DNA of 46,456 bases from Psammoneis japonica. Taxonomy: Eukaryota. Location: positions 62,001 to 108,456 of the forward strand of contig QPGO01000223.1 of the NCBI GenBank assembly GCA_008632985.1, read 5' to 3'. Under the pieces are notes generated by a model. That model had not been told where the DNA came from and did not search any database. It saw only the letters and a program-made list of their open reading frames with translations. This document shows, piece after piece, positions 1 to 46,456 of the stretch. The position numbers and the translations under genes are program-made. The first letter of the stretch is position 1. The number at the start of each line of letters is the position of its first letter.

Positions 1-936
1 AGCGCAGTATCTTCCAACGACTTCCCGGACGGTCTCCCAGCTTCTGGTTTCGTAGTAGACGGTGGCCCACCTTCTGCTATCGCAGTACATGAATTTAACT
101 CCTACGGAGAAGCAATGTTATCCAAAATTTGTACTGATGTGGCAAATACGGACAATATGGTCATAATGACACACACAACTGGTGATTGGTGTGCCGATTT
201 GAACATCACCACTGAGAAGTGTTCTGAATCATTTGTTATGGACGTAGTACCTGTACGAAAGCCGAGCTGTATTGATCCTGAGGTCATCGGCGCCATTGTT
301 GAAGCTGCTTATAACCCCCTCAGCTTCCTTAACCGCGCTCCTGTGTCTGTGGAGACTATGATACGCCTTGGCCTTGACAATGAGACTGCACTTGGATTTT
401 CCAGGCGCCTACAGAGTTCTGCAAACGGAGGTCTTCTCATCCCAAAAGTAGACATCGATACGTTGAATGAAATTGCAAAGATTGGCATTATGGTGAACCA
501 TTTCCAACATGGCGCACCTATGGCAAGAGCAAGCAACGCAACTGCCTTTCCTTGGCGGGATGTGGCTATAATGACAGAATTCAATTTCGGTGAGGAGCAT
601 AGGAACAAATTAACAGCTCTTCTCTCTGATTTCTACGGCGACAAGACGAAACTCCAGGGATACTACAACTATATGAATCCTATTGGCAATCCCAACTGGC
701 GGTATTACTACTTTGGAGACAACTACGCACGCCTTTCCGAGATCAAGGCCAAGTACGATCCTTTTAACTTTTTCGGCAACCCTCAGCAAGTCGAGCCCTC
801 TGTTCCCAACCAGGTCACTACTGCTCGTGGTACCAACTTTGGAGCATCTAGCGCCATTCACTCTACTGCAATGTTTGGCATGTATCGTTCAGTCATGGCT
901 GTCTTCGTGGCAGCTTTGATCAACGGTATCGCCTGA
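1..936 (+). CDS. FAD-linked oxidoreductase, berberine-bridge-enzyme (BBE) family, 5'-partial; C-terminal GPI-anchor-like signal
   Basis: Frame 1 is open from base 1 to TGA at 934-936. BBE C-terminal motif GYYNYMNP..NWRYYYFGDNYARLSEIKAKYDPFNFF..PQ. Ends in a small-residue segment plus hydrophobic tail (SSAIHSTAMFGMYRSVMAVFVAALINGIA). Confidence 0.85.
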   Translation, partial: SAVSSNDFPDGLPASGFVVDGGPPSAIAVHEFNSYGEAMLSKICTDVANTDNMVIMTHTTGDWCADLNITTEKCSESFVMDVVPVRKPSCIDPEVIGAIVEAAYNPLSFLNRAPVSVETMIRLGLDNETALGFSRRLQSSANGGLLIPKVDIDTLNEIAKIGIMVNHFQHGAPMARASNATAFPWRDVAIMTEFNFGEEHRNKLTALLSDFYGDKTKLQGYYNYMNPIGNPNWRYYYFGDNYARLSEIKAKYDPFNFFGNPQQVEPSVPNQVTTARGTNFGASSAIHSTAMFGMYRSVMAVFVAALINGIA

Positions 937-1329
937 AACTTCGAAGTTCGAACGTATGCGGGGGAATTGGCCCTATTCCTCTAGGCATTCTTTTCGGGCA
1001 AGACCTGTTCTTGCTATCGATAGTGACTTTCTTTTCAGTACAAGTAAATTAATGTTGCTTTGGTCAAGCGTACTGCATTCCCCAAAACAGAAAATGAGTT
1101 CGCATTAGTTTTTTCTTCATACATTTCTCCGATAAGAACAAGAGCTGGGCTATGGTTTTCTGTAAAAGAAGAAAAGTGATTGCTGCTATTTTGCTTTCCT
1201 CGCACTATTCTCCAGAGCGATGTGGATAATTGAATTGGAGACAAACAGAAGAACGACGATTCCATCGCCCGCCCCTGCATAGATTCATCACAATGCAAAA
1301 TCCATGCATGCCCATCCTCATTGACCAAG

Positions 1330-2750
1330 AATTCATCTGCCGGTTCTTTTAGAAAAAAAGCATGTCAAGCAAAAATGGATTTCTTTGCACTGGAAGGCAA
1401 GAGACATTGAATCTTTTTGCCTTTGGGTTTTGTCAGTGCTAGTGCCATTTTTGTTGCCATGGCTCCTGCCCTTTGCAAAAAGGAGCATTTTTGTTTTCTT
1501 GTGGTTTGAGCATCACCCTGCCTGATGAGATGATTGCAAAGTCATGCAACATGTTGTGAAGATGTGAGCTGCAGTGCTGCTGCATGGAGAGACACCAGCT
1601 TGCAACAAGCTTTAGTTGTTTTGGTTTTGTTGGTGCCACCCAGTGCCAAGAAAACACACACCTGCTGGTTGCACCAGGGTCAAGTTCTTCCATGAATTTG
1701 CTTCTCATCTTGTGACTTGAGATGATGCCTTGGGGCATTGTTTTGTGACACATGTGGCCCCCTGTTTAGCTCCAGCTGCAGAAGCTTTTTCTTGGGCATT
1801 TCTCAGTGTGCCAGACCTGTTGTGTCAGACCTTGAAGTCTGTCACCAAATGCTTGTCCTGAGCTGAGGTCATCAGGTCGTGCACATCATTTTTTTTGCAG
1901 CGGAGCTCTGCACTCAGCCTCTTCTTGGCAAGCAGTGGACTGGCTCATGACAGTGTTGCCTCTCAGGCACAACACTCGAACTCTAAAGACAGCACAGATG
2001 CTGGCATGGCCTGTGTGTGGTGCACTTGGTGCAAGAAGACAGGGTGGTTCTCATCAAAAAGTCTCGTCTTCTTGCACTTCTCTCTTGTGGAGCTGCAACT
2101 CTTTTTGTCCCTTTTCTTCTTTGTCGTCCAACCTCTGTACAAGCACCATGTCACCAGCTTGGGCAAAGACATGCCAGGGATTGGTCCCTTCACTCTGCTG
2201 CAATTTCAAACTCTGCTCATGGCAACACAAGCAAAACTGTGTCACGATGGAATGTCGCCACTCATCTGCGACTCTTTTGTGATGGCTGGAGCTGCTCTTT
2301 TTCCTGTGATCTGACCACCAGCCATTGTGGCAGAGTTGGCCATGGACTCCAAAAGTGCTCCGGACCATGTTTGCCTCAACCTCCAAGAACTCCAAGCAGT
2401 GTCCACTCCATCTCCAGCACAAAGTTCGACCACTTTCTCAGAAGACATGTTTCACCTCAGCACTCAGCGCGCCACAGCCCATGTTGCAGTGGGTGTGTGC
2501 CCAGAGAGCAAAGCAACAGCACAGAGAGATTGGCTGTTGAGTGTCCAGACACAAGAAGAGCTGCAAATGAGAGGCAAAAGTGTGATGAAGGCAAGTGCGT
2601 GTCAAAGCAACCAAGCAGCACACACCAAACAACCAACAACACTGCTGCTGCTGAAGCCGCAAAAGAAATGTTGCACTTTTGGTCAATGAAAAGTGTGGGC
2701 ACAGAGAGCAGAGTGAACAAACAATGAAAGGCTTCCCGCTTGCTCCTTTT
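1330..2750. other. CpG/TpA-depleted domain 1 (decayed repeat or pseudogene DNA of unknown origin)
   Basis: Only ~6 TpA in ~1.4 kb by eye, low CpG, strong TG/CA excess. The many overlapping ORFs are Cys/His/Gln-rich and almost Tyr-free. Boundaries approximate. Confidence 0.8.
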
Positions 2751-2955
2751 TTAGATTGGCTGTTGGCGCAGACATTCTCGCTCGGCTAATCTTTGCTTCA
2801 GAAGATGGGCCATGTCGCGGTCGTCGCGATCGTTCTTTCTATCATTCGTGTTTAGGATTATGTGCTTTTGGAATATCTAAATTTTCGTTTCTGAGATCCG
2901 CATCGTCAGATCGCAGATCGCTGGCCATGACGACATCCGCCGCTGAATGCTAATC

Positions 2956-4253
2956 ATGGCGCTGCTCTCTTGTCTCGATGGCTTGGGCGGTATTCACCAC
3001 GGCTCTTTGTACAAGGCATCTCCAAACATTGATTTGGAAAAGAAACCGGGACAAACGAGAATACGAGCAAGACCCTTTTGGAGCGAGCAACTTGTCGATT
3101 ACCTGACGGCCACTTATTTTGTGTACAGTCCGCATCTCATTTGGTTTTTCATTGCACTTGTGCAGTGGCTCGTATTTCCCTATGATTTATCTGGGAAGAA
3201 GGTTCTGTCGAAACAAATTATGGAACGAGTCGTTTTGCATGTCGTGGTGGTTTTGGGTTACTATGGGTTTTGGCATGTTTCAATTGCCTTGCGGTGCAAT
3301 CGTCCGTTTGCTGAGAAACAACAACGTTCCCTGTGGAACCAAAAAGTGTTTCATAATATCTTTTATACAACCTTGGGGCTATTCAGTGGGGATTGACAGA
3401 AGGGGCCTTTATCCATGGATACTCCTCCGGTCGACTTGTTATGCAGCCAGCAGACAACAATGTTGTCAGTATTCCATGGTTGATTGTTTGGATTCTCCTC
3501 GTGCCCATTGTTCGTGACATTCATTTTTATTTTGCTCATCGATTCATGCACATTCGATTCGTGTACAAGTACGTTCATTCCGTCCATCACCGCAACACGG
3601 ACGTGGAACCCTTTTCCGGAATGTGTATGCATCCCATTGAACATTTCTATTACTTTACATGCTACGGACCCTTGCTTTGGATTAATGTACACCCCTTTAT
3701 CGTGGCATGGATGGGAACTCATGTCACACTATCACCGGCGGCAAGTCATTCCGGATACGAAGATCATTGGTCGGCCGATCTCTATCATTATCTTCATCAT
3801 CGCTACTACGAATGCAATTACGGACCGTCCGAACCATTTTTTATACTGGAACAACGGTTGGGAACCTTTCGTGATCATCTCGAACCTGGAGCAATCGTAT
3901 CCACCGATCCAAAAGCAACACTTGTGGGTGTTCCCGAAGGCAAATTGTATTTTATGTTGGGTGTGTTGGTTCCATCCGCTTGTTTGGCGAACGTTTTGAG
4001 GAATGGAGTGGGCGAGAATTGGGATTATCGAGTCGTGTCTGCCCTTTTCGCGTCCGCTCCCTTGCTTGCAGCCGCATTGTTGCATGCCTTTTCCATTCGC
4101 CGGGGTACTACGAGTATTTGGAAGCACTACATGGCACCCTTTCACAAGGATACGCTTCCGTCTCTAGTGATTCATTCCGCGATTGGTGGTGTCGTTTGTT
4201 GCATTTTGCCCGCCTACAGTTTGATTGCCATGCTGCTGAGGGACAACGAGTAA
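2956..4253 (+). CDS. Sterol desaturase / fatty-acid hydroxylase superfamily membrane enzyme (one apparent frameshift at ~3375-3378)
   Basis: His boxes HFYFAHRFMH, HSVHH and HYLHH, plus FSGMCMHPIEH and SHSGY. ORFs 2947-3396 and 3393-4253 join into YTTLGAIQWGLTEGAF if one G is added to the G4 run at 3375-3378. Confidence 0.85.
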
Positions 4254-4483
4254 AGTAAAATGTTTCTGTACTAGATCGTTTGCTTTTATACGGCTACTCC
4301 AACAGTAGTGTGTTGGCACTATGTAATGTATATAGGAAGCGAGCTCTTGGAATTTGTTGAAAATCTGAGCCTACCATCGTTCCTACGATTGCATAGTGGC
4401 TAATCTTGTTGCTAGCTAGAATGCATTAGATACTCTGAGCACCCCTCTCATTTCACATCTTATATCTTGCTTTCGCCTCTTCT

Positions 4484-5125
4484 TCAATAACTCGAATAGG
4501 TATAAAACACGGGTGGCCATTTGGGTGGATCATATCCCTTTCCTCCAATGGGCGAACATCTTAGAATTCGCCACGCGGTCAAAATGCATCCCTTGGTTGG
4601 GCCAAATTCTTCAATGGCTTGTACACCGTATTGGGAACACGTGGGTAAAAACCGACATGCCGGTGGCAAGAGGGGTGAAATGTAATTCTTGTAAATGCCT
4701 ATACAAAACACCATGGAATCTGTTAAAAGGGGCTTTTCGTTTGGAATGTCTTGGTCGTCATCCTTTGTTACTTCTTCTTCTTCTTGATTGGGTTTCTCGT
4801 TGTCGTTGTTGTTTGATGATTCTTCGAGAAGCATCGTTATTTGATTCAGAACCGGATTAAAGCCAGCCGCTGTTGACAATAGAATTGAAAATGTTTGCGT
4901 CAAATCTTGTTGTTGTGTGGGTACTGTTGCAGAAATTGATGGAATAGGTTGTATGCTGCGTTTGTTATTCTGGTTGTTGTTGGAGCACGGAACTAAAGGA
5001 TCATGATGTGGTAATGGGGTCATCGGCAGCATGCCTCTGGCAAAAACACACGATGTGCACATGGCATTTGTGGTGGTTGTAGCCAATATGGACGCTATAA
5101 TAATCAGAAAGAAACTCATCCTCAT
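4484..5125 (-). CDS. yidD: YidD (membrane protein insertion efficiency factor) domain protein with N-terminal signal peptide, probably organelle-targeted
   Basis: YKNYISPLLPPACRFLPTCSQYGVQAIEEFG...WRILRCSPIGGKGYDPP is the YidD signature. Hydrophobic N-terminus MSFFLIIIASILAT. Confidence 0.9.
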   Translation of the reverse strand: MRMSFFLIIIASILATTTTNAMCTSCVFARGMLPMTPLPHHDPLVPCSNNNQNNKRSIQPIPSISATVPTQQQDLTQTFSILLSTAAGFNPVLNQITMLLEESSNNNDNEKPNQEEEEVTKDDDQDIPNEKPLLTDSMVFCIGIYKNYISPLLPPACRFLPTCSQYGVQAIEEFGPTKGCILTAWRILRCSPIGGKGYDPPKWPPVFYTYSSY

Positions 5126-5382
5126 GACATTGTGTTGTTAGGAGTGGTAGGTCGATTATTTTTTGTGCGGGCGATATTTTTGATCTTTCGTGGAGGGAAA
5201 TTTTGTTTGCGATACGGAGGAACGTTGAAGATTGAACTCAAAATTCCATTTCTGTTAGACATTTTCGTAAATCAACTAGAGGAATCCGGAATGTTACTAT
5301 ATTGAACCTTCTCACCTCCCTATAAACGCATCTTTTTCTCGCAGGCCCACAACACACTATACAGCACCAACCACCAACCACC
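5126..5382. promoter_or_regulatory. Probable bidirectional promoter between yidD and SYF1
   Basis: 257-bp head-to-head intergenic gap. A TATAAA lies at ~5320 upstream of SYF1. Function inferred from the arrangement only. Confidence 0.4.
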
Positions 5383-8300
5383 ATGACGACAACTACAACA
5401 GAGGATGCCAAATCCCTCTTGCAAACCATTGTATCCTATCCCTCCTTGATTCCATTCGAAGAGGATTTGGCACTCGATCCATACAATGTTTCGAAATGGT
5501 GTCGTTATATCGAAGAGATTGACAATTTATTGCTTGAAGAGCCGAATGCCATTACTCCCGAAATACGTGTCTTTGTCTCACAACGCAGCGTCACGTTGTT
5601 GCCGGGATCGTATAAATTGTGGAGATTGCATTTGCAATTTTTGAAACAATGTGTTTACAACAAAAAGAGTCATCTACATCATCATGACGATGACAACGCA
5701 TCCTCGGTGCTGTTGACTTCCTCCCAAAAACAATTCCAACTCGTTTCCGATGCGTACGAGTCTTGTTTGATTCGATTGCACAAGGCTCCTCGTATATGGC
5801 TGGAATACATGGAATGGGAACTCTGTTTTGAAACCAATATCACAAAAATGCGTCATTTAATCAATCGTGCCTTGCAAGCGTTGCCTCTATCCCAACACTC
5901 GATTATTTGGGAGTTCGTCTTGGAGAATATTGTCATGAAGAACAAACATGGTTCTGCCGCAGTGTTGTCGCAATTCCAAAAAATTCCAACCGAAACACGT
6001 CTACAACTTTACAAGCGTGCTTGCATGTTGGATCCTTCCAAACGACAGGGGTTTGCCCAACTTTGTATGGAATTCAAGCAGTATGATCTTGCAGGCAAGC
6101 TATACATGGAACTTGTCAATGATACCGACTTTGTGTCTCCACAAGGCACGACGCGACACGATTTATGGATGACCTTTTGCAACATCATGACGACGCAACA
6201 ACATCCGAGTAGTAGTTCTTCCACTATAGACTTTGATGCCATTGTTCGTGCTGCCTTGCCGAAACCACAAGAACAACAAAACAACAACAAGAATACGATG
6301 GATCGTCAGTCACCCGATAACAACAGCACAACGACAGATGCTGTTACTACCATGAATTTAAAAGAAATGGAAGGCACATTATGGACCAAATTGGCCACGT
6401 ATCATGTCCGACAGGGCAATTTTGAAATGGCACGATCCGTCTATGAAGAAGCTTTGGAACGCGTCGTCAAGGTGCGTGATTTTTCCATTGTCTTTGATGC
6501 CTATGTTCAAATGGAAGAACAAATGGTCGAAGCCATGATGGAATTGGAAAATGATGAAGAGGATGATGAAGAAGAATCCAATAACAACAATGCAGACGAT
6601 TGGGACATACTCTTGGGTGATGCAGCTTCTTCTTCTTCTGGAAATAATACAATGGCCGACATGGAATTGGCCTTGGCACGGGCCGAACACTTGACAACGG
6701 TACGTCGTCCACTCTTGTTGAATCGGGTCTTGTTGCGACAAAATCCACACAATGTTGGTGAATGGTTGAAACGGGCCGACTTGTATTTAGAGCAAAAGGA
6801 TACACTGGCGGCTGCTGGTGCTCTGGAGGAAGCCCTGACGACGGTTCAAGCCAAGTACGCCGTCAATGGATCACCATATGAGATTGTTTTGAAATTAACA
6901 CAACAAGTGTACAAGGACAATCCCATCAAGGCCAAAAGTGTCTATCGTCGTATTTGTGATGACTTGGAATACAGCTTTAGCCGTGTGGAGGACTTGGCAC
7001 AGTGCTATTGTGCCTATTGTGAATTTGAATTGTCACAAGAAGCATGGGATGACGCACTGTCCATTGTGCGTCGCGGTACAACCAAAGTAAGTGATCCCAA
7101 TCAACCCCGTGTGGTTCGGAATCTGTACAAATCGTTGCAATTGTGGGATCTCTTGTTGGATCTCGAAGAATCCCTCGGGACGGTCCAAACCACCAAGGAT
7201 GCCTACAATCGTGCCATGGATCTCAAGGTGGCCACGCCCATGCATGTCATGAATTTTTGTGACTTTCTCAAGGACCAAACCTACTTTGAAGAATCCTTTG
7301 CCGCCTATGAACGTGGTATTGAACTCTTTGGATTTCCTCATGACTCTGCCAAGATTTTGTGGACCAAATATCTTGAAGCGTTCTTGGAGCGGTACAAGGA
7401 TGGGAGTAAAATGGAACGAATCCGTGATTTGTTTTCGCGGTGTCTCGAGAATTGTCCTCCCGAACTCTCTTCGGATTTTTTCATGATGCAGGGTGAATTG
7501 GAAGAAAAGCACGGCTTGACCAAACGTGCATTGGGTGTCTACCAAACCATGTGCGACACGGTACCGCCGGCCGAAAAGCAAACAGCCTACAAGCTTTTGA
7601 TTGCCAAAACCCAGAAATACTTGGGCGTCCCGGCGACACGAGATGTCTACCAAAACGCCATTGCCACACTGGAAGACCGTCCGGCAGCAGAAATGTGTTT
7701 GGACTTTGCCAAGACGGAAACGCGGCTTCACGAAATGGATCGTGCTCGTGCTTTGTACAAGTACGGAGCTCAATTGGCAGATCCAAGACGTCATGCCGAA
7801 TATTGGCAGCAATGGCATGAATTTGAAGTGGCGCATGGGAATGAAGAAACCTTTCGTGATATGCTTCGTGTCAAACGGAGTGTTCAAGCTGCCTTTTCGA
7901 CCGTCAATTACAATGCAGCCGAAATGGGAGGAGGCGATGCAGCAGCAGCTGCTGATGGTGAACAGGAGCCTCTTACGGATGAACAAGCCATGAGTATGAT
8001 TGCGGATCGGGAGGGGGTTTCGATTCCGACCCAACAACAGCCTCGTGTGGGCGGTTTTGTGAAAGCGAAACGTACCGCGGAGCTTGCGGAATTGGGAGAA
8101 GTGGAGAACCGGGTTGCGAAATTGCGAAAAGCCACGGCGGGTGTGGATGTGAAGACTACCACAGAAGATGAAACGAGGAACGATGGCGACGATGATGATG
8201 AGATTGATCTTGATGATGACGATTTGGAGGAGGAAGAACCGCATGTCGAGTCGTCTGCCACCGATGGCGTAAAGGAAGTGACAACCAAAGCTGTGCCTGC

Positions 8301-8406
8301 TGCCGTTTTTGGAGGACTGAAAGCCGATGATGCGGCTGAAAAGCCAAAAATGGGTGCCTTGGAACGTTTACGAGCTGCAGCAGCTGCTAATAAAGGGGGA
8401 GAATAG
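5383..8406 (+). CDS. SYF1: Pre-mRNA splicing factor SYF1/XAB2 (HAT/TPR repeats), single exon
   Basis: LPGSYKLW, RRPLLLNRVLLRQNPHNVGEW, DLEESLGT, YFEESFAAYERGI, WHEFEVAHGNEETFRDMLRVKRSVQA and acidic DEIDLDDDD tail are diagnostic SYF1 motifs. Confidence 0.95.
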   Translation: MTTTTTEDAKSLLQTIVSYPSLIPFEEDLALDPYNVSKWCRYIEEIDNLLLEEPNAITPEIRVFVSQRSVTLLPGSYKLWRLHLQFLKQCVYNKKSHLHHHDDDNASSVLLTSSQKQFQLVSDAYESCLIRLHKAPRIWLEYMEWELCFETNITKMRHLINRALQALPLSQHSIIWEFVLENIVMKNKHGSAAVLSQFQKIPTETRLQLYKRACMLDPSKRQGFAQLCMEFKQYDLAGKLYMELVNDTDFVSPQGTTRHDLWMTFCNIMTTQQHPSSSSSTIDFDAIVRAALPKPQEQQNNNKNTMDRQSPDNNSTTTDAVTTMNLKEMEGTLWTKLATYHVRQGNFEMARSVYEEALERVVKVRDFSIVFDAYVQMEEQMVEAMMELENDEEDDEEESNNNNADDWDILLGDAASSSSGNNTMADMELALARAEHLTTVRRPLLLNRVLLRQNPHNVGEWLKRADLYLEQKDTLAAAGALEEALTTVQAKYAVNGSPYEIVLKLTQQVYKDNPIKAKSVYRRICDDLEYSFSRVEDLAQCYCAYCEFELSQEAWDDALSIVRRGTTKVSDPNQPRVVRNLYKSLQLWDLLLDLEESLGTVQTTKDAYNRAMDLKVATPMHVMNFCDFLKDQTYFEESFAAYERGIELFGFPHDSAKILWTKYLEAFLERYKDGSKMERIRDLFSRCLENCPPELSSDFFMMQGELEEKHGLTKRALGVYQTMCDTVPPAEKQTAYKLLIAKTQKYLGVPATRDVYQNAIATLEDRPAAEMCLDFAKTETRLHEMDRARALYKYGAQLADPRRHAEYWQQWHEFEVAHGNEETFRDMLRVKRSVQAAFSTVNYNAAEMGGGDAAAAADGEQEPLTDEQAMSMIADREGVSIPTQQQPRVGGFVKAKRTAELAELGEVENRVAKLRKATAGVDVKTTTEDETRNDGDDDDEIDLDDDDLEEEEPHVESSATDGVKEVTTKAVPAAVFGGLKADDAAEKPKMGALERLRAAAAANKGGE

Positions 8407-8450
8407 TTGTAAACGTTAGTTGTACTACATTTTATAATAGTATAATCATA

Positions 8451-8465
8451 AGAGAGAGAGAGAGC
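8451..8465 (+). repeat. (AG)n microsatellite downstream of SYF1
   Basis: agagagagagagag read directly. Confidence 0.7.
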
Positions 8466-9672
8466 TACGCACGTACTGCGAATCATTCTTTTGATGTGCA
8501 GCTTCGACTATTCGTCGGATCATGTCACTGTCTCTCACCCCCAGCATCGACCACTGCGATTCCGTCCATACACTCAACTCCGCAACGACTTCCCTCATGA
8601 TACTTGCAAAATGGACAAGTCCACCTCGCATTTGATGACAAAGCATGGACGATCTTGTCTTTTTTTTTCGTTGTAGAGCGGGTTCCTCTTGCATTGGCTG
8701 AAGGTTGGAAACTCCATGTCGCAAACGTCTGGATCATGACGCTCGTTATTGTCAGACTTTTATTCTTGCTATAGTCTCTGATAATCGCTCCATAAGAGTT
8801 AACCGGCTCGATAGAGCTTTTTATTCATGAGAGACGAGCAGATAGAAAGCAACAGCTTAAGCTAGCGCGAAAAGATGGTCCTTTGAAACATTAGTTTCGA
8901 AACATTAGTTTCAAGTACAACCTTTACTCGCATCCACGACAAGCGGTTTTGCTCGGAGTACTTCATCCCGTGGAAAAAATACCCGAGATATCGTTTCGCA
9001 GAAGTATCTTCCCAACGGAAGGCTTGTTTTGCATAGCCAGCAGTGCAAGTCAACAAACCACTCATATTTCCTTGAAGCACTGCTTGTCCCAGAGGACGTG
9101 ACGGGTGTTTTTGGCATTGGCAACGTCAAGAAACTCCAACGTCAGGACTCCTCGACAACAACCATACTTGTGTGGAAGTTTTGCATTCACTGCACGCCTC
9201 GAGAGAAAGTGTTGAATGCTCCGTTGAGCCGGGCTTTCCTGTGTTCTAGATGAGTGGCGGCGATGCACAGGAACAAAGCAAACTTAATGTAGCCATTCAC
9301 TCTTTTACAAGCAGAATTGCTCCCATGCGGACAAGAAAAACGCAACTAGAGGCATTACAAACACCGGAATGAACAGCAAGAGACAAACGCGTGTCCTCAT
9401 GAAACTAAGCCATACAAAAGTCGCAATGTACTTCTTGAAGAACTTGATTCTTTCACACAAGTTTGAACGATTTTTTCGACTTTTTACGCTGCTGTACCAA
9501 GCACCTATCTTGACCATCAGTCGTGCTTCGTGTAAAAAAAAGGCCGAATTCAATAAACTCGAGGTTCGAGGTTGCAACTGCTACTACCTCAGAGTACATG
9601 TTGTGCGCAACGCTCGTTCTCCACATGATTGAGAACAAATCCAGTCATTCTTCTCATCATAGCTTTCTCGGT

Positions 9673-9867
9673 TCACTGTCGTTCTTGCATCGTTTTGGAA
9701 TGCACCGGCTGCGACGCCGCTGGCGTAGCGACTCCTCCTTGGTGGTTGTCTGCGGCTGCTGCTGTTGCTCCTCTTGGTTGCTGCTGTGGTTCGTCGTCGT
9801 CCTTTCCCTGACAACAAACTTCACACGAAAGACACAGCATACAACATGGATCGTTTACATCACTCAT
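9673..9867 (-). CDS. Putative small Cys-rich protein (64 aa)
   Basis: ATG in acaATG context. MSDVNDPCCMLCLSCEVCCQGKDDDEPQQQP... has a clustered CC motif then a low-complexity Q/A tail. Lies divergent from the RhoGDI-like gene. No family recognised. Confidence 0.4.
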   Translation of the reverse strand: MSDVNDPCCMLCLSCEVCCQGKDDDEPQQQPRGATAAAADNHQGGVATPAASQPVHSKTMQERQ

Positions 9868-10270
9868 TGTGTACGGTAAATCTATTGAACGAGATGACAA
9901 ACTGGCCCTTTGTCTCTTTTGCCTGTCGACGACTTTCCTCACTCCTCACTCGTGTGATGTGTTTTCGTTTTTTGGCGGCCTTGCTTCTTTCTTTGTATGT
10001 CCGTCGCTCAGACTAGCACAACGCACACCCTTAGAACGACAAACGGACAAAAGCATCGATCGCGAGTTGAGGTGATTATCGTGAATAGGCCTGCCAGTAC
10101 GTAGAGAGCATACGAGGGCCTACGTGAGGAACTTGCTGGCGAAGAAGCAATCATTGCGTTTTTCTTTTCATTCCCTCATCCCGTCTTCTACTTTGCGGCA
10201 CTTCCAACAAAACGACGCTTTCTTTCGATAGAGAGACACACTCTCTTACTTTATACTGTACACAAGAAAC

Positions 10271-10687
10271 ATGACGAACGATGCTACTTTCACCATGACG
10301 GGACAGCGTGTCGCCTTTGATGACGAACGGGTGGACGAGGTGATTATGGGACAAAAGGTTCTCATGAACCATTTGGCGAAAAACGAGGCGCCGGTGATTG
10401 GTGGAACGACGCAAACGTCCACCGTTTACTTTGCTCTACAACAGGCGGTCAAGGGTCTGAAAATGATACAAAAGACATGGCGAGGCAAAATTGGGCCCTT
10501 TACCATGGAAGTCGTTTTGGGAGATTACGAAGCGGGAGACCACAAGTTTACCTTTGAACCAAACAAGGTTCCTGATGGGTTTTTGGAACGTGGGCTTTAC
10601 AAGCAAGTTGTGCAATACTTGGACAGTCATGGCAAGGTGCTTCTCGAGTATACCAGTCACTTTCGTATTGTCAAGAAGAAGAAATAG
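10271..10687 (+). CDS. Rho GDP-dissociation inhibitor-like protein (Ig-like domain only)
   Basis: VKGLKMIQKTWRG...VVLGDYEA...FTFEPNKVPDGFLERGLYKQVVQYLDSHGKVLLEYTSHFRIVK parallels the RhoGDI C-terminal pattern VSGLKY.Q..YRKG...MVGSY.P...P.GMLARG.Y...F.DDD...L...W...IKK. Confidence 0.75.
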   Translation: MTNDATFTMTGQRVAFDDERVDEVIMGQKVLMNHLAKNEAPVIGGTTQTSTVYFALQQAVKGLKMIQKTWRGKIGPFTMEVVLGDYEAGDHKFTFEPNKVPDGFLERGLYKQVVQYLDSHGKVLLEYTSHFRIVKKKK

Positions 10688-12206
10688 TTTCATGAGGGGC
10701 AGTGCAAACGTAGTTTCTTTTCTCCGTCGGAAACTCAGGGAGCGAAAAGCTCCTGTGCGGATGGCGGATCATATTCCTTTAGAGCTTAGCTTTTTCTTTT
10801 TATTTTAGGCAATGAGTTATTTTACCGAGCGATTTTACATTGGTGGATGCACTGGGCAAGTTAAAGCACCGCAATGGTGAGGTTAAGGTAGCTTGAATTT
10901 TGCGGTTTAACTTTTGAAGATTTGAGCAGAGGAACGTTGGCTTACAATATTCTTTTGCTATTTGGGCGCATGCTACTGCGAAGCAATGCATACTAAGTGA
11001 ATCTTCGATCAGTCCACAGCGTCCTCTATCTTCGTAACTTTTACCTTGAAACATTTTAGAAAAAAGGTCGGTTGGCCAAGCATGCGGCTTCTCTCCATAG
11101 TCTTTCGACATTAGACTACTTTTCTTTCTGTTTTGAAGACAGTTGCGGAGAAGGGAGAGCAGTATTAGCTGCAATTTTTCATGATGAACAGTGCAGACAA
11201 AAGGAAAGTCTAAAAGACAAGTAGGGCTAGTAGGCACCCTCCAGAGCTACTCTACTCTCTAGCTAGCTATCGTAGCATAGCGTTTCAAGTTGTTGAGCAC
11301 CATCCAATAGACCCGGAAATTCTTGCAGACATTTTGGGTTCGCGCTTCTTGTAGTCCGCGCGATTTTGCCATCGAGGGTCGGAGCGTCGAGGTCGGAGGG
11401 AGATTTTCAATTTCCAAACTTTTGATTGTATTGCGTGGTCGGTGTGGAGGAGTTTCAAGTAGCATGTGACAGGGCGCCAAACAACAAGGCTGTTCTTCTT
11501 TCCTCGTGTTCAATGAAGCCAACACTCCACCGTTGTTTCCGAGATGACGAAGAACAAGCTTGGGCAATTACAGAGCGTCAACTCGCAAGAGTTGCAAAGC
11601 CTCCAACACTGCGCGGCGACTTCAGCATCGCAGTCATCACCATGCTGCGTCCTTTCATACATCATCACGTCGATGAACAAGTCGACACATGTTGAAACTA
11701 GAGAATTCTGCAGATGTGGTCATTTGAGGCCAGCTGGGGACAGGTGTTTGAGTGGCTCATGCGCTCGGGGTCAGAAAACCAATTGCGCAGTGCAATGTGG
11801 ATAAATTTGATTCCAGTCGGATGATCCACATAGTCTGTCTTGAGTTGGAGGCTGTCGGTCATTGTCGATGACGTTGAGCAAGCTGATCGCCAACTTTGGA
11901 GATCCAAAACGGCACTCGGCGTGGAATGGTTTCGCACTGCACCTGTCACAATCGTACGTTTGTTTCCGTTTGATGTTCTGTCTTGAAAAGAACACTCTCA
12001 CAGCTTTTTTTCTCATTCGCCACAAAAGTTTCCTTTGTGTGCAACAATCTAATGGTTGTCCACAGGTGCCCCGCATCTAAGCGATTGCATGTTTCTCGGT
12101 GCTTCTCGGCAACGCACGTGCAAACGAATGCATGTGGACACATGTCTTGTGCACTTCTGCTGGCCAAGTCTCCGCTGCACCCTGCAGCTAGAACATGATG
12201 TGAAAT

Positions 12207-13433
12207 TTAGACAATGGGACATCCGGGATGCACAGGTGCAGCACTCTCAACAGACTCGGCAGCGGCGCTCGTCTCCTTTCCAACCACCCGAGCTGCGCGG
12301 CAAGCAAATCTTAGAATGAAGGCAAAGAACAGCACGAAGCTTGCGCAAACGGCAACAAGGAGAAAAATCTTCCAGCCGTCCACCTTGTCATTGGGATCTG
12401 GGAGAACAGCGAACTCGTGGCAGTCTTCAATTTCCTCTTTTCCACCAAGCACGTCCTCACCAATGGAACGGACACAAACTTCATGGACGCCTTCAGCAAG
12501 ACCGGCCAGAGAGACGTTAAAGCCGACCGTGATCGCTCCTTCTTGTGGTAGATCGTGGGTGAGATTGGCATTGGCGATCTTGTTGAACGCGCCACCATCA
12601 ACCTGGAGCTTCAGGCTTTTAAGAGCAGTTCCAATGAGATCGTCGATGATGTCAGGGAGAGCATCAGGGTCAGGAACAGAAGTGCATTTTCCTCCGTTTT
12701 GCAAAATGTCAATCATGTTGTTTGGCACCGGCTCACCACACTCATGAGACATGTCGCAGTCCACACTGTCGCCAATGGCAACCGTGTGAACTGTGGCTTT
12801 TGTTTTGCCGAGTTCCTTGGCTGCCTCTCGAATGGTTTCTTCATCTTCGTTGCAAAGCCCGTCCCCCGCAAAGACTGCAATGGTTGTGCCGGCAGTGTTG
12901 GAGGGATCGTGGACCAGTTCTGCCGCCGCTGTCAAGGCGTCAACACAGTTGGCACCGCCAATGGAGCAGCCATCTTCAATCCCCATCTTGATGTCTCGGC
13001 TCGTCGGAGGCTGCAGCGAAGTGCTGACGGTGGCAAAATCATCAAAGTTGATTACACTGGCCAGTTCTGCAGACCCATCTGAAGTTGCTTTATAGTGGAG
13101 TGCTTTGAAGAAAGCTTGAACGCATTCCAGGACAGTTCCGCAGTCACCATCCTCTTCTGTGGTGCTCTCAGACATGTCCATCATGTAAATGTACGAGACA
13201 TCTGCCTCGCCCTTTCCAACGCTCGTGTTGCCGAGGATGTTCACGTCCATGGCGTTTGGCAAGGTGGAGTTGACAGCAGGTGCCGCAATGCTCACGTTGA
13301 GCACAGCCCCATTCTCAAGATCCTTCATTTGTGGATGAAGCTCTCTCGTTTTGGGCTGAAAGGTGCAAAGACCTGCGGTGTCTCTGGCGGAGAGCAGAAG
13401 TGCTGCTAGAATGGTGGCAATGGATGGCTTCAT
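12207..13433 (-). CDS. Signal-peptide + von Willebrand factor A (VWA) domain + single C-terminal TM protein; ORF open but possibly hypermutated
   Basis: Signal MKPSIATILAALLLSA. MIDAS-like DMSES, GGANC..AL, IAVFAGDG and VHTVAIG. TM WKIFLLVAVCASFVLFFAFIL. ATG taken at 13433. Confidence 0.75.
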   Translation of the reverse strand: MKPSIATILAALLLSARDTAGLCTFQPKTRELHPQMKDLENGAVLNVSIAAPAVNSTLPNAMDVNILGNTSVGKGEADVSYIYMMDMSESTTEEDGDCGTVLECVQAFFKALHYKATSDGSAELASVINFDDFATVSTSLQPPTSRDIKMGIEDGCSIGGANCVDALTAAAELVHDPSNTAGTTIAVFAGDGLCNEDEETIREAAKELGKTKATVHTVAIGDSVDCDMSHECGEPVPNNMIDILQNGGKCTSVPDPDALPDIIDDLIGTALKSLKLQVDGGAFNKIANANLTHDLPQEGAITVGFNVSLAGLAEGVHEVCVRSIGEDVLGGKEEIEDCHEFAVLPDPNDKVDGWKIFLLVAVCASFVLFFAFILRFACRAARVVGKETSAAAESVESAAPVHPGCPIV

Positions 13434-13721
13434 GGTCACTCATTTGCCAGATTCGTTTTCTCTGCCATCACAAGAGGGAAAAGGCGGAGTTGAGCGCAAT
13501 GAGAATGTGCAGCGCATTTCAACAACTTGCAGACATTGATCCTTTCTGAAAGCACCAGGAACACAGGGTGGGCATCCTCTCTGTCTTTCTAGTTGGATGT
13601 GAAGTCGCACAATCTGCGAGATGTGTGACACTGCAAACGTGCCTTGTTTGTGATGGCACCCAGAGCAATTGTTGTTCTGCATCTGCGATCTTCTCAGTCA
13701 CGCTCAAAACAGAAAAGATGC
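13368..13721 (+). repeat. Direct repeat copy 1 (VWA gene 5' end plus upstream region), paired with 14761-15122
   Basis: Shared blocks include catcacaagagggaaaaggc, aatgagaatgtgcagc, acttgcagacattga and tctgcatctgcgatctt...gctcaaaacagaaaaga. Confidence 0.9.
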
Positions 13722-14760
13722 TGTCTGGCGCGGCGCCCACCTGCGGTGCGGGCAGTCTGCTCCCACCTGCTTTGGGGGGCCTGCAGCAATTGGTGTGTGT
13801 GGCTCCAGTGTCGGTCATGCATTGGAGTGTGATGCATGACACACTCTCTCCACTTGTAGAGAGCAGAGTGGCAGCAGTGTGTCATGCATCACCATGAAAC
13901 AATTGTGTGACAGCATGATGTTGATCCGCAATCTCATTTGTTCAGTCATGGTTGAGGTTGGCGCGCGCGCGCGGATGTGCAGCGTTGAGTCCATGCGTCG
14001 ACGCACCACGTGCACTTGGGACTGTCAATGCACCAGCAAACACCAGCAGGGTCGCACGGCACCGGTGCCGTACGACGCAGGCCGTGTGTTCCAGTGATGA
14101 GGGCAATTTTGCATCAGCAGCTTTTTTGATGTCCGTAATTTTGGTTGCAAGCAACTCATTTGAGAAGAAAGCAGTGGCGGCTGCTCAGAGGCTGGATGAT
14201 GTTCTTGCTGCTGTGCATCTCGGAACCCAGCTTTCATCCCGAGTCGGTGTGTTGTGGATGCGTTCCAGCTCCACTCTAGGTGGGACCTCGCACTGCTGCA
14301 CTGTGCGACATCAATGGTTTTTTGGATCGCGTCGCATGTCGCGCATGCACATTTCTGCGTGTCACATTCTACGAAATTGTTTCATGCTCCCTGTTTTGCG
14401 AAGCCAAAGGCTTTCTATTTTCAACGTTTGTGAGAATAAAAATGCGCTGGGCACATTCTTTAATGTCTGAAGAATGCACCCGGGCAAACTGTCAATGATG
14501 CACTGCAAGTGTGAAGGAGGAGATGCATTCGCAAAATTGCCTCTTTTTCTGTTGGCGATCATTTGTCTTTCCATTGCAGCATGAATTTACTACGGAGCTC
14601 GCACGTAGAATTCTGCCGCCAAAGGTGAATTTGCTGTGTTGCTCATCTTTCATCTCTCACTTCAATGAAGGGCTGGATCAAAAAGCAAAATCAGCAGCAG
14701 CACTTGTTTTTGTTGATCTTGCAAAGCTCAGCTTCCTCATTGCTCTTTCTTTGCTGCACC

Positions 14761-15122
14761 AAGACCTGTGGTGTCTCTGGCGCAGATCAGAGGTGCTTCT
14801 AGAATGGTGTGGCAATGGATGGCTTCACATGGTTGTTTGTTTGCCTGATTTGTTTTCTTTGTCATCACAAGAGGGAAAAGGCAGAGGAGAGCACAATGAG
14901 AATGTGCAGCACATTTCAATGACTTGCAGACATTGACCCTTTCTGCAAACACCACCCAGGGGCACAGGGCAGGTGCCCTCTGTCTTTCTCATTCGATGTG
15001 AAGTCTCACAATCTGCAAGACATGCGACACCACAAACATGCCTTGTTTGTTGTGGTGTTTGGAACAATTGTTGCTCTGCATCTGCGATCTTTTCAATCAT
15101 GCTCAAAACAGAAAAGAGATGC
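14761..15122 (-). pseudogene. Decayed duplicate of the VWA gene 5' end and promoter (repeat copy 2)
   Basis: Aligns to 13368-13721 with many CpG transitions, CA/TG swaps and small indels. Confidence 0.85.
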
Positions 15123-15171
15123 CGCTCGGTGAGGCGCTCCTGGCTTGGGGGGTCCACTCTCAGCAAAAACA

Positions 15172-15778
15172 TTGAAAATGCTCAAAAGAGTGGCTCAAGA
15201 TCATTTTGACCGCATGTTTTAAACAACAAACCATCTTGCCAATCAAGAGGCACACACAACACAACAACTCTCAAGTGCAAAGAGCTGCTCAGCAGCATGC
15301 TTGGGAGTGCAAAACATGTTTCTCACAAGCCAAGAGGGCACAGCAGTTCTGTGAAGGGGGTGCCAATGACTGAGGATCTGTTTTTTTTTACAATTTTTAG
15401 CTCCAGCAACTCAAGCTCACAAAATGTGTGGTGGCACAGTTGTGCCCTCATTGCACTTGTTCTCAACAAGAACAAAGATTTGCAGTTTGAAGCTCTGCTG
15501 GCAACTCACAAGCCTGATGGCGGATCGCACAAACCCAAACCACTCTCAGCGAAGATGGTGAAAATGCTCAAAAGAGCAGGGCTCAAGATCATTTTGATTC
15601 CCGCCAGACATTTGACAACAAGCCAGCTTGCCAATCAAGAGGTGCACACAAAGCACCTGTTGAGAGTGTGAAGAGCTGCCTTGTTGGCATGCTTGGGAGT
15701 GCAAAACATGTGCCTCAATCCATGAGGAGGGAACAGCAGATCCATGAAGGTGGGCGCCAATGACTGAGGATCTGTTTT
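15172..15778 (+). repeat. Two diverged direct repeats of ~215 bp (15172-15385 and 15559-15778)
   Basis: Shared tgaaaatgctcaaaagag, gctcaagatcattttga, cttgccaatcaagagg, gcatgcttgggagtgcaaaacatg and gccaatgactgaggatctgtttt. Confidence 0.85.
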
Positions 15779-16822
15779 GCTCCCTGCATTCCTCAACAAC
15801 AGACACTCACATGCTTTTCCTCTTCCACATGGCAAGCATGTTCCAAAGTTGTGTTGCAACAAAAGAGCTGTGTTTCCCCCCTCAACTCAAGTGGAGAGGG
15901 TTCGACTAAAATGGAAAAACTGCCAGCAGACGGGTTCCAGTCCTAGGTGGGACTTTTTGTGACATTTGCCCCGTAGAATTCTACGTGCGAGCTCTGTAGT
16001 TCGTACTCTGGTTAATGCATATATTTATCTTCGAAAACGGCCAAGTTTGTAGTACATCTATTCCTGTTCGTACTCGAAGTTTTGGATAATACGCCTGCCC
16101 TACGCCATTCTTAAGACACTCGAGAATGGCGTAGAAGAAAAAAATATTAAAAGTTGTTCAATGGATAGCCTGATAAATGTACTATAAAATCATACAAAAT
16201 TTCGCCAAAATCACGTAGAAATGTACGTGCGCGACATACGACGCGATTCAAAAAACTATCGATGTCACAGTTCAGTAGTACGAGGTCCCACCTACTAGAC
16301 CTGGAACGCGTCAGCAGGGATCGATCATGAAATGAAAGCTGATAACTTCAAGGGGAAGCATGGCACAAGTCACATCGCAACGCAACGTTTTGGTTTACAT
16401 GGATTGGATCAGAATCGGAATGAACTTAATCATGGACATATATTTTTCTAATCTTATATCATTATTCAGGTTTGTATGTATGATTTTTGACTGATCTTTC
16501 GAAAGAGGCAAAAAAATGTGGTGTGCAACTTGAAACTGCCGTCGCTGCCAACATGCGCTTGATACCATGTGAACACAATGAGTTTGGAACGGTATGATAG
16601 ACAGCACCTCCCGCCACATGGCGTCTGGATCTAGTTTTTGTGTTGAGTCTCTCATTTGCCGTTGTTTTCAGAAAAGATGTTTCAATCGTGTCAAAATATG
16701 GAGTCCCGACAAATCCTGGTCGCGGGACTTACGGGTTATGCACCTCCATTCACATTATTTCACACATCCAAAAAAGTTGCGTTAGTTGTACTCTGTGTGA
16801 AAATCTCAAACCAGAACACACC

Positions 16823-19800
16823 ATGCAGCGTGGAGGTGACATGTGGTTGCTAGTTCGCAGGGCGGTGGCTTGTGCGCTTTGTCTGTGCCGATTGGCTAGG
16901 GCGATTGCGCTCCCATCATCGGAGCTTGTTTTTCATCGGAAGGCGGCTCTGGGTGACTTTGAAGAGTTGAATCAGCTACTACGCAATGCAGTCATTCGAC
17001 TCCCCGATCTGCAAGTGTCCAAGAATCTCATCACAATCGACATTACGAACCTTAGGTGTCAAGGTTTTCAAGTCGGAGATGTTCTGCTGAATGCCAATCG
17101 CGACGCAAGTCGAGTGTTGACTCTTGATGTTGAGGTGCAAGACCTCGATTTGAGTTGTTACTTTGATTATGAGTACAGAACCTTTGCCTTTCGTGGATCA
17201 GGGAGTGCCAATGTGTTTAGCTCGGAAAACGACGCAAATCTCATTGCACGGTTTTCTTCCAATGGGTCGTCTTCTAGTCTCAATTCGGTTCCAACCGAAG
17301 CGAATACAGAGTCCTGTGACCCTCGAGTCAACATCGATGACTTGAATTTTGAGGGAGGTATTTTGGGTATCGTTCTTGATCGAATCGAAAGTATGCTTCG
17401 TGGCACTCTGGAACGCCAAGCGGAGGAGTTGATTTGTGATAAACTGACTGAAATGATAACTACGGGCTATGTCAAGGATTTTTTGAACCTGGCAAAGGAG
17501 ACTCTTTCCCAGTATACTCCTGACTTAGCCTTGATGGACCCGTTGAATGCAGAGCGTGAATTGAAGCCTCCAAAGAATGATTCGCAGCTACTCAATTTCA
17601 GGCGCCAAGAGACAGACGTGGGATTATGGCTCGACAAGGCGTTGAACGAAGCATTTCTCTATCTTGGAAAGCGAGTAGAGATCGGTAATGGCGACGAGAC
17701 CGACATGAACGTCAACGTTGTCCTTCGCGACAGTTTCCTTCAAAATGGAGCATTTAATTTGGATGTATCTGATCTTTCACTGACCGATGGAGTGCTATGG
17801 AGCGGGCACGATAGACTCAGCGAGACCACGATTACGCTGCAGAAAGTACGGCTTGTTGGTCTTGATACGTTCACCAAATTTGATCCGTTGTTGCGAATCG
17901 GCAACTACACGTTTCAAAATCGCCTTTCATGGGATGAATTGTTCTTTGAACTTGATATTGTGCTGGACATAAAACCGTCGAGCCTCGATGATTCCATCAT
18001 TGAGATTCCTGGTTCAGCTAGCATTGTGGAGAATGTGAAAGTTAAGTTTGGGGTCCAGCATCTGCAAGCGACTGCGTCCTTTCTTCTCGCTATCGATCAA
18101 CAAGCTCTCCAAGACGTGAGGATTGGGTCCTTGTTGAAGAAGGATTGGGTGTTGCCTTGCTTTTTTTCGACGATTTTTCGTTTTGAAATGTCGGGATTTG
18201 CCATGGATGCTGGAAACATTGTTGCACCAACAATTCAAGGCTTTGTGTCGCCAGGCATGGATCGACTAGTTTCAGGTTTCGCCGATTCAGCATTTCTAAT
18301 GTACAAGGATGCATTGCTTGAATCTATGCCAAGTTTTTTCCAGACAACTCTTCGAGATTTGATTAACGAAAAGGCCGCGGAGCAAATCAAAACATACAAA
18401 GAGAACAGCGGTTGCCCAGTCGCAAGAGGCACCCTTTCTGATAGAGAGTTTGTCGATTTTCGAGACCTTTTGCTTTCAAGTGAGCCGTACGGAGACTCCA
18501 TTTCTACCGTTCTTTTACCGTTGCTTCAGGATAATGTGATTGCAAACGACGAGGACGGATTTCCAGCGTTGAATTCGCGCCTGATTCGGCCTATTACAAA
18601 GCTAAATTCCGGCGAAGAAGGCACTTTGCGTTTTCCGTCGGACTTGTTTCATTATGTATATGAAGACTTTGACGGGCGTTGGTGGCCCATGTTGGAGAGG
18701 TTCGAGCTCCGAGTGTTCAATGTCACGATTCGAAACGTCGATACTTTCGTGGAGCCACTTTCGGTTCTGGATCCGACTGGAGCAAATACTGTTGCGAACG
18801 AGGTCAACCTTGGGTACGCTTCCTCACCTCCTCTCAATGTTACAATCTCTCTTCGTTTGTCATTGACTGGGAGCAACGATTCGCCACTAAACTTTGAGAA
18901 TGAATTGGATATCAGTTTGGCATTGCCCTCTACGTCTTGCTTGCTTGACGTTTTTGCAAAAGTGCAGGAACGCGCCTTTCTTGACATGCAACTCAAGAAC
19001 GTCGCCAGTCCGAGTTGCTGGCTTGCGACTATTCCATATTCTGGGTCGGAAACACGGCTTACCATGTCGAAATTTGCGTTGAGTCTCGCTTCTATTTCAT
19101 TCGGCGCAAAATGCACTTTATGCCCGGGTGCTGGTGAAGCTGCCCTATCAGAGATTCTTGAGGTCCTTGATGAGGCTGGAATGGCGACCACACTTCTTGG
19201 ACACGTTGAAGAGACTACTGGCGACATGGTGTGGGCTTTTTATGACAGTCTAAAGATTGACGAGAATCTGAGTGCTGCGCCCAGGCTGTGTCCTAGTAAT
19301 GCTGAATACGACCCTACCGCGGTTCCGATCTTGAGCGAATTTATTCCTCCAAGAGCTTCAATCGAAGCGCTGTTAGCTGCCTGTGCGCTCGCGGTCGAAT
19401 CATTTGCGATTGCAAGTGCAAAGAGCCATATCTTGAGGGCTCCAGAACCTTCGGACCCACTTTCCACACAAGCTTCATTCGTGATCCCTGATGGATACCG
19501 AATTCTTGATTGGTCAAATCTTGGTGAATACCTTGGCGATTGGGCCGACGCAGCTATGGACACCGCTAGGCGATACCTCGGAGACGTTGTCGAATCCCGA
19601 GATGGAGAAGGCACGACAGACCTTGGCGCAAACGTTTTGCTTCGGGGCTCGCTTCTCAATGAAGATGGCGTGCTTGAAATTCCTCTCGAAAGAATAATCT
19701 TTGAATTCGCTGGCTTGAATTTCGAAGCAACAAGCGTTCGAATCCATGGGCTGGATTCTATTTCGAAAGTCCACGCGCTTGAACCGATAGCGAATCAGAC

Positions 19801-22800
19801 GCTGCAGAGCCGGTTTGAGTTTCAGAGCCTACAGATGCTAGTTGACTTTGATATCACAAATGCTCAAGATGTTTCTCTCTTGCGTCGTGCTGTCGATACT
19901 ACGACTCTCTCAATCCGAATGAGTGACATTCTTTTGGATTTTTCATTTCTACTTGCTTTGGATATGAACAAACTTGAGCAGCTGGAGATAGGATCTGTTA
20001 TGAGCGTCAAGAAACTTGTGGATTGCTTTCTATCAGTAATTCACAAAATAGATGTGACTCAGTTGACGGCATTTGTTGGCGAAGTCGAAAGTCTGAAGGT
20101 TGACGGCTTTCTCTCCCCTGAGCTTGCATCATCATTGGAGCCGCTGTTGAAAGCTCTGAATGATTATTTTGGCACTGAATTGATCGATGCGATGCCTCTG
20201 ATAACTGATAGCACCCTCCGTGTCCTGATGAATGGCATAGTTCACAGCCTGGTTGACATGAACTCTGATTACATTCCGATTCGGGGCGAATCCTTTCCGG
20301 GATTCGTTGATTTCCGTGACTTACTGCTTCCTGAAGTTTTGTCTTCAGACTATGGTGGTAGCGGAAACTCTCCATACGGCGATGTTTTTCGATCTGTGTA
20401 CAGCCAGATGAGCGAGCGGCTGCTGAGTACCGATGGTGATGATGCGATCGGGATCAACGGCTTCTTGGGATCATGGACGAAAGGACTTTCCAACAAGACT
20501 GGGTCAGTATCCTATGAGGGGGATTTGGTAAATACAACGGCTTCTATCAAGGTTGGGGGCTTAGATGCCAACCTTGAAATCAAGTTATGGGATGCCCACA
20601 TTGAAAATTTGGATTCTTTTGGTGCTCCACTTGCATTGATGCAACCTGTTTTCGGTCAGCCCAACTCGCTCAATAACAGTTTGTCATTCGGTGTTGGCCC
20701 CACGCCTCTTCGGCTTGCGGCAAAAATCATGGTGGGCTTATCAGACAATGGTGAGTTCATTAGTAGTACATTGTAAACCTTCTTTGCTTCCTTATATTCA
20801 CGTTGTTTTTTCGTTTCCGCGAAGCTGACTTACGGATTCGAAATGAACTCGATATACGTCTTGATTTGGGCTTCGTTCGAGTTTTCCTGAGCATCATGTT
20901 GAGAATAGCCGAAGCGCCGTTCCTTTCTTTTCCGTTGCGAGACATTTCGAATGCCCACTGTTGGCTTGCAACCATGTTTGCCAAGCCATACCAAACCCAA
21001 ACTGAACCAGAAAGTTGGGATTATGCGAGTGTAGCAGTCAACGACCATTCCGTTTCTGTTGATCACCTCGACCTGAACGCTTCCTGCATCTCCTGCACGA
21101 GTCCTGACTTTGACAGATTGATTTTGCAGTTGTACTCGTTTGAAGGAAGTGACAACGCAACAAATCTCGTCAACAATGTACTAATGCAAGTAGGCCGCGT
21201 CGTCGACAGCGACTTCTTCAAAAAAAGATTATTGGACGATGCTTCGCGCCAATGCCCCCATCATCCTGCATATGACCCTGATGCAGCTTTTCAAGACCCC
21301 TTGTCGAACCCCGCCGAGTTTTTTGGATTTGAGGACAGTGGTCGCGATAAGAAGTCGCTCTATTTCACAGTGGCAAATGCAATTTTTGCTGCGGGACTTT
21401 GCTTCCTTGTCATTTTGTGGAGGTTTGTCATTCTTCGGCGATGGAATCAGAAGCGGCTCGGCTCGCTTTCAAGCGAAGACGCGATAGTCCTTGCTGAGCA
21501 GCAAAGATTAGAGAGCGACCTTGAAGTGAAGCTGATCGATTCCACTTCCTCAATGTTCCAAAGTCCCAATTTCCCGCGTCATGTGCGATTTCTGGTCCCT
21601 TTTGTCTTAGTTATGGACATTGGCCTGTACCTTGGAGGTCACTTGGGCGTCATTTCCAACGTTAACATTGCCGCTCGCGTTGCTGGCGAGTCCATTTTCG
21701 TGAACCGGTTCCTCGACTTTTCTTTCATTGGATCAACAGCAAGGACGTACGAAAACGGCGGAAATGAGCTTGCAGTTCTTGTTTTCATCTTTTCCGGCTT
21801 GTGGCCCTACCTCAAGTTGGTATCTAGCCTCGTATTGTTCTTTCTACCACCAGCGAAACTTGGTGTGTCAAAACGAGGGACGATGTTGCTTTGGCTTGAC
21901 GTTTTCTCAAAGTTATCAGTCGTTGACATATTCGCCGTCCTGCTGGCCATTGCAGCGCTTCTCATTTACGTTGGTGGCCCAGACGAAAGATCTTCGAACG
22001 AAGGCGAGCCTTTCTATGTCAAGTTAGTGGTCGTACCACGGGGTGGGTTCTACTGCCTTTTAATCGCACAACGTATTTCTCGGATAAGCTCCCGTTTTCT
22101 TTTGGACTATCACAGGAAAATCGTTGATTTGGGTACCCGTGAATACAATAATACCCGTTCTAGGCATGTCGTTGACCTGGGACTTGCCTCAGCCACTACG
22201 ATGGACGCCTGCGAGACACTTCCGGAAATGTCACAGCTTGACAATGACTATGATGCTGCAGAGTCCCAGACAACTGTAAATCGTCGGGGTCTTCAACTTG
22301 AGATCCACGAGAACACCTTTGCTGACGAATACAACACGGTAGACGCATGGAACAGTTGCCGAGCGATCAAACCAAACGACAAATCAAGGGGATTGTTTCG
22401 GTTGAGCGGGCGGTGCCGTCGATGCATTTCAGTTGGTGGCACAACCGGTTTAGTTTTGACCGGTTTGACAATCTTGAGCCTCGGCATTATCGGTGCGATT
22501 CTGGCACCAAGCATTTCTGTGGAGACAAAACCGCTTTGGGACGTCGTTGAGTCTGGAAACACGTATGAGGAAGCCGTGACGGATTATACTGTGTTTAGAA
22601 TTGTTTGCCTGGTACTGCTACAGGCAAGATTCATCTTGACCAGTGCAACTGACTACATTGGTCTTGGCTTTTTGCTTGTAGTGGCAATCACGTCTGCTGT
22701 TCTGTTTCCGTTGATGCAGTTCTTTTCCTCCGTTCGGCGATGGTGGAAGACGAGAAAGAACCAGGTACAAACAACCATGTCGAACCGCGAGACGAAGCTT

Positions 22801-23976
22801 GCTCAGTGCCTCGAACGATTCAGCAAGTGGAAATACGTTGAGGTGTATGTCTTTGCGTTTGTGATTGCCTGCTGGCAATTGGGCGCAATGTCAATGTATG
22901 CTATTCATCACTATTGTGACTTTCTGGGGAAAGTCTATGGAATGCTGGAGTATATTGGCATCGCCGACCAGTCTTCTGTCGAGTGTTTTGCGGTTCAAGC
23001 ATCACATCCGTCAACAATTTTGATCATTCTTGGGGCATTTATATTGCTCCTTGCTGCCTTCCTTTATTCAGCGGCTGTCCAGGTGCGCCGAAACAAGGTC
23101 AATGCCATGAGCCTAGTGATCTCCCGGACGTCAGTAGCAACTCAGGAAGGAATCAATAGCGAGATGGATGAAACGGCATCTCATCATCCAAACTCTGAGC
23201 CTCCTATCGATGAAAAAGACTGTGTCGAAAGCTCGGACAAATGCAGCTACGGGATTTGTGTCGGATTGGATTCCTCTTTTGGTACCGAGCGAGTCGATGA
23301 AAGCGCACAGCACCGCATTGACGCTGATTCTCGAAGCGAGACGGATAGTCACTTCCGTACAGACCAAAGCAGCGATCATACTTATGTCACCTCATTTGGT
23401 AGCCAGCGAGTCGCAGGGAGCTTGCGCGGCAGTGATCCAGAGGAAGGATGCGAAAGGACAAGGAATCTGGGCGTCGATACTCTGGACGAGTATAAGAAAA
23501 GTGGCATGTGCGCAGAGAATCACAACTCTCGAGACGAAGAACGCAACGCCTCTTCAGGAAGCGAGAAAATAGAAAAGGACGGTCGCGGTTGTGACACGGA
23601 TGAGAACTCGACACGTTCGTGCCTTTGCTCGGATCAATGCGTCGACGACACATCCGCCGAGCTAGATTCCTCATGGAGTGGCGAACGGACCAAGGAGGAC
23701 ATATACGGGACGAATGATAATTCCGATCCCAGCAGCATTGCTTGTCTGAACCAGCAGTGCAATACAGAAACGTTGGACGTGTCTTATGACTTACCTTCAT
23801 ATTGCAAGCAAATTATAGAGGACGACAGCGACGCGAATGAATCTGTAGAGGAGATTCTGGATCTCTTCTTTGCAACAGGCCCAACCGACGATGAAGCTCC
23901 TCCGCTTGGTGTAGTTTCTTCTTCCTTTTCTTCATACGATGGAGAGAGCGAGTCAGATTCCAAGGGTTCGTTTTAG
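16823..23976 (+). CDS. Giant (~2,359 aa) membrane protein: signal peptide, BPI/LBP(TULIP)-like N-terminus, two ~600-aa internal repeats, two PqiA-like TM domains, acidic disordered tail; exons 16823-20750 and 20825-23976
   Basis: Two long ORFs join in frame across a GT..AG intron. Repeat landmarks DPL / GLD / FLLA.D / FVDFRDLLL / PYGD / NELDI.L / CWLAT / CP....YDP each occur twice. PqiA-like motifs FSGLWPYLKL...LDVFSKLSVVDIF and LERFSKWKYVEVY. The BPI-like call is inference. Confidence 0.8.
20751..20824 (+). other. Spliceosomal intron (74 bp, phase 1)
   Basis: Donor G|GTGAGT at 20751, pyrimidine-rich tract, acceptor AAG| at 20824. Splicing gives SDN-ADLRIRNELDI, parallel to SNDSPLNFENELDI in repeat A. 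Confidence 0.75.
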
Positions 23977-26308
23977 GGGTGCGAGCAATGCCGAGTTTGC
24001 CGCTGCAAGAGTGGATCCAAGAGCCTTCATGGCTCAAAGAAAAGTAGATTTCAGAATGCAGCACATGACATGAACGACACAAACACTTTGGCCGCGTGTC
24101 GCGTGAGTCAAGGAACAATAAAGAAGCTTCATAGATCGCAGCTGTAGCTCAGAGGTTGTAATAGAATTGTTGCTGTTGACAAAAGTATCGTTAGAGAAAT
24201 TATGGCTACATAGAAACTGGGGATCGACCAACAATCATTTCTTGGAGGAAAGATGGACTTGATGACCATGCCTTTGACACAGTGACTCTCCCTTTCAAAC
24301 GGAAGAGCCACCAGCCAGACAGAGTTGCATGTTGCCTAAAAGAAGCAGGGATTTTTCTGAAGACTTTCCAGCAGCACAGAAATCACTGCCAGGTGAAGCA
24401 ACGTCACAAGCCAATGGAAGAAGCCCAATGTTGCAATGTTGCACAGCAATGAAAACACTGAGGGGCTCTTTGGCCATTTTAGCTGTGTTTCTTTTTGCAG
24501 CCACAAGCCAGCAATGTGCTTGACAATGTCGCAAAATGGCATGTGCTGTTTTGGACAAAACAGAGTGCTGTTTTCATCAAATTCATTCCTCACATTTCGC
24601 TGCATTGCTGTTATGCACACCCTCATTGTTGCTGTTGCACAGTGAGCAAAACATCTCAGAGCCATGTGGTGCTTCCAGCTGCCTCAGCACCAACTCAGCA
24701 CACCATGTCATCCAACATCTCTGTGAGGTGTGCAAGCACATTTTGTTGCAGCCAAAAGTGGCCAACAACTCAGTGCAAAACTGCCAAGGCAGGTTTCTCT
24801 TTGTTGTGCCACACAAAGTGGCTTCCACCTCAGTCTTTCCATGGCCTTGGATTAGCAAGGAGCTGGCTCCATCTCACAAGAGCTCCTCTCAGTTGTTCAA
24901 AGTCCTCAATTCTCAGCAAAAGAGACAGAGGTCAGCAATGGATTCTCACAAACCACTTTGGAATGAGCAACTTTGACATGGTGCTGCCAACGACCTCTGC
25001 AAACTGCAAAGTTGTGTGGGCAATGGTTTCAAGTGAGAGAAGCATCCTCCATGTTGAAAACAGAACAAAAGTTTTTGACAAAGGTCAGCTCTGTGCAAAC
25101 AAAACATGAACATCTTGCTCTTGCAAATGCCCCAACTTTTAATTTGCTTTTGCAAAAGCTCAGACCCCATGGCAGCAAAGTGGTGGTTGCTTTTTCAGAA
25201 CCTTCTCTGCTGCCTTTGGCACAAGACACAAGAAATGTGGCCAGTGTGGCCAGCTCATGGGAGGTGGTTTCTTGGACTCTCTTTCCAGCTACATTGTCTG
25301 GCCCTGTGGGCACCCTTTGAGCTCTCACTTCTTGAACCTTTCCAGCTTGACACATGAACAAAAAACCTTGGCAAACAAGAAGCCATTGTGGCTGGGCAAC
25401 AACTTGCTCCACAATTGCAACAATGAGAAAGCAGCTGCTGCCAAGAAGAGAAAGAGCACTTTCAATCAGTTGCAGGAAAATGTCAAGCACTGCCCACCCC
25501 TCATCTTGCATCTGCTGTTGCTGCCAGTTTGTTGCATGCCTGTTGCACTTTTTCCTCTCTGCCTCACTCTCAATCACAATGCTTGCAATTTTTGGGTGGC
25601 AGTTTTTCTCATTCAGAGCACAGGCTCAAATGGAGAGCAACAGGAGAAAATGTTGAGGCATTTGCCAGCCACCCAGAGCTTTTGACATGGCCAGCATGTG
25701 CACACACACACATGCACACATTAGATTTTGCTTGAAAGCAGCAGTGCACATGGCTGAACAGCAATTGCCTTTGCTTGAAAACAGCACGCCAGCCACTCCA
25801 ACATGGCTTGGGGCAAACCAAAGTGCAGCGCTCACAGAGTTGACAAGTTGGCATGGTGATGTGTCTGTTTCATGGACGTGAAAGATGAGAGCATGGTGTC
25901 AAGAGTTGAGTTCACAACAAAATTTTTAGCAAACCCAAATGCTTGCATTTTTAACATTTCATGGCTGCCATGTGGAGATGCCAGTTGTCATTTTTTGAAT
26001 CATTGACAAATTCTGTCTGCTCATCTGTCCTCTGTGAATTGATGCACTCATCATTCTGGGGGACGTCTTTGGCTGGAAGTGCAAGACTGTTGAAAAACGT
26101 TACACAGAATTTGTGCTGAAATTGTCTGTCAATCAGTGTGATTGGGGCATTTGGGAATGCTGGACAGATCATGTGCAGGGTTTTCCAATTGCAAAATTCT
26201 GCACAACAAACAGTTTGCAAAACAAGGAAGATGGTTTAAAAGCAACCGTCAGCCCATTGTCACTGTTGTCTGTGCTGTGTTGTGCCTCAAGCTTCCACGT
26301 GTGACAGG

Positions 26309-27640
26309 GGGGTCAAAACCAACTGTTTGCCTCTGCAAAAAATGCTGGGGGTCACAAATGTGTCGACTCAATCTGTTGAAAGTGGACATTGAAATGCAAA
26401 AGTGTGGATTTGGTGTGCTGCCACTGCAAGAGGAACAGCCCCCCAGTGCTTGAGCACGACACTTTGTTGGTTGCAGATGTTGCAAGACTGCTCTGCTTGC
26501 AACTCACATGTGGGCACCACAGTGGAACACATGCAGAGCTTGAGCCCCTGCATGACTGTGGTCACATTTGGCACTTTGTGCACCCTGCACAGACCCTTCA
26601 TGTGTGCAGTGTGTGACACTTGCATGGTGGCCAGCAGTTGCGCCATGACTCATTGCTGCATGGAACTCCTGCAGCCCATTGCAGGTCTTGCACCAGGAGT
26701 CACTTGTTTGACGTTTGTCAGTGCAGCACACTTTTTTGCATGATCAGCATTGCTGAAGACAGCCTGCAGATGCAGGAAAGCATTCTCACTGACAAGCCCA
26801 GGTTTGTGCACAGCAGTTGCTCCCATGTCAAGGTCAGTCAAGTGACAAGCACAACCCAGCACCCTGCTTCTTGTGGTGCACACAAAGAATGCCATTGTCA
26901 TTGAACTTGAAGCACCGTGCATGTCCTGAGTCTTTTGTCCTTTTGCCCAGGTCCTGATGAGCTGATGAGCATTGTCATCACGTGTGTCTTTGTTTCAATG
27001 TGATCGCAGAGTTTGTTTTCTCACACAACACTCTTTTTATCTTGCCAGGAGCTCCATTTCTCAGTGCAACATGCCTCTGCACTTAGCACAGAACTCCTGC
27101 AGCCTGTTGCAGGTCTTGCAACAGGAGAGTCATGTTTCTCAGCATGATGCACTTCTGCATGATCAGCATCACTGTGGACAGCCTGCAGATGCAGGAAAGA
27201 AGCAGCCCAGCTGCCAAGTCCAGGGTTGTGTGCTGCACAACACCCAAGGGGGCGCTGTCCTGCCAACAAGAAAACAAGGCTTCAATTCTCCCAAGGACTC
27301 TGTGATGCTTCAGCAACATCTTTTAGAAATGGGTCATTGACCAAAGGGTTCGACAACAATGTTCTTTGCAAGCACTGCTCAGTTGTTCAGAGCTTGTTGC
27401 CTTGGCTTGGCTTGACCACCCCCACCCCTTGGCAACCTCCTGCCAAGAACAAACAACCCACCAGACCTCTGAAGAGTTCTTGTGGCTGTCAAGAGGCAAC
27501 AATGTGACCTGCAGAATTGACACAGACTGACATTGTCAACTCAATCATGTCCTTTGTTTTTTCAGCTGCTGTGACCACAGATTGTCCTTGGTGCAGACTG
27601 CAACACATGCAACAACACTCTGACAACAACAATCTTGGCA
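26309..27640 (+). pseudogene. Decayed 3' fragment of the methyltransferase gene (copy A), split by an ~860-bp insertion (~26395-27255)
   Basis: tgcaaaaaatgctggg...tctgttgaaagtggacattgaa (26334-26393) and tctcccaaggactctgtgatgcttcagcaacatcttttagaaatggg...tttgcaagcactgctcag...gtggctgtcaagaggcaacaatgtgacc (27261-27640) align with 29691-30160. Confidence 0.85.
26664..27198 (+). repeat. Two diverged direct repeats of ~110 bp (26664-26780 and 27092-27198) within the insertion
   Basis: Shared aactcctgcagcc..ttgcaggtcttgca, tgcatgatcagcat and gacagcctgcagatgcaggaaag. Confidence 0.85.
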
Positions 27641-29029
27641 GCTGCATGTTGTGGAGCTGAAAAGACACACAAGTGTGGTGTGCTGACAGCAAGCAACACT
27701 TGGCACTCTGTGGTTGCTGTCAACAACAACAAAGAGAAAGCCCTTCAACAGCAAAAAAAACACAACAGCCAACCCAGCATTGTCCCTGTGGACAATGTCA
27801 CAGCATGTTCTGTTGGTTTCTCTCTTTGCCACAACTGCTGGCTGCTCTTGAGAAGAGACAACACACTCTTCTGTCCTGCACCACCCTGCAATGCCAACAC
27901 CAGTGCTGAGAGCCAATCCATTGGATCCTCAAACAAGAAGACAAAAGAATGTGGTGCAACACAGCATGCCCTGCCAGCACACACATCCCTCCAAAGCAAC
28001 CCTCGTTTTGTTCTTGGGAAGCCATCAAAAGTGTCCCTTTTCAATTTTCTCATCATCATGCAGAGCAGCAGCAAGCACAAAGCACTGCACAACAAAGCAG
28101 CTTCAGAAAATGATGTCAAGCCAGTTCTCACTCAGTGGCTCAATGCATGAAATCAGCGCCAAGACTCTGCAGCACTGATGGACCATGGTGTGGTTTGGGA
28201 GGACATGTGTGGAAAAATTCACATCCCCCAGTGGGACAGTGGGAATGACAGACTGCAAAGCAGAGCAAAAGCAAGTCACACAGGTGGGTTTTCAAGGGGA
28301 AAGTGGCATGTTGGGTGTGAAGTTTTGCAGCGCACCAAAGAAGTTGGTTTGCAAGGGACTTTTGGTGACGGCAATGCCAAGGCTCTGGAGGCCCCATTTT
28401 TGTGCGTGCAGGGTTGGTGGTGCGACGACAGGTGAGGCCAAAATGGGCCAAAGTTGTGTTGGTCCAGGTGGCTGAAGCAGCAGGAAAAATGCCTGCAGGA
28501 GAAAGCTGAGCATCAGCAAAGGTGGCACACACTGAAGACTCAGACGATGTCCAAGGCGGGACGAGGCACTGGGAGTGGGCACTCTTGATTGGCGGTGGTG
28601 CTGAAAAGGAGACGGCAAGCAAAACACCCATGTGCTCCATCCAAGATGATCAACGGTGAACGGGGTGAGATGGATGTCGGCTTGAAGAAACAACTGTTGT
28701 GCCGTGTTGCGCGTCTCGTGAGTTTGTGCCAAAGGCGGGCAAGAAATAACACATCGGCGCCGACAGGTGGTGGTGTGTGCTCAGTCAGTGCTGTGACCTC
28801 GTTTTCCGTTGCCACTTACAGTAACGGCATCGCCAAAAATCTGGAAAAATTTCATATCATCACGAAGATAAATCATTGTAAAAACCGTTATCTTTTGAAA
28901 AAACAAGGGATTTTCAAATCAAGAGAGAGTTGATCTGCGTCTGTGATCTGCGAAAAACCAACGAAGTCGTGATTGTACCAGTATCATAATAAAAAGAAGA
29001 ATTCGTATCGAAACCTGAAACAGCACATC

Positions 29030-30022
29030 ATGCGATCGCGTCAACATTCGCTGCTTGCCAGATCATTGATGCTGTTATGCGTGGCTGCGGCAATCGCAAC
29101 TCTGACAAATTTGACAAGTCGCGTCGATGTCTTTGTAATGCGCAAGAATCATGATGAGAAACGCTTTTCCATTGACGAAATCCCCTCAGAAGAACGTCAT
29201 TCTCTTTGCACCCAGAATCCGTACGCTCCCTCGATGAACAAGTCACTTGTAGACATTGCCCGTGGAGCTCATGATTGGCTCGAGTTGCTTCCCAGGCACC
29301 TCAACCGAGCTAATTCTACCAGCATGTCACAGCATACTCACAAACGATTCTTTCCATTTGAGCCCCTAGCTACCTGTGAGCAATCCTGCATTGGTGGACC
29401 GTGCGGAGACGATAAGAGTAAAATCATGTGTGGCATCGAAAGGTTGCGGGAAGGATGCATTGTATACTCGATTGGGGGCAACAATCAATGGCAGTTTGAA
29501 AATGACTTGCTGAAGAGAACGCCTTGTGAAATTCATACCTTTGACTGTACGGGCAATATCAAGAGATTTAAGAAACCCGACAATAGTCGCTTGAAGTTTC
29601 ACCACATTTGTCTTGCTGATACATCCGTGCCTGCCCCCCAAAATTGTAGTGGGACTAAAGTTTGCGGCGAGATGATGACTATTGAGGGTATGCAGAATAT
29701 GCTGGGTCATGAACGCATCGATCTACTGAAAATGGACATTGAAGGCTTTGAATGGCCCATCTTTGAGTCGTGGCGTACGATTTTAAATGACACGAGGAAG
29801 GATCTTGTGCTGCCATTTCAGATTCTTGTGGAGGTTCACTACAGGACACAATTCAAGGAACTGTTTCACGCCAACAAACAAGACTTCAAGTCTCCCAAGG
29901 ACATTGTGATGCTTCAACAACATCTTTTACAAATGGGCTACGTGACTGCAGTACGGGATGACAATATCTTTTGCAAGCACTGCTCAGAGCTTACTTTGGT
30001 TCGGTTTCAATGTTCCAACTAG
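29030..30022 (+). CDS. SAM-dependent methyltransferase, Methyltransf_22 / METTL24-like, with N-terminal signal anchor
   Basis: CIVYSIGGNNQWQFE, CEIHTFD, IDLLKMDIEGFEW and QILVEVH motifs. N-terminal hydrophobic LMLLCVAAAIATL. Normal TA/CG content. Confidence 0.88.
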   Translation: MRSRQHSLLARSLMLLCVAAAIATLTNLTSRVDVFVMRKNHDEKRFSIDEIPSEERHSLCTQNPYAPSMNKSLVDIARGAHDWLELLPRHLNRANSTSMSQHTHKRFFPFEPLATCEQSCIGGPCGDDKSKIMCGIERLREGCIVYSIGGNNQWQFENDLLKRTPCEIHTFDCTGNIKRFKKPDNSRLKFHHICLADTSVPAPQNCSGTKVCGEMMTIEGMQNMLGHERIDLLKMDIEGFEWPIFESWRTILNDTRKDLVLPFQILVEVHYRTQFKELFHANKQDFKSPKDIVMLQQHLLQMGYVTAVRDDNIFCKHCSELTLVRFQCSN

Positions 30023-31403
30023 AACCTGTCAAAAATGAAGAATCCAGATCTGACGAGTTGCGGCTGTCGATACGCAACAGTGTGACCGGCAAAAGTAAAC
30101 TAGACTACCAATCTTAACTTACGACTAAGACATCTCTATTCTGACAACACATTCTTCTATAGCACATAATCTTACAAGGTTTACTACACTGGTTAGCCGC
30201 AGCATCAACGAGAGTACAAGCTATGGCACGACGGCTTCGCGTCATGGTTGCTGTCGTGGGAGAGGCCACTTGCAGGGCCGCCGATATATCCTTTGGGGAG
30301 ACTGTTTTGGACCCGAGCATTTTCTTTAATGAAACAATCCCGACTTTTTGAGAGAGTGCTGGACGAGTTTCAACTACGTGTGGGCCACAAAGTTGGGGGG
30401 CTCATCTGTTGCACCTTTGACATTCCCCATGATGACACTGCAGCCCAGCCTGCCTTAGATTTAGAAAAAAAGCACAGAGTGGTGAAGTGCTGTAAAAAAA
30501 TGGGTGATGCAACCAAAATCTCAGACAATGATCAAACATTTTGTCACAACACAAATGCACTCAAAGGTTGTTTGGGCATGCCAATCTTCTTGTTGAATGC
30601 AGACAAAGCTCTCAGGATGTTTTCAGAGCCACTGTTGTGGCAGCACAGCTGGGGCAAATGTTGGTGGATTGGACCCCAACAGCAGCCTTGCTTTCTTGAT
30701 CAACCAACCAAACTGGCCCACACATCTGTGTGAGTGAGGACCAAATGCGCAACTCCCCTGCCAGCCACTGTGTCTGTCTTTGGTGAGTGAGGAGGTGCTG
30801 CACAATCTGATGATGCAAATGCCAACACATGGCGCCAGTTGGAGATGGTCTGTGGTGGGTCAGAACATGTCCAACTGGGATGCAGGTCTCAGCACTTGCT
30901 CTGTGCTCTTCTTGCTTTCTTGTGGATCAGAGGACAAGCTCTGGGCAATTGAAACAATCAGATGGCTCACTCACCTGAAAATTTCTCACTCACCTCTTGA
31001 TGTGTTGCCAGCACTCACTTGAAACTGGCAACACCCCCCCCCCAGCATTTTGTGGTGCTGCTGCTGCATTGACAAGCAAAGAAACAAAAACCAAAACAGG
31101 CAAGTCAGTGCACACATTCAAGAGACTTCTCCCCCCTGAGCTTTTTTGCTCCACAGGTGCTTGGTTGATCAGATCCTCACTTTGATGAGATTCATCTGAT
31201 CCGTTGTCAGAGACCAAGACAAAGGAGAGTGCAATTTTTCTTCAGGAACAAATGACAAGTGGCAATGGCAGCTGCAGCCAAGAACCCATCTTGCACTTGG
31301 TCGTGCCATCATTGTCAACAAAAAATTGAAAAATTCAATGAATGAAACAAGAAACCCATGACCAGTTGTTTGCAAGGGAGAAAAGTGATTTGACCAACAA
31401 AAT

Positions 31404-31757
31404 GTCCAACAACAACACAGGAAAAATGTGCCACCAAAATGCACAGATGGAGCACTTGGGGAGCACAACAACCAGCGCCTGCATCATTGACATTAGACCT
31501 TCAACCTTGGAGTCAACCCTTGGCAGTTGTGACATGCAAAGCAATGGAGGGCAACAGGGGGATGGTTGAAGGGAGAACAGCAAGTCCAACAATGACACAG
31601 GAACAATTTGCCAACAAGAAGCACAGAAGGAGCACTTGGCAAGAAGCACAACAACCAGCACCTGCATCATTGACATTGACTGGACCTTCAACCTTCAAGT
31701 CAACCCCCCAGGCAGCTGCAATGTGCAAAGCAATGGAGTGCAACAGGGGACAGTTGA
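31404..31757 (+). repeat. Tandem duplication of an ~180-bp unit (31404-31568, 31584-31757)
   Basis: Shared gtccaacaa..acacaggaa, ggagcacttgg, agcacaacaaccagc.cctgcatcattgacatt, gaccttcaacctt and tgcaaagcaatggag.gcaacagggg. Confidence 0.9.
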
Positions 31758-34700
31758 TTTTTGGCTGACAACCAAGAGAAGAGAATTGGCACTTCACCAG
31801 CAAATGTCAATGGTGCTTTGGCTGGTGGAGGGTTTGCAGCCCAGTCAAGAGCAAGGGCTGGTTGGTCCATCCTGGCCTTGTGCTTTTGTTGGGCGGTGCA
31901 TTTGCATGGGAGCTCTTCTTTCAGTCCAGTCAGCCTCCTGTCATTTTTGGCAAGAGAGTTCCTCATCTTCCAACATTTCAAAAGGGGACATTGTGCATTT
32001 TTGCCTTTTGTTGGCTGTTTGAGGACCAGCAACATCAGGTGCAGAAGAAAGCTTGAAACATTTGTCAACAGACTTTTGCAGCTTCTGTGCATCAATGAGC
32101 ATTTTCAATCTCAAGGCTTTGTCTGCACCCAGAATTTCTCTGTCATTGCTCTCACAACCAACCAGTGCCACCACAGATTTGTGGCCAGATTCTGATGATT
32201 TGCGTGCAACAATCTGTCTGCACACATGCTCAGTTTGTCAAAACCCACACACAGTTGGGTTGCATCTCTGGCAAGCAATCACACTGAAAACTGCCTCTTT
32301 GTGAGGACATTGAAAGAGGGCAAAGCTGACCAGCACATGTCCCATCTGCAGCTCAAAAGGAGTGCTGCAGAGAAAGCATAGACTGATGTTGGACTGATTG
32401 CCTGGTGGGACCTTGGTGAAGACATCAGACATTTCCATTCTCAATTGGTTCCTGTCCAACCTTCAACCAGCAACTGGCAGCCATCCCTCTGGTGATGGTT
32501 GTTGTTTGAGCACCACAACAGATTGCTCAGATGATTGTCAGGACAAATGGATGCCAGCCAGCCTCCTCCACCCCATCACCAAGATTTTGATGCTCACATG
32601 CAAACAATTGCAGGTGTTGATTGATGAAATTTTTCTCATTGTTGTTTGCATGTATGTTCTGTCAATTGCTTTGCCGAGATCAGTCTGTGTGCTTGCCTGT
32701 CCATTTCAAGTGTTCATCTGCAATGTGACAAGAAGAGGACAACAACTTCAGGGCCATCAAGTCTAGGAGCAATCATCAAATTTGTCGTCAACTTCTTCTG
32801 ACCCACACTGTTGTTTGTCCTCTTCAGTGGGATGAACAAGACAATTCGGCCAAGTTTGGCAGTCACTCCATTCTAGCTTGCTGCTTTCTGCGACTGGAGG
32901 AGGACTTGAAATCACAGAGCCACATTTCTCGTCTGACTTTGCTTCATGGTTTCTGAGCAGATAAAAGCAGACAAAGGCTTGAGACTTGCAAAGACAGTCT
33001 GTGGAAACTTCAACAATTTGGGATGGGCCGGCCCAAGAATTCTGCATTGGCCGGTGCACGTGGCCATCACACTTCCATCACAATGGCAGGCAAGGAGAGG
33101 ACCATGGCATGAAGTGGCACATCACGTTCTCCCATTGCTGTGGAGCACTTTTACACACTGTCATCTTCCTCAGATTCTTCACCCTCATCGTCACTGTCAA
33201 GGCCAAAAAAAAGGGAAAAATCCTCAGTGACATGCAATCATTGTTCATCAATGCATCATCAACTCAAGGTTTTTGAGCTTGGGTCCTCATGCGTGTGCAT
33301 CACTCCCAGCTTGGGAGGTCTGCAATTGGTGCAGGAAGAAGAGAAAGAGAAAGACCTCCCATGGATCATTGCATTTTTTAGTGCTGAGCCAATCTGGCCA
33401 GCACCAGCCTCTGCACATTTTTCTTGCAGATGCCATGGCGCTGTTGCGTCATTTGCACCATCGTCGTCACGTCTTTTCATGGGGTGAGTCATGCATGAGA
33501 TTTGTCTTGATTGTCCACATCATGTGGGGGTGTGCGCATTGGCCCAGCCTCAACAAGTGCCGTGTGTGTTGCAAAACATGTTGTTGACTGAAGTGGTGTG
33601 ATTTTTTGTTGTTGTTGTCATTGTCCAATTGTGTTTCTTTCATTTTACCTTCTTTTTTGGTTTGTGCTCCAATGCACAGCATTTGCTTTCACACCAGCAT
33701 GAGCATGGGCACAATGTGTGACAGAGCACAAGGTGATTTGTCAACCTTGCAACCTGCGTTTGTGGTCATCACATTGTCTGATGGCATGCTCATCCTTTGT
33801 TTTTCAACTGGTTGTTCCTTTGACTTGTTTTGCTCTTGTGGCATCTGTGCTTGCCCTTTCTTGTTTTGCCTTGTCTTTTGACATGTCAACAGTGCTTGAC
33901 AGAAAAATGAAATTGAAGCCTCTCAAGTTAACACAAGGCTTCTCTTTGTTGACTCTGCATGTGGAGGCCTGGGAACAATGCTCACCAACATGAGCTCTGA
34001 GACTCAGGCTCATTCTGGATTTGTGGATGAGGCACCCCTTGATGTTCTTTGCCTTGTTCCTGCCAAAGGTTTCAACAGTGTGTGCATCCATTCCAAGGGA
34101 TTCCAGACTGACTTGGTCATTCCCTGTGGGGTGTTTCTGTGCTGAGTTCTTTAAAGACAGCACATGATTGCCTTTCTTCCTTTTTGGTGTGGAGCTGGTT
34201 GTTGCCAGACAAGTGCATGCTTTGTGAGAAATTTCACTTCCAATTGTGTCTGCTTTCAGCAAGTGCCTTTTTTGGAAGAAATGCCAAGAAGCATCTGATT
34301 GGCACTTGGGTGATCCATTCTTGTTGGTTCTTCAAGAATTCTCCATTGCCTGTCTGTCTTGTCTGCTTCACTTTGGATTCCCAGCCTTTTGAAAACAATT
34401 GCCTTGGAGCCTTGGGTGATTGCATGATCACAGAATCTTGTCATTTCAACAAGGACAGCAAATTGTGCCTGCTCTGAGCAGCAGCCTGTTCTGTTGCAAT
34501 GCTCAATGAAGACAGAAAGGTGGGGATCTGCATGCAGCCAATTTGATGGCCGCTGCTTCTGCAAAGTCAGCTTGGCTTTAACACCTGAAGATTCTCTCCC
34601 TCAGCAGTTGCACTTTGCTCCTTGATTTGTTGCTTTCATGCAAACCCCGGTCATCAACAATTTGTTGCATCTTCTGCATGATCTGCAGCGCCATTTTTCC

Positions 34701-35145
34701 AAATTGTTGGTGCACTTCAATGTGATCTTGAGCAAGGCAATGGGGCCCTAGAAAGAATGAAAGAGACCTTCTTCATCACGCCTGTTGATTGACGGTTGCT
34801 CTCCAAATGGAGATGAACCCATGTTGCATGGAAGTTGACCAAATCCTGTTCAGCACAACAGACAACAATGCAACTGGTGCCATGGTGAGCATCAGTGGGG
34901 CACAATGTCGTCATGAGGTGGAGGGTGCTTCGTGCAAGCACCAAGGCTGCATGGAATTCTACATGGAATGCAGAAATTGTGCAGAAAAATTCACTGACCA
35001 GACTGAAAGTGCAATGCTCTGTTGAAGGCGAAATGCCACAATCACGGGTGAAACATTAAAAAGGTTTCACATTGACGAACATTCATTTAAATGAAAACAT
35101 GCATCTGATTCTTGCTGCCGCTTCTGCTGATTTTATCACCAACTG

Positions 35146-35590
35146 TGCTCACATTTGCTCAGATTGCTGACACTTGCTCACATTTGCTCAAACATGCTCA
35201 TTTGGATTGCCAACCACTTTTGTGGGGAAACGCAATGATCTTGGGTTCTCCTCCTTGACACGATGATGCCAAACAAAGAAGAAAAAGAGAACAGAAATGG
35301 GAGCACAAGAAACAAATGATGCACAATGACCGAATGACTGATGAGTGCAGCAGCAAAATGCCACAGCTTTTTGTGCAGCGTGGGATGATCAACTCCCTGT
35401 GGTTGATCACTTTTGGGATCATGTGCCAAAAACAGACATGCTCAAATGTGCAGCAACATCAAAAAAGTTGGGCCTTTTGTTGTTGTGTCTTGTGTGCTAT
35501 GTTGTTTTGTCAGAAAACAAAGATCATGCAAAGATCTCACATTGCTCACATTTGCTCATGTTTGCTCACATTTGCTCATGTTTGTTCATT
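35146..35590 (+). repeat. 10-bp minisatellite TTGCTCA(CA/TG)T in two clusters (~35146-35200 and ~35535-35590)
   Basis: ttgctcacat ttgctcatgt ttgctcacat ttgctcatgt ttgttcattt read directly. Confidence 0.85.
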
Positions 35591-36676
35591 TCAATCACCA
35601 ACTGTTGGTCATGAAAACAAGCAGGGTTGGTGATTGAAACAATGAGTTTGGTTGGCAAGTTGTTTTTCACATGTTGTGCACAAATGAACAATGGCAACAA
35701 TGTTGTCAACAAACAACTCTCACACATGTCTTGAGGTGTCTTGCACAGACTCAACTTTGCTCACACAGACTTTTCGTGCAGAGCTGCACAAGACTCACAC
35801 CAGAGCATGTGCAGAAAAGATGCAAAATCACAGCACTGATACATGATTTGTTCAAGATTCCATCTCTGACAGTTGTGTGAGTCCCACAGAAATTCTGGAT
35901 CAAACTCCTCTGTGCACAGGACTCAATCATGCAATGTAACTTGGAGGAGCTGGGTGACAATGACACATCTCTTTGCAAGACCCAACAAACTGGCTGTTCA
36001 CATGCAGAGAAAGATCATTGAGAGCAGACATTGATTGCGATGGTCAAACTGCACCTCATGCTGTCGTGCACACAGATGTCATGGTTTGTGATCTGATGCC
36101 TCCCAATTTGCAGTTGGAGGAAATCTGATGACACAGTTGTGTGAGATGCAGTTTGACCCCCAAACCTTCTTCCTTTGTGGGGTCCATTGTGAACATTGCA
36201 TTTTGCAGTGACAGGAACAGCTTCATGGGGTGCATTGACTTGAAAGGCAACAGGAGGTGGCAAAGTCCTCATCCATTGCAGCCCTTGAACTCCATGCAGC
36301 ACTTGAGCTTTTCAAGAGACATTTGCAGCAAAACAAGAGGAGATGGAATCTTTGCCACTGCTCATGAACACATGTCTTGGAAAATTCTGACCTTCCACCA
36401 TTGCTGTCAATCAACCACTCTCCTCTGTCATTCTTTTTGGGAGACCCAGATGAGGGGAAGGATGAGGAGCATTTGTTGCTCCACCCGAGGTTGGTCACCA
36501 TCCATCTCAGCAGCTGTGCAGCAGGCAGCATGTTTGTGATTTCTTTTGGTGACAAAGACAGACAGAGGGGGTTGTGGGAGGGTCACATTCTCTGCTTTGT
36601 TTTCATTTGAGTGCTGCCGTTGGTCCATCATCTCACTGTCATCTGTCCCTGGTCTGGGGTCTGGCATCAAGGGGAA

Positions 36677-37118
36677 GGGGTCAAAATGAGCTGTTTGTCA
36701 CTGCAGAAAATGCTGGGTCATGAACCAACTGATCTGTTGTGAATGGACATTGAACATTTTGAATGGTCCAGCTTTGAGTCGTGGCATGCAATTTTCAATG
36801 ATGTGAGTGCGGATCTCTCATGCTGCCGCTTCTTCGATGGCGAGCTCTGGGGTGTGCTGTGAGACTCGGGGAACTGTTTGACACTGACAAAAAAGACTTC
36901 AAGTCTCTCAAGAGCATGGCGGTGCTTTGACAATGTCTTTTTAGAAATGAAATGGGTTGTGGCTGTGCCTGCCGTGTGAGATGACAGTGTCTTGTGCAAG
37001 CACTGCTCAGAGCCAGAGAGCCTGCTTTGGCTTGGCTTCAATGTGTTCTCCAACCACCAGCCATCAAGACACAACAGTGTGACCCACAAAATTAAAAAAA
37101 AGAGTAAAGATCTTAACT
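36677..37118 (+). pseudogene. Decayed 3' fragment of the methyltransferase gene plus 3' flank (copy B)
   Basis: tgcagaaaatgctgggtcatgaac...aatggacattgaa...ctttgagtcgtggc...ggaactgttt...agacttcaagtctc...tgcaagcactgctcagagc...caacagtgtgacc...tcttaact aligns with 29691-30119. Confidence 0.9.
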
Positions 37119-37384
37119 GACTTCCTTTTTATTCACAGTTAAAGATTGTCCAGGTTCTTGCCTGCTTTGCCCAAAACTTGTCAACAGCACGCGCTTCGTG
37201 CGCGTGCGCTGCTGTCGGCGGCAAGTTTGACGCGATCCCCAAAAGGCGACGTGTCTCATTTTGCAATTTTGTCTCATTTTTTTCTCAGATCTTTCCTCAT
37301 AACAGCTTTCGATCTGTTCTTTGGAGTTATTTGCCATCTGGCAACCTTCGACGACGCACATGAACTCTCATTACTTGCTCAAAA

Positions 37385-38995
37385 ATGACAATGTTGCGAT
37401 TGTCTCTTTTTCTGCTCGTCGTCGTGACAACGACTACAGATGCCTTTTCTCTGCTGCCTAGAACTCGGCGCTTATTGTTATTGTGGCCCGGTGCAGAGCC
37501 CGATGCTTCCTTTTCGGAACCATTGCCTCCTGGTTCGCTCGGTTGTCCGTTTGTAGGATCCAATGTGCTCAAGGGAAGCAAAGAACAAGGTCCGGAAATT
37601 TTTTATCGTCAAGCATCCGAGGCTCTGGGTCATCCCAAGCTCTGGAAACTCTACTCGTTTGGTACTCCCGTGGTTGCCTTGACGGGTGCGCCGCTGGTAA
37701 AAGATATGCTTTCTCGTGAATTTGAAACCATTGGAGCAACCGAAGAGGATGCCGAACAGAGTAAAAAGAGAAACCGTGTGGCTATATTTGGGAGAGACAA
37801 TATTGGATATGAACGCAACAGGGAGAAACACGCGTCTCTACGGAGATTGGTGGGAGCTGGAATGAAGGGTCCAGCCTTGAATGACGCCTTGACCGTATTG
37901 AATGAGTCCGCAAACGAGAGTATCGATCGTATCTTGCAAAAGGCCAAGGAGAACGGTCTAGTCACGATGCAAGAGCACAGTGTTGACTACACTATGGACT
38001 TTGTGCAGCGACAAATACTAGGCTGCGAGACCATGAACGAAGCAGACCGAGCTGAGTTTCGCAATGCCCTCGATACGTGGCTGTCCGCCATGTACTCGTT
38101 TGCACCCTTTTTGTTGAGAAAGTTTCCCTTTTTGGTGCGTCGCTTAAAATCGTACAAGGCCAAGGTCTTTTTGGAGAAAAGGATTGAAGACAAAATCGAT
38201 TCGCTCCTGGAGACGGGTGTTCCGGATACGAGTACGCTTTCCAACATGCTCTTTGCCGTGGACAAGGACAGCAACAACCGGAAACTGACACGTAATCAAG
38301 TCATTGAAAATGCTCTATTCTTGGTCGCTGCTGGTGCCGAAACATCATCCAGTACCCTGACGCTTGCTACGCTATTGCTTGGATTGCATCCCGACAAGTA
38401 CCAAAAACTGGTGGAGGAACAGACAAATTTGCAAAAACAAGCTACCGGCTCTACTACTGGCATATCCATGGATGAGTTGGCGGATTCACCCTATCTGGAA
38501 GCCGTCGTGAAGGAAACCTTGCGTCTCGGACCTGTCTCGGGAGGCTTTCCTCGTCGTGTACGTAAAACAATCGTCATGGATGGTGTGCAAATCCCCAAGG
38601 GATGGTCCATTTTCCCCAATATCCGATTGACTCATCAATTGGATCCAATCACGCGTCTACCCGATGATTCACACATGGACGTTCAAACGGGATTTGTTCC
38701 CGAACGGTGGTTACACGAATCCACCACGCCCACCGATTTCATTCCCTTTGGAGCCGGACCACGATACTGTTTGGGTGCCAATCTTGCCATGCTGGAGTTA
38801 AAGGTATTCTTGGCCACGTTGGCACGGCGAGTTCCGTCCTTTCAGTTGGTGCAAGGTACACAAGCCAAAGTGGAATGGCACACGGCCACAATGGTACCAC
38901 GACCGGCAGATGGTGCAAGGATTGAGATTACAAAATCAAGCCCTATTTCCCCAGTGGGCAACTTGACTGCGATTGGTGAATCGGTAATGGCGTGA
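37385..38995 (+). CDS. Cytochrome P450 (CYP120/CYP85-clan-like N-terminal motif), signal peptide or anchor
   Basis: LPPGSLGCPFVG, I-helix AAGAETS, K-helix ETLR, PERW and heme motif FGAGPRYCLG. Confidence 0.95.
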   Translation: MTMLRLSLFLLVVVTTTTDAFSLLPRTRRLLLLWPGAEPDASFSEPLPPGSLGCPFVGSNVLKGSKEQGPEIFYRQASEALGHPKLWKLYSFGTPVVALTGAPLVKDMLSREFETIGATEEDAEQSKKRNRVAIFGRDNIGYERNREKHASLRRLVGAGMKGPALNDALTVLNESANESIDRILQKAKENGLVTMQEHSVDYTMDFVQRQILGCETMNEADRAEFRNALDTWLSAMYSFAPFLLRKFPFLVRRLKSYKAKVFLEKRIEDKIDSLLETGVPDTSTLSNMLFAVDKDSNNRKLTRNQVIENALFLVAAGAETSSSTLTLATLLLGLHPDKYQKLVEEQTNLQKQATGSTTGISMDELADSPYLEAVVKETLRLGPVSGGFPRRVRKTIVMDGVQIPKGWSIFPNIRLTHQLDPITRLPDDSHMDVQTGFVPERWLHESTTPTDFIPFGAGPRYCLGANLAMLELKVFLATLARRVPSFQLVQGTQAKVEWHTATMVPRPADGARIEITKSSPISPVGNLTAIGESVMA

Positions 38996-39191
38996 TTATG
39001 TTTCCTCTATCGCATGTATATTTTCGGACTGAGAAGCGCCCAGTTTATCGTCGCGAAATAATCACGGATGTGGAGCATTGGCTTCAGACTCCGTTTGTCT
39101 TTAGAATCTTTCTAATATCTTTGGCGTAATAGAAATAAATAACGACGGCAGCCACTCGTTTTGAATCTTCAACTAGGAAACAAGTATTCGA

Positions 39192-40466
39192 TTATAGCTT
39201 TACCCTCGCAAGAAAAGGATTGTACCAAGATCCCAAGTAGACATAGTCTCCCCACGATTCCCTTCGGACAACCAAGGCGCCACTTTGGAATCATCTTGGT
39301 AAATTTCAATCAAATTTCCAACTTCATCGTAGACCGCCAGAGCCGACATTTTGGGGATTGCATTGACAAACAATTTGTAGGGAACCATTGCCACTAGAAC
39401 GTTTTGAGCCATGGTTTGTCCGACACCAGATGGAGCAATGAGAACGGTTTGGAATACTTACTGCCCAGTCCAAGCCAATAGCATTTACGTTTTTCTCCGG
39501 ATGGTAAATGCTCCATGGCATCAATGTTGTCACCGGTACCCGGCAAGATGGAAACCAAATCGTCAATCATCTTTTGCTGAGCAATGGAGAACTGTTGCAC
39601 CCGCACTCCAGCGACCATAATGATGTTTTGACGATTGTGACTCAGTGTCAATCCATTGGGCATGTACAAATTCTCCTGAACAACATTTACACCCTTTTCT
39701 TTGGTGTATCGCAACAATCGTCCCGTTTGTCGTCCATCCAATGCCGCATAAAAGATGCGTCGTCGTGGAAAGGTTTGACTGGTTTCGAAATATAAATCGA
39801 GCCATCGGGAGCCTGTACCAACGCATTCAATAATTGGAACCGGTATTCCTTGGGATCCGTATTGGCTCGTTTAGCCAGTGTCACGACATTCACGGATCGG
39901 TTACTTTCCTCATAGATTCCGGTAATCATGAGCAATCCCTGGGAAGCGTCGGCCACCACCAAAACGTCTTCTTCTGTAGCGCCATTCTTGCTGAATTTGG
40001 GATCGACGGACGATCGTTTGACAATCTTCATGCCCAAAGGACGACCGCATGTGGATTCTGTGTCATCTACATCGGCCGGCGAAAAGCCACAATGTTCTCC
40101 TGGACCTGTTCTGGTGAGAAAGGTCCAGCTTACATCTCCGCTAGAGGCATTGGATTGCTCCTCAAGACGAGCAATGCGTCCATCGCCTAGAGACAAGAAC
40201 AGAAAATTACCACCACAAAGGATGCTCTCGGGTCCAACCAGTTGTCCGTTTCCAATGATTTCCACCTTGTTTGTCATGTTTATGATTTTGGTTGGAACGT
40301 CGGGCAATGCGGGAAGAGGATTGGATACAGGAAACACACCTGTGGATCGGAGACGATATTCCACCAATACGGCAACCAAGACAGTCACAGCAATCAAACT
40401 TTTAAAGCGAGCATGTTTTGTTGAGAGTGCTTTTGTTTTTGTTGCAAAGTTGTTGATGTTGCTCAT
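39192..40466 (-). CDS. Strictosidine-synthase-like / APMAP-hemomucin beta-propeller protein, copy 1 (three apparent -1 frameshifts at ~39787, ~39398, ~39258)
   Basis: N-terminal TM, then GPESI, CGRPLGM, VADA, GRLLRY, LYMPNGL, LPGTGDNI and YLGSW, distributed over four reading-frame segments. Each junction is repaired by one extra base in a homopolymer. Confidence 0.85.
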
Positions 40467-41134
40467 TTCCCAGTTCCTGCGGTAATAGTTTTGAAACACG
40501 TCGTCGGTTTTTGTTGCCGAAATCAAAATGGGATCTTTTCTCTCTTTTTTGATATAGTGAGTTTTTACTATCGCTTTCTGGAGAAGTATCGCTTTTTGAG
40601 TATCTTTCACAAGTTGAAACTGCCGTTCAAATCGCTCCTGCGGCTTCCCACGTAGATTTTGCGCCATGAAGAAACCCGGAACAGTTATATAATTATTTTT
40701 TTGGGGTGACCTCGTCCGCTGGCCGGACCCGATCCAGTAGGATACCTCTAAATTCTACTATTCTGAATTTCTCATACTGATTTGATTCAATTTCTACGAC
40801 GCTGTAGGTGCATACAAAAAATTTCGAGGTTAGATCCTGGAAAATTTTTTGGAGTTCGTTTTTTGAAGTCTCTTTCGTCGATCATAAAACGGTCAAACTT
40901 AATTTATATATATTTAAACTATTCCGTTATCGCCAACTATATATTCATTCCTAACTCTTTATATAAATGTGCATACGATAGTGCAACGAGTTTTCCCGCC
41001 ATTGCCAAAAATCAGAAAAAGCAACAACAACTTTACTCTCCCTTCTCTTTTGCGTTGTTTAGGCACAGTACTCTTTATGACTTGTGGACAACACTCTTTC
41101 TGACTCTACTATATTACACAACCGACTTGAGTAA

Positions 41135-41190
41135 CGACACACACACACACACACACACACACAACAACGACAACAACAACAACAACAAGA
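41135..41190 (+). repeat. (AC)n / (AAC)n microsatellite upstream of SSL copy 2
   Basis: acacacacacacacacacacacacacaacaacgacaacaacaacaacaacaag read directly. Confidence 0.8.
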
Positions 41191-41202
41191 CGCGTTTTCA
41201 AC

Positions 41203-42413
41203 ATGCCTCGCTTTGTTACAAGTTTCGTGGCTGCGACGACTGTTTGTTGTTGTTCTCCACAGTAGCAGAATGTCGTGTCGGACGATCCCTGGATCCTCTT
41301 CCAGAATTACCCGAATCCCCAGATCTCTCCAAAATCAATAGCATCATGGGCAAGGTGGAAATTGTTGGCAAGGGCAAATTGGTTGGACCCGAGGGTCTTG
41401 TGGTTGGACAAGAATATCTGTTTGCGTCTCTTGGAGATGGACGTATTGCTCGTTTAGAGGAAGATAGTGACGAGGATTTGAGGTGGACCTATCTGACCCG
41501 AACAGGTTCCGGAACGAATTGTCGCTTTTCACCGGGTGATGTCGATAAAACAGAAGAACGATGTGGTCGTCCCTTGGGAATGTTGATTGCCAAACGATCC
41601 ACGGTGGATCCCGATTTCAGTGAAGACGAAGACGAAGAAGACGTTTTGGTGGTTGCCGATGCCTACAAAGGATTGCTCATGGTTACCGGTATTATGATGA
41701 TGCCGATGACGTGAGTGTCGTTACCTTGGCGACACGAGCGTTTCGGATCCCACAGACCACCGCTTTACGTTGCCGAATGGGGTGGTACAAGCTCCGGATG
41801 GATCGATTTACATGACGGAAACCACTCAAACCTATCAAAGACGTCGTATCTTTCATGCGTTTCTGGATGGAAAGCAAGATGGACGATTGTTACAGTATAC
41901 CAAAGAAAATGGTGTAAAGGTTGTCCAGAGAATCTGTACATGCCCAATGGATTGACACTGAGTCATAATGGTGAAAACATCATTATGGTAGCAGGCTTGG
42001 AAGTGATGCAGTACTCCATTGCACAGAAAAAGATGATTAGCGATTTGATTTCGCCATTGCCGGGTACCGGCGATAACATTGATGCCAGAGACCATTTGCC
42101 TTCTGGAGAAAAACGTAACTGCTATTGGATTGGGCTGGGAAGCAGATATTCCAAACCATTCTCCTTGCTTGAGTTTGTATCCGACAAACCGGTTCTCAAA
42201 TCGTTTGTAAAGGCAATCATTCCCTACGAGAAGCTTGTCGAATTCATCCCCAAAACGTCCACTCTGGCGGTGTACGATGACACTGGAGATTTGATTGAAA
42301 TTTATCGAGACGAATCCAATGTGGCGCCGTGGTTGTCCGAAGGCAAATCGTGGGGAGATTACGTTTACTTGGGGTCTTGGTACAATCGGTTTCTAGCCAG
42401 AGTCAAAGTCTAA
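41203..42413 (+). CDS. Strictosidine-synthase-like / APMAP-hemomucin protein, copy 2 (four apparent -1 frameshifts at ~41243, ~41692, ~41743, ~41927)
   Basis: Signal MPRFVTSFVAATTVLLLFSTVA after repair. GPEGL, CGRPLGM, VADAYKGL, PNGV, GRLLQY, LYMPNGL, LPGTGDNI and YLGSWYN. Closely similar to copy 1. Confidence 0.85.
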
Positions 42414-42675
42414 GTCTGCTAACTCTGTATAGTTTTTTTGTTTTTAATAAAATTGTTTATACCCACTATGTCTCGTTGTTTTCTTCTCCAACTATTCGGA
42501 CGAGAGATATGAATGCAGGAATAGCGTGTCGATGATGCTACGCTACCGTTAGCGGGTACGTGTCATGTTTGCGTCTCATGCCGTACTATAGGACTATATC
42601 GACAAGATCAACATCCAGATGGATTTGAACAACCTAGACTAGTCAAAAAAGACAGTCTAATTCCCTAATAAATCA

Positions 42676-45264
42676 TTAGTCCAACGGCGGCGCCGGCGGC
42701 AACTTCATATCGCCTTTAAAATCGTCAGGCTGCAATCCATTCTCCATTTTTTGTTCTCGGCTAATCCGCATTCTCTGAGAATACGACAATGGCGAAGGCT
42801 GTCGCATGCTGGTCTCACGTTTCAAATCAACCTCGGCAAGAACGTCGGTACTGGCCAACCATCCATTCATGGTGTCTGCATCACCCATGGCTGCACGAGT
42901 GGACTCAAAATGCCATGAAACTCAAAGGGCGTCAAATCAAACAAGGCATCGGCTCCTCGTGTAATGAGCCCATGCTCACCCACAAAGTACAAGGCTTCAA
43001 AGGCCACGGCACGAAAGGCCTTGCGTGCTCGTCGAGGAATGAGCCACTTGTCACACGTATCCGTCAAGGAATCAATCGTTACGGTCAGCGTGACATCTTC
43101 AATTTCGACATTGGACTGAAAGCCGGCAACATCAATGGCAATGATTTTTGCAAAACGCTCTTGTACCAAGACTCGTAAAGCAAAGGACGGCTTTTTATGA
43201 AACAAGGCCGATGATGGTTGGGAATTGAGTCTTGCCGCTGTATTCAAATTCATATAACGAGATTCTACACCACCACCACCACCAATGTGACTGTCAGCAC
43301 CCGCCTCGACATTTTCTCGTACCGTCTGAATCACATCCTTCATGGTAGACATACTACTCGTCTGTTGCTGTTGCTCTTGATCATCATCATTACCGTTCCC
43401 CATTACTTGTCGAAAACGACTCTTGGACATGACTTGTTCTCTTCGAAGATGACCCATACTTTCTGGAAAATACTCATTGGAACCAAAAATGGGATCGGCT
43501 GCTGCTCCCGCAACAACACTATCATCATCGAAACTATCATCATCATCTCCGGTAGTAGGCAACGTTGCAAATCCTTTTCGTGGTCGTTTCGAAGGAGATT
43601 TGCTGTTACTTCTCGGTAGTACTTCTTCTTCTTCTTTGTCGTCATGAGCACTCCCCGATTCAATCTCGGTTTGTGCCGCTCGTGTCAAGCGTTGTCCCCG
43701 GAGTGCTCGTTTTCGTGCTTGGGCACGTTCTCTCTCTGCTAGCTGTTTTTCTCGTAACAATTTACGTCGTAAATGTTGTTCCAAACGTGAAATGTTTTTA
43801 TCCGAAAGTCGTATATAAAAATGTGCCACATTGCTCAAAAACATACTCATAAAGCCAATACTAAACGGTAACCAACAAATGGAAAACCATATACTTGCCG
43901 GTTTGGTGGGTACGTATTGACCATAACCCACGGTAGTGAGAGAGACAACGGCAAAATACAAGGATTCCACCACCGTCCATCCCTCAATGGGGCCCACCAC
44001 GACGGCACCCAAACCAATCAAACCACAAAAGGGAAACAACACGGAAATACCACGACCCAAGGGTGATTCTCGAAAAAAGAAACGACATGCTCGAAAACAA
44101 CCAAAGGTACAATCCACAAGACGATTGGAACAAGCTGAGGTTTCATTGGGATGAAACACTAAATCATTTCCTTCATGCAAACTGACCGATGGTGATGCAT
44201 AATTCGAAGACGCATTATTTGCCAATGCCATTTGTTTTCCACGTAATGCCAAATCCGCTTTATCGCGATTGTGTTGTGCACGTGTTGCTTCGAGTGCAAT
44301 CCATTGATAGCATTGTGCCACCATGATGGTTAAAAGGGCAATTCCCACCAAATATAAACAATGGTAAAGAGTTGAAAGAGTTTCGTCGTGGGTAATTCAT
44401 CCATCGTTCCATAGCCACCGTGGTAATGGTATAAATGAGAAAAAACAATGCTTGATAAGTTCCATGCTTTCAATTTGTCGTACATAAAAGGTTGTACCAA
44501 TCGTCAAGTAAAGAAGCATAATCGATACCGACAGAATGCCGCTTGACGTTGGACTTGTACCGTGCCGAATACCCCACTTCACGTTCTTCCAAGGCACGTT
44601 CGTATTCGGCATCGAGTTTTTCACAAATTTCAATTTCGGTGGGAGAAAGGATGGATGATGATGTGAAGAAGTAGTTGCAGTATTTTTGGCACTGCCGGTA
44701 TCAAATTCCAACATCACGCTTGGTTGTTGTTCGATCCTTGGCCCACTGCGCAGCCTTTTGGCTATATTAGCAAGTGCATTTCGTTTTCTCAACGTTTCCG
44801 GTGACGCAACAATGGCGTCTCGTTCTTCTTCCAATATGTTTTTTTCGTCGCCTCGTCTTCTTGTAGGACGATGCCGTGGTGGGGCCATGTCAATGTCGTC
44901 TCTCTGCATCCCTCATCGTGAAACTCACTCATAGTGGTGGCATCCTCGTTGGGTACGTTGTGAGATTTCTCTACTGTATCTGAATTCTGAGATGAAGCAC
45001 TCTCTGCACTAGCACTTTTTACAACGACGTCTTGTTGTTGTTGTGTTTACTGCTGCTGCTGTTGATGAGAGCAGCCCCCTTCTTCTTGCTAATGACCACA
45101 GCATCCTCTCGTTTGCTGTCGTTTTCGCTGACGTTTTCTTCAGCAGCGTCGCCTTCTTGAGACGTAGCTGCTACCAAATCGTTTTCTTTTTGTTCAGCTT
45201 TCATGGTTACTACAACAACATTGTCGTCGTCCGTAACAATCTTGTCGTTGTTGTTGTCGGCCAT
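42676..45264 (-). CDS. Two-pore-domain (TPK/K2P-type) potassium channel; several apparent frameshifts; 5' end uncertain
   Basis: Second pore loop SLYFAVVSLTTVGYG is intact. First pore loop YTITTV(G)YG is restored by one extra G at ~44417. Flanking TM helices. C-terminus continues as LSPLVAAMGDADTM...PPLD* after a shift near 42895. Confidence 0.8.
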
Positions 45265-46327
45265 GGTCACGATGCGTTTGTTGTGACTCTTTTTCGCGTT
45301 TTGTGTTTCACCTCGGGAGTCACACAAAAGCCAAACGCACAGACACGCGCACTTCAAGTGAGAGTCCGTCCGTGCGTCCTTGTTCGTTTCATCTCGCGCA
45401 CGTGTGCGCGGTTATTAGACTGTGTAGGTGTGTGTACGTGTGTGAGGTGTAAGTAGGATATACGTAGAATTACTACTGAGTGATTGACATGCCGTGGATT
45501 TTCCGCCGGTACACAATCTACGTGGTCTACATGGAACATAAATTTATGTTGGTCTCTGAGGCTATTACATATCATTGATTTTGCTAAGGCCTCTAATATA
45601 TGTATATACCAATTCAAAAGTCTGACAGAACACCCCGAAAGAACTCTGGAATCTGGATAAAAAAAATTTCTATTTAACGGTGCGAACAGGGTCGCCCCGA
45701 AGCGCTTCTCAAAATATTCTCAGATTGAATACAGTAAAACATCTACTATTACCAAAACAGAGTTATTATCGGATAAATAGATCCCGTGGTCTTCGCGCGC
45801 AAACAACACGATAACGCACAACAACACCATGGCGAGAAACGCGAACGCCGTCCCCTCATCTACAAGCTGGGAATACGAGATACTATTGAAGTGGTTGGAC
45901 AATATGTATGCGCTGTATTCATGGGTCAAGTTGGGTTTCTTCTCGCTGCTTGTTGTTGCGTCATTTTACAACGTTTTGACCCTACCCACGCCGTGTTCTT
46001 TGCTTTGTTGCTTCTGCTCGCGCGCCACCAACAGCTCTTCCTGCAGGGTATGGCTAGTTGCACGGCTGCATCGAACCCAACGTGCGCGACCAACTAGCCC
46101 TACCCCGGCTAACTCATAATATAAATAGCCGATTTTCGTGCACCGATAAACGAATATTCGCCAGAGAACCAACGGTTGCGGTGTTTGGGCCGTTTGGGCC
46201 GCGCGATGGCGAAGACCACTTCTTGCCAACTGCTGCCAACTTACTTCGTGACAACTGAAAACAGCAGAAAACAAACAACAGCCAAAACGTTTGCAAAAGA
46301 AGAGTGCTGCTTTATTATACGCTGACC

Positions 46328-46456
46328 ATGGCAACTACTACAAAAGGTGGTTATTACGCGGTCCGAAGAGGCAAATCGGTCAATTCGTGTATTTTTCTCT
46401 TTTGGGAGGATTGCAAAGAACAAATTTGTAATGGTGGTGAATACTCCGTCTTTACC
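46328..46456 (+). CDS. Protein beginning with an RNase H1 N-terminal (Cauli_VI, hybrid-binding) domain, 3'-partial
   Basis: MATTTKGGYYAVRRGKSVNSCIFLFWEDCKEQICNGGEYSVFT matches YYAV..G....IF..W.EC..Q. Frame is open to the window end. Not in the supplied ORF track. Confidence 0.7.
   Translation, partial: MATTTKGGYYAVRRGKSVNSCIFLFWEDCKEQICNGGEYSVFT

Follow-up and report, generated by a model that had tools for sequence, protein, structure and literature searches.

A VWA gene of the cell-surface adhesion type from the diatom Psammoneis japonica was found to lie inside a 4.4-kb domain from which most TpA dinucleotides are missing, and the likely explanation is that this nuclear gene sits within reach of a local process causing, specifically at TpA and on either strand, A:T>G:C transitions (TA>TG and TA>CA). 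This reading is built on the domain itself with its edges and composition, on two repeat copies that carry TA on one side of a domain edge and CA or TG on the other, on a deficit of TpA at the synonymous sites of the gene and on a unique Ala at the MIDAS Thr column of its product. The window analysed, meaning the whole stretch of DNA presented here, is 46,456 nucleotides in length, and all positions given are those of the window.

The VWA gene and its predicted protein

The gene is located at positions 12207 to 13433 of the minus strand and consists of a single exon encoding 408 amino acids, as identified from its ORF, its homologs and the predicted structure of its product. The ORF starts with ATG and ends with TAA, and an in-frame GTG at 13439 would extend the product to 410 amino acids. 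Two antisense ORFs, of 177 and 175 amino acids, overlap the gene. The predicted layout of the protein comprises a signal-peptide-like N-terminus, a small beta-sandwich, the VWA domain (approximately residues 79-267), a beta-sandwich (residues 269-343), a transmembrane helix and a short tail, with the helix (approximately residues 353-380; positions 12294 to 12377, minus strand) being predicted from the secondary structure of an AF2 model and from a hydrophobic stretch in the alignment.

Comparison with eight close homologs showed 40-52% identity, and seven of these eight carry precomputed PF00092 or PF13519 assignments. The window protein alone scores 17.6 bits against Pfam VWA (cutoff 23.8) and 19.4 against VWA_2 (cutoff 27). 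A Rossmann-like VWA fold is supported by Foldseek, for which the top matches of the AF2 model (pLDDT of 75.9 overall and approximately 80-93 over residues 80-260) were VWA proteins with a probability of 1.00 and E-values down to 8e-13, and the family profile matches the VWA domain of CLCA1 with an E-value of 1.6e-8. The family members recovered share the same architecture, the one named being from the diatom Grammatophora.

In the contigs of one sequencing run of one sample, which may be the source of the assembly itself, the gene stands at the depth of its flanks with one contig spanning it, and it was therefore taken to be single copy. No second VWA copy was found with tblastn within the window, and a metagenome scan for DNA of homologs returned one locus of 30% identity, too remote to serve for comparing codons. 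Taken jointly with the mutational reading given above, it is likely that the gene is of host type and single copy, and that its product would be a single-pass membrane protein with a predicted extracellular VWA domain.

Depletion of TpA in the gene

The composition of the ORF given in the first-pass annotation was reproduced, with 408 amino acids, 3 Tyr, 14 Cys, 9 His, 11 TpA and, for the CpG described there as plentiful, a count of 63. These correspond to a TA o/e of 0.16 and a CG o/e of 0.73. The density of TpA is 9.0 per kb compared to 29.8-52.4 per kb across the remaining 11 genes of the window, while GC content is 52.7% compared to 43.0-49.7%. Resampling the codons of the same protein 5000 times with the codon usage of these 11 genes gave 48.7 +/- 5.4 TpA with a minimum of 31, and none of the 5000 samples had 11 or fewer. 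The VWA gene thereby has a z value of -7.0, and those of the others range from -5.5 to -0.2. Junctions at which a codon ending in T meets one starting with A (T|A) were found at 3 of 108 positions in the gene. The corresponding figure for the other genes is 272 of 1610.

That TA>TG or TA>CA cannot produce a stop from a sense codon, as had been argued, holds true: no stop codon contains CA, and TGA can only arise from TAA, which is already a stop. Such a process creates no new stops and can thus rewrite genes without truncating them.

The TpA-depleted domain

The domain holding the VWA gene was delimited to positions 11461 to 15906 by log-odds segmentation and 250-bp bins. Its 4446 bp contain 36 TpA (o/e 0.13), with TG at an o/e of 1.50, CA at 1.71 and CG at 0.63, while the undepleted remainder of the window has a TA o/e of 0.56 and a CG o/e of 1.04. 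GC content is raised in the domain (50.1% versus 46.1%). Depletion reaches the same level in the non-coding flanks within the domain (25 TpA in 3219 bp) as in the gene itself (11 in 1227 bp). The depletion is regional with sharp edges at 11461 and 15906, and is not a habit of codon choice.

Depleted segments in the window number three by segmentation and four by 250-bp bins, all with sharp edges, a TA o/e of 0.06-0.13 and a TG/CA o/e of 1.5-1.8. In the other depleted domains erasure of TpA is coupled with loss of CpG. In the domain described here, 250-bp bins show that CpG has not decayed over the VWA gene, and the CpG-poor part (0-6 CpG per 250 bp) is found at positions 14500 to 15906, between two copies of a repeat, with single-copy depth over 14587-15953. 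Low complexity of the CAG-repeat type was considered as a source of the CA and TG richness and was rejected, the depleted sequence being complex and non-repetitive. Among 133 stop-to-stop ORFs of at least 70 amino acids in the depleted domains, no Pfam domain, be it of a transposon, a virus or otherwise, was identified above cutoff, with three sub-threshold matches attributed to chance; foreign DNA is therefore no more than a candidate trigger of the depletion.

Repeat copies and the direction of change

A short repeat of very high copy number was identified by contig depth and alignment at positions 14198 to 14626 (minus strand), inside the domain, in a form from which TpA has been erased. 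Its inverted partner, found by self-alignment and depth at 15962 to 16376 (plus strand), lies just outside the domain, the domain edge at 15906 marking its inner border, and is rich in TpA (25 within 16001-16250). Summed contig depth of this repeat is 36,000-80,000, compared to approximately 62 in the flanks. Along the well-aligned arm of the repeat, each of the seven TA of the outside copy has CA (3) or TG (4) as its counterpart inside the domain, and CG is kept at 10 of 13 sites. Over the full repeat, 14 of 30 TA have become CA or TG and two are kept; these old copies differ by other types of substitution as well.

Self-alignment further revealed a direct duplication of approximately 350 bp. 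Copy A (13368 to 13718) comprises the 5' end of the VWA gene (approximately the first 22 codons) and the region upstream, and copy B (14761 to 15117) is not followed by the body of a VWA gene. The copies are 82% identical at the nucleotide level and 93.5% identical in a purine/pyrimidine code. They differ by eight CA<->TG doublets in 386 bp, in comparison to three in 1123 bp of a paralog pair of normal TA content, and over the same 386 bp this non-coding duplication has accumulated 17 transversions as well as several indels. In another depleted domain, a pseudogene fragment derived from the neighbouring methyltransferase gene shows TG (6) or CA (1) at 7 of the 14 TA sites of that gene to which it aligns, with one TA kept. 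An inverted paralog pair at 39.2-42.4 kb (1.1 kb, 75.6% identical) was found not to be TpA-depleted. Self-BLAST in purine/pyrimidine code confirmed the known repeats and otherwise returned mostly noise.

The MIDAS site and candidate replaced codons

The minus strand at 12959-12945 reads GGC GGT GCC AAC TGT, as reported in the first-pass annotation. Within it Ala161 (GCC; 12951 to 12953), which follows GGT, occupies the position of the MIDAS Thr according to the homolog and family alignments, where a change of ACC to GCC would be a change of TpA to TpG. The proposed loss of this Thr is borne out by the alignments: all eight close homologs have Thr here, as do 115 of 128 non-gap family rows (Ala in one), and the window protein has Ala. 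The same column aligns to GGT of CLCA1 and GST of TgMIC2. Members without Thr do exist, as 13 of the 128 rows lack it. The Thr of MIDAS is one of three side chains that directly bind the metal in the open, high-affinity state (PMC2887854). It is probable from these alignments that a single rewrite of TA removed a metal-binding Thr common to nearly all relatives.

The remaining elements of the site are intact. The DxSxS motif (D86-M-S88-E-S90; 13164 to 13178, minus strand) is kept, its positions being D in 138 of 139, S in 140 of 140 and S in 137 of 139 family rows, and so is the MIDAS Asp191 (GAC; 12861 to 12863, minus strand) in AGDG, with Asp in 144 of 145 rows. With both DxSxS and Asp191 in place, Ala161 has probably weakened or retuned ligand binding and not abolished it.

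A second candidate, also put forward in the first-pass annotation, is Ala186 (GCA; 12876 to 12878, minus strand) within IAVF (ATT GCA GTC TTT; 12881-12870), where GTA to GCA would be a change of TpA to CpA and where Val is found in all eight homologs and in 123 of 144 family rows. The best candidates for replacement would be Thr161>Ala and Val186>Ala, with ancestral codons that are assumed, the best homolog being 52% identical. Further replacements may include Ile84/85>Met, Tyr156>Cys and Ile214>Thr. Met84 and Met85 (ATG ATG; 13179 to 13184, minus strand) face Ile or Val in the close homologs, Ile being found in seven of eight at each column, with ATA>ATG as one possible path. Theirs is a weaker case than those of Ala161 and Ala186, given that transversions from ATC or ATT could have led to ATG just as well and that 20 of 139 wider rows have Met at the second column.

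The supposed loss of a Tyr next to the Thr (GGTNY) did not hold up, as every one of the nine aligned sequences has Cys following the Asn. Nor can the Cys and His counts be read as evidence of Tyr to Cys or His change, most of these residues being shared across the family, with 9 of 14 Cys and 3 of 9 His family-invariant; only Cys156 of the 14 Cys faces Tyr in homologs (three of eight). Orthologs sharing GGANC and a similarly low Tyr content, which would speak against the proposal, were not what was found, as the homologs have GGT and contain 1.3-2.9% Tyr compared to 0.7% here. Two of the 11 surviving TpA sit in the family-conserved codons of Tyr81 and Tyr83 (TAC ATT TAC with Ile82 between them; 13186 to 13194, minus strand), Tyr81 being present in eight and Tyr83 in seven of eight homologs. 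Tyr codons offer no synonymous way out of TA.

Conservation of the protein

The description of the gene as recoded stands with regard to loss of TpA across the gene, but its effect on the protein was overstated. The protein departs uniquely at 12 of 124 conserved columns (9.7%), and the eight homologs do so at 5-20 columns (4.1-15.7%). It is no more diverged than its homologs, which argues that rewriting was mainly synonymous. The expectation that differences concentrate at ancestral TpA is borne out in part: 4 of the 12 departures fit TA>TG/CA against a null share of 2-4.5% (P of approximately 1e-4 to 1.5e-3), but with Met84/85 set aside this becomes 2 of 12 (P = 0.057), in a test that was devised post hoc and draws on 12 columns. 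The other eight departures are not of the TA type and include Tyr283>Phe, a transversion. When TG and CA were reverted to TA class-wide and scored against the homologs, the non-synonymous sites at which similarity rose numbered 15 of 87 and 4 of 35, in comparison to 24 of 75 for CG>CA, and this reversion test did not separate TA>TG/CA from the other mutation classes.

Alternative explanations

The deficit of TpA might require no special process if it stemmed from codon usage, or from UpA being selected against in an mRNA with high expression, leaving Ala161 and Ala186 as ordinary substitutions of the lineage. Every gene of the window is indeed short of TpA (o/e 0.42-0.76), significance was not reached in the class-wide reversion test, and some family members have no Thr. 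This is nevertheless very improbable, given that 3.2 kb of non-coding sequence on both sides of the gene is depleted and ends abruptly at 11461 and 15906, that the repeat copies carry TA or CA/TG according to their side of the domain edge, and that the z value of -7.0 lies beyond the -5.5 reached at most in the 11 other genes. Similarly improbable is that the whole 4.4-kb block is foreign (a virus, the cargo of a transposon or another organism) and was poor in TpA on arrival. The block does contain repeat copies and rearranged duplicates, and the hypermutated regions of Bigelowiella natans are integrated viruses (bioRxiv 10.64898/2026.01.13.699255). Against this, the inside repeat belongs to a very high-copy family of the genome, and TA has been retained by its partner at a distance of 1.3 kb, which indicates that the change happened in place. 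Copies A and B have also resolved the same sites differently, as CA in one and TG in the other, so these changes are later than the duplication, and members of the VWA family, including that of Grammatophora, have the same architecture.

A different explanation is that the gene was already dead, drifting neutrally in silenced chromatin and remaining open only since TA>TG/CA makes no stops. A process of this kind inflates ORFs in every frame, and retention of TpA in the gene, at approximately 26% of the level of other genes, is near the approximately 19% of the flanks. A MIDAS ligand has also been lost, and the 5' end and promoter region have been duplicated and rearranged nearby. Yet the 12 of 124 unique departures fall inside the range of the eight homologs, and for this reason no relaxation is visible; the nine Cys that are invariant in the family have all been retained, as have DxSxS, Asp191 and Tyr81/Tyr83; no frameshift has occurred in 1.2 kb while the nearby non-coding duplication gained indels and transversions; and CpG has not decayed across the gene. 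A dead gene is accordingly considered unlikely, although less so than the two explanations above.

Proposed process and its significance

Under the preferred reading, of a local TpA-directed process acting on a host gene, approximately 30-38 TpA would have been erased within the VWA gene. Most of this erasure would be synonymous, as xTA>xTG and, where two codons meet, as NNT|A>NNC|A, since selection would have preserved the protein, and few replacements would have reached fixation. The trigger is probably the repeat-bearing, CpG-poor and likely silenced insert at approximately 14.2-15.9 kb, from which the process may spread approximately 2.7 kb leftward over the gene. The chemistry may, if it is like that of B. 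natans, be deamination of adenine in DNA.

A literature search that included diatoms together with TpA found no description of TpA-only hypermutation of DNA beyond the 2026 preprint on B. natans. A deep footprint in a diatom would extend such hypermutation to a second major and ecologically weighty lineage of eukaryotes, and would show two things that lay beyond the preprint, namely that erasure can become nearly complete (TA o/e 0.06-0.13) and that it can extend over a host gene which is intact, conserved and single copy. The VWA gene would offer a concrete case of collateral protein change, involving one codon for a well-understood metal-binding residue. Were the mutator reading true, this could be a source of cryptic functional change or of diversification in surface proteins. 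Depleted domains also inflate ORFs in all frames and hide transposon and viral proteins from profile searches, which is relevant to the annotation of diatom genomes.

Comparison with known systems

The window protein shares the VWA fold and aligned DxSxS...T...D positions with MIDAS VWA proteins (CLCA1, 6pyo; TgMIC2, 2xgg; ANTXR1/2; integrin I domains), but differs in having Ala for the Thr ligand, in that sequence similarity is remote and in that its family has so far been found in diatom-type sequences only. Its layout of signal, VWA, beta-sandwich and transmembrane helix presumably resembles that of ANTXR.

In repeat-induced point mutation (RIP) of ascomycete fungi, C>T change at CpA creates TpA and stop codons, enriches AT and leaks into adjacent single-copy genes. 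The process proposed here would resemble RIP in its regional, dinucleotide-specific transitions tied to repeats and affecting both strands, and in its spill into unique genes with alteration of proteins. The direction is opposite, with TpA destroyed, GC raised and stops impossible. As for the duplication that triggers RIP, a repeat copy and a duplication of 350 bp both lie in the domain, yet the 75.6% identical paralog pair is untouched. Hyper-editing of dsRNA by ADAR, with its preference for a 5' U, is discussed in the preprint on B. natans (bioRxiv 10.64898/2026.01.13.699255), and is similar in that A>G changes are clustered, have a 5' T/U neighbour and occur on both strands. ADARs are metazoan editors of RNA, whereas the change described here is fixed in genomic DNA at a single-copy locus.

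The closest likeness is to B. natans, in which TpA alone is reported to be mutated, the strand deciding whether TpG or CpA results (Mettrop et al., bioRxiv 10.64898/2026.01.13.699255). The repeat arm and the duplication doublets described here likewise show TA>TG/CA with other sites largely spared. That preprint reports that TpA clusters also hold unannotatable ORFs and some host-like genes (bioRxiv 10.64898/2026.01.13.699255). The two cases differ in that new mutations were observed in mutation-accumulation lines of B. natans, whereas the diatom window holds a long-term footprint only; in that the targets in B. natans are integrated giant-virus and virophage DNA, compared to a host-type single-copy gene beside short high-copy repeats; and in depth, erasure reaching an o/e of 0.13 in this domain and 0.06-0.12 in others, in comparison to 0.45 in the NCLDV region of B. 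natans. B. natans is a chlorarachniophyte (Rhizaria) and the host here is a diatom (stramenopile). An origin of the window from B. natans itself was considered and rejected, since its genes are long and intronless and their best matches are to diatoms only. It can be suggested, though only tentatively and with the balance somewhat against it, that diatoms share a targeted TpA>TpG/CpA mutator like that of B. natans, which would be old across SAR and would spill from repeats or silenced inserts into host genes, here stripping a MIDAS site of its Thr.

Gene content of the window

The window has the character of diatom nuclear DNA densely packed with genes. Among its long single-exon genes, Pfam identified those for SYF1, a P450, an FkbM-type methyltransferase, a K+ channel and a RhoGDI-like protein. 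The closest named relatives of SYF1 were all from diatoms (40-48% identity), and the sole named relative of the single-pass membrane protein with a VWA domain was from the diatom Grammatophora. A 1378-aa ORF lacking any Pfam match and a neighbouring PqiA-like 1057-aa ORF were found with tblastn to have a 159-aa stretch in common (18878-19321 and 20821-21285; 26% identity, E about 1e-10).

TpA deficit of the VWA gene

The ORF of the VWA gene (12207-13433, minus strand) is 408 aa long from its ATG, or 410 aa from an upstream GTG. Its composition was as given in the first-pass annotation (3 Tyr, 14 Cys, 9 His and 11 TpA, with plentiful CpG, here counted as 63), as were the codons GGC GGT GCC AAC TGT at 12959-12945 and ATT GCA GTC TTT at 12881-12870. 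The gene carries 9.0 TpA per kb at 52.7% GC, compared to 29.8-52.4 TpA per kb and 43.0-49.7% GC for the window's remaining 11 genes. When codons were redrawn from the usage of these other genes with the protein held fixed (5000 draws), 48.7 +/- 5.4 TpA were obtained with a minimum of 31, and no draw was as low as 11, placing the deficit beyond chance (z-score of -7.0, against -5.5 to -0.2 for the other genes). Every TA-bearing codon choice was rare, namely TTA/CTA for Leu (3/34 vs 99/674 in the other genes), GTA for Val (1/35 vs 64/415), ATA for Ile (0/24 vs 42/316) and T|A codon junctions (3/108 vs 272/1610).

TpA-depleted blocks

Counts in 250-bp bins with log-odds segmentation identified near-TpA-free blocks with sharp borders at 1281-2751, 11461-15906 and 24212-37092, the last enclosing a TA-normal island with the methyltransferase gene. 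The block containing the VWA gene (11461-15906, 4446 bp) possesses 36 TpA, with observed/expected (o/e) ratios of 0.13 for TA, 1.50 for TG and 1.71 for CA; TA o/e is 0.56 in the undepleted remainder of the window. Non-coding DNA flanking the gene on both sides within the block was depleted to the same degree as the gene, and the depletion belongs to this region of DNA rather than to the VWA gene as such. Across the gene, CpG stood close to normal (o/e 0.74), with 0-6 per 250 bp in 14500-15906 and near absence from the other depleted blocks, so that TpA loss is separable from CpG loss.

The blocks at 24212-28700, 30500-37092 and 1281-2751 consist of complex, non-repetitive sequence with o/e ratios of 0.06-0.12 for TA, 0.19-0.25 for CG and about 1.8 for TG/CA. 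No family matches were found with Pfam among their stop-to-stop ORFs of at least 70 aa (within a scan of 133 ORFs); a transposon, a virus or old duplicates are each conceivable candidates for the origin of the large blocks. Spurious long ORFs occur in several frames of TpA-erased DNA, for example 12214-12747 and 12555-13082 (both plus strand), and there are many in the depleted blocks, as the removal of TAA and TAG leaves TGA as the only stop. Such ORFs are a trap for gene callers.

Direction of change between copies

Sequencing depth was taken from contigs of one public run, possibly the assembly's own source. The region 10500-14303 was a single contig at depth 62, indicating that the VWA gene is single copy. 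Regions 14189-14622 and 15925-16358, with summed contig depths of 36,000-98,000, represent a short repeat of very high abundance, present here in two inverted copies (aligned pair 14198-14626 and 15962-16376; up to about 98,000 vs 62 in unique DNA), with 1.3 kb of CpG-poor DNA at single-copy depth between them. The right copy, rich in TA, is found immediately beyond the edge of the block, and the left copy inside it. In the well-aligned arm, all seven TA of the outside copy correspond to CA (3) or TG (4) inside, and CG was unchanged at 10 of 13 sites. Across the full length of the repeat, 14 of 30 TA had become CA/TG and two were kept, the remainder falling in poorly aligned stretches. Many variant positions across the repeat family are transitions, and the pair may belong to a MITE-like family or represent the ends of a non-autonomous element.

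Degenerate copies of the methyltransferase 3' end (36677-37044 and 27236-27385, vs 29691-30019), located in the two large depleted blocks flanking the intact gene, have TG/CA where that gene has TA or CG. The better fragment showed TG (6) or CA (1) at 7 of the 14 aligned TA sites of the gene; 7 of the gene's 12 CG sites also read TG/CA in this fragment.

The first ~22 codons of the VWA gene and its upstream region are duplicated 1.4 kb away, both copies lying in the block and differing by 47 transitions and 17 transversions. Eight CA<->TG doublets were found in these 386 bp, compared to three in 1123 bp of an inverted paralogous gene pair of normal TpA content (39199-40321 and 41293-42406; 75.6% identity across 1.1 kb). 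An ancestral TA resolved independently in two copies would give doublets of this kind, and the process therefore acted in place, after the duplication. The paralog pair also suggests that duplication at 75.6% identity does not draw the TpA process. Contigs of the run differed from the window by A against G at 14008, a T inserted after 14002 and one base deleted at 15381; all three lie outside TpA contexts and are probably assembly or strain differences.

Consequences for the VWA protein

Eight homologs (40-52% identity) could be aligned over the whole length of the protein, and a profile search returned 910 family representatives at E <= 0.001. An AF2 model (pLDDT 75.9) placed a VWA fold between beta-sandwiches, followed by a transmembrane helix. 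Cytoplasmic tails are variable, with an Ile-Val or Val-Val end in seven of nine aligned proteins, that of the window included (12210-12215; alignment with homologs P0001-P0007), which might serve as a C-terminal signal for sorting or export.

Columns of the metal site (MIDAS) were counted among 152 retrieved proteins (212 aligned rows). D86 (138/139), S88 (140/140), S90 (137/139) and D191 (144/145) are kept in the window protein. The Thr column (T in 115/128, A in 1), which the family profile aligned to GGT of the CLCA1 VWA domain (6pyo, E 1.6e-8) and GST of Toxoplasma MIC2, is Ala161. All eight close homologs have Thr here, in agreement with the proposed replacement; the Ala codon GCC follows GGT, and ACC>GCC would be TpA>TpG. 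Likewise, at the IAVF site all eight have Val in place of Ala186 of the window protein (GCA, which GTA would give by TpA>CpA). An open, high-affinity MIDAS is described as binding metal directly through two Ser and the Thr (PMC2887854).

Departures were defined as residues of the window protein that no homolog carries, in columns where at most one homolog deviates from the rest. Twelve were found in 124 conserved columns (9.7%), inside the homologs' own range (4.1-15.7%), and the description of the gene as recoded is thus overstated. Four can each be explained by one TA>TG/CA change (Ile84>Met, Ile85>Met, Thr161>Ala and Val186>Ala); the others comprise one CG>CA, two other transitions, two transversions (including Tyr283>Phe) and three requiring more than one change. 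As TA>TG/CA makes up 2.1-4.5% of possible non-synonymous single changes in the other genes, P is about 1e-4 to 1.5e-3, for few columns and a test picked post hoc. The two Met changes can be discounted, since ATC/ATT>ATG is possible and Met occurs in 20 of 139 wider rows at the second column; P is then 0.057. A broader test, in which every TG or CA was reverted to TA, gave no separation: homolog similarity was gained no more often than for other mutation classes. Pairwise identities of the window protein (40-52%) compare with 36-57% among the homologs; it is no more diverged than they are, which argues that synonymous routes account for most of the TpA erased (roughly 30-38).

The proposed loss of an adjacent Tyr did not hold. 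The Cys that follows Asn (TGT in the VWA gene) is shared by all nine aligned sequences, with Tyr in this column only in more distant family rows (25/129), and hence no Tyr was lost there. Nor can the Cys and His counts be taken as evidence of Tyr replacement, given that 9 of 14 Cys and 3 of 9 His are family-invariant; Cys156 is the sole window Cys with Tyr in homologs (3/8). The Tyr content is the lowest observed (0.7%), but is partly a family trait (1.3-2.9% in homologs). Tyr81 and Tyr83, two of the three Tyr, are family-conserved, and because no synonymous change can rid a Tyr codon of its TA, their survival would point weakly to purifying selection.

Origin of the depletion and comparison with known hypermutation

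The results support a TpA-erasing process having run over the VWA gene, through which the MIDAS Thr and the conserved Val were probably lost; the first-pass interpretation stands to this extent, while its adjacent Tyr, its Cys/His argument and its extent of recoding do not. Judged from sequence, the gene is most likely a still-conserved surface receptor gene that underwent collateral, mostly silent rewriting, with a putative weakened or retuned metal site. A putative repeat- or silencing-associated TpA mutator would be the source of this rewriting.

A literature search for TpA-only hypermutation returned no description beyond one 2026 preprint on Bigelowiella natans, and none for diatoms; the one apparent 'TpA' match, in a paper on diatom chromatin, proved to be the word 'Tpase'. 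As described in that preprint (bioRxiv 10.64898/2026.01.13.699255), mutation-accumulation lines of B. natans show hypermutation at TpA only, to TpG or CpA, with a rate of about 6e-7 per site per generation; the DNA affected is that of integrated giant viruses and virophages. The same TA>TG/CA change is found in the window, with the difference that in B. natans it is reported for integrated viral DNA and here it extends over the VWA gene.

Follow-up and report, generated by a model that had tools for sequence, protein, structure and literature searches.

Sharply bounded domains poor in TpA and CpG in a diatom contig, and a candidate TpA-directed transition process

Deamination of 5-methylcytosine depletes CpG, as in vertebrates, and diatom transposons are methylated. 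What, then, could remove TpA together with CpG from discrete blocks of a diatom genome? The question is raised by a window of 46,456 nucleotides (the whole stretch analysed) from Psammoneis japonica (GenBank assembly GCA_008632985.1, contig QPGO01000223.1, positions 62,001 to 108,456, forward strand). An initial annotation had proposed that repeat-targeted hypermutation acted at 24240..37120, in the reverse direction of fungal RIP, which creates TpA from CpA.

Composition of the depleted domains

We scanned the window in sliding 500-nt windows for counts and observed/expected ratios (o/e) of TA, CG and TG+CA. Each 500-nt window held 0–4 TA in 24251–28500 (o/e 0.00–0.10) and in 30501–37000 (0.00–0.12), with 0–7 CG (0.00–0.26) and 0–11 CG (0.00–0.36), respectively, and TG+CA o/e was 1.6–2.2 across both. 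The TpA/CpG-poor, TG/CA-rich domains of the initial annotation are real: TA o/e is 0.05–0.06 in domains 1, 2b, 3 and 4 (Table 1), against 0.70 in 13 short intergenic spacers outside them (5,783 nt; CG o/e 1.10). Its hand counts were also exact (0 TA and 0 CG in 27601–27900; 6 TA and 4 CG in 16021–16080). The remainder of the window outside the domains has 1,158 TA (o/e 0.56) and 1,563 CG (1.03), the stretch 8407–11300, with no ORF of at least 150 aa, has o/e values of 0.61 and 1.02, and TpA o/e for the whole window is 0.39. Relative to matched intergenic DNA, depletion in the domains is 10–14 fold.

Domain borders are sharp, with the transition falling within ~50–150 nt. At domain 3 the dense TA run stops at 24211, CG is back at 28331 and TA at 28747, so that in 28331–28750, upstream of a methyltransferase gene, CpG is present again and TpA still absent; to the right of domain 4, TA returns at 37093 and CG is dense again from 37190. 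The extents first given needed revision: the flanks of 24240..37120 are depleted, but 28.75–30.4 kb is an intact gene of normal composition, and 11.5–16.0 kb is TpA-poor but has lost CpG solely in 14.5–15.9 kb.

Only TA and CG are lowered in the domains and only CA and TG raised, these two about equally and with no consistent strand polarity. The other 12 dinucleotides are unremarkable, as are GC content (47–49%) and tri- and tetranucleotides conditioned on their sub-words (o/e 0.52–1.49). Pyrimidine–purine steps make up 24.2% of dinucleotides in domains 3 and 4, as they do across the remainder of the window, whereas the share of CA+TG among them is 95.6% against 60.5%. Because the total is constant and only the identity of the step has shifted, the domains are ordinary sequence altered by transitions.

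Table 1 Domains, genes and decayed copies in the window, with pooled dinucleotide counts (o/e in brackets)
Feature	Position	Strand	Description	Pooled interval	TA	CG
Domain 1	1350..2750	.	Between two genes; same TpA and CpG loss	1400–2700	5 (0.06)	14 (0.18)
Domain 2a	11460..14500	.	TpA-poor, CpG-retaining; surrounds live gene	11600–14500	28 (0.17)	148 (0.76)
VWFA-domain gene	12207..13439	-	Intact, conserved; within TpA-poor domain 2a			
Domain 2b	14600..15900	.	TpA- and CpG-free; contains decayed VWFA-gene copy	14600–15750	5 (0.06)	15 (0.24)
Decayed VWFA-gene copy	14756–15139		Copy of 5' region (13363–13738); within domain 2b			
Domain 3	24215..28750	.	TpA-free; CpG lost from ~24230 to 28330	24300–28300	14 (0.05)	23 (0.10)
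Decayed methyltransferase copy	27236..27520	+	3'-end copy in domain 3; tblastn match, residues 290–338			
Methyltransf_22/FkbM-type methyltransferase gene	28973..30022	+	Intact; PF13383, 2.9e-22			
Domain 4	30400..37093	.	Free of TpA and CpG	30500–36950	21 (0.05)	53 (0.15)
Decayed methyltransferase copy	36677..37095	+	3' third of gene; right edge of domain 4			

Direction of change and flanking bases

Scoring purines and pyrimidines only raises identity in five paralogue pairs. These include the VWFA-gene copy against its source (82 to 93.5%) and the methyltransferase copies in domain 4 (against 29691–29990, 70.6 to 86%) and domain 3 (against 29876–29987, 79 to 93%); the remaining two pairs rise from 77 to 88% and from 81 to 90%. 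The intact methyltransferase gene divides domain 3 from domain 4 and has normal composition (TA o/e 0.50, CG 0.86). It has 173 homologues (best ~50–57% identity), the named ones from diatoms, and we assumed it to be ancestral and used it as a proxy for polarizing changes in its two decayed copies. In this small sample, 17 aligned TA of the gene were kept once and became TG nine times and CA twice (11/17), and 18 aligned CG were kept once and became TG seven times and CA four times (11/18); the other 14 dinucleotides were retained at 43–81%. Read against this presumed ancestor, TpA changed by A>G/T>C on either strand and CpG by C>T/G>A, in agreement with the initial annotation. Of 14 aligned CG in the 13.3-kb VWFA copy, 3 were kept in the 14.7-kb copy, 5 became CA and 4 TG.

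The VWFA gene carries the same TpA loss. It has 10 homologues, one of them named, from the diatom Grammatophora, and the best is 52% identical over 90% of the query. Its TA o/e is 0.16, with 4, 4 and 3 TA at the three codon phases (1,233 nt), and its protein has 3 Tyr in 409 residues compared with 1.3–2.9% in homologues, yet retains the conserved Y82 and Y84. Loss at all codon phases with conserved Tyr codons kept would be expected of mutation pressure opposed by purifying selection, but not of blanket miscalling.

The original idea of repeat targeting fared less well. Decayed duplicates are present in domains 2–4 as annotated, but recognizable duplicated DNA is a minor part of the domains, and for most of their sequence the window contains no second copy. 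Neither the intact methyltransferase gene nor an inverted gene pair at 39.2–42.4 kb (75% identical) is touched, whereas the single-copy intact VWFA gene is TpA-depleted. A search for viral or transposon domains in 146 stop-to-stop ORFs of at least 60 aa gave 0 matches above Pfam cut-offs. Nor does a burst of hypermutation have to be invoked: the decayed copies also carry 8–10% transversions (28, with 52 transitions, at 336 aligned sites of the domain 4 copy), and slow decay is equally possible.

The TA that survive have characteristic neighbours. Among 45 survivors in domains 1, 2b, 3 and 4, 28 are YTAR and 3 RTAY, compared with 155 and 382 of 1,155 TA in the rest of the window (Fisher, p = 2e-13 for YTAR and 6e-5 for RTAY), and YTAR is 2.7–2.9 fold over the expectation from CA/TG precursors. 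Nineteen of the 45 are TAG, 12 of these TTAG, often behind T runs. Survivor contexts could partly reflect the origin of new TA, besides the loss of old.

A two-process reading and known systems

The reading we favour, with a probability of roughly two in three, is that two context-specific transition processes have long acted on ordinary diatom nuclear DNA in discrete domains, which hold decayed gene duplicates, other unrecognizable DNA and one live gene. One process would be a TpA-directed A:T>G:C change, converting TpA to TpG or CpA on either strand and most efficient with a purine before the T (half-site R-T-A, equivalently T-A-Y). The other would be deamination of methylated CpG to TpG or CpA in presumably methylated sub-domains. 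TpA loss extends over the intact VWFA gene, where CpG is kept, and this indicates two separable processes. The footprint of the first would be somewhat wider, taking in that gene and two promoter-proximal stretches that retain CpG. The domains would be chromatin-like, with both processes confined to them over a long time. The composition, the restriction to transitions, the direction of change, the flanking-base rule and the recurrence in an independent assembly are observed; the enzymes involved, the state of methylation and chromatin and a role in defence are inferred.

Methylated-CpG decay alone resembles the pattern in converting CpG to TpG/CpA, with low CpG o/e and TpG/CpA excess domain by domain in silent DNA, but it cannot remove TpA, the loss of which exceeds the CpG-depleted parts. 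RIP likewise introduces transitions regionally, into duplicated or non-functional DNA, and may serve genome defence. Its direction, however, is opposite (TpA/ApT is 0.059 and (CpA+TpG)/(ApC+GpT) 1.99 here, as the initial annotation had recognized), and in our domains intact duplicate partners are spared and an A:T>G:C component is present.

The initial annotation knew of no described system with this signature, but TpA-only A>G/T>C hypermutation is now reported in Bigelowiella natans (Mettrop et al., bioRxiv 10.64898/2026.01.13.699255). According to that preprint, Illumina reads of mutation-accumulation (MA) lines revealed 302 single-nucleotide mutations, of which 231 lay in two integrated viral regions; with a single exception these 231 were A>G or T>C, and every one of these transitions was at TpA. 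It also describes 124 genomic clusters of 1-kb windows depleted of TpA and enriched in CpA+TpG. With its cut-offs, 17 of 46 1-kb windows qualify here, in runs of 2, 3, 5 and 7. The candidate TpA-directed process would be of the same kind, sharing TpA>TpG and TpA>CpA transitions on both strands, discrete kilobase-scale regions with the same clustered footprint, and a marine algal host of the SAR group. The differences are that the host there is a chlorarachniophyte and not a diatom (a stramenopile); that TpA depletion goes much further here (rho ~0.05, compared with 0.45 in the NCLDV region there); that CpG is lost here, whereas the accessible text of the preprint mentions 'CpG' 0 times and reports no G:C>A:T component; that targets there are viral and silent, and the recognizable ones here are duplicates of host genes plus a single host gene that is still live; that its main text gives no flanking rule such as the loss of R-T-A/T-A-Y and sparing of YTAR; and that live mutations were recorded there, while here the process is read from its sequence footprint. 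An adenine deaminase, suggested in the initial annotation, remains the most economical idea, and the preprint likewise proposes an ADAT2/TadA-type DNA adenine deaminase. The silent-DNA blocks look like the long-term footprint of TpA-directed DNA editing plus ordinary methylated-CpG decay; live editing of this type has so far been seen in one unrelated alga only.

A further parallel is the suppression of CpG and UpA in cytoplasmic RNAs and in RNA viruses, where UpG and CpA are in excess (PMC3829696). The dinucleotides depleted and enriched are identical, but suppression there reflects selection on RNA and is moderate, whereas ours is near-total, lies in non-coding, pseudogene-bearing DNA and has a direction obtained from gene-to-pseudogene comparison.

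Alternative explanations

Could true TA and CG bearing symmetric modifications (5mCpG and, at TpA, a mark such as 5hmU) have been miscalled strand-wise as TG or CA? As such miscalls predict, each of the two lost dinucleotides is self-complementary and turns into TG/CA; paralogues often differ by a CA↔TG swap (5/48 and 6/48 for the methyltransferase gene against its copies, 5/32 and 3/41 for the 13.3-kb and 14.7-kb pair); survivors favour particular contexts, often after T runs; and 1980s work reported 5hmU preferentially in TA and TC in a dinoflagellate (cited in PMC11071213). However, when 58 metagenome loci (231,774 nt) were searched for windows with TA o/e < 0.2, low CG and CA+TG > 1.5, two SPAdes-style contigs from one other assembly, L016 and L026, alone had such windows (CG o/e 0.04–0.48), in intergenic DNA. 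Their 29 surviving TA comprise 17 YTAR, 12 mixed and 0 RTAY, where the background proportions are 16, 52 and 32%. Depletion there is milder and shorter (0.8–1.6 kb), and the contigs could come from this species or a near relative; recurrence of both depletion and context rule in independent contigs argues against an assembly artefact. Independently built contigs of run X1, which may be the source sample, contain 0.97 of sampled 31-mers of 24001–34000. Miscalling would have to exceed 90% at two dinucleotides over 11 kb, and we know of no modified-base errors that reach this. Conserved Tyr (TAY) codons are correctly called inside a TpA-poor block, and it was Illumina data that revealed the B. 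natans process. On this indirect evidence we consider miscalling improbable.

Slightly less probable again is that the domains are simply the diatom's neutral mutational equilibrium, with selection preserving TA and CG elsewhere. The copies are old enough, by their transversions, for equilibrium to be attainable, and TpA is low window-wide, but the spacers and 8407–11300 keep both dinucleotides, nine other genes have many TA and CG at synonymous positions and codon boundaries, borders are sharp to ~100 nt, and depletion reaches one intact gene and spares those beside it.

We give the same low probability to a single process, in which TpA loss would be a side effect of CpG methylation, caused by error-prone Pol-eta-type patch repair near deaminated 5mC or by over-active VSP-like T:G repair. 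There is a precedent in E. coli, where depletion of CTAG is attributed to very-short-patch repair, and TpA and CpG loss are mostly co-located here. Error-prone repair near methylated CpG has also been proposed (PMC3409255). The WA signature expected of Pol eta, another of the original candidates, is nonetheless absent, AA/TT being undepleted (o/e 1.10–1.32 in domains, 1.18–1.20 outside); TpA is lost without CpG at 11.6–14.5 kb and 28.33–28.75 kb; strong T:G>C:G repair should preserve CpG, not erase it; and the B. natans TpA process, as far as described in the accessible text, has no G:C>A:T component.

The least probable alternative is selection on RNA or DNA structure, purging transcribed domains of UpA and CpG or disfavouring TA and CG for chromatin reasons: the TTAG survivors behind T runs are splice-acceptor-like, but to our knowledge no virus shows TpA/CpG depletion this strong, no conserved ORF or Rfam family was found in the domains, per-site selection is probably too weak in non-coding DNA, and the domains, which carry decayed pseudogene fragments, show a symmetric rise of TG and CA.

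Extent and composition of the TpA-depleted domains

Five domains of the window (D1, D2a, D2b, D3 and D4) are depleted of TpA, and all except D2a also of CpG (Table). In 500-nt windows, the observed/expected ratio (o/e) of TpA was 0.00–0.10 across 24251–28500 and 0.00–0.12 across 30501–37000, with CpG at 0.00–0.26 and 0.00–0.36, respectively, and TG+CA at 1.6–2.2 across both intervals. The jointly depleted domains lay more than ten-fold below matched intergenic DNA in TpA, and our recount of TA and CG reproduced exactly the hand counts of the initial annotation, which had described a joint loss of TpA and CpG over 24240–37120. That interval is indeed depleted, except between 28.75 and 30.4 kb, where the intact methyltransferase gene and its short flanks have normal composition. 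The feature is real, striking and statistically secure.

Table. Features of the window, with counts of TA and CG (o/e in brackets) and, for duplicated sequence, identity in DNA followed by identity when only purine or pyrimidine is scored
Feature	Position	TA	CG	Identity (DNA; purine/pyrimidine)
D1	1400-2700	5 (0.06)	14 (0.18)	
SYF1 splicing factor	5383-8406			
D2a	11600-14500	28 (0.17)	148 (0.76)	
VWFA gene (-), 409 codons	12207-13439			
VWFA gene 5' region	13363-13738			
D2b	14600-15750	5 (0.06)	15 (0.24)	
Copy of VWFA 5' region	14756-15139			82%; 93.5%
Local direct duplication	15154-15401 / 15540-15797			
Single-exon ORF (+), 1378 aa	16640-20776			
Single-exon ORF (+), 1057 aa	20803-23976			
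D3	24300-28300	14 (0.05)	23 (0.10)	
Local direct duplication	26658-26811 / 27086-27233			
Copy of methyltransferase 3' part	27236-27520			79%; 93%
Methyltransf_22/FkbM-type methyltransferase (+)	28973-30022			
D4	30500-36950	21 (0.05)	53 (0.15)	
Local direct duplication	31404-31561 / 31584-31750			
Copy of methyltransferase 3' part	36677-37095			70.6%; 86%
Cytochrome P450	37385-38995			
Strictosidine-synthase-like paralogues, inverted	39179-40322 (-) / 41292-42413 (+)			~75%; 
13 short intergenic spacers, 5783 nt		314 (0.70)	310 (1.10)	
Rest of window		1158 (0.56)	1563 (1.03)	

The edges of D3 are sharp: dense TA ends at 24211 and returns at 28747, and dense CG ends at 24225 and returns at 28331. 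The left edge of D4 lies between 30380 and 30500, its right edge at 37093. Within D4, CpG depletion is milder at 32600–33500 and 34500–35300 (o/e 0.2–0.36), with TpA still near 0.1; these patches may have been inserted more recently or be less methylated.

The domains consist of ordinary DNA that transitions have altered. TA and CG alone fall in them and CA and TG alone rise (o/e 1.76–1.91), with AA, TT, the other dinucleotides and base composition as in the rest of the window. Pyrimidine–purine steps account for 24.2% of dinucleotides in D3+D4 and in the rest alike, and what differs is their partition: from the rest to D3+D4, the share of CA+TG goes from 60.5% to 95.6%, that of CG from 23.0% to 3.0% and that of TA from 16.4% to 1.4%. 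Given their sub-words, tri- and tetranucleotides were unremarkable (o/e 0.52–1.49). Tandem Repeats Finder returned only eight rows in 24.0–37.3 kb, all short (29–55 nt), which sets the domains apart from low-complexity DNA.

The window otherwise holds eukaryotic, intron-poor genes, including one for a fatty-acid hydroxylase. At E ≤ 0.001 the methyltransferase had 173 homologues, with ~50–57% identity among the best, and all organism-named ones were from diatoms (Amphora, Ditylum, Seminavis and Coscinodiscus), which suggests that the window, too, comes from a diatom. The two very long ORFs adjoining one another upstream of D3 share a stretch of ~159 residues at 26% identity, and the 1057-aa ORF has a weak PqiA-like domain. 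Recognisable domain content consists of host methyltransferase fragments and the host VWFA gene; the bulk of the domain DNA is without recognisable origin. Rfam gave no match in the window at gathering thresholds. No Pfam family exceeded its cut-off among 146 stop-to-stop domain ORFs of 60 aa or more, and Pfam searches of 21 and then 146 domain ORFs found no transposon or viral domain. The VWFA gene aside, sub-threshold matches were at chance level (ALKBH8_N, E = 0.002; YWFCY, 0.003; DUF2946, 0.006). Self-alignment in purine/pyrimidine space revealed no further long duplications or LTR-like terminal repeats. The short local direct duplications in the domains (71–81% identity, 87–90% in purine/pyrimidine space) indicate a history of small tandem duplications there.

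Direction of change in decayed copies, and TpA loss without CpG loss

D3 and the end of D4 each contain a copy of the 3' part of the methyltransferase gene, and D2b contains one of the VWFA 5' region. To polarize substitutions, we took the intact methyltransferase gene as a proxy for the ancestor and pooled its two decayed copies. Among 17 aligned TAs of the gene, 9 had become TG, 2 CA and 2 TC, and 1 was kept; among 18 aligned CGs, 7 had become TG and 4 CA, and again 1 was kept. Every other dinucleotide was kept at 43–81%. In the VWFA pair, the 14 CGs of the CpG-retaining copy corresponded to 5 CA, 4 TG and 3 CG. Together with the constant total of pyrimidine–purine steps, these counts bear out the proposal of A>G and T>C change at TpA (11/17), and the conversion of CG to TG or CA (11/18 and 9/14) agrees with the domain CG o/e of 0.10–0.24.

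Transitions and transversions in the copies numbered 52/28 in 336 sites, 32/22 in 230 and 47/13 in 367, which marks the copies as old, and a sudden burst of mutation is therefore not required. The copy counts fit a decay of TpA and CpG at least an order of magnitude faster than ordinary transitions. Double swaps between CA and TG made up 5/48 and 6/48 between gene and copies, as would be expected if new CG and TA intermediates were resolved quickly, in either direction. We rejected a strand polarity of the substitutions, as the two methyltransferase copies trend in opposite directions: the D4 copy has 19 A>G versus 10 T>C and 15 C>T versus 8 G>A, the D3 copy 9 versus 13 and 4 versus 6.

TpA loss and CpG loss are separable, though they usually overlap. 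At 11.6–14.5 kb TpA is lost and CpG kept, and the same holds for the 420 nt that precede the methyltransferase gene (28331–28750). TpA loss is thus wider than CpG loss and not dependent on it, and because 11.6–14.5 kb loses TpA only, we attribute CpG loss to a second process.

The first of these stretches contains the intact VWFA gene, whose product had ten matches among VWFA-domain proteins of other diatoms (52% identity over 90% of length). TpA erasure can cross a functioning gene and alter its codon and amino-acid usage. The 1233 nt of the gene hold only 4, 4 and 3 TAs in the three codon phases, compared with roughly 6–25 per kb per phase in nine other genes. Tyrosine makes up 3 of 409 residues (0.7%) versus 1.3–2.9% in ten homologues; the invariant Y82 and Y84 (in 9/10 homologues) are kept, phenylalanine replaces another tyrosine invariant in all ten, and cysteine stands where four homologues have tyrosine. 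Such a picture is expected where mutation pressure removes TpA regionally and purifying selection opposes it, and the scarcity of tyrosine and its replacement by phenylalanine may be the amino-acid-level outcome of TpA loss.

Flanking bases and candidate processes

Surviving TAs in D1, D2b, D3 and D4 are biased in their flanking bases. Of 45 survivors, 28 are YTAR (TTAG/CTAA, TTAA or CTAG) and 3 are RTAY, whereas among the 1155 TAs outside the domains these classes number 155 and 382 (Fisher, p = 2e-13 and 6e-5). Corrected for the abundance of CA/TG precursors, YTAR classes were 2.7–2.9-fold over-represented and RTAY classes stood at 0–0.4, with intermediate survival of sites carrying a single purine-side half-site. 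The 28 TAs of D2a followed the same trend (12 YTAR, 12 mixed and 4 RTAY). What is attacked seems to be a half-site, which reads R-T-A on one strand and T-A-Y on the other. TAG survived best (19/45); an excess of TTAG (12) over its complement CTAA (2) was not significant allowing for multiple pairs. This rule, by which R-T-A/T-A-Y is lost and YTAR spared, is testable and can discriminate between candidate enzymes.

The closest counterpart comes from Bigelowiella natans. According to the main text of a 2026 preprint on mutation-accumulation lines of this alga, two regions of integrated viral DNA took 231 of 302 single-nucleotide mutations; of these, 230 were A>G or T>C, every one on TpA, giving TpG or CpA (bioRxiv 10.64898/2026.01.13.699255). 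There, the mutations are reported to arise in some lines only, with rates of ~6e-7 per site per generation, ~1000-fold over background in the region; the genome has 124 clusters of 1-kb windows depleted of TpA and enriched in CpA+TpG; and the authors propose a DNA adenine deaminase resembling ADAT2 (bioRxiv 10.64898/2026.01.13.699255). The thresholds in that text are passed by 17 of 46 1-kb windows here, in runs at 1–3 kb (2 windows), 13–16 kb (3), 24–29 kb (5) and 30–37 kb (7).

Substitutions in the two organisms are alike in being TpA>TpG or CpA. In contrast to the reported A:T>G:C-only spectrum, CpG>TpG/CpA is equally prominent here. The B. natans process is described as targeting viral or foreign DNA; here the recognisable part of the domains is host sequence, the 146 ORFs lack a Pfam match above cut-off, and the remaining bulk may have begun as viral, transposon or host DNA. 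The main text of the preprint mentions neither CpG, diatoms nor flanking bases (bioRxiv 10.64898/2026.01.13.699255), and our literature search for combined loss of TpA and CpG, in diatoms or in transposons, brought up no relevant work. The CpG component resembles decay by deamination of 5-methylcytosine in its low CpG o/e, its excess of TpG/CpA and its polarized CG>TG/CA change. Our preferred reading is that the feature records, in silent diatom DNA, the end state of a TpA-directed A:T>G:C process of the B. natans kind, combined with methyl-CpG decay.

If the process is the same as in Bigelowiella, its reach extends to diatoms, which are both genetically tractable and a major group of phytoplankton, and it would be widespread in SAR lineages rather than a curiosity of one alga, with its end state, a TpA o/e of ~0.05, visible in this window. 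In diatom genomes, such domains could serve to locate silenced or foreign DNA by sequence alone.

TadA/ADAT enzymes deaminate A in a T-A-Y context (tRNA loop U33-A34-C35), and the T-A-Y half-site lost here may be seen to resemble that anticodon-loop context. A broader reading, which we consider unlikely, is an ancient chromatin-guided DNA-editing defence common to diatoms and chlorarachniophytes. In it, a deaminase of the ADAT2/TadA family would act in silenced DNA on adenine at T-A-Y, and possibly on cytosine or 5-methylcytosine at CpG, as a two-base counterpart of fungal repeat-induced point mutation (RIP) running in the reverse direction. Invaders and dead genes would be stripped of TATA-like and CpG sequence, as at times would live host genes, which would lose tyrosine codons.

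RIP itself is indexed by TpA/ApT ≥ 0.89 and (CpA+TpG)/(ApC+GpT) ≤ 1.03. D3+D4 fall on the reverse side of both (0.059 and 1.99; rest of window, 0.574 and 1.23), as the initial annotation had anticipated. RIP also mutates all copies, whereas the intact methyltransferase gene is spared here (TA o/e 0.50, CG 0.86), as is the duplicated gene pair at 39.2–42.4 kb. That pair, with a strictosidine-synthase-like N-terminal domain and up to 62% protein identity, is normal in TpA and CpG, a control indicating that duplication by itself does not bring the signature.

Patch repair of the Pol-eta type, which the initial annotation had listed as a candidate, should, as in phase 2 of somatic hypermutation, produce A>G at the WA motifs TA and AA, lowering AA/TT and raising AG/CT. 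No such fall was seen: AA o/e was 1.19–1.26 in the domains and 1.18 outside them, TT 1.10–1.32 and 1.20. A-to-I editing of the ADAR type, which prefers a 3' G and, if fixed via an RNA intermediate, should leave strand-polar A>G with 5' U and 3' G favoured, does not fit, there being no consistent strand polarity and TAG surviving best.

Related loci in a metagenome

An unlikely alternative is that the signature is an artefact of sequencing or assembly. Independently built contigs of the sequencing run X1, which may be the source sample, contained 0.97 of sampled 31-mers of 24001–34000. We also examined, in 2060 windows of 500 nt, 58 metagenome loci that encode methyltransferase relatives and total 231,774 nt. 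TA o/e was below 0.2 in 28 of the 2060 windows, 11 of which also had low CG (0.04–0.48) and CA+TG above 1.5; these came from two loci only, L016 and L026. The other 17 belonged to L031 and L056 (66% GC), with normal CpG.

L016 and L026 are contigs of one microbial-mat metagenome assembly, and their SPAdes-style names suggest that it is short-read based; they could derive from the same or a related species. Their depleted stretches are intergenic. Of 29 surviving TAs, 17 were YTAR, 12 mixed and none RTAY, where the respective background shares are 16%, 52% and 32% (Fisher, p = 3e-7 and 2e-5). Conserved tyrosine codons were, moreover, correctly read within a TpA-poor block. These observations argue indirectly against an artefact.

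CpG-poor or TpA-poor stretches at 1212–3399 of L016 and at 1–2041 and 5636–7577 of L026 adjoin methyltransferase paralogues, as D3 and D4 do. This adjacency could be coincidence, or the family could tend to adjoin silenced DNA.

Follow-up and report, generated by a model that had tools for sequence, protein, structure and literature searches.

Two dead copies of a methyltransferase gene in the diatom Psammoneis japonica almost certainly record a local duplication and a domain-wide mutation of TpA to TpG or CpA. The process is real, strong, and unusual, and is seen here through a weak local view. As far as sequence goes, its signature matches the hypermutation described in a single preprint on the chlorarachniophyte Bigelowiella natans and extends that observation to a second SAR lineage; new here are the genome scale, the coupling to CpG decay, the sequence preference, and the protected leaders. 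Our window—the whole stretch of DNA analyzed, to which coordinates refer unless another locus is named—spans 46,456 nucleotides of contig QPGO01000223.1, and the wider surveys draw on the genome it comes from (G000).

The intact gene (29030–30022, plus strand) encodes a 330-amino acid Methyltransf_22/FkbM-like protein (PF13383, E = 2.5e-22), and intact paralogs are found on contig C176. Its product, as a Pfam Methyltransf_22 protein, is not a DNA methyltransferase, and the gene is a bystander. It forms an unconverted island (TA observed/expected [o/e] 0.46, CG 0.84), with one converted domain on either side. Copies A and B, both on the gene's strand and both derived from its 3′ part, also lie one on either side. 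Copy B (36702–37121, plus strand), which includes 3′ flank, is 77% identical to the intact gene across aligned bases, and its protein match is interrupted by frameshifts and three TGA stops. Copy A consists of a 5′ part (26235–26393, plus strand) and a 3′ part (27272–27541, plus strand; 75% identity), split by a repeat-derived insertion (26394–27271) that has matches on C153, C346, and C65 and contains an internal duplication (26639–26815/27065–27237). Next to copy A, a repeat of about 115 bases (26050–26170) has more than 200 candidate copies in G000, some of them in unconverted DNA.

Do the two copies share a history? They agree against the gene in 17 of 258 three-way columns, carry an 8-base insertion at the same place, and have in common about 95 upstream bases that cannot be aligned to the gene (36606–36701, plus strand, in B; 26235–26331 in A; 65% identity over 161 columns, gene part included). 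The shared columns, insertion, and upstream segment indicate that A and B come from one dead copy, which bears out the view of the initial annotation that they have a common ancestry and that the intact gene is only a proxy for their ancestor.

The direction of mutation had been read from six site pairs between the gene and copy B, and all six are present in our alignment (gene positions 29724, 29774–29779, 29952–29955, 29965, 29992, and 30068–30074). That most TA sites were converted holds only in part: 12 of 15 aligned TA steps are lost in B, and only 7 of the 15 became TG or CA (3 kept, 6 TG, 1 CA, 5 other). At 12 aligned CG steps, B has 1 CG, 5 CA, 4 TG, and 2 CC; the 3′ part of copy A keeps 1 of 12 TA steps (5 TG, 3 CA) and none of 8 CG steps. 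Over the 442 bases of 36677–37118 there are 4 TA steps, 3 of them at the domain edge, vs. 31.8 expected from base composition, and 8 CG vs. 23.4. A higher rate at TpA than in other contexts, as had been proposed, is found in copy A (A>G per base 10/26 after T, 18/133 after other bases; P = 0.005) and is not significant in B (7/29 and 24/171; P = 0.17); four of these changes are common to both copies, which makes the two tests dependent on each other. G>A is raised at CpG in both B (9/24 vs. 17/134 elsewhere; P = 0.006) and A (5/19 vs. 9/98; P = 0.05). Two intact paralogs have no A>G excess after T (3/18 and 3/20) and keep 2/11 and 2/8 of the gene's TA steps. An intact paralog with TG at the converted sites, which the initial annotation had taken as evidence against itself, exists for two of the six TA>TG sites of B, and at the Tyr codon of the EVHY stretch, B has TG where the three intact genes all have TA. 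We rejected the intact gene as a stand-in for the ancestor of B (too diverged; P = 0.17), and this locus, judged on its own alignment, is too diverged to do more than hint at a direction.

Both copies lie in extensive domains, with edges taken from a change-point fit. The domain with copy A (24216–28745) has 14 TA vs. 287 expected and 32 CG vs. 251 expected within 24300–28600; the domain with copy B (30496–37090) has 25 TA vs. 484 expected and 54 CG vs. 358 expected within 30400–37100. CG is thereby reduced to 13–15% in both. A younger domain (11500–15750) has lost its TA and largely kept its CG. It holds a frame of 410 open codons (12210–13439, minus strand) with three Tyr, without a Pfam match, and with TA o/e 0.15 and CG o/e 0.73, which is gene-like sequence in early conversion. 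It also contains one arm of an inverted duplication (14228–14626) whose partner (15962–16341) lies in unconverted DNA: the converted arm has 8 TA vs. 33 in the partner, and TA in the partner lies opposite CA seven times and TG six times, the reverse occurring once. An inverted pair of paralogous genes farther along the window (39192–40461 and 41162–42413; 73% identical) is unconverted in both members.

Families with many copies establish the direction that the initial annotation had proposed, TA and CG both giving TG or CA: it is borne out by a DNA-transposon family, by Tyr codons conserved in outgroups, and by pairs of long terminal repeats (LTRs). An old, nonautonomous DNA transposon with short terminal inverted repeats lies within the domain of copy B (33301–35030), and other copies of it have target duplications of 8–9 bases. 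Among 13 aligned copies, 40 sites have TA, TG, and CA in different copies, never CG. In nine young copies (a near-duplicate and three diverged ones being left out), A>G affects 255 of 734 bases after T vs. 84 of 5,358 after A, C, or G, CpG loss 181 of 1,278 (0.142 vs. 0.008–0.014), and the reverse change, TG>TA, 12 of 1,506. The Copia family yielded 1,254 candidates, of which 111 were scored and 30 taken; as best matches to a converted query, these are biased toward converted copies. A>G, in counts that include inherited changes, occurs at 1,326 of 4,522 bases after T vs. 154 of 34,262 elsewhere, with only 9 transversions in the 4,522 TA. No transition is rarer than TG>TA (19/11,822), and TG>CG is the lowest A>G class (0.003). 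CG>TG/CA runs at 0.039 vs. 0.002–0.005, no loss of cytosine in a TC context is seen in the Copia substitution counts, and 60 further sites have TA, TG, and CA without CG.

Tyrosine codons give the same direction from outside the genome. Comparison with 120 outside homologs gives 14 columns in which Tyr is conserved. One of them has Phe in every copy, and the other 13 were scored: 108 of 394 cells still have Tyr, and of the 286 changes, 285 are to Cys or His. Other conserved Copia residues are mostly 92–100% kept, apart from Ile and Thr (67–68%), whose losses are mainly family-wide substitutions. The YxDD Tyr is retained in 27 of 31 cells.

LTR pairs are free of the caveat of inherited change that attaches to the Copia counts. 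Of 22 elements tried, 21 had both LTRs, and 17 of these had matching 5-base target duplications; the other four were dropped. Over 4,702 columns, the 17 pairs oppose TA to TG or CA 106 times, TG to CA 30 times, and CG to TG or CA 18 times, and differ otherwise 14 times (in 3,330 other columns). Counted by site and copy, 162 of 426 TA and 19 of 696 CG became TG or CA. The per-base hazard is 0.24 at TA vs. 0.0021 elsewhere, so that TA changes at least 110-fold faster per base than the other LTR-pair differences—a relative rate, not one per generation—and TA is lost about 17 times faster than CpG.

Is the process still running? In 19 blocks (124 kb) of allele-like contig pairs, 31% of TA-bearing sites differ inside domains and 10% within 500 bases of them, vs. 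1.4% and 0.3% of controls, and the differences in domains imply that the process is recent or current. Farther away, 2.6–3.3% of TA-bearing sites differ vs. 0.1–0.6% of controls, an excess that counts against the account proposed below. The pairs share TG or CA at 10,700 sites and oppose TG to CA at 50. Collinear contig pairs of 96–99.8% identity in G000 (C223/C3, C315/C2, and C317/C41) resemble uncollapsed alleles.

What does the process recognize? TA loss occurs on both strands as A:T>G:C transitions almost only at TpA. It requires a 5′ T, favors RTAY, and spares TTAA and A-tracts; in fits to three datasets, the order of preference for the base that follows the A is T > C > G or A, and the T strand shows the preference ATA > GTA > CTA > TTA. 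In 156.5 kb of converted tiles, surviving TA is mostly TTAA (0.50 of genic density) and CTAA/TTAG (0.26), with ATAT at 0.004 and ATAC/GTAT at 0.007. A TadA-like preference for TACG was rejected, because TACG (0.44) is not singled out from TACC (0.50), TACT (0.44), and TACA (0.29). Neighboring sites change independently (same outcome 0.50–0.51 vs. 0.52–0.53 shuffled), and strand-processive mutation was discarded, there being no runs at four distance cutoffs. No double conversion to CG was observed, which fits a first change that removes the target. A hairpin score has a weak effect on TA hazard (rho 0.13, P = 0.014), and the unpaired probability of the target A has none (rho 0.007).

TA is lost before CG: among 428 one-kilobase tiles, which were picked around transposons and give no genome-wide estimate, 38 are TA-free and CG-normal and none is CG-poor and TA-normal. 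CG loss climbs with local TA loss, from 10/449 to 29–32/449. Two further relationships between the losses were dropped, a dependence of TA hazard on how far away the nearest CG lies (rho 0.03) and a TA edge that outreaches the CG edge (so at 12 of 22 edges, by a median of 25 bases and without a clear rule).

Why are some sequences converted and others spared? The tiles are binary, in that transposon domains are converted and genes spared, host-gene copies inside domains being converted as well. Within single elements, the 3′ LTR is converted more heavily than the 5′ LTR of the same sequence (82 vs. 24, P = 1e-8), and the one strong exception adjoins unconverted DNA. In 9 of 20 Copia copies, a TA-rich 5′ leader lost less than 20% of its TA while the body lost 61%; leader CG loss is 1/189 in these 9 protected copies vs. 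8/230 in the other 11 (P = 0.045). A 1.8-kb gene duplicate of 93% identity is unconverted, with 62 TA shared and 9 TA differences, although such spared duplicates are possibly held by selection. Broken DNA methyltransferase (DNMT) copies on C10 (L097, L103, and L106; 61–81% protein identity to an intact gene) keep their TA and Tyr and are pseudogenes outside converted domains. Low-copy A and B are converted and duplicates outside domains are spared; duplication alone appears to be no trigger of TA loss. The spared gene duplicates, some pseudogenes outside domains, and the unconverted leaders of many Copia copies point to chromatin state—silenced, probably CG-methylated DNA—as the likely target, rather than sequence duplication. 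Partly converted elements seem to have continued transposing, as suggested by some sites at which the two LTRs carry concordant products, and by retention of the YxDD Tyr.

Some further observations concern repeats and methyltransferases in G000. There are 27 DNMT matches, one of them behind a chromodomain-like exon. Cytosine-methyltransferase copies in TA-erased DNA (L092, L093, L094, L098, and L101, on C301, C297, and C28) have long, Tyr-poor frames and may ride on a mobile element. A 371-base tandem repeat (L127:586–1702, on C315) is TA-free in three copies that are 99% identical, which implies amplification after conversion.

In the account that we propose, the gene was almost certainly duplicated locally, and one copy truncated, frameshifted, and then duplicated again, giving A and B. 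Both reside in transposon-rich domains under DNA-level conversion of TpA to TpG or CpA, acting on either strand, at one site each time, after insertion, and recently or still. Ordinary deamination of 5-methylcytosine in the same domains would explain the CG loss. As a result, TA steps disappear and Tyr codons turn into Cys or His without any new stop, and elements die with their frames open over long stretches. An enzyme of the TadA/ADAT fold, recruited to silenced chromatin, might convert adenine to hypoxanthine, which replication would fix as G.

Sequence cannot tell attack on A from attack on the paired T, and we give adenine deamination roughly an even chance of being the chemistry. It is favored by the pure transitions, the strict 5′ T, the weak hairpin effect, an ADAT2 with the expected motifs, and the hypoxanthine glycosylase PF02245, which was not found in G000 (the control matched in 4 of 14 genomes). 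A 5′ T before the target A is also present in tRNA-editing substrates, at U33–A34, and TadA base editors perform A-to-I conversion on DNA that is read as G. Eukaryotic ADAT2 commonly shares an Asn, which is therefore no marker of organisms in which the process runs. The G000 ADAT2, a housekeeping enzyme, has the HAE and PCxxC motifs and this Asn, which the B. natans preprint stresses. Counting against adenine deamination, endonuclease V is present in G000, the target A shows no effect of unpaired probability, and neither the sequence preferences of the one ADAT2 assayed on DNA (see below) nor cytosine loss in a TC context is observed. No deaminase with a chromatin-reader domain appeared among the matches to PF00383 (9), PF14437 (5), and PF02137 (4), whose exons look ordinary. 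A TadA/guanine-deaminase-like domain fused to DIOX_N and a 2OG-Fe(II) oxygenase (L082:313–1785, on C79) is perhaps nucleobase salvage, and two adenosine-deaminase (ADAT1/ADAR-like) genes are present (L276 and L277/L278, on C40 and C79) where one ADAT1 is expected.

Could the pattern arise without any TA-specific mutator, the gene having gained TA by a RIP-like process, or selection, RNA editing, or assembly error being at work? At the locus, B has no significant TA excess, and intact paralogs also differ from the gene at TA. Elsewhere the sites with three states and no CG (40 and 60), the replacement of universal reverse-transcriptase (RT) Tyr, and LTRs that were identical at insertion and now differ, in both directions, speak against it, and the LTRs also exclude RNA editing. 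Against it, too, are the rarity of TG>TA and the products shared by allele-like pairs, and contigs from a sequencing run—perhaps the source data—hold 99% of sampled words of 28500–31500. We therefore rejected RIP-like direction, RNA-level editing, and assembly error on the three-state sites, allele pairs, Tyr codons, and LTR pairs; the LTR pairs refute an origin without a mutator unless they are assembly chimeras, and we regard it as scarcely credible. Biased mismatch repair, in which a Vsr- or MBD4-like activity removes the T of T:G in TpA and so fixes T>C errors, has an analogy in the loss of CTAG in Escherichia coli. It would give pure transitions, dinucleotide specificity, and recruitment to methylated DNA, but its rate is capped by misinsertion, and TA loss outpaces CpG loss; its best expected substrate, TG>CG, is moreover the lowest A>G class. 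It is highly improbable.

If the T is attacked instead, an oxidase recruited to methylated DNA would turn the T of R-T-A into a G-pairing uracil derivative, which we consider unlikely. Thymine oxidation by AlkB enzymes on DNA would be a precedent, for which our literature search gave no confirmation. The candidate is an AlkB–SRA fusion at four loci in G000, two of them intact-looking and spliced (L287:2107–4019 on C116 and L288:561–2475 on C225; AlkB with HxD...H and RxxxxxR plus SRA) and two apparently broken (C149 and C207). Loss of TA and CG in the same domains fits such an oxidase, the T-strand preference resembles the purine-first preference of CG loss, and SRA is described as binding 5mC DNA, but the same text predicts that AlkB–SRA fusions are m6A demethylases (PMC4738411). 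The fusion is also widespread in diatoms (names from Nitzschia, Cylindrotheca, Seminavis, Epithemia, and Fragilaria), and yet Tyr is retained by two named Cylindrotheca Copia proteins, and TA by 77 of 80 Copia loci from metagenomes. The named hits include no Bigelowiella homolog; of 150 representatives, 20 were looked up, and most had no name. Searches of G000 for TET/JBP and for MT-A70 had no match and carry no weight, since their controls matched nowhere. Shared domains would also fit error-prone repair, in which a Pol eta-like polymerase mends 5mC-deamination mismatches and places G opposite T at TA. Five Y-family genes are present in G000, two of them Pol eta-like by exon reading (L282 and L284, on C18 and C19), beside Rev1, iota-like, and kappa-like polymerases. 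Pol eta is described as mutating A to C or G at WA motifs after mismatch repair (PMC4686820); here A>G at TA is alike, but AA is not raised in Copia (49/9,366 vs. 34/11,850 for CA and 71/13,046 for GA) or in the DNA transposon (0.017 vs. 0.015 and 0.014), A>C is absent at TA (the transversions noted above), and there are neither strand-coordinated runs nor a link to CG distance. We hold this reading to be distinctly unlikely.

How does the process relate to known systems? In B. natans, TpA hypermutation strikes integrated NCLDV and virophage DNA: of the 231 mutations in two viral regions, 230 are A:T>G:C changes at TpA. The rate is about 6e-7 per site and generation, and ADAT2 is proposed as the enzyme, as a candidate only (10.64898/2026.01.13.699255). 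The B. natans process is further characterized by activity in only some cell lines, transcriptionally silent targets, and independence of copy number. To go by the preprint's main text, the two cases share TpA-to-TpG/CpA transitions on both strands, confinement to regions, enrichment in transposon domains, and a very high rate. Ours concerns a stramenopile and differs in that TA is almost wholly erased from many kilobases of transposons and host-gene copies. The preprint's main text mentions neither diatoms, CpG, nor LTRs; coupling to CpG decay, the RTAY preference, TTAA resistance, and protected 5′ leaders go beyond it. Fungal RIP is likewise a one-dinucleotide transition hypermutation that wrecks repeats and gene copies, but as described it makes TpA from CpA/TpG, the opposite direction, and acts on pairs above 400 bases and 80% identity (PMC2621366). 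Dependence on RID/DNMT4 and premeiotic timing are further hallmarks of RIP. Here a gene duplicate of 1.8 kb and 93% identity is spared, with selection as a caveat, and the process resembles RIP in effect while failing both tests run, direction and duplication trigger. Amphioxus ADAT2/3 performs A-to-I conversion on DNA that is read as G, with a hairpin preference, as proposed here; BjADAT2—on the accessible text, the sole natural ADAT2 assayed on DNA—has a preference for GAA and also deaminates C at TCG (PMC10354150). Both preferences are absent here. The CpG decay that follows DNMT5-type methylation in diatom transposons, as outlined in 10.1101/2021.06.11.447926, accounts for the CG-to-TG/CA half of the pattern and cannot give the TA loss, which is faster here.

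An ancient SAR genome defense common to diatoms and chlorarachniophytes is possible, if somewhat doubtful: a natural base editor, guided by silenced chromatin, that would permanently recode transposons at TpA. Mutation is almost everywhere AT-biased, and to our knowledge the known repeat mutators (RIP, APOBEC, and CpG decay) all target cytosine. Such a defense would be the mirror image of RIP and the first case of a eukaryotic nuclear genome with an endogenous A:T-to-G:C editor directed by chromatin, one that the promoters of still-competent elements escape while the elements transpose partly recoded. A natural enzyme of such specificity would interest the base-editing field. The process is now testable, with thousands of dated substrates, a sequence preference against which to hold candidate enzymes, and a leader boundary to compare with methylomes. 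LTR ages, dN/dS values, and gene calls are distorted in converted DNA, because dead elements retain long open frames merely without Tyr.

How widely does the process occur? Our literature search, which covered few subscription journals, found no report of TA-erasing hypermutation in a diatom. The named relatives of the Copia and AlkB–SRA proteins of G000 are diatom proteins, and the two named Cylindrotheca Copia proteins retain Tyr. Among the 120 outside RT homologs, 5 have at least two Tyr columns changed to Cys or His, 9 have one, and 106 have none; the homolog poorest in Tyr has no coding sequence in G000 (best match 67%). A metagenome search with this homolog—a query chosen for Tyr poverty, which shows a second organism and separability rather than frequency—returned 80 Copia loci, 3 of which, from one family, have TA o/e 0.01–0.10 and the other 77 TA o/e 0.52–0.98. 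Three of these 77 (L178, L179, and L180) have CG o/e 0.05–0.18 with normal TA and are cases of CpG decay without TA loss in other organisms.
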